In this document: piece by piece, positions 1 to 64,000 of the stretch
Position numbering within the stretch: the stretch's first letter is position 1
Layout of the letters: every line of letters starts with the position of its first letter
Assembly (NCBI GenBank): GCA_964630905.1
Contig: CAZVWR010000004.1
Coordinates: 6,775-70,774, forward strand
DNA length: 64,000 nucleotides
Origin: an uncultured Spirochaetales bacterium
Lineage (GTDB): Bacteria > UBP6 > UBA1177
Direction: 5' to 3'
Notes under the pieces: generated by a model
Databases searched by the model: none
What the model saw: only the letters and a program-made list of their open reading frames with translations
What the model was told of the DNA's origin: nothing
Position numbers and translations under genes: made by a program

Positions 1-967
1 AGCAGTTGATGAGGAAGCAAGCGGTTGTGATGTCGGATTGAATGCTGACTCTAACGATCCGCTCGATCTTGGAAAAGCAATAGATCTTTGTGTTGTGGAA
101 AGCGAAAAAGAATATGGTCTTGTAAGTGCCAGAATAGTTTTTCCAAATGGGAGTGAAATGAGTGACGCATATTCAGGATCAGATGGTAATGGCGGCACCA
201 CAAATTTTCCTTCGATCGCTGTTCCCGCCAGTACTTATTCAATTCTTCCGGGAATGGGTAATTTTGTAAAACCTACTCAGGGAACGAATTTCTTAATTCT
301 TTCAACCGGTCAGGCAAAAACGAAAATTGATAACCTTGACACAGACAATTTGACTGAATCGTTAGCTCCTGATGACTGGTATCTGTTTCACAACAGTAAA
401 TTTCCCGATTCACCGAATTGCGGTGCTCTTTCTGAAAGTCCGGGAGAAAACCCTGTCAGAGATTCAGTAATGCTTGAGCTTGTTGTCAGAGCTCCTAATA
501 ATGCGGCTGCATTCAGCATAGATATCAATTTTCACAGTGCGGAATTTCCGGATTATGTGTGTAAAGGATTTAATGATTTCTTTGTAATGCTTCTTGACAG
601 TACATTTACTTCAACAGACATGAATCTTCAAAATCCGGCTGATAAAAATCTCGCGATGGATGAAAACAAAAATTCAGTGGGAATTAATCTTGCAAAATCA
701 GGACTTTTTAAAGTATGCAAAAACAAGGTTTTCCCTCCGACAAACTTTCCGGGATGTCTGGATGATACTGAGCTCCAGGGAACAGGATTTGAAGGTCATG
801 GAGCAACAGGATGGCTTGTTTCCCGCGGAAATATTGTGCCGGGAGAAGAATTTAAGATCAGAATGGCAATATGGGATACAGGGGATCATATTTATGACAG
901 TCTTGTCGTTCTTGACAATTTCAAATGGTATGAATCTGCTCAGAAACCGGGAACCGGCGAAAAGTAA
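1..967 (+). CDS. Secreted hypothetical protein, C-terminal part; the reading frame is open to the window start, so the 5' end is missing.
   Basis: The frame has no stop between position 2 and 967. The track ORF begins at a TTG at 38, but the upstream codons in the same frame are sense. The protein is Gly/Asn/Asp-rich and secreted-like, with no recognisable catalytic motif. A hairpin follows the stop. Confidence 0.5.
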   Translation, partial: AVDEEASGCDVGLNADSNDPLDLGKAIDLCVVESEKEYGLVSARIVFPNGSEMSDAYSGSDGNGGTTNFPSIAVPASTYSILPGMGNFVKPTQGTNFLILSTGQAKTKIDNLDTDNLTESLAPDDWYLFHNSKFPDSPNCGALSESPGENPVRDSVMLELVVRAPNNAAAFSIDINFHSAEFPDYVCKGFNDFFVMLLDSTFTSTDMNLQNPADKNLAMDENKNSVGINLAKSGLFKVCKNKVFPPTNFPGCLDDTELQGTGFEGHGATGWLVSRGNIVPGEEFKIRMAIWDTGDHIYDSLVVLDNFKWYESAQKPGTGEK

Positions 968-984
968 AAATCTGATAAAATAAA

Positions 985-1011
985 AATGCCCCCGAAAAAA
1001 ACGGGGGCATT
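985..1011. terminator. Hairpin aatgccccc-gaaaaaaac-gggggcatt in the gap between convergent genes, possibly a bidirectional terminator.
   Basis: A perfect 9 bp stem starts 18 nt after the stop at 967. The A-tract lies on the plus-strand 5' side, so it reads as a T-tract for minus-strand transcription. On the plus strand the 3' flank (attattaata) is only weakly T-rich. Confidence 0.4.
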
Positions 1012-1356
1012 ATTAATAACCGGAAGGTTGCTCCTGGGATCTTCAGCATTGACGCCTGATGGCGATAATTGATTTGAAGTTATCACAGTGTTGGTGTTGT
1101 TAAGATTGCGTTTCCGCATTTTTGACCGATGAATGAAGAACAACTCCTTCCCTTTTTCAATTTAAAAAGATCTCACACAAACCATTATAAGCAATTATCG
1201 TGCCAAACTATTTTGTCCGATTTTCTCTCTTTTTCGTCCTATTGTTAAAAATATGTGACAGTACTGTTGTTTTAATGTTGTTTTGCTGTAAATGAAAAAT
1301 TTCCTGAAAATTTAAGTTGACATGCTGTGTAAATAAAAGTGTTCGGAAGTGGTGCT

Positions 1357-2994
1357 TCAGTAGATCACAAGAAAGCTTGAAAGTGGTATCTCAGCACGAT
1401 ATCCGGATGGATCTGTTACTACCGGAGTATAGTTTTCACCGTTAAGAAATGCTGAATATGAAAATGTGTTAAGCTCTCCCTTTTTAATTTTTTCAGTAAC
1501 ATCAATGTTGATAAGTTTCACATCCTGTCCGGGACACCATCCTGCTCTACCGAAAGGCCATGAGCCGTACTGATTCGGAACGGTTCCTTCGTTTACCAGA
1601 TCAAAACATCCGCGCGAAGTCCCTGCGTTTTTGAAATCAATCTCAAAAGGGGTTCCGTTCACAGTGAAAACCGATTCAAATTTACAGAATTCGGCACAGT
1701 TTTCCTGTTCTGAACCATTACCGTGCCCTGTTATATAAGCGGCAATAATGATTTTTTCGAATGATGAAGGAATTTCTGTTTTTATATCTTCCCACTGATC
1801 GTTATATGTTTCGTCAAACTGTTTCGTTCCTGAAAAGAGAGGGAATATGGATACCGGTTTTTCAGATGAGCTTTCTTTAATGTAGATAAAGTCAAGGTAA
1901 TTGACATACTGGTCTCCGGCAACTGTAAATCTGAAATAGTTCTTTCCGGATTTAAGAAGAGAAATAAGCGGTGTTATATCTGTCAGCCATTTTCCGCTTC
2001 TGCCGTAAGTAGTAATCCATCTTCCGATTTCTACGGTACAATTTTCAGAAGTTTCGTCATCACACAGAAAGAGATGCTGCAGTCTGTCCCATTCGCATGA
2101 TTTCTGTGATTCGCATATCTGTTCAAGTGAAATGAAAAGCCTCCCTTTTTCAGAAAATTCAGGTATTTGTGCAGAAAATAAAATGTTTTTCTCCCAGCCA
2201 TCTTCAGGAAATTTAACCCCGTCAATGCCTTTGATGGTTGTTGAATTTTCATGGTTTGAAGAGATAAAATCTTCAAGACCGTATTCATAGTTGTAAAGTT
2301 CCGCTTCCTTATACAGAAATTCAAAGCGGGGATCAGATGATGATGATTCCCAGCTGTGAAAACTTCCGGATGACCGGATCTTCTGAAAACGGTCGATTCC
2401 CAGAAAGAAATCAGAATATTTCTCAAGCCATTCCTTGAACCATGAATCAATTTCACGGGCAGGCTTAGTTGTGATGTGCACCCTTTGTTTCATTTGAGGT
2501 CCGCCGCCGATCTCAAGAGAATTTTCAATGTTTTTCTTTAACTGTCCGATTCTTTCGGTGAATGTTTCGGCAGTTCCGTCAACAAGGAAAAAATAATGGG
2601 TGTTTTGAGGAGTATTGTCGAAAAGTCTGATAAGGTCTGTTTTCCATATGGCAGTGCTTTCAGAGTTAGATGCCCTGTAGAAAATGAAAATGTAGTTTTC
2701 ATCTTGTGATCTGTTTCCGGCAAAGTTCCAGTCTCCTGTTTCAAGAGGAAGAGTAAAGTCACCGGCGGTGTCTCCGAATAAAATACCGTAAGGACCTTTT
2801 TCAAGGTTGTTTTCGTCTCCATCAGTATCAGACTGTTCATTATCAACTATTTCATCTGTTATTTCATTATCTAATAACAGAGTGTCAGTGTCAGAAACAG
2901 CATCATTGTCCGGAATATCTTTGTTCGATGTTGAGCATGCAAAATAGATTGGCAAAAGAAGCAGAACATAGATGATCTTGAGGTTTTTTTTCAT
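1357..2994 (-). CDS. Lipoprotein with a PNGase F (peptide-N-glycosidase F) C-terminal-like domain.
   Basis: The lipoprotein signal MKKNLKIIYVLLLLPIYFAC is at the internal Met; the track's upstream extension is unlikely. The C-terminal region ITGHGNGSEQENCAEFC...SRGCFD...FGRAGWCPGQDVKLINIDV...FSYSA aligns with PNGase F (ISGWGH...GCAEWC...DRAGWCPGMAVPTRIDV...FSYEY). Confidence 0.7.
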   Translation of the reverse strand: MKKNLKIIYVLLLLPIYFACSTSNKDIPDNDAVSDTDTLLLDNEITDEIVDNEQSDTDGDENNLEKGPYGILFGDTAGDFTLPLETGDWNFAGNRSQDENYIFIFYRASNSESTAIWKTDLIRLFDNTPQNTHYFFLVDGTAETFTERIGQLKKNIENSLEIGGGPQMKQRVHITTKPAREIDSWFKEWLEKYSDFFLGIDRFQKIRSSGSFHSWESSSSDPRFEFLYKEAELYNYEYGLEDFISSNHENSTTIKGIDGVKFPEDGWEKNILFSAQIPEFSEKGRLFISLEQICESQKSCEWDRLQHLFLCDDETSENCTVEIGRWITTYGRSGKWLTDITPLISLLKSGKNYFRFTVAGDQYVNYLDFIYIKESSSEKPVSIFPLFSGTKQFDETYNDQWEDIKTEIPSSFEKIIIAAYITGHGNGSEQENCAEFCKFESVFTVNGTPFEIDFKNAGTSRGCFDLVNEGTVPNQYGSWPFGRAGWCPGQDVKLINIDVTEKIKKGELNTFSYSAFLNGENYTPVVTDPSGYRAEIPLSSFLVIY

Positions 2995-3036
2995 GATAAG
3001 TACCCGAAATATATCAATTATTAAAGTTGGAAACAA

Positions 3037-5538
3037 TCAGAACAAAAGTACAGAACAACCACCACTGGTTTTTTTCTTTATACCCTCAACACGGCAGTTC
3101 GGATCACAACCGTCAAAAGGTTCTGTATTACCGTCATCACACTGTTCTCCGTATTCAAGCTCACCGTTTCCGCAAACATTCTCTGCTGTTGAATTACCAG
3201 AATTACCTGAGTTGCCGGAATTACCTGAGTTGCCAGAATTCCCTGAGTTACCAGTATTTCCTGAATCTCCGGAATTTCCGGAGTCGCCTGAGTTACCTGA
3301 GTTACCTGAGTCCCCAGAATCACCAGAGTCACCAGTACACTTTGATTTATCCCAACCGGAACAATCTTTTAAACAAGTTGCAGTTCCAATAGAGGGTGTG
3401 TCTGGAAGTTTGCTGCAAGCTATTGTGTTTCTATCACAAATTTCATCTCCCTCTAAGATTCCGTTGCCGCATGATGCGATGATTTCAGTTCCTTCCGGAA
3501 GTATCTTGTCTGAAATACATTCATATCCGGACCGCACATCATTGTAATCACATTTTGCTATGCATTTGCCATCGTAACATTCTACACCGGTATTGCCATT
3601 GTAACAATCTGAATTGTTTTCACAGTTTGCAGAACAATAACCATCGGTCCATCCAGTGTCGGTAATACATTTTGATGAAGCGGCAGTATTAAGACATTCA
3701 CTTTCGTCTGAACAAGGGTCGCCTGTTTTTCCAATGCCGCCGGTATCACATCCGTTATCGATCGTTCCATCGCAATCGTCATCCCTGTCATACCCGTCAC
3801 CGAAACAGAGGTCTACGTCCGCTGTAGAGATGCATTCTCCGCAAGTTCCATTCTTTGCACCGTTTACCATGGCGTTTGCATCAACAATTCCAAATCCGTA
3901 ACACGGAGAGTGATCCTTGGCGTTTTCAAGCCAGTTTGCAGAATCAGGTTGTATTGTTGACCAGCCGCCTTTGGAACATGTTTTTGAAGTTTTAGCGGCA
4001 CTTGCTTTGACACAGTTTATTATTCCTGAAAAGGTCATGCTTGTATTAGCCGCTATCATTAATGCCACAGCTCCCGCGGCAACAGGTGTGGCTGCGCTTG
4101 TTCCTGCAAACCTGCTTGTATAGTTAAGATCGCTTAAACTGTCTCCGTCATATCCTGTTGAATAGTTGTAGCCATAAGCCCCCTGTATATCTGTTGTGTA
4201 ATTTCCTGCTCCCGCACTGACATCTATTTCAGAACCGAAATTGGAATAGCTTGCCATTGATCCGTTTGATTCAAGAGCACTTATCGTGAGCATATCATCA
4301 TCTTTGAGGAATCCCTGATAGGATGTGTTGCATCCGTCATTTCCGGCCGCCCAGAGAAATACAGTTCCTTTCCCGCCTCGACCGTTTATTCTTCCATAAT
4401 CTACAGCAGCGGACTGGTTGTTGTCTGCAGGTGAAGAGATACAGTTTCCGTAATTGTCTTTCCCCTGAGGTCCCCAACTGTTGCTGACAACCCATGCGCC
4501 CTGATCGACTCCGTACTGAAGAGCATCTTTTATTGTAGTAGGATACAGATATGTGCCTCCGATAAGTCGTATCGGAATGATCGGACATCCCCAGCATGCG
4601 GCGGCGACCCCGAGACTGTTGTTTGTTTTTGCAGCTGCAAGTCCGGCACATGATGTTCCGTGTGGAACTCCTTCATGATCATCCTGAGCCTTGTTGGGGT
4701 TGGGGTCGTTGTCTTTTGATATGAAATCATATCCTGAAAGTACATTCAGATCGGGATGGGTCGTGTCAACACCGCTGTCGACTATTGCTATTTTTGCATC
4801 TTTTCCTGCACCTGTTTCAGTGTCCCAGGCATATTGAGCAAGGATCTGAGTGAGATGCCACTGATTGCTGTAATATGTGTCGTCAGGTGTGGTGGTCTTG
4901 AGTTCCATGTGCCAGAACCAGTTTGGCTGAGCCCATCTGACAAGATCTTTTTCTACGAGAGAGTTGGCAACAGCAAAAGGGTCTTTTCCTACTGATACAG
5001 AAACAGTATAAAAATCAGGATCATTTACTCCAAGTTCAATAACTTCAAGTCCGTAAGTCTTCAATATTTCATCTCTTTTTTCAAATGATGTGTGTTTGGA
5101 GAATTGAATGTTCATTCTGCCATCAAGAACCAGAGGGTCTTTCGAGTAATAAGTCACAACGGGCCATGAAGGAATCCCTTTTGAAGCAAGAATATTTCTA
5201 ATATTGATCCAGTTAGACCTGTCGGCATTTGCAAGCTGAATCCTGTGTGCCTTGACATGGCCTTCACTTATGACCACTTCCCTGATCAGGCTTGTAACAG
5301 GTATCCCCTGAAAATCAATATGCTGGAGAGAATTCAGATTTACTGAAAAAGGAATTGATATCATATCGTAGATCTGCTTCAAATATTGAGGTCTGCCCTT
5401 GAAATAATAGAATGTGTCATATTCTTTCCCGTTTATTTTCACCTGTTGTCCTATTGACGGTTTTGAGAATTCGCTGCCGGAAACAGAGAAAACCACAAGG
5501 ATTGATAACAATAAGATAAAAATCATTTTCTTTAACAT
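3037..5538 (-). CDS. Secreted subtilisin-like serine protease (S8) with a C-terminal Cys-rich repeat region and a G-[ND]-S tripeptide array.
   Basis: The Asp/His/Ser triad motifs are AIVDSGVD, HGTSCAGLAAA and GTSAATPVAAGAVAL. The signal peptide MLKKMIFILLLSILVVFSVSG follows a GGAGAGGG ribosome-binding site, so the start is at the internal Met (5538). The C terminus has CGNGELEYGEQCDDGNTEPFDGCDPNC and CGNGILEGDEICD, the same pattern as the Myxococcus cysteine-rich repeat. Confidence 0.85.
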   Translation of the reverse strand: MLKKMIFILLLSILVVFSVSGSEFSKPSIGQQVKINGKEYDTFYYFKGRPQYLKQIYDMISIPFSVNLNSLQHIDFQGIPVTSLIREVVISEGHVKAHRIQLANADRSNWINIRNILASKGIPSWPVVTYYSKDPLVLDGRMNIQFSKHTSFEKRDEILKTYGLEVIELGVNDPDFYTVSVSVGKDPFAVANSLVEKDLVRWAQPNWFWHMELKTTTPDDTYYSNQWHLTQILAQYAWDTETGAGKDAKIAIVDSGVDTTHPDLNVLSGYDFISKDNDPNPNKAQDDHEGVPHGTSCAGLAAAKTNNSLGVAAACWGCPIIPIRLIGGTYLYPTTIKDALQYGVDQGAWVVSNSWGPQGKDNYGNCISSPADNNQSAAVDYGRINGRGGKGTVFLWAAGNDGCNTSYQGFLKDDDMLTISALESNGSMASYSNFGSEIDVSAGAGNYTTDIQGAYGYNYSTGYDGDSLSDLNYTSRFAGTSAATPVAAGAVALMIAANTSMTFSGIINCVKASAAKTSKTCSKGGWSTIQPDSANWLENAKDHSPCYGFGIVDANAMVNGAKNGTCGECISTADVDLCFGDGYDRDDDCDGTIDNGCDTGGIGKTGDPCSDESECLNTAASSKCITDTGWTDGYCSANCENNSDCYNGNTGVECYDGKCIAKCDYNDVRSGYECISDKILPEGTEIIASCGNGILEGDEICDRNTIACSKLPDTPSIGTATCLKDCSGWDKSKCTGDSGDSGDSGNSGNSGDSGNSGDSGNTGNSGNSGNSGNSGNSGNSGNSTAENVCGNGELEYGEQCDDGNTEPFDGCDPNCRVEGIKKKTSGGCSVLLF
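3191..3334 (-). repeat. Coding tandem repeat of about 16 copies of 9 bp, encoding (G-D/N-S/T)n inside the subtilase gene.
   Basis: The plus strand shows ccagaattacctgagttgcc-type 9 bp periodicity. It is translated as GDSGDSGDSGNSGNSGDSGNSGDSGNTGNSGNSGNSGNSGNSGNSGNS. The alternate frames give the spurious ELPELP and ATQVTQ ORFs. Confidence 0.7.
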
Positions 5539-5722
5539 AACCCTCTCCGTATAGCTATTAAAAAACAAAACTATTAATTAGAGCAAAACAGGTTCCCGAC
5601 TTTTTTGTTTAATCATTACAGTCGCATAAAACGGATTAAACATTTCAGGACCAGCAACAGTTAAATTATACGCACATCCATATAAAAACCAAGCTCAAAA
5701 ATATAGACGGCCCCGAATTCTT

Positions 5723-7401
<1,679 letters not shown>

Positions 7402-7426
7402 GAATCTCTTTTTAGTATCTCAACGA

Positions 7427-7455
7427 TTGACTCTCTGACAATTCAGTGATAATAT
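7427..7455 (+). promoter_or_regulatory. Candidate promoter of the znu operon.
   Basis: TTGACT (7427-7432), a 17 nt spacer, then TAATAT (7450-7455). The ribosome-binding site AGGAGG is at 7472-7477 and the ATG at 7482. Confidence 0.4.
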
Positions 7456-7481
7456 CCAAACAGTTTTTTTCAGGAGGAAAA

Positions 7482-8387
7482 ATGTTCAGACCGGCACTAT
7501 GTTTTTTAACCTTTTTAATGATTTTTAATTTGTCCTGCAGCTCAGAAAATATTGAAAGTGGAAAAAGCGGAGTTGTGAATGTGACAGTCAGTATCCTGCC
7601 GCAGAAATTCATTGTTGAGCGGATTGGAAAAGAGAAAGTGAAAGTAAATGTGATGGTTCCTCCTGCAACGAGTCCCGAAATTTATGAACCGGGGCCTGTA
7701 AAAATGGCTGAACTGAAAGATTCTGCAATATATTTTCTCATCGGAATGCCGTTTGAAAAGAATGCTTTTGAAAAGATGAAAAGTGAGTTCAGCAATGTCA
7801 GGTTTACTCAAATGCAGAAAAACATTGTTTTTCGAAAAATAGAAGGAGGACATGATCATAAAGAAGAGAGCGGATTCCATGAGGAAACTTACGATCCGCA
7901 TATCTGGCTTGATCCGCTTTATTTAATTGTTATATCAGATAACACAGTTTCAGAACTGATTAAAGCAGATCCGGCAAATAGAGAATTCTATATAAAAAAT
8001 CTTCTTGAACTGAAAAAAGAGCTCCAGTTGTTGTATGATGAACTGCTTGATGTTTTTAAGGGAAGCGAAAGGAAGAGCTTTGTGATCTACCATCCTGCCT
8101 GGGGTTATTTTGCCGATAGATTCGGGCTGAAACAGATTCCTGTGGAAATTGAAGGTAAAGAGCCGTCAGTCGCTGAAATGGCAAAATTGTCTGAATTTAT
8201 AAAAGAAAATAAAGTGAAAACCATTTTTCTTCAGGCCCAGTCATCAGAAACGGTTATAAATTCTCTTGCATCGGAAAAGGGAATACAAATAAAAATGATT
8301 GATCCTTTAAAAGAGAATGTTGTCGAAAATATTAGAGAATCTGCACTGTTAATAAAAGAGGGACTTGTATTTGCAAAGCATAATTGA
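7482..8387 (+). CDS. znuA: Zinc ABC transporter substrate-binding lipoprotein (ZnuA/TroA family) with a His-rich loop.
   Basis: Signal peptide plus lipobox FNLSC. It has the DPHIWLDP signature and a His/acidic loop GGHDHKEESGFHEE. The start is set at MFRPAL after the ribosome-binding site; the track start at 7446 is upstream of the ribosome-binding site. Confidence 0.8.
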   Translation: MFRPALCFLTFLMIFNLSCSSENIESGKSGVVNVTVSILPQKFIVERIGKEKVKVNVMVPPATSPEIYEPGPVKMAELKDSAIYFLIGMPFEKNAFEKMKSEFSNVRFTQMQKNIVFRKIEGGHDHKEESGFHEETYDPHIWLDPLYLIVISDNTVSELIKADPANREFYIKNLLELKKELQLLYDELLDVFKGSERKSFVIYHPAWGYFADRFGLKQIPVEIEGKEPSVAEMAKLSEFIKENKVKTIFLQAQSSETVINSLASEKGIQIKMIDPLKENVVENIRESALLIKEGLVFAKHN

Positions 8388-9102
8388 ATTTCAAAAAGTT
8401 AATTTCTCATACGGAAGGAACGAAGTTCTCAAAGATATCAATATGACTGTGAAAGAAGGAGATTTCTTTGCAATAGTAGGTCCTAACGGAGGAGGAAAAA
8501 CAACAATTCTGAGGCTGATATTGGGCCTTGAAAAAGATTTCAAGGGTGAGATCAAGGTTTTCGGAAAAGCCCCGAGCAATAATGACAGAAAAAAAGGATA
8601 TGTGCCGCAATTTTCCAACCATGACAAGATGTTTCCTATAACGGTCAGGGATGTGGTTCTTCAGGGTTTGATCGAACCGGGATCAGTATTCCCTTTCTAC
8701 AGCAGGTCATGCAAGTCCAGGGCGTTGAATGTAATGGAAAAACTCGGCATTTCCGATAGAGCTCAAGACCGTTTTGGCGACCTTTCGGGAGGGCTTAAGC
8801 AGAGGACATTGATCGCCAGAGCTGTAATAAGCGATCCGGAGCTTATTCTGCTTGATGAGCCGGTTGCAAGCGTTGACAGTAATATTGAAAAAGATATTTA
8901 TGAAATGCTTGTTGAGCTGAATAAAACAATGACAATAGTTATGGTTTCGCATGATCTTGGATTTGTTTCAAAATATGTAAATAAAGTCGGTTGCGTGAAT
9001 AGAACTTTTGTGTGCCATGACTCAAAGGAGCTTTCTTCCCATGATGTTGACAGTATGTATCACGGGGAAAGTATAATGATAAACCATAAGTGCGGAATTT
9101 GA
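8365..9102 (+). CDS. znuC: Zinc/manganese ABC transporter ATPase.
   Basis: Walker A GPNGGGKTT, signature LSGGLKQR and Walker B LILLDEP. It overlaps the znuA 3' end by 23 nt. Confidence 0.8.
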   Translation: MYLQSIIEFQKVNFSYGRNEVLKDINMTVKEGDFFAIVGPNGGGKTTILRLILGLEKDFKGEIKVFGKAPSNNDRKKGYVPQFSNHDKMFPITVRDVVLQGLIEPGSVFPFYSRSCKSRALNVMEKLGISDRAQDRFGDLSGGLKQRTLIARAVISDPELILLDEPVASVDSNIEKDIYEMLVELNKTMTIVMVSHDLGFVSKYVNKVGCVNRTFVCHDSKELSSHDVDSMYHGESIMINHKCGI

Positions 9103-9927
9103 ATGAGTTTTTTTGAAGCTTTGTTGAAATATGGTTTTTTGCAGAATGCTGTTGCAGCGGCTGTTCTTGCATCAATTTCATGCGGTATTTCAGGAACTTT
9201 TGTGTTTGTGAACAGGATAACTTTCATTGCGGGCGGTATTGCCCATGCGGTTCTCGGTGGAGTCGGAGCGGCGGTCTATTTCGGATTTTCCCCTTTTACC
9301 GGAGCAATTGTTACAGCAATTCTGTTTGCCATAGTTCTGGGGATGATAAAGTTCAAGGCGTCAGAACATGAGGATACTGTTATAGGCGCGTTGTGGGCGA
9401 CCGGAATGTCAGCAGGAATAATATTTATCTATCTTACACCGGGATATTCAGTAAATCTGAACAGTTATCTTTTCGGCAACATTCTTCTTGTATCAAAAGA
9501 TGATATTGCGGGGCTGTTTTTTCTTGCTGTAACGGTTCTCACAACTGTCACTATCTTCTACCGTCAGTTCAAATCGGTCAGTTTTGACATGGAATTTTCA
9601 ACTTTGAGGGGTATTAAAAGTCTTTTCATCTACACAGTAATGCTTTCGATGATAGCTCTGACCGTTGTTGTTCTGATGAAAGTTGTGGGTCTGATCCTTG
9701 TCATAGCGTTTCTTTCGCTTCCGGCGGCAACAGCCGCAGTTTTTACAAACAGGATCGGCAAAATAATTTTATTATCTTCCATATTAAGTTTCATGTTCAG
9801 TTTTACAGGTCTTTTCATTTCATACAGGTTTGATCTTCCAACAGGTGCGGTTATAACGACAGTTTCCGGATTTGTTTATTTAATATCAATAATTTCAGGT
9901 AGATACTATGCAAAACTTTTTAAATAG
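9103..9927 (+). CDS. znuB: ABC-3 family metal transporter permease.
   Basis: The 8-TM ABC-3 pattern with ISCGISGTFVFVNRITFIAGGIAHAVLGG. It abuts the znuC stop. Confidence 0.8.
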   Translation: MSFFEALLKYGFLQNAVAAAVLASISCGISGTFVFVNRITFIAGGIAHAVLGGVGAAVYFGFSPFTGAIVTAILFAIVLGMIKFKASEHEDTVIGALWATGMSAGIIFIYLTPGYSVNLNSYLFGNILLVSKDDIAGLFFLAVTVLTTVTIFYRQFKSVSFDMEFSTLRGIKSLFIYTVMLSMIALTVVVLMKVVGLILVIAFLSLPAATAAVFTNRIGKIILLSSILSFMFSFTGLFISYRFDLPTGAVITTVSGFVYLISIISGRYYAKLFK

Positions 9928-11173
9928 TCTTCTTGCTGTATTTATGGAAATGTCCCCTTATCTGCTCTTGGGATTTTTTATTGCGGGGATACTTAACGAG
10001 CTTTTCAAAGGGACAAAGCTGAAAAAATTTATCGGAGGGAGCAATTTTCTTAGTATTGTGAATGCTTCCATTCTCGGTGTTCCGCTTCCTCTCTGTTCTT
10101 GCGGAGTTATACCTACCGGTGTTTCTCTCCACAAAAGCGGAGCGTCAAAGGGTTCTGCGGTTTCTTTTATGATATCAACTCCGCAGACAGGTGTTGATTC
10201 CATACTTGTCACATGGTCGCTGCTCGGTTTGCCGTTTGCACTTTTGAGACCTGTCATTGCATTCATAACCGGTGTTGCAGGCGGAGTTATGACCAGCGTG
10301 CTTGAAAAAAATGCCACTGAGTCTAACAGGATCAGCACTGATGAAATGAAAGAAGAGGACAAAAGGTCTTTTTTACAGAAATTTTATTCCGCAATGAAAT
10401 ATGCATTTGTCGATTTTCTTGATGACATTTCTCTGTGGCTTTTTGTCGGGCTTATAACTGCGGCACTTATTTCTGTAATAATTCCGGAAGGTTTTTTCAC
10501 AACTTATGTGGGGAACAACTATCTGAGCATGCTTATTGTCCTTATTGCTTCGGTTCCTCTTTATGTCTGTGCAACAAGTTCTGTTCCGATAGCAGTTGCT
10601 CTTATGCTGAAAGGGCTGAATCCGGGGGCGGCACTTGTTTTTCTGATGGCAGGCCCTGCAACAAATGCCGCAACTGTTCTTGTGATAGGAAAAACGCTCG
10701 GGAGAAAAGCTCTTTTCAGTTATCTTTTTTCAATTATAGCAGGAGCTTTAGTGTTTGGCGCCATAATTGATAATTTCCTGCCGGCAGAGTGGTTTAAGCC
10801 TCAATTGATGCAATCTCACTCTCATCATCATGGAGGAATAAATTATTTTTATCTTATATCGTCAGTTATTCTTGCCATATTGCTGCTTATGAGTTTTGTC
10901 AGATATTTGAAAAGAAGAAAAGAATCTTCTCATTGTCATGACAAAGAGTGCTGTTGTGAAAATGCAAATGAAACTGAAACAACTGTAATTCAGGTCGAGG
11001 GAATGACATGCAGTCACTGTGCGGCAAATGTAAAAGCAGGGATATCTGAAGTTCAAGGTGTTAAGAATGTGGAAGTAGACCATCATACAGGAAGAGTTGA
11101 AATAACAGGCACTGATATTGACATGGATGAAATAAAAAAAGCAGTTGAATCGAGGGGTTATAAAGTCGTATGA
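9908..11173 (+). CDS. Predicted permease (DUF318/ArsP-like, SO_0444-type) fused to a C-terminal heavy-metal-associated (HMA) domain.
   Basis: N-terminal permease motifs include LPLCSCGVIPTGVSL. The His/Cys-rich linker is HSHHHGG...CHDKECCCEN. The HMA motif GMTCSHCAANV has the expected ferredoxin-like spacing. It overlaps znuB by 20 nt. Confidence 0.75.
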   Translation: MQNFLNSLLAVFMEMSPYLLLGFFIAGILNELFKGTKLKKFIGGSNFLSIVNASILGVPLPLCSCGVIPTGVSLHKSGASKGSAVSFMISTPQTGVDSILVTWSLLGLPFALLRPVIAFITGVAGGVMTSVLEKNATESNRISTDEMKEEDKRSFLQKFYSAMKYAFVDFLDDISLWLFVGLITAALISVIIPEGFFTTYVGNNYLSMLIVLIASVPLYVCATSSVPIAVALMLKGLNPGAALVFLMAGPATNAATVLVIGKTLGRKALFSYLFSIIAGALVFGAIIDNFLPAEWFKPQLMQSHSHHHGGINYFYLISSVILAILLLMSFVRYLKRRKESSHCHDKECCCENANETETTVIQVEGMTCSHCAANVKAGISEVQGVKNVEVDHHTGRVEITGTDIDMDEIKKAVESRGYKVV

Positions 11174-13995
11174 TTAGAAATGTCGCTGCATTTTTAATTG
11201 TTACGGTTTTTTCGATCCAGGTAATTTCAGCTCTTGAAAAAGTTAAGTTCCGAAAACATGAAACGGAACATCAGGTGCTCTATTTTTCATCCAATCTTGA
11301 CGATTCGGTCATTCCACGGCTCATTAAACAGGCGGTAAAGTCGGAAGAGTTCATCAAAGATCTTTACGGCTGGGTTCCTTCAAAAAAAATAATCACAGTT
11401 TATGACAGAGAGACCGACACAGCAAACGGATGGTCAAGAAGTTATCTTAAAAATGTAATATATCTATACACTTATCCTCCTGAAAGATATTCGACACTTT
11501 CAAGTTATACAAGCTGGGAACAGGGACTCCATGTTCACGAATACACCCATTCCGTTCAGATAGGGAATACGAAAGGATTCCCGAAGTTCATCAACACAGT
11601 TTTCGGCAATCTCTATTTTCCCGGCGGAATGATTCCGAGATGGGCTCTTGAAGGTGCGGCGATATACAGCGAATCGCTCATTGAAGGGAAAGGGCGGCTC
11701 AACAGTCCGCTTTATAAGGCTCACTTCGACTCTTTTTTTCTGAAAGGGAAAGAACTTTCACTTGGTGAACTTTCAGGCATTTCCGATCACTGGATGGGGG
11801 GAGGTCTCCCATATCTTTACGGAACTTATTTCTATGCGTATCTTGTTGAGAAGACTGGAAAAAAACAGCTTGCCGCTTTTTTTGACGAATTGTCGGACGA
11901 TGCTTTTCCTTTTCTTGCCAACAGAGCCGCAAGAACCACTCTCGGCTCATCTTTAACCGATCTGTACAGGAAATTCATAAGGGAAAAAAGAGATGAATTA
12001 AGTTCCAAAGTGCGGGACTCTTCGGGAGAACACGGTTCAAAAGAGCGATTTCATTCAGTATTTGTCGATCTCAATTCAGATGGTTATGTGTTTTCGGGTG
12101 AAAAAATATCAAAAAGAGCTGTTTACAGCTTCAACGAAGGTGAACTTAAAAAACTTTCATCTTTTCCGTCACACGAATCATTTTCTAAAAAAGATGAAAA
12201 ATGTGTTTTTCCCTTAAATATCAGGCATGAAGACAGGTACTACAGGAATGAGATCTTTTATGCGGATTTAAAGAAGCGGTCTATAAAAAAGATAACAGAA
12301 AATGAAACTGCAGGCGAGGTTGTTTTCGGATCTGACAACGATATTTATTACACTTCGTTCAGAGATGGAATAAACCGGATAACCCATTTAAAACTTGACG
12401 GAACTGTGATAAGTGAATGGGATTTCAGAGAGCTTGACTCAATTTTCAGCATCTCTTTGTCAAGTGACGGAAAGAAAATGGTTTTTACCGGAAATCTTTA
12501 TAATTTTGAAAAGAACATATTCATTTTTAATACTGAAAACAGTGAGTTGACTGAAATAAGGATTGACGGTGACCAGTATTCGGTCTACTTCAGAAATGAT
12601 GAAGAGATCATTTTTTCAAGCGAAAAGAACGGCAGAATTGTCCCGATGTCACTTAATTTTAAGGAAAAACGGTTAAAACAGCTTCACAGGCCCTCTTCTG
12701 TTGCAATTTTTCCTAAAGTTATAAATGACGAGATATTTTTCATGGCTTTTGACAATGACGGCTACTATCCGGCATGGCAGAAGATCGAAAACATCGACCT
12801 TGGAAAAGTTCCGGATGGTGTTTTTGTAACAGTTGAAAGAAAAGGTGAGGAATTTGAGAAAGTTACACTTAAGGATGCAAAATTTTATGAAGGGATGTTG
12901 CCATCTCTGATAATTCCTGACTATCAGGGTTCTGTTAATTCCCACACAATAGGGTTTACAGTATGGGGCGAATCAAATGATCAGGAAAGGTATTATGACA
13001 TTTCCTATTACAAAACTTTCGGTGGAACTGGAAGACATTTTGCAATGATCAACTATTTTGATCAAACGGTATGGCCGGGGTTCAGATGGTATTTTTCATA
13101 CAGCAGGGAAGATTCAAAAACAGGCGGTATTTACAGAACTGATGTGTCGTATGACAGATTCAATTCCGGCATCTCCCTGTTTTCTTCAACGTCAAGCCCT
13201 GTTTTCATCCTTCCTTCAAAGATAGTGAACATGAATCACAGCATCCGTTCGGGTCTCGGTTTGAGCGGAACTGACATGAATGTGAAACAATTGAAAGACC
13301 CGCTTGACATAACTCCGCCTGAAAATGACCGGCTTGACATAACTGCCTATTTTTCATACGGATTTTCGTTTTCTTTCAATCCTGGATCATATTATCTTTT
13401 CAGTGATATGGAAAGGACATCATTTTCTTTTCCGATGACAATTTACAGATCTTTAATGGGTGATAGCAGATCGCTGGTGTTCTCTCCTTCGATGCAGTTG
13501 AGCTTTCTCATCCTTCCAAACGGGAAACTCGGATTTATCACAAGGAATGCGCTTTATATGAGATTCCTGACCGACAACTATTTTCTTCTTGGTGGAGACG
13601 AACTTGACATTGATATTCTGAACCTGAACACATTTATTTACGGCGGATCATCAAGCGTAACCGTCAGAGGATACAACTATGGAGCCGCAGGAGGAAAGCA
13701 TGTCTACCACTCAAACAACGAACTGAGATTCCACCTTTTCTCGATAAGTCAGGGGTTTAACACATTTCCCCTCATGTTCAAAAATGTTCAGGGAGCCCTT
13801 TTCTTTGACATCGGAAGCGGCTCTCCCGACATTAACATGTTTGATGACAAGTTCATCGCCGGAATCGGTGCAGAACTAAAACTTTATTCAGTGTGGTGGT
13901 ACCGCGTCCCCATAATCTTTTCGTTCGGAACCGCCTACGGATTGACAAAAAGCGGACAACTCAATTTCTATTTTTCTTTAGGCAATTCTTTCTGA
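11170..13995 (+). CDS. Outer-membrane protein: signal peptide, HExxH zincin-like module, PD40/TolB-like beta-propeller and Omp85 (BamA/TamA)-type C-terminal barrel.
   Basis: The signal peptide is MIRNVAAFLIVTVFSIQVISA. HVHEYTHSVQ is followed about 35 aa later by WALEGAAIYSE, a gluzincin-like spacing. Repeats such as SDGKKMVFTG and DGINRITHL look PD40-like. The terminal strand LNFYFSLGNSF matches the Omp85 C-terminal signature. The ATGA overlap indicates translational coupling with the upstream gene. Confidence 0.7.
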   Translation: MIRNVAAFLIVTVFSIQVISALEKVKFRKHETEHQVLYFSSNLDDSVIPRLIKQAVKSEEFIKDLYGWVPSKKIITVYDRETDTANGWSRSYLKNVIYLYTYPPERYSTLSSYTSWEQGLHVHEYTHSVQIGNTKGFPKFINTVFGNLYFPGGMIPRWALEGAAIYSESLIEGKGRLNSPLYKAHFDSFFLKGKELSLGELSGISDHWMGGGLPYLYGTYFYAYLVEKTGKKQLAAFFDELSDDAFPFLANRAARTTLGSSLTDLYRKFIREKRDELSSKVRDSSGEHGSKERFHSVFVDLNSDGYVFSGEKISKRAVYSFNEGELKKLSSFPSHESFSKKDEKCVFPLNIRHEDRYYRNEIFYADLKKRSIKKITENETAGEVVFGSDNDIYYTSFRDGINRITHLKLDGTVISEWDFRELDSIFSISLSSDGKKMVFTGNLYNFEKNIFIFNTENSELTEIRIDGDQYSVYFRNDEEIIFSSEKNGRIVPMSLNFKEKRLKQLHRPSSVAIFPKVINDEIFFMAFDNDGYYPAWQKIENIDLGKVPDGVFVTVERKGEEFEKVTLKDAKFYEGMLPSLIIPDYQGSVNSHTIGFTVWGESNDQERYYDISYYKTFGGTGRHFAMINYFDQTVWPGFRWYFSYSREDSKTGGIYRTDVSYDRFNSGISLFSSTSSPVFILPSKIVNMNHSIRSGLGLSGTDMNVKQLKDPLDITPPENDRLDITAYFSYGFSFSFNPGSYYLFSDMERTSFSFPMTIYRSLMGDSRSLVFSPSMQLSFLILPNGKLGFITRNALYMRFLTDNYFLLGGDELDIDILNLNTFIYGGSSSVTVRGYNYGAAGGKHVYHSNNELRFHLFSISQGFNTFPLMFKNVQGALFFDIGSGSPDINMFDDKFIAGIGAELKLYSVWWYRVPIIFSFGTAYGLTKSGQLNFYFSLGNSF

Positions 13996-14306
13996 TCAAA
14001 ATCGTTTTTTATTTCTCAAATTTCACAAACATCAGAAATCATTGTTCTTAAATTAAGACTTATAAGTTTGAATACATTATGGATTAAAAATAATTTGACA
14101 TGAAACTTAGTCGCTGTTAGCATAAACCGTGTTGTTAATTTAAAAAAACGAAGAAAGTGATGAAAACCTTTGGTTTAAACGCAATTCTGGCACACTTGTT
14201 GCTCATTTCTCACGCTTCCTTTCAACAAGCTTTGTTCAGGGGTTCCTCCTTAAAAATCAGTCGGGAAAACGGTTCATTAAATTTTGAAAAGATGTTTATG
14301 GAATTT

Positions 14307-16319
14307 ATGAAAAAGCTCCTGTTTCTGTTTTTTATAAGTGTTTTCGTTTTTGCATGTGAAAAGAAAGAAAGATTTCTGGATAATGATGTTTCAGATGCTG
14401 ATCAGTCTGAAGAGCAGAAAGATATTGATGAAATTCCAGATGAAGATGTTGAAGAGAATTGGCATATTGCACCTGTTGTAAAATGCGAAAAAGATTCTGA
14501 CTGCCCTGAGCCTGATAAGGAGTTCTGTGATCCTTATGGTGAATGTCAATGCAGAAGAAGCGATGATTATGTGATCAGATACAAAGGCAAGTGCATTCAC
14601 GGACTCGAAGGGAATGATTTGTTCTGCAACGGGAATTCACATTCATTCAGTTTAAAACACAGTGTTTCCAGAAAAGGAGGAATTGCATATACAGAAAAGA
14701 TTGAAGATGTTAATTGCCTGTGTTATACGGGATTTTATGGAAATAACTGCGAAAGAAAACACGAAAATTATCCTGATAAATTTCCAGTAGGTGATGAATA
14801 CTTTCTTCCTGAACCGAATTGCAAAAATGATGCGGAATGTGGAGAGGGCATGAAATGCAGCGAAACGGGCTTTTGTTATTGTGATAAGGAAGTCCATTTT
14901 ACTGACCCGGTGCTGAGAAATGCTGTTGTTGCAGCTGTCGGAAAAGCTAACTATACAGGACTTGATTTGATAAATGTAACAAAACTGACTTTGGAATATG
15001 CACAGAATTTAAATAACATGGAGTGTTTGCCAAATCTGAGAGTCCTTATAATGCTTAATCCATACGCAAGTGTAAAAATAGAAGATGTTGCCCAATTTAA
15101 AAACCTTCAGTCTTTGATAATGAAAGATTACGGATCTGCAGTTTTTGATTTTTCTCCAATTTTGAAATTAGAAAGGCTACTTTCACTGGGACTTGATTTA
15201 GACAAAGACAGCTATAAGTTCTTGGAAAAAATGGATCCCGAAAACCATCTTGAAGCCATCTGGTTTGATTTTGAAAAAGGAGATTATCCTGAAAATTTTG
15301 AGTTTATTAAAAAATTTAAAAGAATAAGAAGTGCTAAACTTTATTGTGGTCAAAGTGCAAATCTCAGTGATAATTGTTCATTTGATATTTCCAATCTTTC
15401 CGAGAGTCAGAATCTGCAATATTTTGTATTGTATCCTGGAAGATGCGAAATCAAAAACATTATTGAATTAGAAAGAAATAAAGAGGTTCGGGAATTAATG
15501 GTTGGAAATGTCACAACAGATTTAAAGCCGACAAGACATTTAAATCTTTCTGATTTTCCTGTGTTACCAAATCTGACGACACTTTGGATTGACAGCGTGG
15601 TATTTGATGAGAAACTCATCGATCATTTTCCTGAACTTACGAATCTGCATTTATTCGGTTACGGAATTGACATTAAGAAGCTAGATTTTTTGTCAGGAAT
15701 GAAAAACATGAGATTGTTGTATGTGTCTGAAAACTATACCGATCTTGTCCCATTCAATGAAAAAAGATATGAGCCGATTGGAAAAATGACAAATCTGATA
15801 GAGCTTGATATAATAAATTACAGTAGTCGTAATTATTCGTGGGTTGCAGGATTGAAGCATGTTGTTTTGTTCGGTTTAAGTGATGAAAATAGATATGAAG
15901 AAAATGTTCAGGATTATAATGAAAACGGTTCAGACGGCACAGATTATTATTTAAACCTTTTATATCTTTCCACATATATTGATAACACATATCATATTGA
16001 TAATGTTAAAGGATTTAAAGAAAATTGCGATAAGAACGGAGCGTTCTGCAATAGCTCATTCTGGGATAAATATATGAATGAAAATGATTATTTTCCCCCT
16101 TCAATAAACATTTGTCAGAATCCTGTCAAAACTGAAGACAAAGACCTTCAGTATCTTTTGGAAAAAGGAGTTGGATTTATAATTGGAAAAGACAGTCAGA
16201 GTTGTGAGATGCTCTCACCTGAAATAACGAATAAAAGTGCACTCTTTAATAGAAAACAAAAACTGGATTTCAGAATGGATATAACCGACAACTCAGGAAT
16301 AAAATGGATTTCAAAATAA
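14307..16319 (+). CDS. Lipoprotein with N-terminal small disulfide-rich (EGF-like) modules and a C-terminal leucine-rich-repeat-like region.
   Basis: The lipobox MKKLLFLFFISVFVFAC is at an internal Met; the track start at 14157 is probably an upstream extension. The Cys modules are CEKDSDCPEPDKEFCDPYGECQC and PEPNCKNDAECGEGMKCSETGFCYC. LRR-like segments include LPNLRVLIML and LTNLHLFGYGIDIKKLDFLSGMKNMRLL. Confidence 0.6.
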   Translation: MKKLLFLFFISVFVFACEKKERFLDNDVSDADQSEEQKDIDEIPDEDVEENWHIAPVVKCEKDSDCPEPDKEFCDPYGECQCRRSDDYVIRYKGKCIHGLEGNDLFCNGNSHSFSLKHSVSRKGGIAYTEKIEDVNCLCYTGFYGNNCERKHENYPDKFPVGDEYFLPEPNCKNDAECGEGMKCSETGFCYCDKEVHFTDPVLRNAVVAAVGKANYTGLDLINVTKLTLEYAQNLNNMECLPNLRVLIMLNPYASVKIEDVAQFKNLQSLIMKDYGSAVFDFSPILKLERLLSLGLDLDKDSYKFLEKMDPENHLEAIWFDFEKGDYPENFEFIKKFKRIRSAKLYCGQSANLSDNCSFDISNLSESQNLQYFVLYPGRCEIKNIIELERNKEVRELMVGNVTTDLKPTRHLNLSDFPVLPNLTTLWIDSVVFDEKLIDHFPELTNLHLFGYGIDIKKLDFLSGMKNMRLLYVSENYTDLVPFNEKRYEPIGKMTNLIELDIINYSSRNYSWVAGLKHVVLFGLSDENRYEENVQDYNENGSDGTDYYLNLLYLSTYIDNTYHIDNVKGFKENCDKNGAFCNSSFWDKYMNENDYFPPSINICQNPVKTEDKDLQYLLEKGVGFIIGKDSQSCEMLSPEITNKSALFNRKQKLDFRMDITDNSGIKWISK

Positions 16320-16344
16320 GACACAAAAAGATTCGGAGAATGTT

Positions 16345-18207
16345 ATGAAATTGCCGACATACCTTTTTAATATTGCTCTTTGCTTCTTATTTCTCTTGTC
16401 ATGTGAGCAAAGCAAAGTTGACAATAACGATTCTGATAATTCTGAAATTAATGACTCTGATGTTGTTCAAATTGACTCTGAATCTGATGATTCTGAATCA
16501 ACAGTTGAGTGCAGCAAAGACAGCGACTGCGGAAAAAATGAAGTGTGTGATCCTTATGGAGACTGCCTTTGTAATGCCGGAGAAAGACTGTTTTTTAAAT
16601 ATGATGGAGAATGTATAAGCTATTTTGAAGCAAACAGACTTTTCTGCAATGGGCACGCCGGAATGATTGATGTAAATCCTGAGTTTTTGAAAGGGGGATG
16701 TGCATTTATTGAAAAAGGTCAGGAGAATGAAGTCATCTGCACGAGCTGTCTTTTAGGGTATGTCGGCAAATTCTGTGAGAAAAAGATTGATGGATACAAT
16801 GATTCAGGCATGGAACTTGATGAAGAAAACAACAAGGTTGATTTTCCTTTTCCTGAACCTTACTGCAAGAATGATTCAGATTGCGTTGAAGGGTTGAAAT
16901 GTATTGACGGATATTGCGAATGCGAAGGGGAAGTAATATTTGAAGATGAAGACATGACTTATCTTGTTGCCGCACATCTTGGATTGAAGGATGGCAGAAC
17001 AGTTTTCAGCGGGAAAGAGCTTTTATCAATAAAGGATTTTCAGCTTGTTCTTTATAAAGAATCAACAGATATTTCTAATTTAAGGTGCTTAAGTAATATA
17101 AGAAACATTGCAATTCCGGGTGTTGAAGATGGTCAGGATTTAACAGAAGTGACATATTTGAAGAAAGTTCAGCATCTTGCAGGAGTTTTTTCTTCAAAAG
17201 ATATATCCTGGATCGAGAATATGGAAAATTTGCTGTCTTTGAATATTTCAATTGATGGAGGGTGGACATCTATCAACTTCATCGAGAGCTTTTTATCCAG
17301 AGAGTCTGTCACCAAATTTGAACTTTGGGTTTACTGCGGTGTTGGATTTTGTGAGAATTTTGATTTTTCGCCGATAAAAAATTTTGAGAATCTCGATAGC
17401 TTAGTGGTTTTGGTCAGAGGAGATAAAATTCCTGAAATAGATTTTGAGATTTTTTCTGAACTGAAAAACCTGAAAGAGATATATATAAGAAATTATGGCG
17501 GAGTGGCAAAGAATATAAGCAAATTAAACAATCTCAGCAGCTTAATATCTTTCGGAATTGATATGGAAGGGTATGATTTAAGTGATTTAAACCAGAATAA
17601 TGAATTTATATCCCTTGTTGTCAGCGATTCTGTTGTAACAGCTCCTGTTGCTGAGCTATTCCCGAATCTGATGTATCTGACTTACATTGATCTTGGAACA
17701 AAAAACACAGCAGAAATAATATCCGGGCTCAACAAAATTAAGAATTTAAAAATTGATAACAACACAATCGGATTGAAGTATGAAGGGCTTGAAAATGTGA
17801 TATCAGAAATGAGAAATCTTAGAACTTTGTGGATTTCCCCATTTATCGGTAAAAGCAGCATGGGTTTTGTTAAAAACAATAAATATTTGGAGCGGATACA
17901 GCTTTTAAATGCTGCCAGAGACGAAAAACCAAGAGATATTTCAGTAGTAGAAGATCTTCTTTATTTGTATATTTATGAAGATATGTCAGGCGGCTCTAAC
18001 ACATTTGCTCCGTTTGTAGAAAATTGTAAAAACGGAGGAACACTGTGCCGGGAGGATTCGGACATATATTTAAGCGGACTTAAAAATGAAGATGGAGTGA
18101 AATTTAAAAAGCTGTTTCTAAGCAGTCCCAATCTTGATGTTTTAGAAGAAATGAGCAACATAAACTATCTAAGAGATGCCGGCGTTATTGTTGAATATAA
18201 TGAGTAA
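16345..18207 (+). CDS. Paralogous EGF-like/LRR-like lipoprotein.
   Basis: Lipobox CFLFLLSC. It is collinear with the upstream gene (CSKDSDCGKNEVCDPYGDCLC; PEPYCKNDSDCVEGLKCIDGYCEC). The LRR-like C-terminal half includes LSNIRNIAIPG and LKNLKEIYIRN. Confidence 0.6.
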   Translation: MKLPTYLFNIALCFLFLLSCEQSKVDNNDSDNSEINDSDVVQIDSESDDSESTVECSKDSDCGKNEVCDPYGDCLCNAGERLFFKYDGECISYFEANRLFCNGHAGMIDVNPEFLKGGCAFIEKGQENEVICTSCLLGYVGKFCEKKIDGYNDSGMELDEENNKVDFPFPEPYCKNDSDCVEGLKCIDGYCECEGEVIFEDEDMTYLVAAHLGLKDGRTVFSGKELLSIKDFQLVLYKESTDISNLRCLSNIRNIAIPGVEDGQDLTEVTYLKKVQHLAGVFSSKDISWIENMENLLSLNISIDGGWTSINFIESFLSRESVTKFELWVYCGVGFCENFDFSPIKNFENLDSLVVLVRGDKIPEIDFEIFSELKNLKEIYIRNYGGVAKNISKLNNLSSLISFGIDMEGYDLSDLNQNNEFISLVVSDSVVTAPVAELFPNLMYLTYIDLGTKNTAEIISGLNKIKNLKIDNNTIGLKYEGLENVISEMRNLRTLWISPFIGKSSMGFVKNNKYLERIQLLNAARDEKPRDISVVEDLLYLYIYEDMSGGSNTFAPFVENCKNGGTLCREDSDIYLSGLKNEDGVKFKKLFLSSPNLDVLEEMSNINYLRDAGVIVEYNE

Positions 18208-18227
18208 TCTTTTCAGGAGGTTTCCGG

Positions 18228-20984
18228 ATGAACACTTTTTTTAGAATTGTTCTGATTTTTCTAATGTTTTTTTCAATTTCCTGTGAAAAGGAAAAGCTGG
18301 AAAGAGATGATGAAGCTCTGAATGATGATGCAATTGAAAATGATGAAAATATGTCTGATGATGATCAGATTTTTGCCTGTGCTGATGAATGGGAGAAGAC
18401 GGAACTGATCGAAGATGTGAGTATGATGTTTGATTTTGATATAAAGGTGGAGACCGGGAAGTGGAACTGGGAAAAAAAGGAAGAATTTGATGAACTTGTT
18501 TTTGAAGGAGGTCCATCAAGAGTTCTTGGTGTCCTGAATGACGGAAGTCTGATTCTGAGTGATTATTATAATACTCTGGAAGGATATTCGATCCTTGCAG
18601 TTCTACACCCTGACGGAACAACGAAGCGGTATATTCTTGAAATTGACAAGGGAAAGAAAATAACTTTCGGCATCGGAACAATTGATACATTCAAACCATT
18701 TGTTTTCTGGCCGGGCTATTATTTTGATAAAGATCGGCAGGAAATCCTTATTTCTGTTACAATGATGACAAAACTAAAGTCTCCATACAGCGATGAATAT
18801 TCAGCGAGACCTTTTATAATTAAAATTGATGCGTCAGGCGGTTTGTTATACATGTCATGGGAAAATGACGGAACAAGCATCTGTTCTAATCTGACCCAGA
18901 CTGATGACAAAATAGTACTTTTCTGCTCGCACTGGATTCCTGATCCTGAAATATATGAAGAAACAGGCAGGATAAATGCTGAAATAAATGTAATAAACGG
19001 AAACACCGTTTACAGAAAAATAATGAAGTCTGAATATATTGCGTTGACAGAAAACAGTGCAGGCAGTAAAAATGGTGAGATATATTCATTTTATAAAGAA
19101 AGCACATTTACTGAAACTGAGGCGATAGATGTTGGTTTTATCTACAGTTTTGATGAAAAAGACCTCTGCCTTAAAACAGAAGGACCTGAAGATTATTTTG
19201 ATGAACTGGCTTTTGACGGTTCCCCATACGAAGGATATAGCATGATGTATCCTTATAGTTTTATTAAAAAAGGAGATTATTCCATTGTCGGGGGAGTCAG
19301 AACTAAACTTGAACACCTTGATTATGAACAGATTCAAAGCTTTAATCCGTCATTATATGTTGACCATTCTGACAATGACACAATTTTTTCTTTCGGAATA
19401 AAGGATCCGAGATTTGAGGTTGGAGAAACACAGGCGATGCACCTTGTTTCTGAGCCGATCATTTTCAGTAAAGAAAACAGCAATTTATTGTTTGTGTCAT
19501 TGATATCGACTTTTGATATGGAAGATGAAGGACAGGACTGGATAACTCCTGAACTTATTGAGAAAACAGATTATTTTTACAGGCCTTCAATTGCGGCAGT
19601 TGATATAGAAAAAAAAGAGGCATATATCAGGAATTTCTTTATGGGAGATCTTGTCGGCTTTTTTGGAGAGGCGTTTCCCTTTGAAGAGTATATTTATTTT
19701 GTAGTAAATTATGGTCAGGAAAGGACTCTGTACCGGATGCCCGAATCATGGCTTATAAATGAAAATGCAAGAGCGAAAGAGAGCCGCTTCTTTATTGAAG
19801 ATATTGCAAAATTGCGGGAAGCTGTATTGAAAGAACTCAAACCGTTTGAAACGGTTTCTTCAGGGAAAAAGCACACATGTGCAGTGGATGAAGAAAAAAG
19901 GGTGATCTGCTGGGGAGACAATTCAGAAGGACAGCTTGGAAACATTGTCGGGTACACAAGACCTTATCCTGACCTTATATTTATGGACGGAATTCTTAAG
20001 GATAAAACAGTTGAAATTATGAAAACAGGCTCTGCCCATGCATGTGTTGTTGCGGATGATAAAAGAATTTACTGCTGGGGCAGTGATGATGCCGGAAAGC
20101 TTGGAATAGGTGACGGTAATTATAGTCTTTATCCTGTATCAGTGAAATATGATGGAGTTCTTAAAGACAAAATAATCGTTGATGTTGCTCCGGGAACAAG
20201 TCACACCTGTGCAATTGATGAAGAGGGGAAAGCTTACTGCTGGGGCAGAAACACTCTTGGCAGTGTTGGAACTGAAACGGATCTTCAGTTTGTTTATGAA
20301 CCTGTTGTTGTTGATATGAGCGGAGTTTTAAAAGATAGAAAAATTATAGAAATATCAAGCGGTTCTGCGCATACATGTGCAGTTGCCTATGATGGCGGGG
20401 TTTACTGCTGGGGATCGAATGACAGAGGTCAGCTCGGAGACGGAAAAGGTGGTACTCAGGGTGAAATAGGCGGCGGACTTGGATCTCACAGCAAATTTCC
20501 TGTTAAAGCGGAAACAGCGGAAGGAAAATATTTAAAAGTTTCAGCAGGTTATGATCATACATGTATTTTGAATGACAAAGGGAAAATATTCTGCTTCGGG
20601 AACAATGCAAACGGTCAGCTTGGAGACGGCACGACTGAAATGAGGTTGACGCCTGTTGCACTGAATTCAGACAAAGTTTTCAAATCTGTTTCAGCGGGAT
20701 CGGAACATACCTGTGCAGTTGATGATAAAGATGAAGCATACTGCTGGGGAGGAAACATTGTCGGACAGCTCGGAACAGGCAGTAAAGAGAGTTCTCTAAT
20801 TCCTGTAAAAGTAAAATATGCGACAGAAACCAAAATCAAATCAATAAGTTGCGGCCACAGACACACATGTTCAGTCACCACTGAAGGAGTTGTCCACTGC
20901 TGGGGCTTGAACAGTGACGGGCAGATTGGCAACGGCACTTATGAAGATTCACTAACTCCGAAAGAGATCAAAGCGAAAGAGTAG
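18228..20984 (+). CDS. Lipoprotein with a C-terminal seven-blade RCC1-repeat beta-propeller.
   Basis: Lipobox LMFFSISC with the ribosome-binding site AGGAGG. There are seven repeats of the type GxxHTCAVxxxGxxYCWGxNxxGQLGxG (e.g. HTCAVDEEKRVICWGDNSEGQLGN). Confidence 0.75.
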   Translation: MNTFFRIVLIFLMFFSISCEKEKLERDDEALNDDAIENDENMSDDDQIFACADEWEKTELIEDVSMMFDFDIKVETGKWNWEKKEEFDELVFEGGPSRVLGVLNDGSLILSDYYNTLEGYSILAVLHPDGTTKRYILEIDKGKKITFGIGTIDTFKPFVFWPGYYFDKDRQEILISVTMMTKLKSPYSDEYSARPFIIKIDASGGLLYMSWENDGTSICSNLTQTDDKIVLFCSHWIPDPEIYEETGRINAEINVINGNTVYRKIMKSEYIALTENSAGSKNGEIYSFYKESTFTETEAIDVGFIYSFDEKDLCLKTEGPEDYFDELAFDGSPYEGYSMMYPYSFIKKGDYSIVGGVRTKLEHLDYEQIQSFNPSLYVDHSDNDTIFSFGIKDPRFEVGETQAMHLVSEPIIFSKENSNLLFVSLISTFDMEDEGQDWITPELIEKTDYFYRPSIAAVDIEKKEAYIRNFFMGDLVGFFGEAFPFEEYIYFVVNYGQERTLYRMPESWLINENARAKESRFFIEDIAKLREAVLKELKPFETVSSGKKHTCAVDEEKRVICWGDNSEGQLGNIVGYTRPYPDLIFMDGILKDKTVEIMKTGSAHACVVADDKRIYCWGSDDAGKLGIGDGNYSLYPVSVKYDGVLKDKIIVDVAPGTSHTCAIDEEGKAYCWGRNTLGSVGTETDLQFVYEPVVVDMSGVLKDRKIIEISSGSAHTCAVAYDGGVYCWGSNDRGQLGDGKGGTQGEIGGGLGSHSKFPVKAETAEGKYLKVSAGYDHTCILNDKGKIFCFGNNANGQLGDGTTEMRLTPVALNSDKVFKSVSAGSEHTCAVDDKDEAYCWGGNIVGQLGTGSKESSLIPVKVKYATETKIKSISCGHRHTCSVTTEGVVHCWGLNSDGQIGNGTYEDSLTPKEIKAKE

Positions 20985-20987
20985 ACT

Positions 20988-21611
20988 TTATTTTGATTTT
21001 ACAGCAGGCTTAACACCCTCATAATACAGCTTAAATGACTTTGTGAATGTGGTAAGTTCTTCTCTTAAGATTTTGTTCCCTGCACTGATATTACTGATCA
21101 TTTTCGGCATGTTCTGTCTGTCGGAAGCCATTTTCAAGCCCCAGTCAGTATGCATTTTTTCAAGTGTTGATACTGTAGCTGTAAGATATAGGAATTTTGA
21201 ATATTCGGTGCCGAAGATGTTATCTATGAACTGTTCAAAATTCTTGGAACTTTTCTGTTTTTCAAGGAGTTCATTTATCTCTGTGGCGATGATTATTTTT
21301 ATTGATTCCAGATCTGCTATGTTGATCCTTGAGCAGGAATCATTAATTCTTTCCTGAAGAAAATTAAGAAGATAGTCAGTTTCAGCAAGGACATTTACTG
21401 CGGGATTCTGCTTTTCTTTTGCGATTTTATGGACATTTGCCATTGCATCTATCAGAGCTTTGTTCTTAACCGGAAGTTCTGAACACTGTTTTTTTGCCTG
21501 AGTTAGGGAAACTGCCGCCTGATTAAACAGTTTTTCAACAAATTCCTGTTCATTCCCTGAAAGTGGAAAAACAATCAAAAACAGGACCATGACCATAAAT
21601 TTATTGAACAT
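20988..21611 (-). CDS. Secreted hypothetical protein.
   Basis: N-terminal signal peptide MFNKFMVMVLFLIVFPLSG. The remainder is predicted helical with no recognisable motif. Its stop lies 3 nt from the convergent RCC1 gene stop. Confidence 0.5.
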   Translation of the reverse strand: MFNKFMVMVLFLIVFPLSGNEQEFVEKLFNQAAVSLTQAKKQCSELPVKNKALIDAMANVHKIAKEKQNPAVNVLAETDYLLNFLQERINDSCSRINIADLESIKIIIATEINELLEKQKSSKNFEQFIDNIFGTEYSKFLYLTATVSTLEKMHTDWGLKMASDRQNMPKMISNISAGNKILREELTTFTKSFKLYYEGVKPAVKSK

Positions 21612-21783
21612 TTCCGGCTCCTCCCCGAAAGAATTAAGATAAATACTATACCTCCTGAAAAAGATTTTTAAATATTTTTCGTAAAAAACATGTCACGAGG
21701 TTACTAATGTTACAGCAGTTGTTTTTTAAAGCTGTTCTGGCTTTTCAACTGCGATTTCTTTTTTTCCGCCAAAACTCTTTACG

Positions 21784-21812
21784 GGCCTCATTTTGAGGCC
21801 TTTTCTTTTTTT
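21784..21812 (+). terminator. Intrinsic terminator oriented on the plus strand (ggcctca-ttt-tgaggcc followed by ttttcttttttt).
   Basis: A perfect 7 bp stem with a long T tract on the plus strand only. No annotated plus-strand gene lies upstream. It sits 6 nt after the minus-strand mmdB stop, but in that orientation the T tract is missing. Confidence 0.45.
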
Positions 21813-21817
21813 ATATT

Positions 21818-23530
21818 TTAGTGAGGAATAAGACCAAGAAGTATGCCTGCCGCAATAGCAGAACCGATAACACCGGCAACATTCGGTGCCATTGCATGCA
21901 TGAGAAGATGGTTTTCAGGGTCTTCCTGTCTTCCAAGGACCTGAGCGACTCTTGCACTGTCGGGAACTGCTGAAACGCCCGCACAGCCGATGATCGGATT
22001 GATCTTATTATCTTTCTTAAGGAAGAGATTGATGAATTTTGCAATAAGGACTCCGCCTGCTGTTGAGAACATGAACGAAAGTGCTCCGAGAGCAAATATT
22101 TTGACTGATGCAGGGGTCAGGAATGTCTGTGCGCTTGTTGAAGCACCGACAGTAAGACCTATCAATATTGTTACAACATCAATAAGAGCAGTGCTTGCAG
22201 TTTTTGAAAGTCTGTCTGTAACTCCCGATTCTTTCAGTATATTTCCAAGAAGAAGCATTCCAATGAGGGGAAGTCCGCCAGGAGCGATCATTGCACAAAC
22301 TGCAAAAGCGACTATCGGAAAAAAGACCTTTTCCCTTTTTGAAACGATCCTCGGAGCTTTCATTCTGATAAGTCTTTCCTTTTTTGTGGTAAGAAGCTTT
22401 ACAACAGGAGGCTGGATGACAGGGACAAGTGCCATATACGAATATGCAGCTATTGCGATAGCACCCAGAAGATGAGGAGCCATAAGGCCGGTTGTAAATA
22501 TAGCCGTCGGACCGTCAGCTCCGCCGATTATTCCGATAGATGCCGCTTCCTGAATTGAAAAACCAAGGAACATCGCTATCAGAAATGCAACGAAAATGCC
22601 GAGCTGAGCTCCACCGCCGAGCAGAATAAGTTTGGGGTTTGCTATCATGTAGGAAAAGTCGGTCATTGCACCTATCCCTAGGAATATCAAAGGCGGATAT
22701 ATACCCTTCAGTACTCCGAAATAGAGATAGTTCAGAACTGATCCGGGATCATAAATGCCGATCTGAACTCCGGCGGCTGTGGGAATGTTGCCGATAAGTA
22801 TTCCAAATCCGATAGGAAGGAGAAGAAGCGGCTCATAATCCTTTGCTATTGCAAGAAAAATGAAAATGAACGCAACAAGCATCATAATGACATTTCCGAG
22901 AGTAATGTGTGCAAAAGCAGTAGTGTTGAAAAACTTTGTTATAAAGCTTTTATTTTTTTCAACATATTCTCCAAGCGGACTTGAAGACCTTAGTGAAAAA
23001 TCAATGAAAAGAGGTGTCACCTGATAAGTGCTCTGGAAGTTTTTGATGGATATTGAATTGGTGACCATTACATCGCCCACGCTCTCTCCAGATATCATGA
23101 CAGGGTATCTGCCGGGGTCTGATTTGAAATTGATAAATGAAACACCGTTGTCGGCAACGATGACATCTGTATACTTAAAAGATTTCTGTTCGTTGTCGGA
23201 AAATGTTGCAACAACTTCATAAGTGTTTTCTGCAGGTTTGAACAGATCAATTTCGTCGGAATCGGGAAGAACAGCGCTCTGGCCTGTTATTACAAGATAG
23301 CTTCCCGGCTCTGTCTTGTCTTTTTCAGTTGAATAGTTGTCAGACACTATTGCACCGAATTCAGTTCTTTCCTTCCACTGCCCGGCAACAAAATATCTTA
23401 CATTAAGTTTTACAAGAGCTTTGTTTTCAAAAACCCCCGTAAAGTTTTCAGTTGCGCCGTCTTGTGCGTAAATGACAAAACCCGAAAAGAGAATTATCAG
23501 CAGCAGTAAGGATCTTTTTAAAATATTCAT
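21818..23530 (-). CDS. mmdB: Na+-translocating decarboxylase beta subunit (OadB/MmdB family) with a signal-peptide-bearing N-terminal extension of about 200 aa.
   Basis: The core LAIAKDYEPLLLLPIGFGILIGNIP...GIGAMTDF matches OadB/MmdB. The N-terminal 200 aa (MNILKRSLLLLIILFSGFVIYAQ...) is extra relative to canonical beta subunits of about 375-430 aa. Confidence 0.85.
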   Translation of the reverse strand: MNILKRSLLLLIILFSGFVIYAQDGATENFTGVFENKALVKLNVRYFVAGQWKERTEFGAIVSDNYSTEKDKTEPGSYLVITGQSAVLPDSDEIDLFKPAENTYEVVATFSDNEQKSFKYTDVIVADNGVSFINFKSDPGRYPVMISGESVGDVMVTNSISIKNFQSTYQVTPLFIDFSLRSSSPLGEYVEKNKSFITKFFNTTAFAHITLGNVIMMLVAFIFIFLAIAKDYEPLLLLPIGFGILIGNIPTAAGVQIGIYDPGSVLNYLYFGVLKGIYPPLIFLGIGAMTDFSYMIANPKLILLGGGAQLGIFVAFLIAMFLGFSIQEAASIGIIGGADGPTAIFTTGLMAPHLLGAIAIAAYSYMALVPVIQPPVVKLLTTKKERLIRMKAPRIVSKREKVFFPIVAFAVCAMIAPGGLPLIGMLLLGNILKESGVTDRLSKTASTALIDVVTILIGLTVGASTSAQTFLTPASVKIFALGALSFMFSTAGGVLIAKFINLFLKKDNKINPIIGCAGVSAVPDSARVAQVLGRQEDPENHLLMHAMAPNVAGVIGSAIAAGILLGLIPH

Positions 23531-23543
23531 TTTTTCCTCTGTT

Positions 23544-23981
23544 CTATCCTATGGTTAAAAGCGACTGGTGTTCACGGACATTGTCCCCTTCTTTTACCTG
23601 GATCTCTTTTACTGTTCCGGCAACTGTGGAGTTAATGTCGTTTTCCATTTTCATTGCTTCCATCGATATAACCTTCTGACCTATTGAAACGGTGTCACCC
23701 GGTTTAACAAGTATTTTCAGGATAAGTCCGGGCATCGGAGCAAAAACACTGCTGACACTGGCTGAAGATGTTTCAGAAACTGCAGGCTGTACCGGCTGTT
23801 TTTCTAAAGGAGCGGCCGCTTTTCTCGAAATTACCGGAATGACGGGGGGCTCGGTTTCAGTATATTTCACACCGACATCATATGTTTTCCCGTTCACGGT
23901 CACTTTGGCTCCCTTTGAGTTGAAATCCTTTATTTCGACACTGTAGTCTTTACCGTTTATTTTCATTTCATACTTTTTCAT
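23544..23981 (-). CDS. mmdC: Biotin carboxyl carrier subunit of methylmalonyl-CoA decarboxylase.
   Basis: Biotinyl domain with the EAMKM motif (ISMEAMKMENDI) and a Pro/Ala-rich linker. Confidence 0.8.
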   Translation of the reverse strand: MKKYEMKINGKDYSVEIKDFNSKGAKVTVNGKTYDVGVKYTETEPPVIPVISRKAAAPLEKQPVQPAVSETSSASVSSVFAPMPGLILKILVKPGDTVSIGQKVISMEAMKMENDINSTVAGTVKEIQVKEGDNVREHQSLLTIG

Positions 23982-23991
23982 TATGTTCTCC

Positions 23992-24435
23992 TCATTTCTT
24001 CAATGACTGCCATTTTTTAAAGCGGGATGCCCTGCCGGATATTCCTGATGATGTCCACGGATTCTGATTATGGAACTGATTCACTTCGGTAAGATAGACC
24101 TTCTCTGAATTTTCAGATACATAAAGAGAAAGAGCTATCGCTGCGACATACTGATCCATTTCAGACTGATCATCAGAAACATTCTGAGCAGGCTTTTCTG
24201 CAACAGGTTCTTCCGTTTTCTTTTTTTCTGCAGGTTTTGCGGCATTTCCGTGTCCGTGAGCCTTACCTTCACCGAGTCTTTTGAACTGGGTAAGGATTAT
24301 CGCCAGAATCGAAAGTCCGCCAATGACAACAGATATTCCCAGAAATGGAAGTGTCTTTACAATAAGCTGGTCCGATCTCGAAAGACCTTCAAAAGCACCC
24401 ACCGCATTCTGCAGGAAGTTGATATAATTAATCAT
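23992..24435 (-). CDS. Small membrane-anchor subunit of the Na+-pumping decarboxylase (OadG/MmdD family).
   Basis: A single N-terminal transmembrane segment (LPFLGISVVIGGLSILAIILTQF), a charged linker and a short C-terminal domain. It sits between mmdA and mmdC. Confidence 0.55.
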   Translation of the reverse strand: MINYINFLQNAVGAFEGLSRSDQLIVKTLPFLGISVVIGGLSILAIILTQFKRLGEGKAHGHGNAAKPAEKKKTEEPVAEKPAQNVSDDQSEMDQYVAAIALSLYVSENSEKVYLTEVNQFHNQNPWTSSGISGRASRFKKWQSLKK

Positions 24436-24444
24436 GATCCCTCC

Positions 24445-25986
24445 TTAGAGCGGTATATTGCCGTGTTTCTTCGCCGGAAGATCATCATTTTTTGTCGAAA
24501 GCATTTCAAGAGCTTTTATCAGCCTTGGTCTTGTTGTTTTCGGTTCAAAAATGTCATCGATGTATCCGTGAGCTGCGGCAATATAGGGGTTTGCAACATT
24601 TTCGTTATAAAGTTCTTCCTGTTCAGCCATGAATTTTGCCTTGTCTTCAGCTGCATCAAGTTCTTTTTTCATCAATATTTCGATCGCACCTTTTGCACCC
24701 ATGACGGCTATCTGAGCTGTGGGCCATGCATAATTGAGATCGTTTCTTAAGTTCTTGGAAGCCATTGCAAGATATGCTCCGCCAGTTGATTTTCTTGTAA
24801 CGATCGTGATCTTGGGAACTGTCGCTTCGCTATAGGCATAAAGCATCTTGGCACCGTGTCTTATAACTCCGCCGTATTCCTGGCCCGTGCCGGGAAGGAA
24901 TCCCGGAGTATCTACAAATGAAATAAGGGGAATGTTGAAAGCGTCGCAGAATCTTACAAATCTTGCGGCTTTATCGGAAGCATTGATATCAAGACATCCT
25001 GCAAGAACATTGGGCTGATTTGCAACAACACCGACAGCACGACCGTTAAGTCTTGAAAATCCAATAAGAATATTCATTGCATAAAGCGGCATGACTTCAT
25101 AAAACTCGCCGTCATCAAACACCATGTGAATGATGTCTCTCATGTCGTAACCTTTGTTCAGATTTGTCGGAACGATCGTGTTCAGAGCTTCTTCCATTCT
25201 GTCAAAGGAATCTCTGCATTCAACAATAGGAGGTTCTTCCATATTGTTTGAGGGGAGAAAAGAAAGAAGTTTTCTTATCGCCTGAATGCTTTCGTCTTCA
25301 GTAGGATGAGAGAAATGCGCGACACCTGATTTTGTCATGTGAACAAGTGATCCGCCAAGCTGGTCGACCGTTACATCTTCGTGAGTTACCGCTTTTACAA
25401 CTTTGGGACCGGTAAGGAACATATATGAATTTGTTTCTGTCATGAAAACAAAGTCGGTCAATGCCGGAGAATATACAGCTCCGCCTGCACACGGTCCGTA
25501 AACTGCCGATATCTGTGGAATAACACCGCTTGCGAGGGTATTTCTTTTGAAAATCTCACCATATCCGTTAAGTGACAGAACTCCTTCAGGAATGTTTGCT
25601 CCGCCCGAATCATTCATTGCTATGACAGGTGCACCGACTTTCATGGCCATATCCATCACCTTGCAGATCTTTTCACCGACGATCTTTCCGAGCGATCCGC
25701 CGGCAACTGTGAAATCCTGAGCAAATACGAACACTTTCCTTCCTTCAATGGTTCCGTACCCTGTTACTACGCCATCCCCTACCGGGCTGCCCTGGGAAGT
25801 TCCGCATCTTAGTGCATCGAATTCTTCAAAGCTTCCCGCATCAAGAAGTTTAGCCATTCTTTCGCGGGCTGTAAGCTTTCCTTTTGCGTGCTGGTCATCG
25901 ATTCTTTTCTGACCACCGCCCAACTTTCCCTTTTCCTTTCTGGACCTCAGATCTGCCAGTTTTTCTTCAATGGTTACCATCTTCAT
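24445..25986 (-). CDS. mmdA: Methylmalonyl-CoA decarboxylase alpha subunit (carboxyltransferase, PccB family).
   Basis: Two carboxyltransferase subdomains (...[18 protein letters not shown]...[12 protein letters not shown]...), 513 aa. Confidence 0.9.
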
Positions 25987-26004
25987 GCTCCAAATTCTGA
26001 AATA

Positions 26005-26418
26005 TTAATGTTTTTCCTCAGTAAGCTCTATAAGTACTTTTGTCTCTTTCGGGTGGATGAACGCTATTTTTGTTCCATGTGCTCCGCCTCTTGGAGTTTC
26101 GTCTATCATTTTTATCCCTTTCTCTTTCATTGCCGCAATGTCTTTTTCAACATCGTCACTGCTTACTGCAATGTGGTGCATCCCTTCGCCTCTTTTTTCG
26201 ATGAATTTGGCGACAGGGCTTTCCGGACTTGTAGGTTCAAGAAGTTCAATTCTGCTTTCTCCGATATCAAAGAACGCAACTTTAACTTTCTGTTCTTCAA
26301 CAATTTCCTCACCCGAATATTTAAGGCCGAGAACATCGCGGTAAAGAGTCACAAAATCCTGAATGTTGTTGACTGCGATACCGATGTGATTGATCTTTCT
26401 TGTCATTTTTTCCCCCAT
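26005..26418 (-). CDS. mce: Methylmalonyl-CoA epimerase (VOC/glyoxalase family).
   Basis: INHIGIAVNNIQ...ESRIELLEP...GMHHIAVSSDD. The start may instead be the internal Met at 26406, which would remove the overlap with meaB. Confidence 0.8.
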   Translation of the reverse strand: MGEKMTRKINHIGIAVNNIQDFVTLYRDVLGLKYSGEEIVEEQKVKVAFFDIGESRIELLEPTSPESPVAKFIEKRGEGMHHIAVSSDDVEKDIAAMKEKGIKMIDETPRGGAHGTKIAFIHPKETKVLIELTEEKH

Positions 26419-27341
26419 TCTATTTTTATCATTTCGTCAAGTTCCTTCATTGCCTGATACGGGTTCGTTTTTCCATTCATCAAATCACCACTCCACTTGG
26501 TGAACATACCTTGCTCATTTAAAATTGCAAGAATATTCGCTCCAATTCTGTCAAGAGCCATGTGTTTGAATTGATTGATGATTTTGTCCTTTTTTGCTGT
26601 AATGCCCTTGTTTTTGAGCCACATTCCTCTATCTCTTATTTTTTCCATCAGTTCAACTGTTCCCTTGTTCTCGGTGGCAACCGTTTCAACAACGGGCGGT
26701 TCCCATTCAAGACGGTGGCGGTTGAGGTTTATTATCATGCTGAGTTCAGCGGCAAGCCGTTCTTTTCCGTCTTTATCAGCTTTGTTGATGACAAAAATGT
26801 CGGCAATTTCCATGATTCCCGCTTTCAGTGCCTGAACATCGTCCCCCATTCCGGGAACAAGGACAAGCAAGACCGTGTCAGCGATGCTCATGACATCAAT
26901 TTCACTTTGTCCTACACCCACTGTTTCAACGATAAGAACATCAAACCCTGCACTTTTCATAAGGTTGAGAACATCAATTGTCGCCGGTGCAAGTCCGCCG
27001 AGACTTCCTCTGCTTCCCATCGAACGGATGAAAACTCCGGGATCTGTCGCATGGTCGCACATTCTTATCCTGTCACCAAGGATCGCTCCACCTGTAAAAG
27101 GGGATGAAGGATCAACTGCGACAACCCCGACTGTTTTGCCTAAGTTTCTATATTCCTTGATGATTCTGTCGGTAAGTGAGCTTTTTCCTGCACCCGGAGG
27201 ACCGGTGACACCGATGACGATAGTTTCAGAATTTTCCTTGTAAAGCTCTCTTAAAATATCTTCTGATCCATATCGGTCGTTTTCAATTTTGGTTATGAGC
27301 TTTGCCAGCACTCTAAAGTCGGACGCAAGAGGAGTTTCCAT
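26403..27341 (-). CDS. meaB: Methylmalonyl-CoA mutase-associated GTPase MeaB/ArgK.
   Basis: P-loop GVTGPPGAGKSS, ADIFVINKADK and the conserved MeaB core. Its start shares 1 nt with the upstream stop (TAATG). Confidence 0.9.
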   Translation of the reverse strand: METPLASDFRVLAKLITKIENDRYGSEDILRELYKENSETIVIGVTGPPGAGKSSLTDRIIKEYRNLGKTVGVVAVDPSSPFTGGAILGDRIRMCDHATDPGVFIRSMGSRGSLGGLAPATIDVLNLMKSAGFDVLIVETVGVGQSEIDVMSIADTVLLVLVPGMGDDVQALKAGIMEIADIFVINKADKDGKERLAAELSMIINLNRHRLEWEPPVVETVATENKGTVELMEKIRDRGMWLKNKGITAKKDKIINQFKHMALDRIGANILAILNEQGMFTKWSGDLMNGKTNPYQAMKELDEMIKIEWGKK

Positions 27342-27736
27342 TATTTTTTCACATTTTCCTTAATGAATTTAATGAATTCCTCTGACGGAGTTCCAGGAGT
27401 GAAAACCGCTTTAACCCCTTGTTCCTTCAAAAAAGGGATATCGCTTTCAGGAATTACTCCGCCGCCGAAAACGAGAATGTCCTCAGCCCCTTTTTCCTTT
27501 AACAGTTCAACAACTTTCGGCAGAAGTGTGTTGTGCGCACCGCTTAAAATAGATAAGCCGACTGCATCGACATCTTCCTGAACAGCCGCGTTGACAATTG
27601 CTTCAGGAGTCTGACGCAAACCTGTGTAAATTACTTCCATACCGGCATCTCTTAATGCTCTTGCAACAAATTTTGCACCCCTGTCATGACCATCCAGTCC
27701 CGGTTTTGCTATTAAAACTCTTATTTTCTGACTCAT
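27341..27736 (-). CDS. Methylmalonyl-CoA mutase small subunit with the B12-binding domain.
   Basis: [31 protein letters not shown] carries the DxHxxG cobalamin-binding motif. Confidence 0.85.
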
Positions 27737-27746
27737 TTTTTCCTCC

Positions 27747-29408
27747 TTAAAGAACTACTGATTCTTTGTGTTCGCCGAATACTTCCTGCAATGTTCCTGT
27801 GATTTCGCCGAGAGTTGCATAAACTTTTACCGCTTCGAGGATTTTGGGCATGAGGTTTTCAGTTCCCTGCGCTGCTGCCTTGATTTCGGCAAGTTTTTTC
27901 ACAACTGCATCGTTATCTCTTGAAGCTTTCACTGCGTTAATTTTTGCGATCTGTGAAACCTGAATTGAGCGGTCAACTTTGAGCAGATTTGATGGAGGAA
28001 GTTCCTTGACCTGGAATTTATTTACTCCGACAACGATCTGTTCCCCTTTTTCAACTTCAAGCTGATAAGTGTAAGCACTGTCCTGAATTTCCTGCTGAAC
28101 AAACCCTTTTTCGATCGCTTCGACCATTCCGCCGAGTTCATCAATTCTATCGATATATTTCTTTGCTTTTGCATAGATGCTGTCTGTGAGTGCTTCAACG
28201 AAATAGCTTCCTGCAAGCGGATCAATTGTATCTGCAATGCCGCTTTCGTAAGCCACTATCTGCTGAGTACGGAGTGCAATTCTTACGCTGTCTTCTGTCG
28301 GCAGTGCAAGAGCTTCGTCACGACTGTTTGTGTGGAGTGACTGTGTTCCGCCAAGTGTTGCCGCAAGTGTCTGGATCGCAACTCTGACGATGTTGTTGTC
28401 AGGCTGTTGAGCGGTAAGCGTGCAGCCTGCTGTCTGAGTGTGGAAACGGAGCATCTGTGATTTGACATCCTTAGCATTGAAGCGGTTTTTCATGATCTCA
28501 GCCCAGAGTCTTCTTGCCGCTCTGAACTTTGCAACTTCTTCAAGCAGATTGTTGTGAGCGTTGAAAAAGAATGAAAGTCTGGGAGCAAAAACATCAATAT
28601 CCATGCCGGCTTTTATTGCGGCATCGGCATAAGCAATACCGTCAGCGAGGGTAAATGCCACCTCCTGAACAGCGTTTGAACCTGCTTCACGGATATGATA
28701 ACCTGAAATAGAAATGGTATTCCATTTTGTAACATTTGTTGCGCAATATCCGAAAATATCGGTGATAAGTCTCATCGAAGGTTTAGGCGGGAAACGGTAA
28801 GTACCGCGAGCGATGTATTCTTTCAAAATATCGTTCTGTATTGTTCCATTGAGCTTGTCAGGAGTAAATCCCTGCTTTTCTGCAACTGCAATATACATCG
28901 CAAGAAGCACGCCGGCAGTTGAGTTGATGGTCATTGATGTTGAAACTTCACCCAGAGGAATTCCATCAAAAAGGATTTCCATATCTCTGAGAGAATCGAT
29001 CGCAACGCCCACTTTTCCAACTTCACCGTCGCTCATCGGATGATCTGAGTCATAACCGATCTGTGTCGGAAGGTCGAAAGCGACAGAAAGTCCTGTCTGA
29101 CCAGCACCGAGAAGGTATTTGTATCTTTTGTTCGATTCTTCAGCTGTTCCGAAACCTGCATACTGACGCATTGTCCAGAATTTTCCGCGGTACATCGTTG
29201 ACTGAACACCTCTTGTGAAAGGATAAAGGCCGGGAAGACCTCTTGTTTCAAGATATTGCGGATCTTCAAAGCCGGGAACATAAACAGGGTCGATAACTTC
29301 ATTGAACGATGTTTTAAACTCTTTTTTCCTTTCGGGGAATTTTGCAACTGTTTTACCGTAGGCACCTTCTTTCCACTTGGCAAATTCATCTCTGATCGTC
29401 ATATCCAC
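27747..29408 (-). CDS. Methylmalonyl-CoA mutase large (catalytic TIM-barrel) subunit.
   Basis: [18 protein letters not shown]...[39 protein letters not shown] is the MCM substrate-binding barrel. Together with the B12-binding subunit it forms a split MCM. Confidence 0.9.
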
Positions 29409-29448
29409 ACCTCATTAAAGAAATTAAGAAAAACCGATTTTTCAGCCG

Positions 29449-29476
29449 ATTCTAACCCCTCAAACACAAATTGCAA
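29449..29476 (-). promoter_or_regulatory. Candidate promoter for the mcm-meaB-mce-mmd transcript on the minus strand.
   Basis: On the minus strand, TTGCAA (29471-29476), a 16 nt spacer, then TAGAAT (29449-29454). This is about 40 nt upstream of the mcm start. Confidence 0.35.
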
Positions 29477-29528
29477 AAAAATATTGAAATATTTAAATTT
29501 GATAGTTGTGAACAAGTTGCTACTATTT

Positions 29529-29557
29529 CTTGACGGTTGATGTTCTTATAATTATAC
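29529..29557 (+). promoter_or_regulatory. Candidate promoter for pilB.
   Basis: TTGACG (29529-29534), a 17 nt spacer, then TATACT (29552-29557), 45 nt before the pilB ATG. Confidence 0.45.
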
Positions 29558-29601
29558 TGTAGCGTGTTTTTTTTAAGTAAACCCGGAAAGGAGAGTGGAT
29601 T

Positions 29602-31338
29602 TTGAATAACAGACAATTGACAGGAATGCTGATCAAGAGGGGAATAATATCTCTTCCTGAGCTGAGATCGCTTGAGGAACTGTCGACAGAATCGGGACAG
29701 AGTATAAAGGACCTTCTTTTCAGCGACAACAGACTTAATGAAGGCCAGCTTGTGGACATTCTGAGCGAACAGTACAATGTTCCGAAAATTGATCTTAGCG
29801 AACTTGAGATCCAGCAGGAAGTTATAGACCTTCTCAACCCGCAGATAGTTACAAGATATAATGTCATTCCTATATCAAGAATAGGCAACACCCTTACAGT
29901 TGCCATGGCCGATCCCTCAAACATGAATGCCCAGGACGATATCAAGTTCCTCACAGATTACAATGTCGAAGTGGTTGTTGCGGCAAGTTCAGATATTGAA
30001 GCGGCAATAGCAAAATATTACGGTGCGAATACCGCCAAAGCTCAGAAAGCCGGTGACATAACATTTGACATGGAAGATCTTCTGCGGGAGGTTGACACCA
30101 TCCAGATAAATGAAATTGATATGGAGAGCGGAACTTCAATAGAGGATGCCATCAGGGATTCAGGAGATGCCCCCGTTGTCAGACTTGTAAATATGATCCT
30201 GCTTGACGCCATAAAAAAGAAGGCTTCCGATATTCACACCGAGCCGTATGAGAAAAGTTTCAGGGTGAGGCTCAGGATAGACGGTGTTCTTTATGATACT
30301 CTCCATCCGCCAAGACACATGATGGATGCGATAATTGCAAGGTTCAAGGTCATGGCCAATCTTGACATCGCAGAAAAGAGGGTTCCTCAGGATGGTCGTA
30401 TCAAGATAAAGATCGGGAAAGAAGAGGCAATGGATTTCCGAGTATCTGTATGTCCGGTCATATTCGGAGAGAAAGTGGTTCTCCGTCTTCTTGATAAATC
30501 AAATCTGCAGCTTGACATGACAAAGCTCGGGTTTTATTCTGATCAGCTTGAAATATTCAAAGATTCAATTCACAAACCATACGGAATGGTGCTTGTTACA
30601 GGTCCCACCGGTTCAGGTAAAACGACAAGTCTTTATTCGGCACTTTCCGAGCTTAATCAGGATGATGTCAATATTTGTACCGCTGAAGACCCTGTCGAGT
30701 TCAATCTTGAAGGGATAAATCAGGTCGCGATCAGAGAACAGGTCGGCCTCACATTTGCCGCGGCGCTCAGATCCTTTCTTCGTCAGGACCCTGATATCAT
30801 AATGGTCGGTGAGATCCGAGACTTTGAAACGGGTGAGATCGGTGTTAAAGCGGCTCTTACAGGTCACATGGTTCTGAGTACGCTCCACACAAATGATGCT
30901 CCTTCAACAGTAACCCGTCTGCTTAACATGGGTATTGAAAGCTTCCTTGTAACATCATCTGTAAACTGCATCGTTGCTCAGAGACTCGGAAGGCAGATCT
31001 GCAAGAAATGCAAAGAACCCATTGATGTCCCCAAGGCGGATCTTTTGAAGCTTGGTATCAAAGAATCCCAGATAGCAGGCGGATATCAGATATATCATGG
31101 TAAGGGTTGTGAAATATGCAATCAGACAGGATATAAAGGGCGAATTGCATTTTATGAAGTTATGAAAATGTCTGATCCGATCAAAGATGCCATATTGAAC
31201 GGTGCAAGTTCGATGGAACTTAAGGAACTGGCAATACAGCACGGCATGAAGACTATGAGAATAAGTGCGAACTTAAGACTTCTTGAAGGTGTTACAACAA
31301 TAGCCGAAGTAGTTAGAAATACTGCTCCTGATGAATAG
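29602..31338 (+). CDS. pilB: Type IV pilus assembly ATPase PilB (GspE family).
   Basis: N-terminal GSPII_E_N-like domain, Walker A GPTGSGKTT and the tetracysteine CKKCKEP...CEIC. Confidence 0.85.
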   Translation: MNNRQLTGMLIKRGIISLPELRSLEELSTESGQSIKDLLFSDNRLNEGQLVDILSEQYNVPKIDLSELEIQQEVIDLLNPQIVTRYNVIPISRIGNTLTVAMADPSNMNAQDDIKFLTDYNVEVVVAASSDIEAAIAKYYGANTAKAQKAGDITFDMEDLLREVDTIQINEIDMESGTSIEDAIRDSGDAPVVRLVNMILLDAIKKKASDIHTEPYEKSFRVRLRIDGVLYDTLHPPRHMMDAIIARFKVMANLDIAEKRVPQDGRIKIKIGKEEAMDFRVSVCPVIFGEKVVLRLLDKSNLQLDMTKLGFYSDQLEIFKDSIHKPYGMVLVTGPTGSGKTTSLYSALSELNQDDVNICTAEDPVEFNLEGINQVAIREQVGLTFAAALRSFLRQDPDIIMVGEIRDFETGEIGVKAALTGHMVLSTLHTNDAPSTVTRLLNMGIESFLVTSSVNCIVAQRLGRQICKKCKEPIDVPKADLLKLGIKESQIAGGYQIYHGKGCEICNQTGYKGRIAFYEVMKMSDPIKDAILNGASSMELKELAIQHGMKTMRISANLRLLEGVTTIAEVVRNTAPDE

Positions 31339-31353
31339 TTATCGAGGTAAAAA

Positions 31354-32451
31354 ATGACTGATGCTCCACAAGTTTCCCTACAGGACCTTCTCACACTGAT
31401 GATCGAACAGAATGCATCCGATCTGCACATTACGAGCGGAAGCCCGCCGCAGCTCAGGATCGACGGTTCGCTCCGTCCGGTGAATGTTCCTCCTCTTTCT
31501 CCGACTGAAACAAAAAGGCTTGCCTACAGTATTCTTACTGAAAAACAGAAAAAACAGTTTGAAGAGAAAAATGAGCTCGACTTAAGTTTCGGTGTAAAGA
31601 ACTTAAGCCGTTTCAGGGCGAATGTGTTTATGCAAAGAGGGGCGATAAGTGCAGCGATCCGAGTCATCCCTTATAAAATTCTTGATTTCAAACAACTCGG
31701 ACTGCCTCCCATAGTTGAAGAACTCGCAAAAAAACCGAAGGGACTGATTCTTGTGACAGGCCCGACAGGAAGCGGAAAATCGACTACACTTGCATCCATT
31801 GTTGATTATATAAACAGAAACAGGAAGGGACACATTGTTACCATTGAAGACCCGATAGAATTTATTCACAGTCACAAGAACTGTATCGTCAATCAGAGAG
31901 AAGTCGGTGCCGATACAGGATCTTTCGGGGCGGCTCTCCGCGTTGTTCTCCGGCAGGATCCTGATGTTGTTCTGATAGGCGAGATCAGAGACCTTGAAAC
32001 AATGGCGACAGCGCTAAGTGTTTCTGAAACAGGTCACCTTGCACTTGCCACTCTTCACACAAACAGCACTATCGAAACGATAAACCGTATAATTGATATG
32101 TTCCCTGTCAATCAGCAGTCACAGGTTCGTGCCCAGCTGAGCTTTGTTCTGGTTGGAATTGTCGCCCAGACACTTGTTCCTAAAAAATTTGGCGGCGGTC
32201 GAGTGATAGCCTGTGAAATAATGGTCCCCAACGCCGCAATAAGAAACCTCATCAGGGAAGAGAAACTTCAGCAGATATACTCAAGCATGCAGTCCGGACA
32301 GAAGGACAGTAATATGCAGACAATGACACAGGATCTGGCAAGGCTTGTGAAAAATGACATAATTGACATTAACGAAGCCCTTGCTATTGTTCCTTTTGTA
32401 GATGAGTTCCAGAATCTTCTGGCAAAATCAAATCAGCCGACAAGGAGGTAA
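31354..32451 (+). CDS. pilT: Twitching motility ATPase PilT.
   Basis: ASDLHITSGSPPQLRIDG, GPTGSGKSTT, 365 aa. Confidence 0.85.
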   Translation: MTDAPQVSLQDLLTLMIEQNASDLHITSGSPPQLRIDGSLRPVNVPPLSPTETKRLAYSILTEKQKKQFEEKNELDLSFGVKNLSRFRANVFMQRGAISAAIRVIPYKILDFKQLGLPPIVEELAKKPKGLILVTGPTGSGKSTTLASIVDYINRNRKGHIVTIEDPIEFIHSHKNCIVNQREVGADTGSFGAALRVVLRQDPDVVLIGEIRDLETMATALSVSETGHLALATLHTNSTIETINRIIDMFPVNQQSQVRAQLSFVLVGIVAQTLVPKKFGGGRVIACEIMVPNAAIRNLIREEKLQQIYSSMQSGQKDSNMQTMTQDLARLVKNDIIDINEALAIVPFVDEFQNLLAKSNQPTRR

Positions 32452-32453
32452 TT

Positions 32454-33650
32454 ATGCCGTTTTACAGGTACTCCGGAGTGAACAAAAAAGGTGAAGCTGT
32501 AAAGGGTTCCATTGATGCAGATGACGAAAGAGGTGCCCGTCAGGCGTTGATGGCAAAAGGGGTACGCCCCGATTCAATAAAGAAGGACTGGACCAGGATC
32601 GAACTTGGCGGCGGCGGCATCGGAAATAAGGAGCTGGTCATCTTCACCCGTCAGTTTGCAACGATGATAAACGCAGGTCTTTCGATCATTCAGGGACTTG
32701 AGATACTTGCTGCACAGTCTGAAACACCTGCTTTCAGAAGCGTTATCAGAAAAGTGAAAAATTCAGTTGAAGAGGGAAAGTCGCTGAGTGATGCGTTAAA
32801 AGATCACAAGACAGTTTTCTCAGACCTTTATGTCAACCTTGTCGCTGCAGGTGAGGTGGGCGGTATTCTTGATACTATCCTTGACCGTCTTGCCGTTTTC
32901 CTTGAAAAGAATGCGGCGATAAACGACAAGATCAAAAGTGCGATGAAATATCCGACAGTTGTCATGATAGCGGTTATCGGTATAACCATAGTCCTTCTTT
33001 ACTGGGTCGTTCCTACATTTGCTTCAATGTTCATGAGTGCCGGTCAGCAGCTTCCGGGACTTACGCAGGTGGTTGTTGACCTCAGTGAATGGACGCAGAA
33101 CAATATTCTTATCATAATCGGAGCTTTGGTCGGAATAATTTTCGGATTTAAAACAGCTATGAAGAACAAACAGTTCCGTTTTAATATTCATAAAATGTCT
33201 CTTGATGCTCCGATAGTGGGCGACCTCATCAAGAAGTCCGCTGTCGCAAGGTTCACAAGAACTCTGGGAACCCTTGTCAGCTCCGGTGTTCCCCTTGTTG
33301 ACGGACTTGAGGTCGTTTCAAGGACAGCAGGAAACCTCGCAATAGAAAAAGCGATCGTTTTTGTAAGGGCGAGGGTCATCGAAGGAAGCGACATGACAAC
33401 GCCTCTGACAGATGTAGGGATATTCCCTTCAATGGTCGTTCAGATGATAGGCGTCGGTGAGGCGACCGGAGCTATGGACACAATGCTTAATAAAATTGCT
33501 GACTTCTATGAAGATGAAGTCGATGTTGCAATAGATGGTCTTACCTCAATGATCGAGCCGATACTCATGATATTTGTCGGCGGAATAGTCGGAACAATGA
33601 TGGTCGCAATGTATCTTCCGATCTTCAGCATGGGTAAAGCGGTCGGATGA
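32454..33650 (+). CDS. pilC: Type IV pilus platform protein PilC (GspF family).
   Basis: Two T2SS-F repeats and 3 transmembrane segments, 398 aa. Confidence 0.8.
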   Translation: MPFYRYSGVNKKGEAVKGSIDADDERGARQALMAKGVRPDSIKKDWTRIELGGGGIGNKELVIFTRQFATMINAGLSIIQGLEILAAQSETPAFRSVIRKVKNSVEEGKSLSDALKDHKTVFSDLYVNLVAAGEVGGILDTILDRLAVFLEKNAAINDKIKSAMKYPTVVMIAVIGITIVLLYWVVPTFASMFMSAGQQLPGLTQVVVDLSEWTQNNILIIIGALVGIIFGFKTAMKNKQFRFNIHKMSLDAPIVGDLIKKSAVARFTRTLGTLVSSGVPLVDGLEVVSRTAGNLAIEKAIVFVRARVIEGSDMTTPLTDVGIFPSMVVQMIGVGEATGAMDTMLNKIADFYEDEVDVAIDGLTSMIEPILMIFVGGIVGTMMVAMYLPIFSMGKAVG

Positions 33651-35248
33651 TCCCTCTCTACACGGAAGAATTCCGGAATCACTTATACTACTATTTCATT
33701 ATCAGGTTCTTTTTCATATTTACTGTTGTATTTTCCTTTTTTCTTTTTCCTTTCATCCGCGAAAACACCGATATTTTTTCATTTGCGAACAAGGTTTTCC
33801 TTTCTGCGGCTTTTACGATTGTCCTGATCAACATCATATCGCTCATTTTTAACAGAAGCATAAATGAAAAATATCTGAAACCTTTTGCATATTTTCAATT
33901 CACACTGGAAATAATGTTCTGGGTAGTGGTTTCATATTTAAGCGGCGGCATCGAGTCGCCTTATCTCTATGTAATTATTATCAACATTGTTTATTCAGGC
34001 ATCCTTTTAAGAGAGAAAGGTGCAATATTTACAACACTTTTTGCTTTTATATTGCTTCTTGTACAGGGGATAACGATCAAACTTTCAATGGTGCCTCTAA
34101 TAAGTACTCAGCTTGTTGAGCTGTATGCTTCAAAATGGGAGACATATTTTTCCCGTCTTTTTACATATCTTCTTTTCTTTTCTTTCACCGGCTTTATTGC
34201 GAGCAGGATCTCAAAAGGATTTCAGCAGGCAAGCAGAAACCTTTTTGAAAGTGCTCAAAGGAACAAGGAGCTGAGAAGACATTTCTTTGCAATATTTTCA
34301 AACATTAACATGGGTGTTGTGATCCTCAGCGGTTCGGAAAGGGTTTATATGAACAAATATGCGCAGCAGTTTCAAAACATTCTGGATGATATGCAGAAGG
34401 AGATAATGGCTGACATTTCAGCACAAGGGAGATGGTCAGAAAAAAAGATAAATGAAATGTGGCTCAGTTATACGGTCATGCCTTATGTTGAATCCCAGAA
34501 TGTCATTATATTTTCTGATGTCACAGCGATAAGAAAAAGAGAAGAAGAGCTTGAACACTCAGAAAGAATGGCTTCCATCGGAAAACTTACAGCTTCGATC
34601 GCACACGAGATAAAAAACCCTCTCACATCTCTTATCGGAGCGAGTGAACTGATGTTTGCAAGCTCAGGATCGCCTACTATGGATCAGGGTGATAGTGTGG
34701 TCAACGATCAGCTTATTGACATCATAAGAAGAGAAGGCAGCAGGGTTAAAACTCTTCTTGATTCACTTTTCAGATATACCGAAGAACTGAAATATACCAT
34801 GTCTCCATGCAGTATTAAAGACATTTTCAATGATGTGTCTGTTCTTTTTAAACTCGGTCATTCCGGAATGAAAATTGATGCAGATGTGGAAGATCTGAAA
34901 GTGCTTGCAGATGCTGAAAGAATGAAAGAGGTCTTCTGGAATATTCTTGTAAACAGTGCTGAGGCGATGTCCGAAAAAGGAGATATAGCTGTATTTTCAA
35001 AACTGAGAAATAAAAATGTCCAGATAATTTTTGATGATACCGGCCCTGGATTCATTGAAAAGAACATTGACAGAATATTTGATCCGTTCTTTTCGACAAA
35101 GAAAAGAGGGACAGGTCTGGGTCTTGCTCAGGTTTACAGAATTGTGACCCGTCACGGCGGATCTGTTAAAGCGATGAACACAGGAAACGGTGCAAGAGTT
35201 GTGATAGAGCTGGCACTTTATACGGAAGGTGGTGAAAATGGAAAGTAG
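33647..35248 (+). CDS. Membrane sensor histidine kinase (PilS-like, 6-TM N terminus).
   Basis: H-box ASIAHEIKNPLTSL and HATPase DTGPGF...GTGLGLAQV. The ATGA overlap couples it to pilC. Confidence 0.8.
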   Translation: MIPLYTEEFRNHLYYYFIIRFFFIFTVVFSFFLFPFIRENTDIFSFANKVFLSAAFTIVLINIISLIFNRSINEKYLKPFAYFQFTLEIMFWVVVSYLSGGIESPYLYVIIINIVYSGILLREKGAIFTTLFAFILLLVQGITIKLSMVPLISTQLVELYASKWETYFSRLFTYLLFFSFTGFIASRISKGFQQASRNLFESAQRNKELRRHFFAIFSNINMGVVILSGSERVYMNKYAQQFQNILDDMQKEIMADISAQGRWSEKKINEMWLSYTVMPYVESQNVIIFSDVTAIRKREEELEHSERMASIGKLTASIAHEIKNPLTSLIGASELMFASSGSPTMDQGDSVVNDQLIDIIRREGSRVKTLLDSLFRYTEELKYTMSPCSIKDIFNDVSVLFKLGHSGMKIDADVEDLKVLADAERMKEVFWNILVNSAEAMSEKGDIAVFSKLRNKNVQIIFDDTGPGFIEKNIDRIFDPFFSTKKRGTGLGLAQVYRIVTRHGGSVKAMNTGNGARVVIELALYTEGGENGK

Positions 35249-36635
35249 CAGAATTCTGGTCATTGATGATGAACTAAGCATGAGACAGTTTCTTGAGATA
35301 CTTCTCAAAAAGGATGGTTACAGTGTTGATACCGCTGAAAACGGCGCCAAAGCGATTGAAATGCTGAAAAAAAATAAATATTCAGTAATATTAATGGATT
35401 ATAATATGCCCGAAGCAATTGACGGGATAGATCTTCTGAATGAACTGAGGATAAGGAGCAGAAAGTCGCAGATAATTGTGATAACAGCTTTTGCATCAAC
35501 AGAACAGGCCATCAAAGCGATAGAGCTCGGTGCTGTAGACTATGTCAGCAAACCGTTCAATGTGGCAGAGATAAGGGATATCGTGAAAAAGTGCATTTCC
35601 ATCGAAACAAGTGAGGATTCCCATATCAAAGAACCTGTTGCAGTTGAAAAGAAAAGCAGAAAAAATGAAAGTGCACTATCGGAAGAAGTTGTTGCTGAAA
35701 GTCCCAAGATGCTGAAAATACTGGAAATAGCAAAGCAGATAGCTCCGACGGACAGCACTGTTCTTCTCACGGGTGACAGCGGAACCGGAAAAGAGGTTGT
35801 TGCCAGATATATTCATGCCAACAGCGGAAGAAGCAATAAGCCGTGGTATCCTGTAAACTGTGGAGCAATCCCTGAAAATCTTCTTGAAAGCGAACTGTTC
35901 GGGCATGAAAAAGGGTCTTTTACCGGTGCATACCAGATGAAAAAAGGGTATTTTGAGGTTGCAGGGGATGGAACCCTTTTCCTTGATGAGATAGGTGAAT
36001 TGAGTGAAAACATGCAGGTCAAACTTCTCCGTGTTCTGCAGGAAAAGAATTTTACAAGGGTCGGCGGCACAGAAAAAATAGTTACAAATGTAAGACTTAT
36101 TGCCGCAACCAACAGAAATCTGAAAGAGCAGATGCAGAAAGGAAAGTTCCGTGAGGATCTCTATTTCAGGCTCAATGTTCTTGAACTGTATATTCCCCCG
36201 TTAAATGAAAGGCGGGAAGATATAATCCCCCTTGCAAATTTCTTTCTTGAGCAGTTTTCAAGAAAGTCAGGTGTGAAATATAGATTTTCCAGAGAACTCA
36301 TTGATTTTTTTATGAATTATCCGTTCCAGGGAAATGTCAGAGAGCTCAAGAATATCATTGAAAGGGGGACTGTTTTTGCAAAGGACGGACTGCTTACAAA
36401 AACCCATTTTGAAAATGCACACATCATTTCAGAAAAGATCACGAAAGACTTGTCCATTGATGTAAGCGACAATATTGATCTGGACGAAATACTTGCTGAA
36501 ATTGAGAAGAAGTACATCATTGCGGCACTTAGAAAAACTGATTACAACAGGCACGATACATGTGTTCTTCTTAATATTTCAGAAAGGTCATTAAGATACA
36601 GGATAAGCAAACTCGGGATCAGCGATGATGAATAA
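35229..36635 (+). CDS. Sigma-54-dependent response regulator (NtrC/PilR-like).
   Basis: REC domain, AAA+ domain with GDSGTGKE and GSFTGA (a GAFTGA variant), and a C-terminal Fis-type helix-turn-helix. Confidence 0.85.
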   Translation: MVKMESSRILVIDDELSMRQFLEILLKKDGYSVDTAENGAKAIEMLKKNKYSVILMDYNMPEAIDGIDLLNELRIRSRKSQIIVITAFASTEQAIKAIELGAVDYVSKPFNVAEIRDIVKKCISIETSEDSHIKEPVAVEKKSRKNESALSEEVVAESPKMLKILEIAKQIAPTDSTVLLTGDSGTGKEVVARYIHANSGRSNKPWYPVNCGAIPENLLESELFGHEKGSFTGAYQMKKGYFEVAGDGTLFLDEIGELSENMQVKLLRVLQEKNFTRVGGTEKIVTNVRLIAATNRNLKEQMQKGKFREDLYFRLNVLELYIPPLNERREDIIPLANFFLEQFSRKSGVKYRFSRELIDFFMNYPFQGNVRELKNIIERGTVFAKDGLLTKTHFENAHIISEKITKDLSIDVSDNIDLDEILAEIEKKYIIAALRKTDYNRHDTCVLLNISERSLRYRISKLGISDDE

Positions 36636-37491
36636 TATGAGCGAAATGTTAAAAATGTTGAATAGTTATCAGTTTGTGCCGTTTACAGCGGGCTTTGTTT
36701 TTGTATTCGGACTTTTAACAGGCAGTTTTTTAAATGTCTGCATTTACAGGATCCCTTTGAAAAAAAGCATTGTCTTTCCACCGAGTTCCTGCACAAAATG
36801 CAGTCATCAGATAAGATGGTATGAAAACATTCCGGTTTTAAGCTGGCTTTTTCTAAGGGGAAAATGTTCAGGATGCGGCGAAAAGATATCGATCATATAT
36901 CCGTCCATTGAACTTTTAAACGGATTTCTTTATGTGCTTGCATTTGTCCGTTTCGGATTTTACCCCGAACTTTTTCTGGTTTTCTACTTTCTTTCCGCGA
37001 TGATAATTACTGCGGCGATTGATTTCAAGACACAATTTGTTTACAGCGGAGTTGTTCTTCCGCTGATAATTTCAGGAATGTTATGGAGTTATCTCAATCC
37101 TTATACAGAGCTGCTTTTCTCTTTGGCAGGTGCTTTATCGGGAGGAGGGATACTTCTTCTGGCGATATTAGTTTTTTATATTGTTACAAAAAAGATCGGT
37201 ATGGGACTCGGCGATGTCTATATTCTTGCGGCGATCGGAGCATACACAGGTCCTTTCAGGATACCGTTGATCCTGTTAGCGGCATGTTTGACAGGGATAC
37301 TTTACTTCATGTTCGCAAAGCTGGTCTTTAAGAAAAAAAGAATCGCGGACAATATTACAAAAGAGGATTTAAATTCAAACGATGAAAAAGATGTTGAAAA
37401 TGCGATATATTTCGGTCCGTTTCTTGTCCTTGCAGGCATTGCTGTGTTGCTTATGCCTCCTGAAATTCTTGAAAATATCTTTCCTTTTTAA
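36625..37491 (+). CDS. pilD: Prepilin peptidase PilD (A24 family).
   Basis: N-terminal CxxC...CxxC (SSCTKCSHQ...GKCSGCGEK) followed by a polytopic membrane domain. Confidence 0.8.
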   Translation: MMNNMSEMLKMLNSYQFVPFTAGFVFVFGLLTGSFLNVCIYRIPLKKSIVFPPSSCTKCSHQIRWYENIPVLSWLFLRGKCSGCGEKISIIYPSIELLNGFLYVLAFVRFGFYPELFLVFYFLSAMIITAAIDFKTQFVYSGVVLPLIISGMLWSYLNPYTELLFSLAGALSGGGILLLAILVFYIVTKKIGMGLGDVYILAAIGAYTGPFRIPLILLAACLTGILYFMFAKLVFKKKRIADNITKEDLNSNDEKDVENAIYFGPFLVLAGIAVLLMPPEILENIFPF

Positions 37492-37502
37492 TGGAGTAGG
37501 TC

Positions 37503-38771
37503 ATGCTTAAGGAAAAAGCCCTTCACTATCACAAGTTTCCCAAACCAGGTAAGATTGACATTGTTCCCACAAAGAACTGTATTTCCCAAAGCGACCTTTC
37601 TCTTGCATACACTCCGGGAGTTGCTGAGCCATGCAGAGAGATAGAAAAAGATCCGCAAACTGCATATGACTATACAGGCAAAGGCAATCTTGTCGCTGTA
37701 ATTACTGATGGAACGGCTGTTTTGGGTCTTGGAGATATCGGTCCGCTTGCAGGGAAGCCGGTTATGGAAGGGAAGGCACTGCTCTTTAAAAGATTTGCGG
37801 ACATAAACAGTTATGACATTGAAGTGGATCAGACCGATCCTGCTGAATTTATTAAGATAGTTAAAGCTCTTGAGCCCACATTCGGGGGAATAAATCTTGA
37901 AGATATCTCTTCTCCAAGATGTTTTGAAATTGAAGAAAAGCTTAAAGAGATCATGGATATCCCGGTTTTTCATGACGATCAGCATGGAACGGCGGTCATA
38001 GGAGCGGCGGCAGTGTTGAACGGTCTTGAAATTGCGGGTAAGAAACCTGAAAATTGCAAGGTTGTTCTTACAGGACCGGGAGCGGCAGGTGTTGCAATCG
38101 CAAGACACCTTATAAATTGCGGTTTTATTGAAGAAAATATTTTTGCATATGACAGCAAAGGTGTTCTGTATAAGGGAAGAAAAGATTTGAAAAGCTCTTA
38201 CCACAGTTTCCTTTTCAGAGATACTGAAAAAAGAACATTGATCGAACTGTTTGAAAATGCTGATGTTTTCATTGGTACAAGTGTGAAGGGAATGGTCACT
38301 GAAGAGATGATCTTGAAGATGGCACAAGACCCTGTTATACTGCCGATGGCAAATCCTGATCCCGAGATACCGTATGAAACTGTCGTGAAGGTGAGACCGG
38401 ATGCAATGGTGGGGACAGGGAGAAGTGATTATCCCAATCAGGTGAACAATGTGCTCGGATTTCCTGCAATTTTCAGAGGAGCACTTGATGTGCGGGCAAG
38501 AAAGATCACTGAAAATATGAAAATGGGGGCAACTCATGCTCTGATGAGAGTTGCAAAAATGCCGGTCCTTAAATCTGTGCTTGATGTTTACGGGCTTAAA
38601 GAGCTTGAGTTCGGGAAAGATTATCTTATTCCTAAACCTTTTGATCCCAGAGTCCTTGTCGAAGTTGCTTCGTCTGTTGCAAGTGCGGCAATGGAGGAGG
38701 GTGTGAGCAGAATAAAGATAGATATTGAAAAATATAAAAAAGATCTCACGGAGAGATTTGTTCATGAGTGA
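37503..38771 (+). CDS. NAD(P)-dependent malic enzyme (short form).
   Basis: [12 protein letters not shown]...[15 protein letters not shown]...GPGAAG; 422 aa with no PTA-like tail. Confidence 0.85.
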
Positions 38772-39282
38772 AAAGGGGTTTGTCCAGGTTTATACAGGGA
38801 ACGGTAAGGGCAAGACTACTGCGGCACTCGGACTTGCACTTAGAGCCGCGGCGTCTGGAAAGAAAGTTTTTATAGGTCAGTTTGTAAAAGGGATGCATTA
38901 CAGCGAGCTTGATGTTATTCAAACTATTGAAAACATTGAGATTAAGCAATATGGTGCAGACTGTTTTATTTACAATGTCCCTACTGAAAATGACATAAGA
39001 ATAGCTAACGAAGGTCTTGCTGAAATGGCCAGGATCCTTAAAAGCGGAAAATATGATGTCGTAATTATGGATGAAGCAAACATTGCTCTTTATTTCAAGC
39101 TTTTTACATTTGAAAAGCTCTGGGAGGCAGTTTCTAACAGGGCGGAACATGTCGAAGTTGTCATCACTGGCCGCTATGCCCCCGATATATTGATCGAAAA
39201 AGCAGACCTCGTCACTGAAATGAAAGAAATAAAACATTATTACACATCGGGTATTCAGGCAAGAACCGGAATTGAGAAGTAG
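38764..39282 (+). CDS. cobO: Cob(I)yrinic acid a,c-diamide adenosyltransferase (CobO/BtuR type).
   Basis: VQVYTGNGKGKTTAALGLALRAAASG...GQFVKG. The start is taken at MSEKGF, which overlaps the malic enzyme stop. Confidence 0.8.
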   Translation: MSEKGFVQVYTGNGKGKTTAALGLALRAAASGKKVFIGQFVKGMHYSELDVIQTIENIEIKQYGADCFIYNVPTENDIRIANEGLAEMARILKSGKYDVVIMDEANIALYFKLFTFEKLWEAVSNRAEHVEVVITGRYAPDILIEKADLVTEMKEIKHYYTSGIQARTGIEK

Positions 39283-39291
39283 GGGTAATTC

Positions 39292-40323
39292 ATGAAAAAG
39301 AGTCTTTTATACATAGTCATTATTATTGTTGTAGCAGTTTCGACCTATGTTCTTTCAAAATATCAGGATTATCAGGATTTCAAGGTTGAGAAGATCGAAC
39401 TGGAAGATGAGGTCGCGGTCAATATCGAAAAGGGGAGTAACTGGAAAAAGGTTGCGGCAACTTTGAAAGAACAGGGTTTGATAAGTGATGATGAGATGTT
39501 TTACTGGATGATCCGTGAAAATAAATGGGGTGGCAATCTAAAAACAGGTGAATTCTCATTCTCCGGCAATGTCAGTCCGATCGATATTGCAAAAAAGATA
39601 ATGAGCGGAAAAGTGAGACTGTATTCATTTACAATTCCTGAGGGTTACAATAAATTTGATGCGGCGGGAGTTTTTAAAGGGATTGACTGGATAAAGGGGA
39701 GTGAACAGTTCCTTGAAATATGTCATGATAAGAATTTTCTTAATTCTATCGGAGCAAAAGGAAAGTCAAGCTGTGAAGGATTGCTGTTCCCTTCGACGTA
39801 TCATTTCCCCAAAGGTGTTGATATTATTGCGGTAATGACAAAAATGGCGGATCAAATGAAAGCAATTCTAAAAAAATATGAAACAGAAATGGGTAGACTC
39901 GATTTTGATGCTTACGACTTTTTGAAACTTGCTTCGATCATCGAAAAAGAGACAGGGGTCAAAGAAGAACAGCCGATGATAGCATCTGTATTTATCAACA
40001 GAAGAAGAATAGGAATGAAAATGCAGACCGACCCTTCAGTCATTTACGGACTTCTTCCTAAATTCACTGGAAATATTACAAGAAAAGATCTCATGACAGA
40101 TCATCCCTGGAATACATACACCAGATACGGATTCCCTGCGACGCCGCTCTGTTTTCCCGGAGAAGGAGCCATAAAAAGCATCGTCTATCCCGATGACACA
40201 AAGTATCTCTATTTTGTCGCCACAGGAAAAGGATACCACTATTTTTCAAAAACGCTCGTTGAACATAACGCCGCAGTCGAACATTATCAGGTCAAAGGGC
40301 TCAGAACAAAGTTTAATTACTGA
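39292..40323 (+). CDS. mltG: Endolytic murein transglycosylase MltG (YceG family).
   Basis: N-terminal transmembrane segment, FTIPEGYN, LASIIEKETG. Confidence 0.75.
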   Translation: MKKSLLYIVIIIVVAVSTYVLSKYQDYQDFKVEKIELEDEVAVNIEKGSNWKKVAATLKEQGLISDDEMFYWMIRENKWGGNLKTGEFSFSGNVSPIDIAKKIMSGKVRLYSFTIPEGYNKFDAAGVFKGIDWIKGSEQFLEICHDKNFLNSIGAKGKSSCEGLLFPSTYHFPKGVDIIAVMTKMADQMKAILKKYETEMGRLDFDAYDFLKLASIIEKETGVKEEQPMIASVFINRRRIGMKMQTDPSVIYGLLPKFTGNITRKDLMTDHPWNTYTRYGFPATPLCFPGEGAIKSIVYPDDTKYLYFVATGKGYHYFSKTLVEHNAAVEHYQVKGLRTKFNY

Positions 40324-40337
40324 AATAGGGGCTGATA

Positions 40338-40592
40338 ATGAGTATTGTTTCCGTAATAGGGATCGCCGCAGCAATATGTACCACGGTTTCATTTATCCCG
40401 CAGGTTTTGAAAACAATAAAGACAGGTCAGACCAAGGACATTTCTCTTTCGATGTATCTGATCTTTACGACAGGCATAGCATTGTGGCTTATCTACGGGA
40501 TCATGATAGGCGACCTGCCGATAATCATGGCAAACACAGTGACAGTCTTTCTTACCTCGATAGTTGTTGTCATGAAATTAAAGAACGGATAA
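40338..40592 (+). CDS. SemiSWEET / PQ-loop small sugar transporter.
   Basis: 84 aa, 3 transmembrane segments, PQ motif in SFIPQVLKT. Confidence 0.6.
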   Translation: MSIVSVIGIAAAICTTVSFIPQVLKTIKTGQTKDISLSMYLIFTTGIALWLIYGIMIGDLPIIMANTVTVFLTSIVVVMKLKNG

Positions 40593-40614
40593 CACTTTCC
40601 AATCTTGACTTTAT

Positions 40615-40760
40615 TGAATTTAAGGTTAGCATCAAGCTCAGTTTGAGTTCCTGTGGAAATCCGGTGCAAGTCCGGTGCTGTCCCGCAACTGTAAGGCGAT
40701 ATCGCTAAGCCAGACACACAAGCTCAGACGCAGTCAATTAGTACCCCGCGGAGGGAAAAA
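40615..40760 (+). promoter_or_regulatory. Cobalamin (B12) riboswitch leader of btuB.
   Basis: The conserved aptamer core is GGAAATCCGGTGCAAGTCCGGTGCTGTCCCGCAACTGTAAGG, followed by the B12-box-like GCTAAGCCAGACAC. The ribosome-binding site GGAGGG and the TTG start lie in the downstream expression platform. Confidence 0.8.
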
Positions 40761-42806
40761 TTGCAGATTGAAAGATTTGCCGTCTCACTTTTAACACTTT
40801 GTCTTTACATAGTTTTTACTGATATTCATGCAGCCGAAAACTCTGTTGTTGTCACAGGCTCAAAAAACGGACAAATTGATTCAGCAAGCGCATCTTCAAC
40901 TGTTACAGCAAAAGAAATCGAAGAAAAACAATCAGTTACGGCAGGAGATGCGGTGCGTGAAATGCCAGGGGTATATGTAAGCGGAGACGGCAGAACAGGT
41001 CAGGCGCAATACATTTTTGTAAGAGGTTTCAGGTCAAGTGATGTGTTAATTCTGCTTGACGGAGTTGAGATAAGAAATCCGTTAAGTCCTGACGGAGCGG
41101 CAGATATTTCATTAAGTCCTGATAATATTGCAAAAATTGAACTGTTAAAAGGCCCTCAACCTGTTCTTTTCGGTAGCGGAGCAATTGCCGGAGTTCTAAA
41201 TATCCATACTAAAAAAGGAAAAGGAGCACCTTCTTTTTCCACTTCGTTTTCAACAGGCGTTCTTGACATGAGCAATGAACGATATATTCCCGATACTTTT
41301 AATGCAAAGGTCTCTTCAAAAGGGGGCAATGGCACCGCTTTTTATAATACCGGAGCGACATTCTTTTTCACTGAAGGGATCTCGATGGCAGATTCATATT
41401 CAGGTGTCAAAGAAGGACTTTATGACAAAACACCCGAAAATGACAAAGTTATAAAAGGGAGCGGATACTTCAGGACAGGCGTCACAATAGACAGCAGTAA
41501 CGAGTGGGAAACGGTTTTGAGAGCTGTTAAAGGAAAAAGTGAAATAGATGACGGGCCGGGACTGGGTGCTGATGATGTGAACCGGTTCCTTGAATCGACT
41601 GAATTTGTGATAAAAAGCGGAATTAACTCGAATTTCTTTGGCGGGAAGTGGAATATGTCCACAAGTTTTTCACTTCTTTACAGTTCCTTAAATGACACAG
41701 ATCCCGCTGATCAAGGCAAAGTGACTGGCGATATGGAAAGTGTTTATGATGCTTTTTCAGGTGTTATAAACTGGGTAAACACAATAAATCCTGCAAGCTG
41801 GTATGAACTTATTTTAGGCAGTGAACTTAAAAAAGAGTGGGGGGAAGCCGATTACAGCGATTATTCAGCGGGAAGAAGAGTTGATCTGAGTTTTGTTCCT
41901 TCAACTGATCTATCTGCCGGAATTTATGCTTTCAATATTTTTAAGCCGGTAAAAAACCTTGAAATAAATGGCGGAATAAGACTCCAGAACAATTTTTATC
42001 AGGTGCAGCTCCTTGATAAAACTGATGATTCTCTGCTTCCTTCAGAAATGAAAAAAAGTGTTGAGCCGCTGTTTTCAGCCGGAATATCTTATGAAGCTCC
42101 AAGTGAAACGGTTTTCAAGACCCGTTTTGCAAGAGGGGTGAAAACTCCGACACTTTTTCAGCGATTCAGCCGTTTTGCAGATTCGTATAATGAACTTAAG
42201 CCCGAAACGGCGTGGGGTTTTGACGGAATAGTTCAGCAGTATTTTTTCAAACGGAATATTCTTGTTGCAGCTGGATATTTCTACGAACTCAAATCCAACC
42301 ACATAAGTCTTGATAAAAGCGGAAAGTTTTCAAATAGATATCTCATTGAAAATCACGGAATTGAAATCTCTCTTTTAACAAAACCGGTGTACGGATTAAG
42401 TTTGAAAGCCGCCTACACCTGGATATTCAAAATGAAGGAATATAAAGTTGTTGAATATTTTGGTGAAAAATACAGAGAGGAAACAGATCTGCTAAGAAGG
42501 CCTGCTCACACATTTGATGCAGTTTTAAACTATAACTTGATGAAAAAATTAAATATTTCGCTTTGCATAAATTATGTCGGCAAAAGACTGGATGAAGTTT
42601 ACAACTATCCGAAAACCCCTTATGTTGTGACTGCTGACCAGTTTGTCATTTTAAATCTCGCCATCTCTTATAAAATCAATAAGTATCTGACAATATTTGG
42701 AAAAATAGAGAATATGCTTGATAATGACGACTACGCATATTCAGTGGAATACGGTACTTCAGGGATCACTCCGTGGCTTGGACTGAAATTTGATACAGGT
42801 GAATGA
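40761..42806 (+). CDS. btuB: TonB-dependent outer-membrane receptor, BtuB-like.
   Basis: Plug-domain motifs (TonB-box region VVVTG, ...FVRGFRSSDVLILLDGVEI...), a 22-strand barrel, and a riboswitch upstream. It has a TTG start 5 nt after GGAGGG. Confidence 0.85.
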   Translation: MQIERFAVSLLTLCLYIVFTDIHAAENSVVVTGSKNGQIDSASASSTVTAKEIEEKQSVTAGDAVREMPGVYVSGDGRTGQAQYIFVRGFRSSDVLILLDGVEIRNPLSPDGAADISLSPDNIAKIELLKGPQPVLFGSGAIAGVLNIHTKKGKGAPSFSTSFSTGVLDMSNERYIPDTFNAKVSSKGGNGTAFYNTGATFFFTEGISMADSYSGVKEGLYDKTPENDKVIKGSGYFRTGVTIDSSNEWETVLRAVKGKSEIDDGPGLGADDVNRFLESTEFVIKSGINSNFFGGKWNMSTSFSLLYSSLNDTDPADQGKVTGDMESVYDAFSGVINWVNTINPASWYELILGSELKKEWGEADYSDYSAGRRVDLSFVPSTDLSAGIYAFNIFKPVKNLEINGGIRLQNNFYQVQLLDKTDDSLLPSEMKKSVEPLFSAGISYEAPSETVFKTRFARGVKTPTLFQRFSRFADSYNELKPETAWGFDGIVQQYFFKRNILVAAGYFYELKSNHISLDKSGKFSNRYLIENHGIEISLLTKPVYGLSLKAAYTWIFKMKEYKVVEYFGEKYREETDLLRRPAHTFDAVLNYNLMKKLNISLCINYVGKRLDEVYNYPKTPYVVTADQFVILNLAISYKINKYLTIFGKIENMLDNDDYAYSVEYGTSGITPWLGLKFDTGE

Positions 42807-43993
42807 TGAAAAAATTGATAGTTTTAATGATCACACTCTTTTCAATCGGTTGCGGCGATGGAAATTTTCCAGATCTGCCTGATGGAGAAAATGTGACCGC
42901 AGATGCGCCGGTGCTGGATCTTGATATTGTTGAAAATTACGATGAGTCAATTGAAAGCGATCTGATAGTTGCGACTGTCGGTGGATATGATGTCCCTTTC
43001 AGCGGCAAGGTGTTTCTGTCTGAAAACGAGGAAATTCAAGACCTTGTCAGAATTAGAAAAGATGAAAAGATTGGAAGTTCAACAGGTTCTGACATTACTG
43101 TTTCAACATGGGACGGAGGCTTTTTTGTTATTGGCAGGCACGATTCATCAACTGCCTATTTCTTTGATGAAAAATCGACAAAAGACGGTTTTGATTTCAG
43201 TGCGGTTGATCTTGGAAAAGGGGATTATATCAATCTTCAGGAAGGGGTTTATAACCATTTTAAAGATGAGTTCATTTTCAGTGCATTAAACAGTAACTAT
43301 CTGATAATATTAAAAAATAACGCGGTGTCAAAATTGCAGATAAGTGAAAACGCAAACGCGAGTCCTGCAAAAATGAGGATCATCAAAAGCAAACTGTTCG
43401 TGGCAATGCAGAATCTGAATGAGAGCTGGCAGCCGGGATCAGGAGAGATGGCAGTGATCGATATGGAGACATATTCTGTAAAAAGATTTGGTCTGACTTC
43501 TAAAAATCCTGTCGGAAAAATCGAATATAATCAATCGGTTGACGCGGGTCATTTTTATATTGCCTGTTCTGGAAGCTGGCAGAAACGGGACGGTGCGGTT
43601 TTGCGGATAGATATTGAAACATTTGAATCGACGGAGATACTTAAAGAATCTGATAACGGAGGTATCCTTGACGGTGATTTTGTGGATCTGACAATTGCCG
43701 ATAATGGTGATTTTTATATAGTTTTCTCAAATAATTCAGATAGATGGATAAACAGACTTCTTAAATACGACACAAAAAAAGGAGTTATTTCTCAAATTGA
43801 TTCAGGAGTCAACGCGTTTGCGGCAAATCCGGTTGATTACAGTCCCGTCACAAAGAAAATATATTATTTTGCAGACTTCGGGCCTGACACATTTTTAAGA
43901 TCAATGAACACCGATTCAGGAGAATTTGAAGAGATAAAGCTTGATGAAGGACCTGCGTTTATCAAAGTGTGGATTAGAAATATCAATAATTAA
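42803..43993 (+). CDS. Surface lipoprotein, hypothetical (possible B12-capturing partner of BtuB).
   Basis: Lipobox LFSIGC. It shows repeated beta-rich DG/F segments and is coupled to btuB by an ATGA overlap. Confidence 0.5.
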
Positions 43994-44004
43994 GGGAGGT
44001 TGTC

Positions 44005-45051
44005 ATGAAAAAAAGTATGCTGTTGATCATGTTATTAGTTTTTATTACAGGATGTGATAACGAAACTTCTGAAAAAAACGACAATGACACAGAACCTGTA
44101 CACGAACTTATCGGAAGATATTCCGACAGCTTCGGCGGTCCCCATATAATTTCAAACACTGTCTGGGATCAGGGCGGAATGATGGGGAGGTTCAATATTG
44201 AGCTTTTTGACAGCGAAAATGATGTGATCATTGCTCAAAATGACAAGAACAATGAATTCAGTGCTGAAAAATGGAGCCGTTTCGATTACCTTATCGATTC
44301 GTCAAAAATATATTTCTGCCAGATAGTTTATGATTTGGACACGATGCAGGAAGCAATTGATGCAACAGGGGCCGATAGAGGTGATCTTGATGGCGGCTGT
44401 AACGGTTTTGGATGGACTGAACTGGCTGAAATTGCTGAAGAATCAATTGATAAAGATGACGCACTGATAGTTGCATGGGCAAATGGTCATGAGTCATATA
44501 TTCCAGGAGAAGATCTGATCGAAGATTGGAAAACACCTGACAAAGCAATTGGTAAAGCTGAAGGAACTTCGACTGATATAGTTTCACTTGGAAACGGCGG
44601 AAGTATAGTTCTGACTTTTGAAAAACCGGTTACAGATGGCCAAGGAGCTGATTTTGCAGTTTTTGAGAACAGTCTAAGTGACACTTTTCTTGAGCTTGCG
44701 TTTGTAGAAGTAAGCAGTGACGGAACGAATTTCTTAAGATTTGACACATATTATCTCGGTGTTGACCCCGTTGATGCTTTCGGAAATCATGACTCGTCAC
44801 TCATCTGGGGATTTGCAGGAAAATTCAAACAGGGACTCGGCACTAAATTTGATCTGAATGATCTTGCTGAAAAATCAGAAGTGGTTGATAAAACTGTAGA
44901 TCTGAGCAATATTACACACATAAGAATCGTTGATGTAATTGGTAACGGAAGCGAAATCGACACACTCGGAAATCCGGTCTATGACCCTTATCCCACAACG
45001 GAAAGTGCCGGCTTTGACCTCGATGCGGTCGGCGTGATGAATTTGAAATAA
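44005..45051 (+). CDS. Lipoprotein, hypothetical.
   Basis: Lipobox VFITGC; the C-terminal beta-sandwich-like region GADFAVFEN...[11 protein letters not shown]. Confidence 0.5.
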
Positions 45052-45123
45052 TTGCAATTTTTCGAGAATAAACTATATCATAAAGGTGTTTGTCGGGATG
45101 TTTTTTTCGATGGAGTTTTAAAT

Positions 45124-46275
45124 ATGAAAAGATTTCTGCTTGTTGTATTTTTTGCACTGTTTCTTCCGTTTTTTGTCAGTGCTTCAGATGAAGGAAAGGA
45201 TGTTTTTTACTTTTTCTATTCATACAAATGTCCTCACTGTATTGAAGCGCATCCTTTCATTGATAAGCTCAAAACAGAATATCCGGACATAGTTTTCAAA
45301 GATCTTGAAGTTATGAAAATTCCTGAAAACAGAGAGCTTTTTAAAAAAATGATTGGAGAACTCGGAATTCAGGGCGGTGGTGTTCCGACATTTATTTTCA
45401 ATGGAAAATTTGTTGTAGGTTTCCAGGCAGGACATCACGACAGACTTATAAGACAGATGATTGATCTTAACATGTCAGATCATAAAAAGGAGAGTTGTCA
45501 GAGTGCAGACTGCAAAGAGTGCAAGGAAAATATGATAGATGTTCCGATACTTGGAAAGATCGATGCTAAAATGGTCTCTTTGCCGAGTTTTACTTTCATA
45601 ATCGGACTTCTTGACGGCATAAATCCATGTGCAATGTGGGTTCTTATGTTCCTTCTCACCCTTCTTGTCAACGCAAAAAGCAGAAAAAAACTGATAATGG
45701 TCGGAACAGTTTTCGTTGTTTCATCCGCGGTGGTATATTTTCTGTTCATGACCGCATGGCTCAACATTTTCACTTTCATGGGGGTAAGTCAGTATATTAC
45801 GATAGCACTCGGAATTCTTGCACTTTTAATGGGACTTATCAACATAAAGGAGTTTTTCTTCTTTAAAAAAGGGATCAGCCTGATGATACCTGAAAAAGCA
45901 AAACCCAAGCTTTTTGAGAAAATGAGAAAGATAATGAATAACAGCAGTTTTGCAGTTTCTCTTTTCGGTACTATCGCACTTGCATTTTTTGTAAATCTCA
46001 TTGAACTTGGATGCACGATCGGACTTCCGGCAATTTATACGAGAGTCCTTTCAGTTCAGCAGATAAGCACATCGGTAAAATATTTCTACATGGCTCTCTA
46101 CAATGCTTATTATGTCATTCCTCTTGCAGTTATTGTCGCTCTTTTCGTTTTCACGATGGGCAAATACAGATTTGAGGAAAAACACGCAAAAGTGCTTAAA
46201 CTGGTAAGCGGAATATTGATGATAACACTTGGAGCGATACTTGTTTTCAAACCCGATCTTCTTGTTTTCGCGTAG
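45124..46275 (+). CDS. Thioredoxin-fold domain fused to a DsbD/CcdA-type transmembrane disulfide transporter.
   Basis: Signal peptide, then YKCPHC (thioredoxin CxxC), then a membrane domain with GINPCAMWV and ELGCTIG, consistent with CcdA/DsbD conserved cysteines. The start is at MKRFLL. Confidence 0.7.
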   Translation: MKRFLLVVFFALFLPFFVSASDEGKDVFYFFYSYKCPHCIEAHPFIDKLKTEYPDIVFKDLEVMKIPENRELFKKMIGELGIQGGGVPTFIFNGKFVVGFQAGHHDRLIRQMIDLNMSDHKKESCQSADCKECKENMIDVPILGKIDAKMVSLPSFTFIIGLLDGINPCAMWVLMFLLTLLVNAKSRKKLIMVGTVFVVSSAVVYFLFMTAWLNIFTFMGVSQYITIALGILALLMGLINIKEFFFFKKGISLMIPEKAKPKLFEKMRKIMNNSSFAVSLFGTIALAFFVNLIELGCTIGLPAIYTRVLSVQQISTSVKYFYMALYNAYYVIPLAVIVALFVFTMGKYRFEEKHAKVLKLVSGILMITLGAILVFKPDLLVFA

Positions 46276-46278
46276 GAA

Positions 46279-47100
46279 CTAAGAAAGTTTTTTAAATATC
46301 TTTTCACCGATCTTTTCAAATTCGATTCCGGCTGGTGTTTTCCCGTAAACATTTACAAAAAATCTTCCTTTATCTCCGCATTCGCTTACTAAAGGTTCGA
46401 TCGGGATCTCGCCTAATATTTCTGTGTTATGATCCTCTGCCATTTTTGCAATGCCGCCCTGTTTGAATATGTAGCTTTTTTCACCGCATTTTGGGCAGAC
46501 GAAGTGGCTCATGTTGACGACTATTCCAAGGTTTTTAAATCCAAGTCCGCTTGCAAATGAAAGTGATTTTCTGACATCGCTGATTGAAACTTCCTGAGGA
46601 GTTGTGACTATCAATGCATTTGCTTTATCTTTAAGGAACTGTGCAACAGTAAGCGGCTCATCACCTGTTCCGGGAGGGGAGTCAATGATAAGATAATCGA
46701 GTTCACCCCACTCAACATCGCAGAAAAACTGTTTTATAGCACTAACCTTCATCGGTCCTCTCCAGATGACGGGCGAGTCAATGGATTCAAGTGCAAGCCC
46801 GATGCTGACAGCGTGAAAAGTGTCTGAAATTCTTACCGGTTTTATTTTTCCCGATTCATCTGATCCCAGTTTTTTTCCTTCAATTCCAAGAAGTTTCGGA
46901 ATGCTCGGACCGTGAAAATCCACATCCATAATGCCGACATTTTTTCCCTGCATTGCAAAATAATATGCAAGATTCACAGCGACACTGCTTTTGCCGACAC
47001 CACCCTTTCCGCTCATGACAACGATAATGTTTCTGATCTTTGAAACAGTTTCATTAAACCGTTTCTCCTCTTCCTCATTCGTAAAAAGTGAAAATGCCAT
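46279..47100 (-). CDS. Mrp/NBP35 (ApbC) Fe-S cluster carrier ATPase.
   Basis: SGKGGVGKSS, CPKCGEK. Confidence 0.85.
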   Translation of the reverse strand: MAFSLFTNEEEEKRFNETVSKIRNIIVVMSGKGGVGKSSVAVNLAYYFAMQGKNVGIMDVDFHGPSIPKLLGIEGKKLGSDESGKIKPVRISDTFHAVSIGLALESIDSPVIWRGPMKVSAIKQFFCDVEWGELDYLIIDSPPGTGDEPLTVAQFLKDKANALIVTTPQEVSISDVRKSLSFASGLGFKNLGIVVNMSHFVCPKCGEKSYIFKQGGIAKMAEDHNTEILGEIPIEPLVSECGDKGRFFVNVYGKTPAGIEFEKIGEKIFKKLS

Positions 47101-47249
47101 ATCTTAAAACCTCCAAGTAAAAAGAAAAAATCCACACAGAGACAATAGTCCCCAAAATCTTTTTTTCAAGAGGATAACAGATTCATTGACATAAAATCAA
47201 TAAAAATATAAAGTCCGGAGTTTTAAATTCTGTTTGATAGTTTGGAGAG

Positions 47250-47921
47250 ATGATGGATGTTATTTTAAAAAACATTTCAAAGGGTTACAAAAACGCAACT
47301 GGTGAGAGTTTTGCCGTTATTAAAGATCTTAACCTTGAGCTTAAAAGCGGAGCGGTGCTTCGTCTTAAAGGGGCAAGCGGAAGTGGAAAGACCACACTTA
47401 TGAACATTGTTTCAGGTCTTATTCTTCCTGACAGCGGAACGGTCAAGGCGGGTGATTTTGAAATAACCGCAATGAGCGAAACCGGAAGAGACAGGTTCAG
47501 AGCTGAAAATACCGGTTATATTTTCCAGACATTCAATCTTCTAAGCCCTTTTTCTGTCATTGAAAATGTTTATGCACCTCTCGCTTTTGCAGGGGAACTC
47601 CCTGAAAAATTTGAAGAAAAAGCGATTGCTGTTTTGAATGAGGTGGGACTTGCCGGTCTTGAAAAAAGGAAGATCTACCATCTTTCGGTGGGGCAGAGGC
47701 AGAGGGTTTGTGTTGCAAGGGTTCTTTTTTCAAACCCCCGGATCATTCTTGCCGATGAACCGACCGCATCTTTGGACACAGAAAGTGCAAAAACGGTTTA
47801 CAGATCGATCGAAAAGTGCAGAAATAACGGCTCGACAATAATTTTCGCCTCACATGACAGGATATTTGATGACTTTAACAGCGACATGGTATTCGATCTT
47901 GAAACAGGGAGGGTGTCATGA
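47250..47921 (+). CDS. ABC transporter ATPase, MacB/LolD-like.
   Basis: GASGSGKTT, LSVGQRQRVCVAR, ILADEPTASLD. Confidence 0.85.
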   Translation: MMDVILKNISKGYKNATGESFAVIKDLNLELKSGAVLRLKGASGSGKTTLMNIVSGLILPDSGTVKAGDFEITAMSETGRDRFRAENTGYIFQTFNLLSPFSVIENVYAPLAFAGELPEKFEEKAIAVLNEVGLAGLEKRKIYHLSVGQRQRVCVARVLFSNPRIILADEPTASLDTESAKTVYRSIEKCRNNGSTIIFASHDRIFDDFNSDMVFDLETGRVS

Positions 47922-49207
47922 GGGCGGCATTTATTTTAAAAGCAGTTATGCACAATATGAAACACAGATGCTCTGCTGTGGTTATCTCAATAATTTCAAT
48001 AGCTTGTGCATTCGCTTTTTTAAGTGCTATCGGGAATGTGACTTTCGGACTGGCTACAACGGCCGTAAACAGTTCTCTGAGTTTTCCGCTTGTTATCGGA
48101 CCTGAGGGATCAAGCGACACCCAGCTTGTAATGTCAACGGTTTTTAATATCGATAAACCGAAAGGAACACTTGAATATTCAGTTTTTGAAGAATTGATCA
48201 AAGATAAAAGGGTCGCATCAGCATTTCCTGTTGCAAGGGCTGACAGTTACATGGGGATTCCCATAACAGGGGTGACCTCTGATTTTATTAAGGAAAAAAG
48301 CAACGGATTCATAAAGTTGAAAGAAGGTTTTGTTTCTGACGATATTTTTCCTGAATCTGACCTTCACAGAGCTGTTATCGGTTTTAAAATAGCCGAAAGA
48401 TACGGACTCACAATTGACGATAAGTTTGTTGGCAGTCACGGACATGTGGGTGATGAAAATGCTCACGGTCATGATGATTTTCAATATTTCGTTGCAGGAA
48501 TAATGAATCCTGTTAACGGACCGGAAGATTTTTCTATTTATGTCAATTTAAGAGCAGTCTGGAAAATTCATGAGAAGGGAGATGAACACGACGATCACAA
48601 TGCAGATAATGAACACCATGAACACCACGAAGGGTGTGATCACGGCACTGATGGCGAAGCCCATGAAACGCTTTCTGCGATTCTTGTGAAAACTGTAAAT
48701 CCGGTCGCTACGAGCGAACTTGAAAGGGAATATTCATCAAGAAGCGGAACAAGTGCAACGGATGTGGCAAAAACAGTCAGAAGGGTTGTCCAGTATATGA
48801 ACAAAGCCGAAACAGCGGCAGGATTTTTCAGTTACGGAACATTATTGATCGTTCTTGCAATGGTTTTTGTAACAATGGTCATGGCAATAAATGAAAGAAA
48901 GAAAGAGATGGCCATGATGAGAACTTTGGGAATAGGCAAACTCCCGATTTCATTGACTGTAATGATCGAATCAATGATAATTACAGTTGCCGGTGTTCTT
49001 GCCGGTGTTGTTCTCGGTCATTTTGTTTTATGGTATTTAAAACCACTTATAGATTTCAATCTCGGAATAAGTCTCGAACCGTTTTTTGTCACAAAAGTTG
49101 AAATACAGGGAATATTGATTACTCTGATGTCCGGTCAGATCATTTCAATTATTGCAATGCTCCGGATTTATAACATGAACCTTGTGGAAGAGGTAGCCAG
49201 AGACTGA
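47918..49207 (+). CDS. FtsX/MacB-type ABC permease with a histidine-rich periplasmic insert.
   Basis: TM1, a large periplasmic domain and 3 C-terminal transmembrane segments. The inserts are HGHVGDENAHGHDD and DEHDDHNADNEHHEHHEGCDHGTDGEAHE. Confidence 0.8.
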   Translation: MRAAFILKAVMHNMKHRCSAVVISIISIACAFAFLSAIGNVTFGLATTAVNSSLSFPLVIGPEGSSDTQLVMSTVFNIDKPKGTLEYSVFEELIKDKRVASAFPVARADSYMGIPITGVTSDFIKEKSNGFIKLKEGFVSDDIFPESDLHRAVIGFKIAERYGLTIDDKFVGSHGHVGDENAHGHDDFQYFVAGIMNPVNGPEDFSIYVNLRAVWKIHEKGDEHDDHNADNEHHEHHEGCDHGTDGEAHETLSAILVKTVNPVATSELEREYSSRSGTSATDVAKTVRRVVQYMNKAETAAGFFSYGTLLIVLAMVFVTMVMAINERKKEMAMMRTLGIGKLPISLTVMIESMIITVAGVLAGVVLGHFVLWYLKPLIDFNLGISLEPFFVTKVEIQGILITLMSGQIISIIAMLRIYNMNLVEEVARD

Positions 49208-49208
49208 T

Positions 49209-50042
49209 ATGTCAAGGAAAAAGAACATTTTTATTGCTTTAGCTGTGATATTATCTGCATTGATAGTCACAGCTATCTATGAAATGAGGCCCGAACGAGA
49301 TCTTTCTGAAAAACTTCTTCCGAAAGAATATCAGGGTAGAGATGCCATCACCGGGCTTGGTGATATTTCTTCAAGCAGACCGGTTGAGAAAGTTGAAGGT
49401 GGTGAGAAGGTTGAGAATGTTGAGAAAGTTGAGAACGTTGAGAAAGTTGAAAATGTTGAGAAGGTTGAGGGAAAACTTCCTGCAGCCGAAAAGTTCAAAA
49501 AAGCGAACGAATCAATTTCCGACAGCTTTAAGAAGCACGGCACGGATGTGGTTCTTAAGCCAGTGGACAAACTTGTGGAAAAAGAAAAATATCACGGGAA
49601 ATATACTCTGAACGAACCCGATTTTTCAAATCTGCATCCCCTTAATTATCAGGGACTTAAAAAGGTTTATACATATTTCAGGTTGAAAGAATCAATGCCG
49701 GAAGTGGTAGTGAACAAACTGAATGGAGCTGCTGTTGTAATGACAGGTGCTGTAATGCCTGTCGATAAAATTCCCGAAGACGGCAATTTTACGGCTTTCT
49801 GGCTTTCAAACCCGTCAATAGTTCTTGCCGGATGTGTTTTTTGCAACCCGCCCACACTTGCTGATATAGTTTATGTTTATAAAGACAGCGGCGAGAAACC
49901 CTTCAAATTTGAAAGGGAAAAGCTTTTTAAGCAGGTAGTTCTGGTAAGAGTTACCGGACGGTTATTTTTCGGCCCTGAAACAATAAAAGACCAGATATTT
50001 CTTTTCAGCATTCTTGCAACCGATGTGGAGATACTGAATTGA
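49209..50042 (+). CDS. Membrane-anchored DUF3299-like protein with a (VEKVEN)n repeat linker.
   Basis: N-terminal transmembrane segment, the repeat, and C-terminal AGCVFCNPPTLADIVYV resembling the DUF3299 motif GACIHVPPPPPNQIVHV. Confidence 0.5.
   Translation: MSRKKNIFIALAVILSALIVTAIYEMRPERDLSEKLLPKEYQGRDAITGLGDISSSRPVEKVEGGEKVENVEKVENVEKVENVEKVEGKLPAAEKFKKANESISDSFKKHGTDVVLKPVDKLVEKEKYHGKYTLNEPDFSNLHPLNYQGLKKVYTYFRLKESMPEVVVNKLNGAAVVMTGAVMPVDKIPEDGNFTAFWLSNPSIVLAGCVFCNPPTLADIVYVYKDSGEKPFKFEREKLFKQVVLVRVTGRLFFGPETIKDQIFLFSILATDVEILN
49391..49471 (+). repeat. Coding tandem repeat, nine copies of 9 bp (gttgagaaN), encoding (V-E-K/N)n.
   Basis: gttgaaggt ggtgagaag gttgagaat gttgagaaa gttgagaac gttgagaaa gttgaaaat gttgagaag gttgaggga. 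Confidence 0.8.
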
Positions 50043-50210
50043 TAGGACTCCTGTGCAACTTATTGATATTAAAGAATAAAAAAGTTTGGAAGATGTCTTG
50101 CTAAATTGTGTGTGTGAGAAAAATGTTCATTTAAACATTTGACTTTTAGAGGTGTATTTACTATTTTGGCAGGCGCTTCAAGGAGAACGGTTTGAGAAAC
50201 TTATTCATAA

Positions 50211-51479
50211 ATGGAGGAGACATTGAAAGTATTTAAGATTTACTTTCTCTCTCTGCTGCTTATTTTCGCTTTCCCGGTTTTAGCTCAGGAGAATGCCGGT
50301 GAAGGTGAGACAGAGCCTGAAAAATCAGTTTCGGAAGATACTGAGGATGATGTAGAGGAAGAAGAGGGTGAAGCAGAGAGCAAGGAAGAAAAACCTGCCG
50401 AAGCGAAACCTGAAGAGGTAAAGCCTGAAGAGGTAAAGCCTGCCGAAGTTAAGCCGGAACCCGTTGCGGAAACACCTGTGGCAACTCCGGAAGTAAGAGA
50501 AGAACCCAAGGTGGCAGTTAAAATCGAAGGCGAACCTGAAGGTGAAAAAGGTAAAGATGATGGTAAAGAAAAAGAGAACAAAAAGTTCAACATCAGCATC
50601 ATCAACGGTTTTTCACATGGGTTCGCAAAGGAAAGAAAATCTTTTTCCTATAATCTTACACTGGGAGCATCATATATGTTTCCGTGGCAGATAGCTTTTT
50701 CTGCGGATGTAGGTCTTAACGCTCTTTACAGATACGATCTTGATAATTCTATCCCGACAGAAGGCGGGTATGCAACTGATGAAAAGATCGATTCAGGGGT
50801 ATTTGACGGCACTCCGTTGAATCTGGGTCTTTCAAAAGCATTTCCTGTTGTATGGAATATAGGTGGAAATCTTGGCATCAGCGCAGGTCTTCCATTTACA
50901 TCAACTGAGCTCTGGGAGCAGTATAAGATTTACACTATGCTTACAGCAAGTCTCGGTTTTGCAAGACCCTTTAAAGTCGGAAAAGAAACTTCTGTTGTTC
51001 CGGCATTTAACTTTTCTTACACAAAAACATTTGCTAAATATGACTATGATACAGACCCTTATCAGAACACGATATCAAGCCCGATCAACGAACACACTTT
51101 TGTTCTGGGTTTGAATCTTTCTCTTGCTTACAAGGGGCTTAAGCTTGCCGTGAACGGTGGATATGTTATCTCGAGAAATTATTCAGTAACTTCAATGCCT
51201 GAAGATTGGTACGGTGACGGCGATCATCGTAAACAAGGAACTGTTTATCAGGATTGGAGTTATATTTTCAGTTTCGGAGCATCAATTTCATATTCTATTA
51301 AGGAATGGAGTTTCGGACTTGGCGTAAGAACCAATGCTCCGGAATATGACAGCGGCAACTATGTGGGATTTCCGACGGTTGCAGGTGATCCAGCGGTTGA
51401 CAACGGATCGGCGAACTACCCGTTCAAACCGAAATATACAAGAGTTTTTGCTAATATTGGCTATTCATACAGTTTCTAA
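50211..51479 (+). CDS. Outer-membrane beta-barrel protein with an acidic Glu/Pro/Lys-rich N-terminal region.
   Basis: Signal peptide, (KPEEV)-type low complexity, alternating amphipathic strands, and a terminal ...IGYSYSF. The start may be the TTG at 50223 after GGAGG. Confidence 0.55.
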   Translation: MEETLKVFKIYFLSLLLIFAFPVLAQENAGEGETEPEKSVSEDTEDDVEEEEGEAESKEEKPAEAKPEEVKPEEVKPAEVKPEPVAETPVATPEVREEPKVAVKIEGEPEGEKGKDDGKEKENKKFNISIINGFSHGFAKERKSFSYNLTLGASYMFPWQIAFSADVGLNALYRYDLDNSIPTEGGYATDEKIDSGVFDGTPLNLGLSKAFPVVWNIGGNLGISAGLPFTSTELWEQYKIYTMLTASLGFARPFKVGKETSVVPAFNFSYTKTFAKYDYDTDPYQNTISSPINEHTFVLGLNLSLAYKGLKLAVNGGYVISRNYSVTSMPEDWYGDGDHRKQGTVYQDWSYIFSFGASISYSIKEWSFGLGVRTNAPEYDSGNYVGFPTVAGDPAVDNGSANYPFKPKYTRVFANIGYSYSF

Positions 51480-51495
51480 TTAAGGAGGTTTTATT

Positions 51496-54400
51496 ATGAA
51501 CTGGATTAAAAGAGCATTTTCACTGCTTGTAGCTCTTGTTGTTGTAATGATAGCGGTATCATGTACAACTGAAAGAGATGCAGTGGACAAATCACCTGAA
51601 CTTTCTCTGGACAAGAGGTTGTTCGAAGGAGAATTTTTTCTCCGTCAGACCGTTTTTGATCTCCCGTATATTGCTGATTATGCGTTTATCGGTGAGTCGA
51701 ATGACGGTAAAATAATTAAGTGGAAAATTACCGAAAACTGGCTTGTTGCTTACAGTATCTGGGACAAATTGTCTGTTGTTGATACTAACGAAACAGTTGA
51801 TGTAAACGAAACACCCGTCTATGCGTATCCTATCGCTATGCATTATGACATTGTTCCAAGTGAGAATCCGACAACAGGAGAAGCGCTCCCTGTTCTTTCT
51901 ATTAACATGGACAGACCGTGGAATGAAAGGCGCTATTTTCAGCTTGCAACAAATACAAGAAGCGGTGTAAACAACTATGAACTTAAGTACATGGCGATGA
52001 CACAGGAATGGGACGGTCCTTTTTACAGAGCCGGTCTTACTACTGGAACAGATTGGGAATTCTATTCTCATGACGGTACTTTTATTGCACCGAAGAAATA
52101 TCGTGAATATACAGCTATTGCTGATGACAAAGAAAGATTCAATAAAGAAGTTGAATGGTTCCAGTTCTACTCTACTGAATATTTTCAGCCTGTTAATAAC
52201 TGGGACAGCATTTACACAATGGAAGATGTTGAAGAATTTATTGGAAACGAACCGGCAACAATTAAGTATAGATTCGTTTTCACAAAAGTGAACAGAGATG
52301 TTGTTGGAAAAAGAGACTATGATCTCGCAACAAAAAGTTATTTGTGGAAAAATGGTTCCAAAGATAACGGTTTCAGACCTCTTGAATTCAGAGATGAGCT
52401 TTTCCGTGAATATGGTTTTTTCACAAATACTTTCAGAGGTTACGACAACTATCACGGATACAAGATGGACAATGTCCATATTTTTGCAAATTACTGGAAT
52501 ATGGCTTGGGCCAACGAGAAGAAAGAGTGGAATTTCAAGTGTGGAGCAGGTGAAGTCTATGCTGATTGTCTTAAAAAGGTTAAATATCAGCAGAAAATAG
52601 TTTTTGTTTCATCACCGAAAACGCCACTTAGAATGATCCCTATAAACTGTGCAATTACAAAGGATTATAACCACGCAATGCTTGCTTCAAGGTATGCGGC
52701 AATGAATCCGGGAAGTGATACCCGTCAGTTTGAAAAATGGTATGTAGATAATTATGATAAGGACTTCTTTACTGAAATTAATGGTCAAAAAGTCCGTGAT
52801 CAGTACTGGTATCTTGGAAATCTGCCGGAAGATTGGGAAGAAAAATGTTTTGTTCCTGATGAATATGCTTGGATTCAGAGATGGGATGGTTCATTCATTG
52901 ATGAAAATGCGGATGGTACCGTTGATTCAGATGTGGAAAAAATCCTTGAAGAATATAAAAATGATTTGGTTGTAATGGTAAAAAATCATGTTGAAGCGTA
53001 TATTCCTGCAAGAGACGGAAAATCACTTTACGGTTTTGAAAACTATTATAATTTGTCAAACACAAGTCGTGAAAATGCGGCAAAAATCTGTGTAGAACCT
53101 GAAGAAGTTGCGAAATATAGAGAAGATGTTGCTATGCAGTTCTCAACATGTATCACTAATGATGAAGGAATGACTTCACTTTATGTTGATGAGGCTGGAA
53201 GAGCAGAGTGGAGAGGAGATCGCTGGAGTTGTAAAGTATATGCTGAAGACGATGCCTGCCCGGAAGGGACAGTAGAAGCAAAAGCGGCATGTGTTCTTAA
53301 CGAAGAAAGATCATGTGAAGTTGAAGATGGAGTTCCGGCACTCCGTTATAAATATGACAACGGTAATCCGAAAGCCGCTCTTATTAACTGGGTTGAAAAA
53401 CCCACAGAATACGGAATCCTCGGTGTTGCACAGTGGAATGTTAATCCGGAAACCGGAATGTCTATGGGTGCTGGTGCAAATATTGCAGGATCTGTTCTTG
53501 CATGGGCAACAGAAAGAGCCGTGGAAATGGCAAGAATGGTTATTTCAAAGGATGATCCTGCGGCTTGGGATTTCGAAGATCTTCTTAATCCTGATTATGC
53601 TCAATATCCTGAGGTTGCATGGAACAATAAACCTTCAACAATTGAGCCGAAATCTCTTACAGGAAGCAAAAGACTCGAGAATTCGTTTAGTATGATTAAC
53701 AAACCTTCCGCTAAATTAAACGCAAAGCTTCCTGTTGCATTCCAGCAGAATGTTTTTGATGAAATACAGGAAAAATTTGATTCAAAAACGAAGATGCAAG
53801 ACAGATTCGATTTTGCAGATATAAAAGATTCTAAATGGGAAAATGATATGGTTCCTTATTCCATTAAAAAATCACTTTTCCCATGGGCTGATCCCGCAAT
53901 GAATCCTACATATTCTGACGCTGAGAAAGAGATAATGCAGCCTTGGTTCGGCGGCCCAGAAATGATGAATGCGGCACTTTTAAGATTTACCGATGCAAGA
54001 GCTCGCGACTTTGATTATGATGAAAGCTTTATGGATGGAACAATAGTCAACTTCATAAAGGCAAAACAGCTTGAGCTTCGTGGAAAGATTACAGACTGGA
54101 ACAAGCCAAGTGGGCAGGATAAGTACGAACAGGCACTTATTTATTCAATTTATGATGAACTTGAAAAATTGATGTATAAAGGTGTTGCTCAGCATGAAAT
54201 GGGTCATGTAGTTGGTCTTAGACACAATTTTGCAGGTTCCACAGATAAGAATAATTATATAGATGGATTTTTCAGAACTGAAAACTATCCGGCACTTGAA
54301 CAGGAAATTGAAGAGCATGTAAGAACAAGGGTAGCTGAGTCTGTTAATTCAGATGATCTGAAAACTATTGGTGATGAAGTATGGAGAATAAAAAGAAGAT

Positions 54401-56997
54401 TTGAATCCGGAATGGGTTATTACATGTATAATTCTGTAATGGATTATCAGAGAGAAGCTTATATTCATGCAAACGGCCTTGGAAAATATGATGCTGCTGC
54501 ACTTAAATTTGTTTACGGCCGTTCAATTGAACAGTATAAGGTTGCAGGGGATGCACAGTATGGCGAGGTAGTTTTTGACGGAGACGCAAATGATCCTAAT
54601 CCGGAACTTGCCAACAAGGAGAGAGATCCTAATTATGCCGATTTTGTAAAGGTAAACACTCCTTTCATCGATGAAAAGACAGGTAAACTTGCGAAGGTTG
54701 AAAAACCGAGAGAGCTTTTTGAGTATTATGATGAAACAGGCAAAAAAGTAATGAGAATCGGTCCGAAATATAAGAGAAGTATGCTCGGAAGAATTCTTAC
54801 AAAAGATGATGTGCCTTTGAATAGTGGCGGAACTCCGCTTTTTGAGCATGACTGTGACGGATCAGATCCTGATCAGTATTACTGTGAACCCGATACGACA
54901 TATCTTGTAAATGACGGAAGTCACTATAAGTATGTGTTTGTTTCAGATGAAAAATCAAGAGAAGAACCGGCAGGTAATACTTTTGATGGCGGATACTCAG
55001 GTGCAGATATAATCCGTCAAATGACAGATATGGATCATATGTTCTATTATCTCAGATATTTCCAGAGAGGAAACCCGAGATTCAGAGATTTCCGTGGCAG
55101 AAACTCGATGAACATGATACTCGGATCACTTCTTAGACAGTATGTGTTTGTACACTTCCTGCTTGATTATAATTTCCACATTTATGGAAAGTGGTTTAGT
55201 TCGGTTCCTCTGTTTAACGACACACCTGAAACACCCAGAGGTTGTATTTCTACAGCTCTTGCAGATGATCCGAGTTACGGGCAGTATGTTTACACAATTC
55301 CTCTTGATGAAACAACATTCCTGCCGGTTGAAAATCATATGTGTGAAGACCTTTCGATGGCCCTTGCAGGAAACGAGTACTGGATTGATAAGTTCGATAA
55401 TGTCAGATCTGTTACTCCTTTTGGTGCCGGCGACCATGTTATTGCAGGCATGAAGGGTATTCAGTATCTTCTTTTTGACAGCATGTACAGACCTAATAAA
55501 GGAAAATATGTTCGTCAGCTTGTTAAAACGGCACCTCACTTTGAGCGTTTCGGGTATGATGACTGTAATCAGGAAGAGGATTGTCAGTTAACTGGAAAAA
55601 CCGGTAAATATTTCTGTAATCTTGCGACTCTTCCGGAAAATGCGCAGGCAGACCACTGCGGTTTCAATAAATGTTGTCTCAAGATTGAGATCTATGAAAA
55701 AGAGAATAATGAGAGATCAAATTATGAAGTCAGGAACGATGTTCTTGAATTTGATCAGGATCAGATGTATGTGAGTATGGATAACTATATCCCAGGAATT
55801 GAAGACGAAACAGAAATATTCGGATTTGATTCCAACATGATTGATGTGCCTGCTTCAATAGGAAGATATCACAGAGACCGTTTTGATATTCAGGACAACC
55901 CCGGAATTTACTATGACAAAGTTATAAGGAGAGGATACGCTCCTGAAAAAATGGTTACTCTGTTCACTCTTTCAAATTCAGGATGGCTTGATGGAAAATA
56001 CTCAAGAGAAAGCAGAGCTAACGGTCTTTCCAATATGTTCCCGGGTCTTGAAAATGTTATATTCAATGTCCTTTCTGATATTGCTACAGAAGAATCTGTA
56101 ATGAGTTTCACCCCTTACTGTATTGATACTTATGTCGGTGGAAAAGTTACCAGAGTTAATCTGCCGGTAAATCTTCTTACAAATTTCGGTGCTACTCCCG
56201 AATTCTGGACCGGTTCACAAGAAGAAGGCATGTATGATCCTGCAAGAAATATTTGTTCAAAGGTTGATAAAAATGATCCATCCCGTTATGTTCCTGTTCA
56301 CGCAGGATGGGTCTATTTTGACAAAATGTGGCCGAATTACTGGGCTATGGGAAATCTGGCAAACATCTCTGCTGACACATCAGTTCTCAGAAGATGGACA
56401 AGCAATTTTATCCCGAGACACGAAAGATCTCTCTATGCCGAAGTTGATGTAAATGAAGAGGAATTCCTCAATAAAGATGAGAATGGCTATTACAGGGCAA
56501 GAATCCCTGCAAGCGCAATGGACAATGCTGATGCATATGCTTACAGAGAATGGGGTAAATGCAGAGAAGCGATTCTGGAAGTCAATAAGAATGCTGATGT
56601 TTCAGGATGTATAACAAAAGCTGTATGGCCGGTTTGGAAGCTTAAGGAATTTGTTCTTGCTAACAATCCGGCAATTGCCGCTATTGAAAATCCGGAAGAA
56701 CAGGAAGCAGCAGTTGCAGCTGAAGTTGAAAGAATGCAGAATGATGATGAAGACCTGAGATTTGATAGTGTTGAAGAGTTTAAACTGTTCCTTACACAGA
56801 AATATGCAAGATACTCTCCATCTTTTAGAATTGTTGTAAATGCAAAACTTCTTAAAGAGAAAGAGTTGATTGATGCATCTTCAGGTTCAAGAGAGCCTTA
56901 CAGCCGCCTTGAAATAATGGAGACAACCCTTGATCAGCTTAACAGCTTTGCTGCTGATCAATTCGGTACAGCTGCTTTCTATGTACAGCGCTATTGA
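51496..56997 (+). CDS. 1833 aa lipoprotein of the metzincin zinc metalloprotease superfamily.
   Basis: Lipobox MIAVSC, the HEMGHVVGLRHNF (HExxHxxGxxH) motif and a downstream Met-turn candidate NSVMDYQ. Confidence 0.75.
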   Translation: MNWIKRAFSLLVALVVVMIAVSCTTERDAVDKSPELSLDKRLFEGEFFLRQTVFDLPYIADYAFIGESNDGKIIKWKITENWLVAYSIWDKLSVVDTNETVDVNETPVYAYPIAMHYDIVPSENPTTGEALPVLSINMDRPWNERRYFQLATNTRSGVNNYELKYMAMTQEWDGPFYRAGLTTGTDWEFYSHDGTFIAPKKYREYTAIADDKERFNKEVEWFQFYSTEYFQPVNNWDSIYTMEDVEEFIGNEPATIKYRFVFTKVNRDVVGKRDYDLATKSYLWKNGSKDNGFRPLEFRDELFREYGFFTNTFRGYDNYHGYKMDNVHIFANYWNMAWANEKKEWNFKCGAGEVYADCLKKVKYQQKIVFVSSPKTPLRMIPINCAITKDYNHAMLASRYAAMNPGSDTRQFEKWYVDNYDKDFFTEINGQKVRDQYWYLGNLPEDWEEKCFVPDEYAWIQRWDGSFIDENADGTVDSDVEKILEEYKNDLVVMVKNHVEAYIPARDGKSLYGFENYYNLSNTSRENAAKICVEPEEVAKYREDVAMQFSTCITNDEGMTSLYVDEAGRAEWRGDRWSCKVYAEDDACPEGTVEAKAACVLNEERSCEVEDGVPALRYKYDNGNPKAALINWVEKPTEYGILGVAQWNVNPETGMSMGAGANIAGSVLAWATERAVEMARMVISKDDPAAWDFEDLLNPDYAQYPEVAWNNKPSTIEPKSLTGSKRLENSFSMINKPSAKLNAKLPVAFQQNVFDEIQEKFDSKTKMQDRFDFADIKDSKWENDMVPYSIKKSLFPWADPAMNPTYSDAEKEIMQPWFGGPEMMNAALLRFTDARARDFDYDESFMDGTIVNFIKAKQLELRGKITDWNKPSGQDKYEQALIYSIYDELEKLMYKGVAQHEMGHVVGLRHNFAGSTDKNNYIDGFFRTENYPALEQEIEEHVRTRVAESVNSDDLKTIGDEVWRIKRRFESGMGYYMYNSVMDYQREAYIHANGLGKYDAAALKFVYGRSIEQYKVAGDAQYGEVVFDGDANDPNPELANKERDPNYADFVKVNTPFIDEKTGKLAKVEKPRELFEYYDETGKKVMRIGPKYKRSMLGRILTKDDVPLNSGGTPLFEHDCDGSDPDQYYCEPDTTYLVNDGSHYKYVFVSDEKSREEPAGNTFDGGYSGADIIRQMTDMDHMFYYLRYFQRGNPRFRDFRGRNSMNMILGSLLRQYVFVHFLLDYNFHIYGKWFSSVPLFNDTPETPRGCISTALADDPSYGQYVYTIPLDETTFLPVENHMCEDLSMALAGNEYWIDKFDNVRSVTPFGAGDHVIAGMKGIQYLLFDSMYRPNKGKYVRQLVKTAPHFERFGYDDCNQEEDCQLTGKTGKYFCNLATLPENAQADHCGFNKCCLKIEIYEKENNERSNYEVRNDVLEFDQDQMYVSMDNYIPGIEDETEIFGFDSNMIDVPASIGRYHRDRFDIQDNPGIYYDKVIRRGYAPEKMVTLFTLSNSGWLDGKYSRESRANGLSNMFPGLENVIFNVLSDIATEESVMSFTPYCIDTYVGGKVTRVNLPVNLLTNFGATPEFWTGSQEEGMYDPARNICSKVDKNDPSRYVPVHAGWVYFDKMWPNYWAMGNLANISADTSVLRRWTSNFIPRHERSLYAEVDVNEEEFLNKDENGYYRARIPASAMDNADAYAYREWGKCREAILEVNKNADVSGCITKAVWPVWKLKEFVLANNPAIAAIENPEEQEAAVAAEVERMQNDDEDLRFDSVEEFKLFLTQKYARYSPSFRIVVNAKLLKEKELIDASSGSREPYSRLEIMETTLDQLNSFAADQFGTAAFYVQRY

Positions 56998-57024
56998 TAA
57001 TTTCTAAAGAATTGATTTTTCAAA

Positions 57025-57047
57025 GGGGGCTTCGGCCCCCTTTTTTT
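57025..57047 (+). terminator. Rho-independent terminator GGGGGC-TTCG-GCCCCC followed by T7.
   Basis: A perfect GC stem with a tetraloop and a T tract, 28 nt after the metzincin stop. Confidence 0.8.
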
Positions 57048-57129
57048 ATTAAAATGTTTTATTATTCTTCAACAAGTTAAACCACTTAAATAAAAATGAC
57101 ACTCGAGTACAGAAAACAGGGATAACTTC

Positions 57130-57158
57130 TTGACAGGATAGAGAAAATCTGGTACATT
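57130..57158 (+). promoter_or_regulatory. Candidate promoter for the FadL-like gene.
   Basis: TTGACA (57130-57135), a 17 nt spacer, then TACATT (57153-57158). Confidence 0.4.
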
Positions 57159-57195
57159 AATCTGCTGTGGATGTTGTTTATTAAAGGGAAAAGAC

Positions 57196-59946
<2,751 letters not shown>

Positions 59947-60058
59947 CCATTCATCCGCCCAATCATTTTTTAATTAAATAGACACTGTTTTCTCTTGATT
60001 TTTTTATTTTCTGATGTTAGTTTCGCGCGTTAATGTTAATTAAATCATAAAGAACGGC

Positions 60059-60090
60059 TTGTATATAAACGATAATGTTGTTTATATCCT
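60059..60090. promoter_or_regulatory. Imperfect inverted repeat TTGTATATAAAC-N7-GTTTATATCC, a candidate operator upstream of the XRE repressor gene.
   Basis: The 10 bp arms match at 9 of 10 positions. It ends 13 nt before the GGAGG/ATG at 60104. Confidence 0.35.
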
Positions 60091-60103
60091 ACAGGAGGAT
60101 GAT

Positions 60104-60697
60104 ATGAATTATGGAAAAAAGATTAAAGAAATTCGCATTATGTTGAAGATTAATCAGAAGGAAATGGCAAAAGAACTTGGAATTTCACAGTCTTATCTTT
60201 GTGCAATTGAGAGTGGAACAAAGAGGCCCAATGGCAACACTATACTAAAACTGGCAGACAGATTTCATGTTAACTGTTCCTGGCTGATAAATGAAACAGA
60301 GCCCGTTTTTATAAACAAGGATGATATTGCTTATATTAAATCGGCCGAGATCAATGACAAAAGCCCGGCTTATAACTTTCCTGTCTTAAAGAATTATCTG
60401 GAATCCACATTAGGTGTCAGCGGGGAAAAACTTAATTTTCACAGAGTGGTTTCCGATAACATGGAACCTGCAATAATGAGAGATGATGTTGTACTTGTTG
60501 ATACTTCTGAAAAGTCCTGTGATTCAGAAGGCATCTATCTTTTTAAAATTGATTCCAGAAAAGTTTTAGGAAGAATAGTCTTTTCACCCCAGAAACACAT
60601 CATAAACGATAACCCGTCAATAAAAAACAGCAGCAGAATATTGGATTCATCGATGGAGTGCATTGGGAAAATCATCTGGTTTTGCAGGAAGATCTGA
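60104..60697 (+). CDS. XRE-family helix-turn-helix repressor with a C-terminal S24 (LexA/CI-like) domain.
   Basis: Helix-turn-helix INQKEMAKELGISQSYLCAIESG. The S24 segment is VVSDNMEPAIMRDDVVLVD...SRKVLGRIVF. In the GDSM position the nucleophile is Asn (SDNM). Confidence 0.75.
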   Translation: MNYGKKIKEIRIMLKINQKEMAKELGISQSYLCAIESGTKRPNGNTILKLADRFHVNCSWLINETEPVFINKDDIAYIKSAEINDKSPAYNFPVLKNYLESTLGVSGEKLNFHRVVSDNMEPAIMRDDVVLVDTSEKSCDSEGIYLFKIDSRKVLGRIVFSPQKHIINDNPSIKNSSRILDSSMECIGKIIWFCRKI

Positions 60698-60716
60698 TAA
60701 TTTCTAAAATATGATA

Positions 60717-60745
60717 TTGACAAATTAGCCTAAGCTAACTATATT
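60717..60745 (+). promoter_or_regulatory. Candidate feoAB promoter.
   Basis: TTGACA (60717-60722), a 17 nt spacer, then TATATT (60740-60745). Confidence 0.4.
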
Positions 60746-60772
60746 CCTAATGGTTAATTTTTGGAGTTTGTC

Positions 60773-60997
60773 ATGTTTCTTTCTGATCTTAAAAATGGTG
60801 ATAACGGTGTTGTGGAATCTATTGACTCCGGTCTTCGTCTTTTCAACCGTCTTGCATCAATGGGTATTTGTGAAGGAAAGGAGTTGAAGGTTGTTAAGAA
60901 CAGCGGGGACGGTCCGGTTGTTATCGATGTTGAAGGGAGCAGATACGCTATCGGCAGAGGAATGGCTGAAAAAATTATTATAAGAAAAAAAACATGA
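60773..60997 (+). CDS. feoA: Ferrous iron transport protein A.
   Basis: 74 aa SH3-like FeoA (GDNGVVESI...GICEGKELKVV). Confidence 0.8.
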   Translation: MFLSDLKNGDNGVVESIDSGLRLFNRLASMGICEGKELKVVKNSGDGPVVIDVEGSRYAIGRGMAEKIIIRKKT

Positions 60998-63027
60998 AAA
61001 AGATAAATATTGCCATCGCAGGAAACCCGAATGTAGGCAAAAGCACCCTTTTTAATCAGATCTCGGGAAGCGATCAGCATGTAGGAAATTATCCCGGTGT
61101 CACAGTTGAAAGGAAGGAAGGTAGAGTCAGTTTCAAAGATTATGAGCTGACGGTTATAGATCTGCCCGGAATATACTCAATGAATGCTTTTTCTCCTGAA
61201 GAAATAGTCACAAGAAATTATATAGCGGAAGAAAAACCGGATGTTATAATTAATATTGTTGACGCTTCAAATCTTGAAAAAAATCTGTATCTTACACTGC
61301 AAATTCTGGAAATGAAAGTTCCAGTTGTCCTTTTTCTGAACATGCTCGATTCAGCTGAAATGAAGGGGATTGGTATTTCAAGGGAGATTCTTGAAAAAGA
61401 GGTCGAGACACCGGTTATTGAAGGAATAGCAAAAAAAGGGACCGGAATAAACGAAGTTCTTGAAAAATGTATTGAAATATATGAGAAAAAACCTCCTCTG
61501 GCTTTTGTTCCTTATTCTGAAATGGTTGGCAGGTATATTTCAAGAATAAAGAAAGCTATTGAGCTGGAATCACCCGAAATTGCAAAAGATTGGAGAGCAA
61601 TACGGTTTATTGAAGGAAGTCTTATAGAAAGAAAATATCACAGCAGTGAAGTCCTTCATAAGATTCATGAAATAATACAGGATCTTATGAATGAAACAGG
61701 TCACAGGATCCATTCTATGGTCATGGTTCAGGAAAGATATCGTCTAATCACAAACATTGTTAAAAGGTCAATGTGCATTTCATGTGTGAAAAAAGAAGAT
61801 GCTACTGATAAAATTGATAAGATCGTTCTTCATAAGATCTGGTCTATGCCGCTGTTTATTTTAATGCTTTTTGTTCTTTTCCAGATTGTTTTCACTCTTG
61901 GTGAACCGCTTGAGAATCTCCTCGCTCTGATGTTTGATCAGTTGGGCGGTTTTGCCGGTTCTTTCTGGACTGAAGGTTCAGATTCGTTATTAAAAAGTCT
62001 TGTTGTTGAAGGAATAATCGGCGGGGTAGGGGGCATACTTGTTTTTGCTCCTTATATTTTTCTTGTTTTCATGGCAATATCGATGCTTGAGGATTCCGGC
62101 TATTTATCAAGAGTAGCAGTCATAATGGATAAGTGGATGGGAAAATTGGGACTCAGCGGCAAAAGTTTCATGCCGATGATACTTGGTTTCGGTTGCACTG
62201 TTCCTGCTGTAATGGGTGCAAGAATTATAGAAAACAAATTTGAACGGCTTGCAACGATAATGGTCATCCCTTTTATGAGTTGCGGAGCAAGGCTTCCGGT
62301 CTATCTTCTCATAATATCAGCGTTTGTCCCTTTGAAATTCCAGGCGGTTGCCCTTATATTGGTATATGCAACGGGTGTTTTTGTAGCGGCTGTAAGTGCA
62401 AAGATACTCCGGTTGACCATTTTTAAAGGTGAAGAAAACCCTTTAATAATTGAACTGCCCAAATATTCCACACCGTCTTTAAAATCGGTTTGGATGCTCA
62501 CATGGCACAGGGGAAAACACTTTCTTGAAAAAGCGGGAACAATAATTCTTTTTGCAAGCATAGTGCTTTGGGTGCTCAACACTTTCCCTCGTATGGACGA
62601 CAGGGATTTGACAGGGTTAAGTAAGAATCAGATTGCTCTTGATGCAGCTGAAAACTCTTTTTCAGGAAGGATTGGAAAAGCGATAGAACCGGCATTTAAA
62701 ATAATGGATGCAGATTGGAAGGTCGCGAGCTCTTTTCTTGCAAGTTTAGCCGCCAAAGAGCTGTTTGTTTCACAGATGTCGATTCTGCATGCAATGGGTA
62801 ACGAAGATGAAAATTCAGCCGCTTTGCAGAACAAATTCAAAGAGGAATATTCCCTTGCAACCGCAATAGCGATCATACTTTTTATTCTTCTTTCAGCTCC
62901 GTGCGTTGCAACATTTGCCGCCGTGAAAGTTGAGACCGGATCATGGTTCTGGCCGACAGTTCAGTATGCCGGGATGATCATAATTGCCTATTTTGCCGCC
63001 TTAGCCGGATTTTTCATTTTTAAATAA
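60994..63027 (+). CDS. feoB: Ferrous iron transporter FeoB.
   Basis: N-terminal G-domain with GNPNVGKSTLFN and DLPG, plus a membrane domain with gate motifs. The ATGA overlap couples it to feoA. Confidence 0.9.
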   Translation: MKKINIAIAGNPNVGKSTLFNQISGSDQHVGNYPGVTVERKEGRVSFKDYELTVIDLPGIYSMNAFSPEEIVTRNYIAEEKPDVIINIVDASNLEKNLYLTLQILEMKVPVVLFLNMLDSAEMKGIGISREILEKEVETPVIEGIAKKGTGINEVLEKCIEIYEKKPPLAFVPYSEMVGRYISRIKKAIELESPEIAKDWRAIRFIEGSLIERKYHSSEVLHKIHEIIQDLMNETGHRIHSMVMVQERYRLITNIVKRSMCISCVKKEDATDKIDKIVLHKIWSMPLFILMLFVLFQIVFTLGEPLENLLALMFDQLGGFAGSFWTEGSDSLLKSLVVEGIIGGVGGILVFAPYIFLVFMAISMLEDSGYLSRVAVIMDKWMGKLGLSGKSFMPMILGFGCTVPAVMGARIIENKFERLATIMVIPFMSCGARLPVYLLIISAFVPLKFQAVALILVYATGVFVAAVSAKILRLTIFKGEENPLIIELPKYSTPSLKSVWMLTWHRGKHFLEKAGTIILFASIVLWVLNTFPRMDDRDLTGLSKNQIALDAAENSFSGRIGKAIEPAFKIMDADWKVASSFLASLAAKELFVSQMSILHAMGNEDENSAALQNKFKEEYSLATAIAIILFILLSAPCVATFAAVKVETGSWFWPTVQYAGMIIIAYFAALAGFFIFK

Positions 63028-63030
63028 AAA

Positions 63031-63053
63031 AACCCGGCCAGTTTGACCGGGTT
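63031..63053. terminator. Hairpin AACCCGG-N9-CCGGGTT between convergent feoB and hsp20, with the T tract in the minus orientation.
   Basis: A 7 bp stem. The complement of AAAAAATAAA gives a T-run downstream of hsp20, while the plus-side T-run is weak. Confidence 0.55.
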
Positions 63054-63074
63054 TATGAACTGTTTTCACTGATG

Positions 63075-63533
63075 TCATTTGATGTCAATTTTCTTTTTGG
63101 CTTTGTCTTCACTTTTCGGGATTGAAAGGAAAAGGATCCCGTTTTCATATTTTGCATCGGCATCGTCAGGATTTACATGTTCAGGCAGAGTGAACGACCT
63201 TGAAAAAGATCCGCTGTACGATTCTTTTCTGAAAACATTTCCACTCTTTTCCTCTCTTTCCTCTTTCTTTTCCCCGCTTATTGTAAGAACTCTGTTGTCG
63301 ATCTCAATGGAAACATCCTCTTTTTTCACACCGGGAAGTTCAGCTTTGAAAACATAAGAGTTCTCATTTTCCTCGATGTCAACTTTCGGGTAGATCGAGC
63401 CGGCGGGGATTCTTTCCAGATTGTTGTTGAAGAACTCACTGAAAAGATCTTCCATCCAGTTGTTAAATGATCCGGGAACCATTCTGTTCGGTTCCCTGTA
63501 ACGAACGATCTTCATAATTAACCTCCATTTCAA
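63075..63533 (-). CDS. Small heat-shock protein (Hsp20/alpha-crystallin).
   Basis: Alpha-crystallin domain (FKAELPGVKKEDVSIEIDNRVLTISGEK...GILFLSIPK). The start is possibly at the internal MKIV. Confidence 0.85.
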   Translation of the reverse strand: MKWRLIMKIVRYREPNRMVPGSFNNWMEDLFSEFFNNNLERIPAGSIYPKVDIEENENSYVFKAELPGVKKEDVSIEIDNRVLTISGEKKEEREEKSGNVFRKESYSGSFSRSFTLPEHVNPDDADAKYENGILFLSIPKSEDKAKKKIDIK

Positions 63534-63653
63534 AAGTTAATAAAACCCAATAATAACAAAGTGCTAAAGAGCTTTTTTGCTCACGGATTTTTTTATATGC
63601 ACGATTTTTTTTGAGTCAAGAGGGGAAATGTTGAAAAAATTATTTCAAATATA

Positions 63654-64000
63654 TCACTCAGGTATTGCTTCGTGAAGTTCGTGGATAAAATACCACTGGT
63701 CGGGATGGGAAGAGATTCTTTTTCCGAGTGAATCATAAAAACTCTGAATGATATTTCCTTTATTGAGATAATGTCTGTCAAGTTCAAAACGGTATGAGTC
63801 TTCACCTGTTCTGACAAGGAAGGGTGTTACAACGACCAGTTTTTCGTCATTCCATTTCTGCAGAATGATGTCCATTCCTGAACCGCCCATCACTTTTTTA
63901 CCTAACAAATCGGCTTTATTGGAAAATTGATTGTTTTCATCAAAGACATTTGAAAGTATTCCGCCTCTTAAAAGAGTGCTGAACATTTCATAAGCCACAT
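63654..64000 (-). CDS. Lipid A biosynthesis acyltransferase-like (LpxL/HtrB family), C-terminal fragment; the N terminus is beyond the window.
   Basis: The C-terminal PDQWYFIHELHE resembles the LpxL-family terminal PEQYLWLHRRWK pattern. The ORF is open to the window end. Confidence 0.4.
   Translation of the reverse strand, partial: VAYEMFSTLLRGGILSNVFDENNQFSNKADLLGKKVMGGSGMDIILQKWNDEKLVVVTPFLVRTGEDSYRFELDRHYLNKGNIIQSFYDSLGKRISSHPDQWYFIHELHEAIPE

Follow-up and report, generated by a model that had tools for sequence, protein, structure and literature searches.

A divergent POTRA-less Omp85 protein of the WD40-like subfamily with a predicted zinc peptidase-like domain in an uncultured UBP6 bacterium

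Is a protein that joins a metallopeptidase-like domain, a β-propeller and an Omp85-type barrel a new architecture, and what might it do? The question is raised by a gene in the window, i.e., the whole stretch of 64,000 nucleotides analysed here (positions 6,775 to 70,774 of contig CAZVWR010000004.1, assembly GCA_964630905.1), from an uncultured Spirochaetales bacterium of the GTDB lineage UBP6. The ORF (11170..13995, + strand) is complete, with an ATG start, 941 codons and a stop, and encodes a protein of 941 aa. A preliminary description of this DNA had divided the product into a gluzincin-like module, a TolB/PD40 propeller and an Omp85-type barrel, and profiles, motifs and predicted structures supported this division. 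In the predicted structures, the peptidase matched M30/M1/M9 zinc enzymes, the propeller TolB, and the barrel Sam50/BamA/TamA. Thus, as judged from sequence and structure prediction, the protein is composed of a zincin-like domain, a TolB-type propeller and an Omp85 barrel, with no POTRA domain. None of the three domains reached the threshold in a Pfam scan of the protein, which is too divergent for these models. The features discussed below are as follows:

7446..11173, + strand: upstream co-oriented genes for a ZnuA-like binding protein, an ABC ATPase, an ABC-3 permease and an ArsP_1 permease::HMA protein (Pfam)
11170..11232, + strand: signal-peptide-like N-terminus (residues 1–21, MIRNVAAFLIVTVFSIQVISA), read from the sequence
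11239..12024, + strand: predicted gluzincin-fold (clan MA) metallopeptidase-like domain (residues ~24–285)
11536..11550, + strand: HExxH, putative zinc/catalytic motif (H123, E124, H127), invariant in alignments A1, A2, A3, A6 and A7
11641..11655, + strand: WALEG with Glu161, putative third zinc ligand, invariant in alignments A1, A2 and A6
11809..11823, + strand: PYLYG with Tyr215, putative transition-state-stabilising Tyr, invariant in A6 and >90% in A7
12049..12834, + strand: predicted six-bladed TolB/PD40-type β-propeller (residues ~294–555)
12835..12906, + strand: short linker with invariant Pro578 (residues 556–579)
12907..13992, + strand: predicted Omp85-type 16-strand β-barrel (residues 580–941; 11 strands, loop 6, 5 strands)
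13663..13674, + strand: VRGY motif (residues 832–835) in loop 800–844, corresponding to Omp85 extracellular loop 6
13801..13815, + strand: FFDIG, the Omp85 FxDxG motif (residues 878–882), in the second strand past loop 6 (strand 13)
13960..13992, + strand: C-terminal strand LNFYFSLGNSF, Phe-ended and β-signal-like by sequence and alignment

The N-terminal sequence, which precedes LE, resembles a Sec signal peptide in its n-, h- and AxA-like c-regions, consistent with the signal peptide proposed earlier. The putative cleavage point lies after ISA, which would remove residues 1–21. Reading of the N-terminus revealed no lipobox Cys, and residues 1–21 formed a low-confidence helix in the predicted structure.

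The architecture had been thought undescribed. This claim fails because the POTRA-less "WD40-like" Omp85 subfamily was defined by Heinz & Lithgow in 2014 (PMC4104836) and one of its listed members aligns with the family of the window protein from end to end. Their Table S3 reports fold matches to BamA/TamA, TolB and aminopeptidases/collagenases for ~100 members, with 1z5h, 4kxd, 3qnf and 4ar1 as "best aminopeptidase hit" structures, and a 2024 paper summarises the subfamily as having "divergent WD40 and peptidase domains" (PMC11358297). The aligned member is D5CSQ4 of Sideroxydans lithotrophicus ES-1 (relative P0286, UniRef100_D5CSQ4, "Surface antigen (D15)"), which is found in the WD40-like cluster in Tables S1 and S3 of the same study (PMC4104836). 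In an hhalign comparison, the window family profile matched D5CSQ4 over 894 columns (7–962 vs 1–933, probability 100, E 4.6e-49). The window protein shares with this subfamily the zincin, TolB-type propeller and Omp85 barrel in the same order, the lack of POTRA, and a length of ~930–1000 aa; however, it is only ~17–19% identical to the proteobacterial members. The Pfam mix of the WD40-like cluster (PD40, DPPIV_N, Omp85 and Gmad1) was also seen in 48 diverse relatives. By these alignments and the predicted fold, the 941-aa protein is a divergent member of the subfamily. The peptidase-propeller-barrel architecture, already catalogued in 2014, is very widespread: an exhaustive search with a cut-off of E≤1e-30 yielded 4,955 cluster representatives. 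Relatives carried the labels UBP6, Sumerlaeota or "Spirochaetales" MAGs. According to PMC11116518, none of the WD40-like Omp85 proteins has been studied by experiment.

The Omp85/TpsB superfamily is defined by a C-terminal 16-strand barrel of the BamA/TamA/Sam50 type, and POTRA domains are usual, not universal, being absent from the noNterm, Metallo and WD40-like subfamilies (PMC4104836). In the AF2 model of the window protein, DSSP assigned 11 strands (580–799), a loop (800–844) and 5 strands (845–939), giving the 16 strands expected of an Omp85-type barrel, as had been suggested for this protein. Model confidence was low for loop 6 and some of the barrel (pLDDT 30–56 across residues 800–850). 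For the barrel formed by the C-terminal 362 residues, the solved structures that matched best in Foldseek were Sam50 (9.5e-9), BamA (2.9e-8) and TamA (3.9e-7). Multiple alignments located the corresponding motifs. VRGY conforms to the loop 6 motif (V/I/L/M)RG(F/Y/W) defined in PMC11358297 and pairs with LRG of BamA and LRGY of 9ccg, its R833 being invariant in alignments A1 and A2. FFDIG pairs with FADYG of BamA; both F878 and D880 show no variation in A1 and are at least 90% conserved in A2, and D880 shows none in A3 either. The terminal strand LNFYFSLGNSF, singled out in the preliminary description as Omp85-like, indeed pairs with YFNMGQSF at the C-terminus of 9ccg, an Omp85 protein. No match to Pfam PF01103 (Omp85) was listed for the 941-aa protein at E≤1. 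Among full-length relatives, 11 of 36 (best 4.7e-5) and 11 of 48 (best 5.9e-11) had such matches, and the family profile of the barrel only matched BamA 8xnb (E 4.1e-4).

No POTRA match was found by Pfam in the 941-aa protein or in the relatives scanned (36 and 48 full-length sequences). The gap between the propeller and strand 1 is only ~24 residues, too little space for a POTRA domain, and the N-terminal 260 residues are predicted to be zincin-folded, in agreement with the earlier remark that no POTRA-like region is present. Similar to BamA, TamA and Sam50, the window protein has a predicted 16-strand barrel, a loop 6 (V/L)RG(Y/F), FxDxG in strand 13 and a C-terminal aromatic residue; in contrast to them, an enzyme-like domain and a propeller take the N-terminal part and POTRA is missing. 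By analogy, the protein could be a built-in system for assembly and quality control of outer-membrane proteins, with a BamA/TamA-like insertase having a lateral gate, a propeller as BamB-like scaffold and a BepA-like zincin that would degrade stalled substrates, all combined in a single polypeptide. The retained lid-lock motifs and the aromatic last residue, as in BamA, are consistent with this idea, as is BepA itself, an M48 zinc protease that acts at BAM (PMC13655028). However, the POTRA domains that would receive substrates are absent, the propeller is six-bladed and TolB-type rather than eight-bladed as in BamB (PMC11358297), the zincin resembles M1/M30/M9 rather than M48 enzymes, and the argument is one of analogy alone, which makes such a machine quite unlikely.

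The predicted fold of the N-terminal domain matched M30/M1/M9 zinc peptidases. As noticed before, HVHEYTH contains an HExxH motif (residues 123–127), and Glu161 of WALEGAAIYSE is located 34 residues past His127. In the structure model, H123/E124/H127 and E161 are carried by helices 116–132 and 157–171; HExxH, a Glu third ligand on a later helix and a predicted zincin fold place the domain among the gluzincins. H123, E124, H127, E161 and Y215 showed no variation among 81 full-length relatives at 14–37% identity (alignment A6), which argues for retention of an active site. In a weak alignment with the M1 aminopeptidase 3cia (E 0.31), WALEG pairs with WLNEG and PYLYG with PYVKG, and Tyr215 is a putative transition-state stabiliser by analogy with the M1 family. 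A second HExxH, HETEH (30–34), is considered a chance match because its conservation ends beyond the close family.

Several peptidases, including M1 (LTA4H, APN, ERAP1, tricorn-interacting factor F3), M30 (hyicolysin/lugdulysin) and M9 collagenases, have the same HExxH, an xxEG with the third ligand and a Tyr in PY.xG, although sequence likeness to the window protein is marginal (E 0.31). M1 aminopeptidases are characterised by a spacing of HExxH-x18-E and by the exopeptidase motif GxMEN further upstream. In contrast, the spacing in the window protein is x33 (H127 to E161), GxMEN is replaced by a conserved DxANG (DTANG, 83–87) in the equivalent upstream region, and the M1 N-terminal and C-terminal domains are absent. 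Membership in M1 is ruled out by the x33 spacing and absent GxMEN, and the domain is best described as gluzincin-like yet not M1.

TolB was the best structural and profile match of the propeller, with 229 of 397 TolB residues aligned and the match confined to the propeller. Both proteins have a six-bladed PD40 propeller; however, the window protein has a zincin in place of the TolB N-terminal α/β domain, and its propeller is covalently joined to a peptidase and a barrel. Identity with TolB of the Tol-Pal system was rejected, as only the propeller matches and the neighbours are of znu, HMA, LRR and RCC1 types, not tolQRA/pal. The propeller of TolB mediates protein-protein interactions, and the Pfam match to Peptidase_MA_2 is below threshold; accommodating both, the zincin-like domain could bind peptides or partners without hydrolysis, the protein being a non-catalytic scaffold or TolB-like structural tether of the envelope. 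It is difficult to see why relatives of such great divergence would keep all four catalytic-type residues and Tyr215 strictly invariant if there were no catalysis, and we regard such a scaffold as very unlikely.

With 11 strands before loop 6 and a linker of just ~24 residues, the N-terminal 555 residues are most likely periplasmic; strand parity in the model places the N-terminal domains on the opposite side from loop 6, i.e., in the periplasm. A precedent is PlpD (PL-Omp85), which likewise has an enzymatic N-terminal domain on an Omp85 barrel. Its patatin domain was shown to be periplasmic, and it is the only Omp85 with an enzymatic N-terminal domain that has been tested (PMC11116518). PlpD differs in having a patatin lipase with one POTRA and forming dimers, whereas the window protein has a zincin and a propeller without POTRA. 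The preliminary description had offered a surface protease as one possibility. In this case, the peptidase and propeller would be a passenger exported by their own barrel, similar to type V secretion, and the enzyme would supply nutrients by digesting proteins or peptides outside the cell. Surface location was suggested by analogy with PlpD for the separate "Metallo" Omp85 subfamily (Heinz & Lithgow, PMC4104836). Secreted-type proteins are abundant in the window, among them a PNGase F-like protein and an S8 subtilase that carries collagen repeats, and several organisms (by accession prefixes) are represented more than once in the 2014 table, which would fit diversified substrates. However, the PlpD precedent was overturned, its passenger remaining periplasmic (PMC11116518); the linker enters strand 1 immediately past its conserved prolines; and POTRA, the element used by TpsB translocators, is lacking. 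Moreover, a folded six-bladed propeller and a 260-residue zincin would have to pass a barrel with intact loop 6 lid motifs. Together with strand parity, these points make surface display unlikely.

We therefore favour, at slightly better than even chances, an outer-membrane-anchored zinc peptidase that faces the periplasm and acts on unfolded envelope polypeptides, and periplasmic zinc-peptidase activity is the most likely function that we infer. Once exported by Sec and freed of its signal peptide, the protein would form the 16-strand barrel in the outer membrane from its C-terminal 362 residues, with loop 6 (VRGY) probably docked on FFDIG of strand 13, as motifs and predicted fold suggest, leaving the N-terminal 555 residues on the periplasmic face. 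Invariance and fold suggest His123, His127 and Glu161 as zinc ligands, Glu124 as general base and Tyr215 as the residue stabilising the transition state. In tricorn protease, DPP-IV and prolyl oligopeptidases, a propeller lets only unfolded chains or peptides into the active site; by analogy, the six-bladed propeller may be a substrate-binding or gating platform beside the peptidase. Unfolded envelope polypeptides might thus be trimmed or degraded on the inner side of the outer membrane, with stalled or misfolded outer-membrane-protein precursors, lipoproteins or imported peptides as candidate substrates.

The gene neighbourhood had prompted the proposal of a metal acquisition or efflux route. 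The ATGA overlap between the start codon of the gene and the stop codon of permease::HMA just upstream is real, and Pfam confirmed the upstream znuACB and permease::HMA genes. Only the two closest relatives (L001 and L002, 95% and 73% identity) had this block upstream, and it was absent from all relatives at ≤65% identity with upstream flanking sequence (8 kb in at least 15 loci, as well as betaproteobacterial loci), which undermines the proposal. The znuACB link is a local gene arrangement of the lineage and not a family trait; the position at the end of a znuACB-permease::HMA operon distinguishes the window lineage from other WD40-like Omp85 proteins, and co-transcription with znuACB would be part of this local arrangement. 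No conserved gene neighbourhood hinting at substrates or partners was seen among the relatives' loci compared. The protein could still be an outer-membrane component of uptake or efflux of zinc or another metal, co-expressed with ZnuABC and the permease::HMA protein, as the ATGA coupling, the co-oriented znuA-C-B block with a promoter-like site 5' of znuA, and the identical arrangement in L002 would suggest. However, apart from the loss of linkage at ≤65% identity, the protein has neither a TonB-dependent-receptor fold nor a plug, loop 6 closes Omp85 barrels, which are not solute pores, and the only family-level tie to zinc is the enzyme's own need for it, so that a role in zinc economy appears highly improbable. 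ZnuD-type TonB-dependent receptors have a plug and a 22-strand barrel and are linked to the Zur/znu regulon. Such a zinc receptor was rejected, as there is no Plug/TonB_dep_Rec Pfam match, the barrel is Omp85-like and the znu linkage is confined to the relatives of 95% and 73% identity. Elsewhere, the window encodes a TonB-dependent receptor and a FadL-like protein, which mark the host as a diderm.

The open reading frame at 11170..13995 (+) is genuine and encodes a product of 941 residues. The ATG shares bases with the preceding gene's TGA (GTATGATT), and four co-oriented genes are located on its 5' side, coding for a ZnuA-type binding protein, an ABC ATPase, an ABC-3 permease and an ArsP_1 permease::HMA protein. 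The last of these (9908-11173, +), an ArsP_1-type permease with a C-terminal HMA metal-binding domain, closes the znuA-znuC-znuB block and overlaps both adjacent genes. No Zur-box palindrome upstream of znuA was recognized by eye in 7380-7500. Judged from its sequence, the N-terminus of the 941-residue protein (MIRNVAAFLIVTVFSIQVISA|LE) resembles a Sec signal peptide, and it has no lipobox. AlphaFold2 modeling of the full-length protein, with 41 sequences as input (pLDDT 80, pTM 0.82), divided the protein into the following parts:

Residues ~24-285: zincin domain with a mixed beta/alpha structure, containing HExxH (123-127) and WALEG (158-162, including Glu161)
Residues ~294-555: propeller of 24 strands forming six four-stranded blades (pLDDT ~90)
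Residues 556-579: linker of ~24 residues between the propeller and strand 1; Pro578 and Pro583 are invariant
Residues 580-941: barrel of 11 strands, a 45-residue low-confidence VRGY loop and 5 strands, 16 in total, containing VRGY (832-835), FFDIG (878-882) and the C-terminus ...LGNSF

The preliminary description had proposed a zincin module joined to a propeller and an Omp85-type barrel with POTRA absent, and this anatomy was fully confirmed by motifs, profiles and the predicted structure. No POTRA domain was found in the protein, in which only the short linker separates the propeller from strand 1. Every match of the protein alone to Pfam and NCBIfam was below threshold, and family-wide scans with these databases were therefore required; TIGR02800 (propeller_TolB) was matched by 10 of 36 relatives. 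A full-length profile searched against PDB sequences found TolB, and BamA at an E value of 3.3 only. A barrel-only profile that included proteobacterial relatives detected BamA 8xnb (E 4.1e-4), aligned through LRG...E.R and F.D.G, and a second Omp85 protein, 9ccg, aligned as far as the C-terminal GQSF. The expected 16-strand Omp85 barrel was also borne out by structure prediction, with 11 and 5 strands around loop 6 and with Sam50, BamA barrels and TamA as the best solved-structure matches in Foldseek (E 1e-8 to 1e-6). The Omp85 loop 6 and FxDxG motifs have been defined (PMC11358297). In BamA, strands 11 and 12 are connected by loop 6, and FxDxG is on strand 13; the order in the barrel studied here is the same, FFDIG being placed on the second strand after the VRGY loop. 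Model confidence was low for loop 6 and the adjoining barrel segments.

For the zincin domain, an N-terminal profile gave a marginal match to the M1 enzyme 3cia among PDB sequences (E 0.31), and this weak alignment placed WALEG over WLNEG and PYLYG over PYVKG. We take the Glu of WLNEG to be the third ligand, and the Tyr of PYVKG the catalytic Tyr, in M1 enzymes. However, the protein does not belong to the M1 family, because the spacing between HExxH and Glu is x33, whereas it is x18 in M1, and because GxMEN is absent. A second HExxH (HETEH, 30-34) is due to chance: it sits in N-terminal beta-strands and is not conserved in distant relatives.

A word-indexed search identified 74 relatives, full length except for a few fragments and all annotated as "hypothetical protein", in metagenome-assembled genomes from digesters, sediments and ruminant guts. 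In an alignment of the window protein with 39 full-length relatives and two further relative proteins, P0073 and P0074, the invariant residues included H123, E124, H127, E161, R833, F878 and D880. Repeating the word-indexed search with a broadened alignment recovered only the close family and generic propeller proteins, such that an exhaustive search of representatives was needed. This step, in which a profile was run against 1.84 billion cluster representatives, yielded 39,399 matches (E<=1e-3). Of these, 4,955 reached E<=1e-30; they represent 50%-identity clusters, and the family extends across many diderm phyla. The best 150 (E<1e-106) were mostly ~900-1050 residues long and matched end to end, and all of ten distant representatives checked by name were hypothetical proteins. 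H123, E124, H127, E161 and Y215 were invariant in 81 of the best representatives, which are 14-37% identical to the window protein; the persistence of these residues at such identity points to strong selection on the motifs. Besides the classic zincin residues, G175 and R176 (stretch 173-176, 11686-11697) and E168 (11671-11673) were invariant or nearly so throughout the family; possible roles include substrate carboxylate binding or ligand positioning.

When each species was represented by a single genome, scanning detected 27 full-length relatives in uncultured UBP6, Sumerlaeota or "Spirochaetales"-labelled lineages and approximately 25 more in Betaproteobacteria and Gammaproteobacteria, including the cultured Hylemonella gracilis and Arsukibacterium ikkense. 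The Hylemonella and Rhizobacter ORFs had no identical database entry, probably owing to start codons that differ from the annotated ones. The proteobacterial ORFs were 920-1060 residues long (999 in H. gracilis), apart from a single Arsukibacterium ORF of 844, and contained HExxH near 130-180, LRGY near 830-890 and a C-terminal G(R/S)(A/S/G)F; some of these relatives had Pfam Omp85 matches.

The preliminary description had regarded the architecture as undescribed, which proved incorrect. Heinz and Lithgow (Front Microbiol 2014, PMC4104836) distinguished ten subfamilies within the Omp85/TpsB superfamily. POTRA domains are lacking in three of these: noNterm, "Metallo" (actually a PF00149 phosphoesterase) and "WD40-like". 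The WD40-like cluster has combinations of PF01103, PF07676, PF00930 and PF10647 (Table S2 of PMC4104836). For ~100 members, Phyre2 matched BamA/TamA (4k3b, 4c00) and TolB (2w8b, 2ivz), and a column headed "best aminopeptidase hit" gives 1z5h F3, 4kxd, 3qnf ERAP1 and 4ar1 collagenase (Table S3 of PMC4104836), a three-module architecture identical to that of the window protein. According to Hanson et al. 2024 (PMC11116518), these subfamilies "have not been well characterized", and a 2024 Leptospira paper attributes "divergent WD40 and peptidase domains" to them (PMC11358297). A search with L044, a Gallionellaceae homolog, led to a protein of Sideroxydans lithotrophicus ES-1 (P0286, WP_013029888.1, UniRef100_D5CSQ4, annotated as "Surface antigen (D15)"), and D5CSQ4 is included in the 2014 WD40-like list (PMC4104836). 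The profile of the window family aligned with D5CSQ4 in hhalign over 894 columns (7-962 versus 1-933; probability 100, E 4.6e-49). Among 48 distant representatives, Pfam scans detected PD40 in 34, DPPIV_N in 14, Omp85 in 11 and Gmad1 in one. Because D5CSQ4 aligned end to end and this Pfam mix matches that of Table S2, the window protein is very probably a divergent member of the WD40-like subfamily. The architecture is thus not new, and the protein is a new, divergent representative of a known, widespread Omp85 subfamily. Its cultivable members in S. lithotrophicus (D5CSQ4), H. gracilis and A. ikkense offer experimental entry points.

The znuACB genes and the permease::HMA gene were found upstream only in the loci of the two closest relatives, L001 (95% identity) and L002 (73%). 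The permease::HMA arrangement is kept in L002, with 70% identity between the permease::HMA proteins. None of the more distant loci had the block, including at least 15 with 8 kb of upstream flank, and all-against-all clustering of flanking ORFs from 26 related loci revealed no gene family kept beyond sub-clades. Seven loci from rumen metagenome-assembled genomes (L009, L010, L011, L014, L015, L016 and L024) had a conserved downstream run (e.g., 10918-14841 in L009) of genes for a CAP-domain protein, DUF7478, a mannose-6-phosphate isomerase-like cupin and a nucleotidyl transferase, which looks like sub-clade synteny of housekeeping-type genes without an obvious functional tie. Since the znu block was confined to L001 and L002 and no neighbor was conserved more widely, the association with metal transport is local and not a family trait. 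The family-wide znu linkage sought by neighborhood comparison was not found in these loci, and the role in metal acquisition or efflux put forward in the preliminary description, although in keeping with the two closest loci, is highly improbable.

Alignments and structure prediction show a zincin site that is invariant across the family, a predicted propeller of the TolB type and a predicted Omp85 barrel with intact lid-lock motifs. The family-wide invariant HExxH/E/Y site strengthens the view that these are genuine enzymes whose anchor is an Omp85 barrel; a non-catalytic scaffold is very unlikely. Propellers limit access to unfolded chains or peptides in tricorn protease, DPP-IV and prolyl oligopeptidases, and by analogy a similar access-limiting role of the propeller is plausible here. 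With regard to topology, loop 6 would be external and comes after strand 11, and strand 1 would therefore begin at the periplasmic face; as only 24 residues link them to this strand, the soluble domains should be periplasmic. In PlpD, the sole examined Omp85 protein with an enzymatic N-terminal domain, this domain is periplasmic (PMC11116518). A surface-displayed protease appears unlikely. We lean, with modest confidence, towards an outer-membrane-anchored, periplasm-facing putative zinc peptidase, whose substrates would be unfolded envelope polypeptides.

The same modules could also combine an insertase and quality control in one fused device, comparable to BamA, BamB and BepA together, which we consider rather unlikely. 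In such a device, the BamA-like barrel would still bind, via a lateral gate, the beta-signal of newly made outer-membrane proteins. Substrates that stall or misfold would be held by the tethered TolB-type propeller and degraded at the invariant gluzincin site. If true, thousands of diderm lineages would possess a single-polypeptide counterpart of these three proteins. A more specific and more doubtful version is that this self-contained device is, in the present uncultured lineage, also tied to the zinc-uptake operon, in which case the zinc enzyme would be made alongside its own metal supply.

Additional features of the window are as follows:

1357-3036 (-): 559-residue protein with N- and C-terminal domains of PNGase F (peptide-N-glycosidase F)
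3037-5568 (-), 5788-7401 (+) and 58807-59946 (+): three predicted proteins with collagen triple-helix repeats
18228-20984 (+): 918-residue protein, strongly matched by an RCC1-like seven-bladed repeat domain (E 9e-101) and preceded by a 720-residue LRR-like protein and a 620-residue protein without a Pfam match
21818-29408 (-): methylmalonyl-CoA pathway cluster (oxaloacetate/methylmalonyl-CoA decarboxylase beta subunit, carboxyl transferase, methylmalonyl-CoA mutase)
37503-38771 (+): malic enzyme, nearly fully overlapped by an ORF on the opposite strand (37488-38765, -), both of ~425 residues
42803-46275 (+): three consecutive ORFs (396, 348 and 407 residues) without a Pfam match at E<=1e-5, directly 3' of a TonB-dependent receptor (40761-42806)
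51496-56997 (+): 1833-residue ORF without a Pfam match at E<=1e-5, located immediately 5' of a FadL/Toluene_X-like outer-membrane protein (57196-58797)

The minus-strand ORF is presumably spurious, as it had no match and overlaps the malic enzyme. The methylmalonyl-CoA cluster is consistent with a propionate-forming anaerobe, and the three ORFs next to the TonB-dependent receptor may represent a receptor-associated cassette. Eukaryote-like repeat proteins seem to form a cluster around the RCC1-like protein. The PNGase F domains suggest deglycosylation of host or environmental glycoproteins. Three collagen-like repeat proteins, including one fusion that also contains an S8 subtilase and a DUF4215 domain, represent an unusual density for 64 kb.

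Follow-up and report, generated by a model that had tools for sequence, protein, structure and literature searches.

What kind of machine is encoded by three coupled genes at 47250–50042 on the forward strand of the window (the whole 64,000-nucleotide stretch of DNA analysed here), and does it handle metal? The genes belong to an uncultivated diderm lineage and specify an ABC ATPase, an FtsX permease with four TM helices and a membrane-anchored protein of 277 aa. The mechanism of the Zur-regulated Zrg and PA4063–66 systems, with which we compare this triad, is itself unsettled, the Vibrio systems being regarded as zinc importers and the Pseudomonas system as a metallophore–cobalt exporter, and MacB-fold transporters are not known to carry substrates inward across the inner membrane. 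On balance we consider it probable that the triad is a divergent, ZrgA-less type VII ABC system of the Zrg/PA4064–PA4066 class, in which a His-rich permease loop would act as an antenna feeding a histidine site.

Composition and kinship of the triad

A sequence-only reading of this DNA had proposed three open reading frames, and we found all of them exactly where it had placed them. The ATPase and permease frames share 4 nt (ATGA), and 1 nt separates the permease frame from that of the 277-aa protein. The features of the triad are as follows.

47186–47214, forward strand: promoter-like site TTGACA-17-TAAAGT, 5' of the ATPase gene (10/12 consensus positions)
47250–47921, forward strand: ABC ATPase, ZrgC/PA4064-like, 223 aa (PF00005, ABC_tran, E 2e-31)
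47918–49207, forward strand: 4-TM FtsX/MacB-fold permease, ZrgB/PA4065-like, 429 aa (FtsX E 5.5e-15)
48431–48478, forward strand: hairpin motif GSHGHVGDENAHGHDD (aa 172–187) with invariant H174 and H185 and family-specific H176 and H183
48569–48667, forward strand: invariant H218 and, directly behind it, the hypervariable loop rich in His, Asp and Glu, HEKGDEHDDHNADNEHHEHHEGCDHGTDGEAHE (aa 218–250; from alignment and pLDDT)
49209–50042, forward strand: membrane-anchored DUF3299-type OB-fold protein, ZrgE/PA4066-like, 277 aa
49218–49289, forward strand: N-terminal TM anchor of the DUF3299-type protein (hydropathy segment aa 4–27)
49383–49468, forward strand: 18-nt tandem repeat (TRF, 4.8 copies) encoding an (EKVENV)n disordered linker
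49833–49844, forward strand: invariant CVFC (CxxC) inside a G-C-x-F-C-N-P-P-T motif of the OB domain (alignment)

The ATPase carries the Walker A (GASGSGKT), signature (LSVGQRQR), Walker B (ILADEP) and H-loop (ASHD) motifs of a type VII ABC ATPase, finds its best NCBIfam matches among LolD, DevA, FtsE and MacB-type domains, and is ~40% identical to ATPases from canonical Zrg loci. The permease scores 55.9 bits against FtsX (cut-off 25.5), and hydropathy places its TM helices at residues ~20–46, 299–327, 342–375 and 394–418 and its extracytoplasmic loop at residues 47–298. This is the type VII layout: four TM helices, the first two separated by a large extracytoplasmic domain, and an FtsX domain at the C-terminus. 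The Pfam domain MacB_PCD (PF12704), present in some family members and in canonical Zrg permeases, had no match in the triad permease at E up to 0.1. The MacB/LolCDE-like class that had been claimed for the transporter is borne out by its AF2 model (pLDDT 78), which has a MacB/LolC fold and retrieves LolCDE and MacB (E 1e-13 to 1e-15), Spr0694-5 and HrtBA as top Foldseek matches.

A relation to PA4064–PA4066 had also been suggested, and it proved to be a specific homology to the PA4064–PA4066/ZrgCBE module, evident in profile scores, BLASTP and alignment. As reference loci we used those with a ZrgA–ATPase–FtsX/MacB_PCD–DUF3299 gene set by Pfam. The triad permease aligns with the canonical permeases over its full length (~400 aa, E 1e-29 to 1e-34), at only 23–26% identity, and shares with them the invariant residues H174, H185, H218, D109 and D204. 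Its family profile scores 125–166 bits against the canonical permeases and, in all, matches 72 permeases adjoining bona fide DUF3299 genes at up to 166 bits, compared to only 19–37 bits, over the TM region alone, against the solved LolE, LolF, YtrF and YbbP chains. A sequence search of solved structures returned no permease of the Zrg clade, and the periplasmic domain is unalignable by sequence to solved MacB and Lol proteins. At residues 108–111 the canonical permeases have GDSH, recalling SGNH hydrolases, where the window family has ADSY.

The ZrgABCDE systems of Vibrio cholerae and V. parahaemolyticus comprise the ATPase ZrgC, the permease ZrgB, the DUF3299 protein ZrgE, the His-rich binding protein ZrgA, and ZrgD, and thus likewise encode an ATPase, a 4-TM MacB-like permease and a DUF3299 protein together; homology to the permeases of three Vibrio loci (L030, L055, L056) spans the full length and includes the same three histidines. 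Unlike ZrgABCDE, the triad has no ZrgA gene, a long His-rich permease loop and no Zur box that we could find, and a small single-TM gene corresponding to ZrgD is not apparent in its operon. Its DUF3299 protein differs from Vibrio ZrgE in having a membrane anchor, a repeat linker and CxxC in place of C-x-H. The gene order of ATPase, permease and DUF3299 protein is that of the Zur-regulated PA4063–PA4066 cluster of Pseudomonas aeruginosa, and the His triad is identical at Pseudomonas loci such as L003, but the equivalent of PA4063 is missing.

Membership of MacAB–TolC was rejected, the partner genes being missing: the ATPase forms a polypeptide of its own, no gene for a MacA-type adaptor or TolC adjoins the triad, and no Pfam domain of HlyD/MacA adaptors or outer-membrane channels occurs among the neighbours of the triad or of 10 family loci. 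LolCDE is the top Foldseek match of the permease (E 9e-15) and the ATPase resembles LolD (E 7e-45), but membership was rejected on NCBIfam scores far under the cut-offs (LolCE, 34.4 bits versus 362; LolD, 153 bits versus 308); the triad also has a single permease gene, with a DUF3299 protein as partner rather than LolA/LolB.

For the 277-aa protein, assignment to DUF3299 held up. Its score lies below the Pfam gathering score, whereas its best match in both sequence profile and fold is 4hsp, the structure of PA4066. The C-terminal segment AGCVFCNPPTLADIVYV on which the assignment had been based is present, with C209 and C212 invariant in 24/24 sequences; the CxxC motif aligns with ACIHVPPPP of PA4066, and CxxC-x-PP also occurs in three above-threshold DUF3299 proteins (P0257, P0258, P0260). 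Residues 63–116 have pLDDT < 50 and the linker is variable among relatives, some of which have a lipobox (LSCS) replacing the TM anchor. PA4066 itself showed no evident zinc binding (PMC11481552). At every family locus examined a DUF3299 partner accompanies the transporter, and in one relative a DUF3299-type gene shares an operon with a DtxR-family metalloregulator.

Invariant histidines, a variable loop and the absence of ZrgA

Three histidines, H174, H185 and H218, are invariant in 85/85 permeases (59 canonical and 26 of the window's family), as is G175, and very few other polar residues of the periplasmic domain are invariant. Conserved from Pseudomonas and Vibrio to the distant lineage of the window, they are evident targets for mutagenesis. 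They bear on two His/acidic strings previously described as periplasmic inserts. Both strings are present, and both lie inside the extracytoplasmic loop, as judged from the TM positions and the positively charged N-terminus. The first, GSHGHVGDENAHGHDD, is however no insert, since, allowing for a 1-residue gap, it can be aligned to the (A/S)HG...H(D/E)D hairpin conserved in canonical permeases; in the AF2 model, hairpin strands at 169–174 and 184–196 enclose a low-confidence loop.

The second string, HEKGDEHDDHNADNEHHEHHEGCDHGTDGEAHE, contains the densest 30-aa histidine window among real ORFs of the window (8 His; background 1.75%, P ~4e-8 per position), and residues 220–248 have pLDDT < 50 and are predicted to be disordered. 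Across the window's family the loop following H218 ranges in length from 15 to 150 aa and in histidine content from 0 to 59, compared to a median of 28 aa and 0–1 His in canonical permeases with a ZrgA neighbour. Its composition is conserved while its length varies, and histidine enrichment persists in 25/26 family representatives although the loop sequence itself has turned over completely, P0113 being the sole member with no histidine there.

A generic MacB/FtsX-type exporter of peptides or lipids, in which the His-rich loop is incidental low-complexity sequence, would account for the P0113 loop, for the annotation of one homologue as an 'antimicrobial peptide transport system' in one source, and for the top NCBIfam match of the ATPase, a bacteriocin-export subfamily, albeit below its cut-off. 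We regard this as highly improbable given the persistence of both the His triad and the enrichment, the constant presence of a DUF3299 partner, and full-length permease homology that is specific to Zrg-type proteins and not to solved peptide exporters. Rather than binding metal, however, the His, Asp and Ser residues that are conserved might have catalytic roles or make protein contacts.

The proposal that the His-rich element represents a protein fused into the permease did not hold. When the six-frame ORFs of seven family loci (L122, L124–L129) and of the window were searched with an HMM derived from 51 ZrgA ORFs (PF10986), nothing matched at E up to 10, and a ZrgA fusion was therefore rejected, ZrgA/PA4063 homology being absent from both the permease and its surroundings. 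A ZrgA gene was found at 43/59 canonical permease loci, most of the others being incomplete, and the only canonical permease whose loop is His-rich (L102) lacks a ZrgA gene within 5.9 kb; a His-rich permease loop thus anticorrelates with the presence of a ZrgA gene. Since the loop is also hypervariable, disordered and of low complexity, functional replacement fits better than gene fusion, such that in the window's lineage the loop would stand in for a separate ZrgA/PA4063 protein.

ZrgA and PA4063 bind zinc via His-rich loops, and their operons are under Zur control and required when zinc is limiting (PMC9820375, PMC8561739, PMC9817125, PMC11481552). The triad may be viewed as an experiment of nature: the accessory His-rich protein is absent and a His-rich loop lies beside one invariant histidine; to judge from these sequences, this arrangement suggests that ZrgA works by feeding a site on the permease. 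An analogy, and no more than that, is offered by the ZnuA-type His-rich loop, a disordered His/acidic loop beside a histidine-based site in a periplasmic ABC component (PMC8561739). The ZnuA fold is unrelated, the loop considered here sits in the permease itself, and the ZnuA encoded in the window has no His-rich loop.

Proposed metal transfer, possible export and regulation

In the reading that we favour, an ATPase dimer would power a dimer of the 4-TM permease, the large periplasmic domain of which would do the work, with the membrane-tethered DUF3299-type OB-fold protein as obligate third partner. The disordered His/Asp/Glu-rich loop from residue 219 would collect divalent metal, most likely Zn2+, as an antenna of low affinity but high capacity, and pass it to a site made up of H174, H185 and H218, perhaps joined by D109 and D204. 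ATP-driven mechanotransmission would then alter the His site and allow the metal to move on.

The same parts may be read in the opposite direction, as a MacB-type exporter expelling a metal or metal-chelate from the periplasm or inner membrane, with the His triad and loop forming the substrate-recognition site; such export could detoxify or recycle metallophores, in the manner suggested for PA4064/PA4065 with pyochelin–cobalt. The fold and ATPase type match the exporters and extractors MacB, LolCDE and HrtBA, a translocation channel is not obvious with just four TM helices per subunit, and an export function has been argued for the P. aeruginosa homologue (PMC11481552). The same paper reports that pyochelin and cobalt build up inside PA4065 mutants. 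However, no metallophore biosynthesis, membrane-fusion protein or TolC-like gene lies beside the triad at any locus examined, so that pyochelin–cobalt export has no counterpart here; loss of Zrg in V. cholerae impairs growth under zinc limitation, with zrgA required (PMC9820375); and a high-capacity His-rich antenna fits scavenging better than efflux. We thus consider export of this kind unlikely, if deserving of attention.

The zinc-starvation role that had been proposed finds no direct support in the sequence upstream of the triad. We searched 47100–47250 for the Zur-type operator expected of a zinc-starvation system and found no Zur, Fur or PerR-type box, using gamma-proteobacterial, Bacillus, actinobacterial and generic 7-1-7 Fur-family boxes with mismatches allowed, which may not be those of the window's lineage. 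No metalloregulator genes, including those of the Fur family, were found in the window, no palindrome or operator was conserved across the family promoters, and comparison of 47101–47249 with intergenic sequence elsewhere in the window and with family upstream regions revealed only a common -35/-10 promoter block. This block (TTCATTGACwTAAAAT...TAArGT) is kept in L130 and L132, although a co-directional gene stands before it there. An inverted repeat, ATTGACATAAAATCAAT (5+5, 47185–47201), was dropped as a candidate operator, as it is not conserved in the upstream regions of these two loci. Rfam detected no riboswitch upstream of the triad, the sole match in the window being a cobalamin riboswitch at 40628–40741.

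The window had been described as strongly enriched in metal and cofactor genes, and such genes are indeed present.

7446–9927: ZnuA/C/B
9908–11173: ArsP+HMA
40761–42806: TonB-dependent receptor, behind the cobalamin riboswitch
60761–63027: FeoA/B

The enrichment is however only descriptive: the other metal genes lie 11–37 kb from the triad, the flanks of which differ between relatives.

The downstream protease lipoprotein

A further clue to function may lie immediately downstream, in a pair of genes preceded by their own promoters.

50087–50167, forward strand: promoter region of the downstream unit, a neighbour outside the triad operon
50087–50102, forward strand: sigma-54-type element TGGAAGATGTCTTGCT, 5' of the downstream unit
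50139–50167, forward strand: sigma-70-like element TTGACT-17-TATTTT, 5' of the downstream unit
50211–56997, forward strand: 422-aa signal-peptide protein and 1833-aa lipoprotein, syntenic neighbours of the triad

The 422-aa protein (start likely TTG 50223) has a C-terminus like that of an outer-membrane protein, and the 1833-aa protein has a lipobox and a Met-zincin motif, HEMGHVVGLRH (DUF4953/Met-zincin, E 4e-5). A single operon comprising the triad and this pair was rejected because the conserved sigma-54-like and sigma-70-like promoters occupy the 168-nt gap, where 8 loci share invariant GG, TTGC and TTGAC; read-through from the triad is possible, as no terminator was seen in the gap. The pair (~420–450 aa and ~1720–1830 aa, the latter DUF4953-like) follows the triad in 8/10 family loci (L122, L124, L126, L127, L129, L130, L131, L132), and this synteny persists down to 37% identity, despite relocation of the DUF3299 gene.

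The triad might accordingly serve these sigma-54-driven neighbours, either delivering zinc to the giant Met-zincin lipoprotein or sorting and releasing it, in which case the 422-aa protein would be its envelope partner. The retention of the pair beside otherwise varying upstream flanks, the lipobox and HExxHxxGxxH of the giant protein, and the extraction of lipoproteins by LolCDE, the permease's top structural match, are all consistent with this. Yet the pair has conserved promoters of its own, L128 has a triad with no pair and L125 the DUF3299-type gene alone, canonical Zrg loci lack such neighbours, and the NCBIfam LolCE score is 34 bits against a cut-off of 362. As the 422-aa family is confined to the window's lineage, the synteny may merely reflect shared ancestry, and we consider dedicated service to these neighbours distinctly unlikely.

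More broadly, it is conceivable, if something of a long shot, that the invariant His triad makes the periplasmic domain the true metal site of every Zrg-type permease, that these systems carry out ATP-driven metal transfer within the periplasm, and that the machine encoded in the window, with an antenna of its own in the His-rich loop, loads zinc onto extracytoplasmic clients, among them the syntenic 1833-aa Met-zincin lipoprotein. If true, they would be periplasmic metal-transfer machines rather than transmembrane importers, constituting an energised metallation pathway for envelope enzymes, to which the conserved neighbourhood of a giant zinc-protease lipoprotein provides a possible link.

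Layout of the triad and its relationship to Zrg-type transporters

The three reading frames lie exactly where the sequence-only reading had placed them, behind a promoter-like element.

Features of the triad (coordinates, strand, description)
47186-47214, +, promoter-like TTGACA-17-TAAAGT, 5' of the triad
47250-47921, +, ORF 1, ABC ATPase, 223 aa
47918-49207, +, ORF 2, permease, 429 aa
49209-50042, +, ORF 3, DUF3299-type protein, 277 aa

The ATPase and permease frames share an ATGA overlap, the permease and DUF3299-type frames are one base apart, and the triad is a translationally coupled operon. The promoter core is kept in relatives L130 and L132 despite a co-directional gene preceding it in both, which suggests that the triad is transcribed from a promoter of its own.

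The ATPase (PF00005, E 2e-31) contains the full set of catalytic motifs and clusters with LolD, DevA, FtsE and MacB-type nucleotide-binding domains. The permease ends in an FtsX domain (E 5.5e-15) and has four transmembrane segments by hydropathy (approximately 20-46, 299-327, 342-375 and 394-418) and a basic N-terminus, and thus residues 47-298 are predicted to be extracytoplasmic. Its AF2 model (pLDDT 78) matches LolCDE, MacB, Spr0694-0695 and HrtBA in Foldseek (E 1e-11 to 1e-14).

For comparison we assembled, from species-representative genomes, 120 loci that encode the canonical DUF3299 motif GACIHVPPPP. The operon type has been published as PA4063-PA4066 and ZrgABCDE (PMC8561739, PMC9820375, PMC9817125, PMC11481552); by Pfam, a Pseudomonas locus (L003) and two Vibrio loci (L030 and L056) read ZrgA - ATPase - FtsX/MacB_PCD - DUF3299. 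The profile of the window permease family matches the adjoining permease in 72 of the 120 loci, at up to 166 bits; against the solved YtrF, LolF, LolE and YbbP chains it reaches only 19-37 bits, in the transmembrane region alone. As a single sequence, the window permease aligns with canonical permeases by BLASTP over approximately 400-429 residues at 23-26% identity (E down to 1e-34), and the ATPase shares approximately 40% identity with ATPases of canonical Zrg loci. The likeness to PA4063-PA4066 pointed out in the sequence-only reading is thus real homology.

The 277-aa protein, earlier said to resemble DUF3299, misses the Pfam threshold on its own (E 0.004, 17.7 bits against a cut-off of 22, profile positions 39-102), and the same below-threshold match occurs in 15 of 24 diverse relatives. 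Other evidence upholds the resemblance. A profile of the C-terminal domain, run against 177,635 PDB sequences, ranks PA4066 (PDB 4hsp) first (E 0.019), with an alignment spanning the motif region G-x-V-x-P...F-L-L...G-C...P-P; 4hsp is also the best Foldseek match of the AF2 model (E 7e-5; C-domain pLDDT approximately 85-90). Among 1.84 billion representative proteins the profile recovers a compact family of 48 clusters, and the next matches (E 5e-6 to 5e-4) are four proteins above the DUF3299 cut-off (29-64 bits), which one family member (P0248) likewise exceeds. In the alignment, ACIH-V-P-P of PA4066 falls opposite CVFC-N-P-P, which is invariant in the window family; CxxC-x-P-P is also present in the bridging proteins above threshold. 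Since profile, model and motif converge, we file the protein as a divergent CxxC-type DUF3299 protein. Its N-terminus is a membrane anchor, replaced by a lipobox in some relatives, and is followed by a linker, predicted to be disordered, in which an 18-nt tandem repeat (4.8 copies, 49383-49468) encodes (EKVENV)n; this linker differs among relatives in both length and sequence.

Permease histidines and the absence of ZrgA

When the window family is aligned with 59 canonical permeases, every sequence has H174, H185 and H218 (window permease numbering), and D109, G175 and D204 are likewise invariant; the three histidines belong to the very small set of polar residues in the periplasmic domain that never vary. 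We found no mention of them in the papers on PA4065/ZrgB that were consulted. At alignment positions 108-111 canonical permeases have a near-invariant G-D-S-H and the window family has ADSY, D109 and S110 being invariant in both. The G-D-S-H string is similar to block I of the SGNH hydrolases.

Both histidine-rich strings described in the sequence-only reading are present, and both lie in the periplasmic domain, but only the second is an insert. The first is a conserved hairpin that joins strands 169-174 and 184-196 and bears H174 and H185; in this lineage two more histidines, H176 and H183, and acidic residues have been added to it. The second, directly after H218, is a genuine lineage feature and contains the densest 30-aa histidine window among real ORFs of the 64-kb window (8 His against a background of 1.75%, P about 4e-8 per position). 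In the window family this loop is predicted to be disordered, spans 15-150 residues with 0-59 histidines (at least four in 25 of 26 representatives), and keeps its composition but not its sequence. The same loop in canonical permeases near a ZrgA gene has a median of 28 residues and 0-1 histidines.

ZrgA itself, the separate histidine-rich periplasmic protein, was not detected: 51 ZrgA ORFs were used to train an HMM, which gave no match in the window or in seven family loci (L122, L124-L129), each translated in all six frames. Among canonical loci a single permease has a histidine-rich loop: that of a Xanthomonas sp. MAG (L102, 765-2081, -), with the insert AHGHRHDDAHADPGQDAH at the same position and no ZrgA gene found within 5.9 kb upstream. 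This insert was gained independently. Wherever the separate protein is missing, the permease has a histidine-rich loop that is predicted to be disordered. The proposal that the histidine-rich element had been fused into the permease therefore needs rewording: the HMM search of the window and the seven family loci found no fused ZrgA domain, and what is supported is functional replacement of ZrgA by the loop.

The most economical reading is that the loop would capture divalent metal with low affinity and feed it to an adjoining site made by the invariant histidines, which ATP hydrolysis would remodel by mechanotransmission, as is typical of MacB-fold transporters, with the DUF3299 protein as a fixed partner. 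That metal is bound, that this metal is zinc, which way transport runs and whether the CxxC motif has a role are all matters of inference. Low-affinity capture has been reported for the histidine-rich loops of ZrgA/PA4063 and ZnuA (PMC9820375, PMC8561739). Transport direction is disputed even among characterised homologues, that of Vibrio being treated as an importer (PMC9820375) and that of P. aeruginosa as a pyochelin-cobalt exporter (PMC11481552). The triad is a variant of this known system. Its main value is that it points to a candidate metal site, conserved on the permease, and provides a natural ZrgA-less design in which to test it.

Regulation and genomic neighbourhood

Control by zinc starvation, the candidate role put forward in the sequence-only reading, gained no support. 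No Zur, Fur or PerR-type box was found in 47100-47250 with gamma-proteobacterial, Bacillus, actinobacterial and generic 7-1-7 Fur-family boxes, which may differ from the Zur motif of this lineage. Neither the znu region nor any other intergenic region of the window has a motif in common with the sequence upstream of the triad, family promoters share no conserved palindrome, no riboswitch was found 5' of the triad, and the window holds no Fur-family ORF. A hint of a metal connection comes from a relative (L125, 7613-9828) in which a DUF3299-type gene lacking an ABC partner comes after genes for a DtxR-family regulator and a radical-SAM protein, apparently in one operon with them, beside a FeoB-like gene. 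Upstream flanks vary among relatives. Most relatives keep the downstream block 50211-58797 in synteny with the triad.

Neighbours of the triad
46279-47100, -, window: MrpORP-like Fe-S carrier ATPase, divergent from the triad
L122, L123, L130, L131, L132, triad strand, directly upstream: ORP-like NifX/ParA-Fer4 cluster (Nitro_FeMo-Co proteins and ParA/CbiA-ferredoxin ATPases)
L124, upstream: sigma-54 activator
L126, L127, L128, L129, upstream: other genes
50087-50102, window: sigma-54-type element TGGAAGATGTCTTGCT (GG-N10-GC), invariant, in the 168-nt gap before the 422-aa gene
50139-50167, window: sigma-70-like TTGACT-17-TATTTT, conserved, same gap
50211-51479, window: 422-aa protein, acidic linker, outer-membrane-protein-like C-terminus
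51496-56997, window: 1833-aa lipoprotein, lipobox, HEMGHVVGLRH Met-zincin motif, weak DUF4953
57196-58797, window: FadL/Toluene_X-like protein, third gene of the conserved block

The triad is followed by a protein of approximately 420-450 aa (no Pfam match) and one of approximately 1720-1830 aa (weak DUF4953/Met-zincin match) in eight of ten family loci. This order persists down to 37% identity, and also where the DUF3299 gene has shifted to the first position. This persistence would favour functional coupling of triad and pair, which we consider a minor possibility, as one locus (L128) has the triad without the pair and the 422-aa family does not extend beyond the same lineage, so that inherited synteny offers an alternative. 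Because it has its own conserved promoters, the pair is best regarded as a separate transcription unit; the GG, TTGC and TTGAC of these promoters are invariant across eight loci whose proteins fall to 37% identity. The 422-aa gene probably starts at a TTG (50223) after GGAGGAG.

Elsewhere in the window, a TonB-dependent receptor gene lies behind a cobalamin riboswitch (38.7 bits) and ahead of three co-directional genes, whose products are a 396-aa protein without family, a LIC13355-like lipoprotein and a membrane protein with a thioredoxin fold. The region (40628-46275) is possibly an operon for B12 uptake that includes unusual accessory genes. Collagen triple-helix repeats occur in two window proteins (5788-7401 and 58807-59946), the first encoded directly 5' of znuA and with a TAATcATTA core (5607-5621) in its upstream region.
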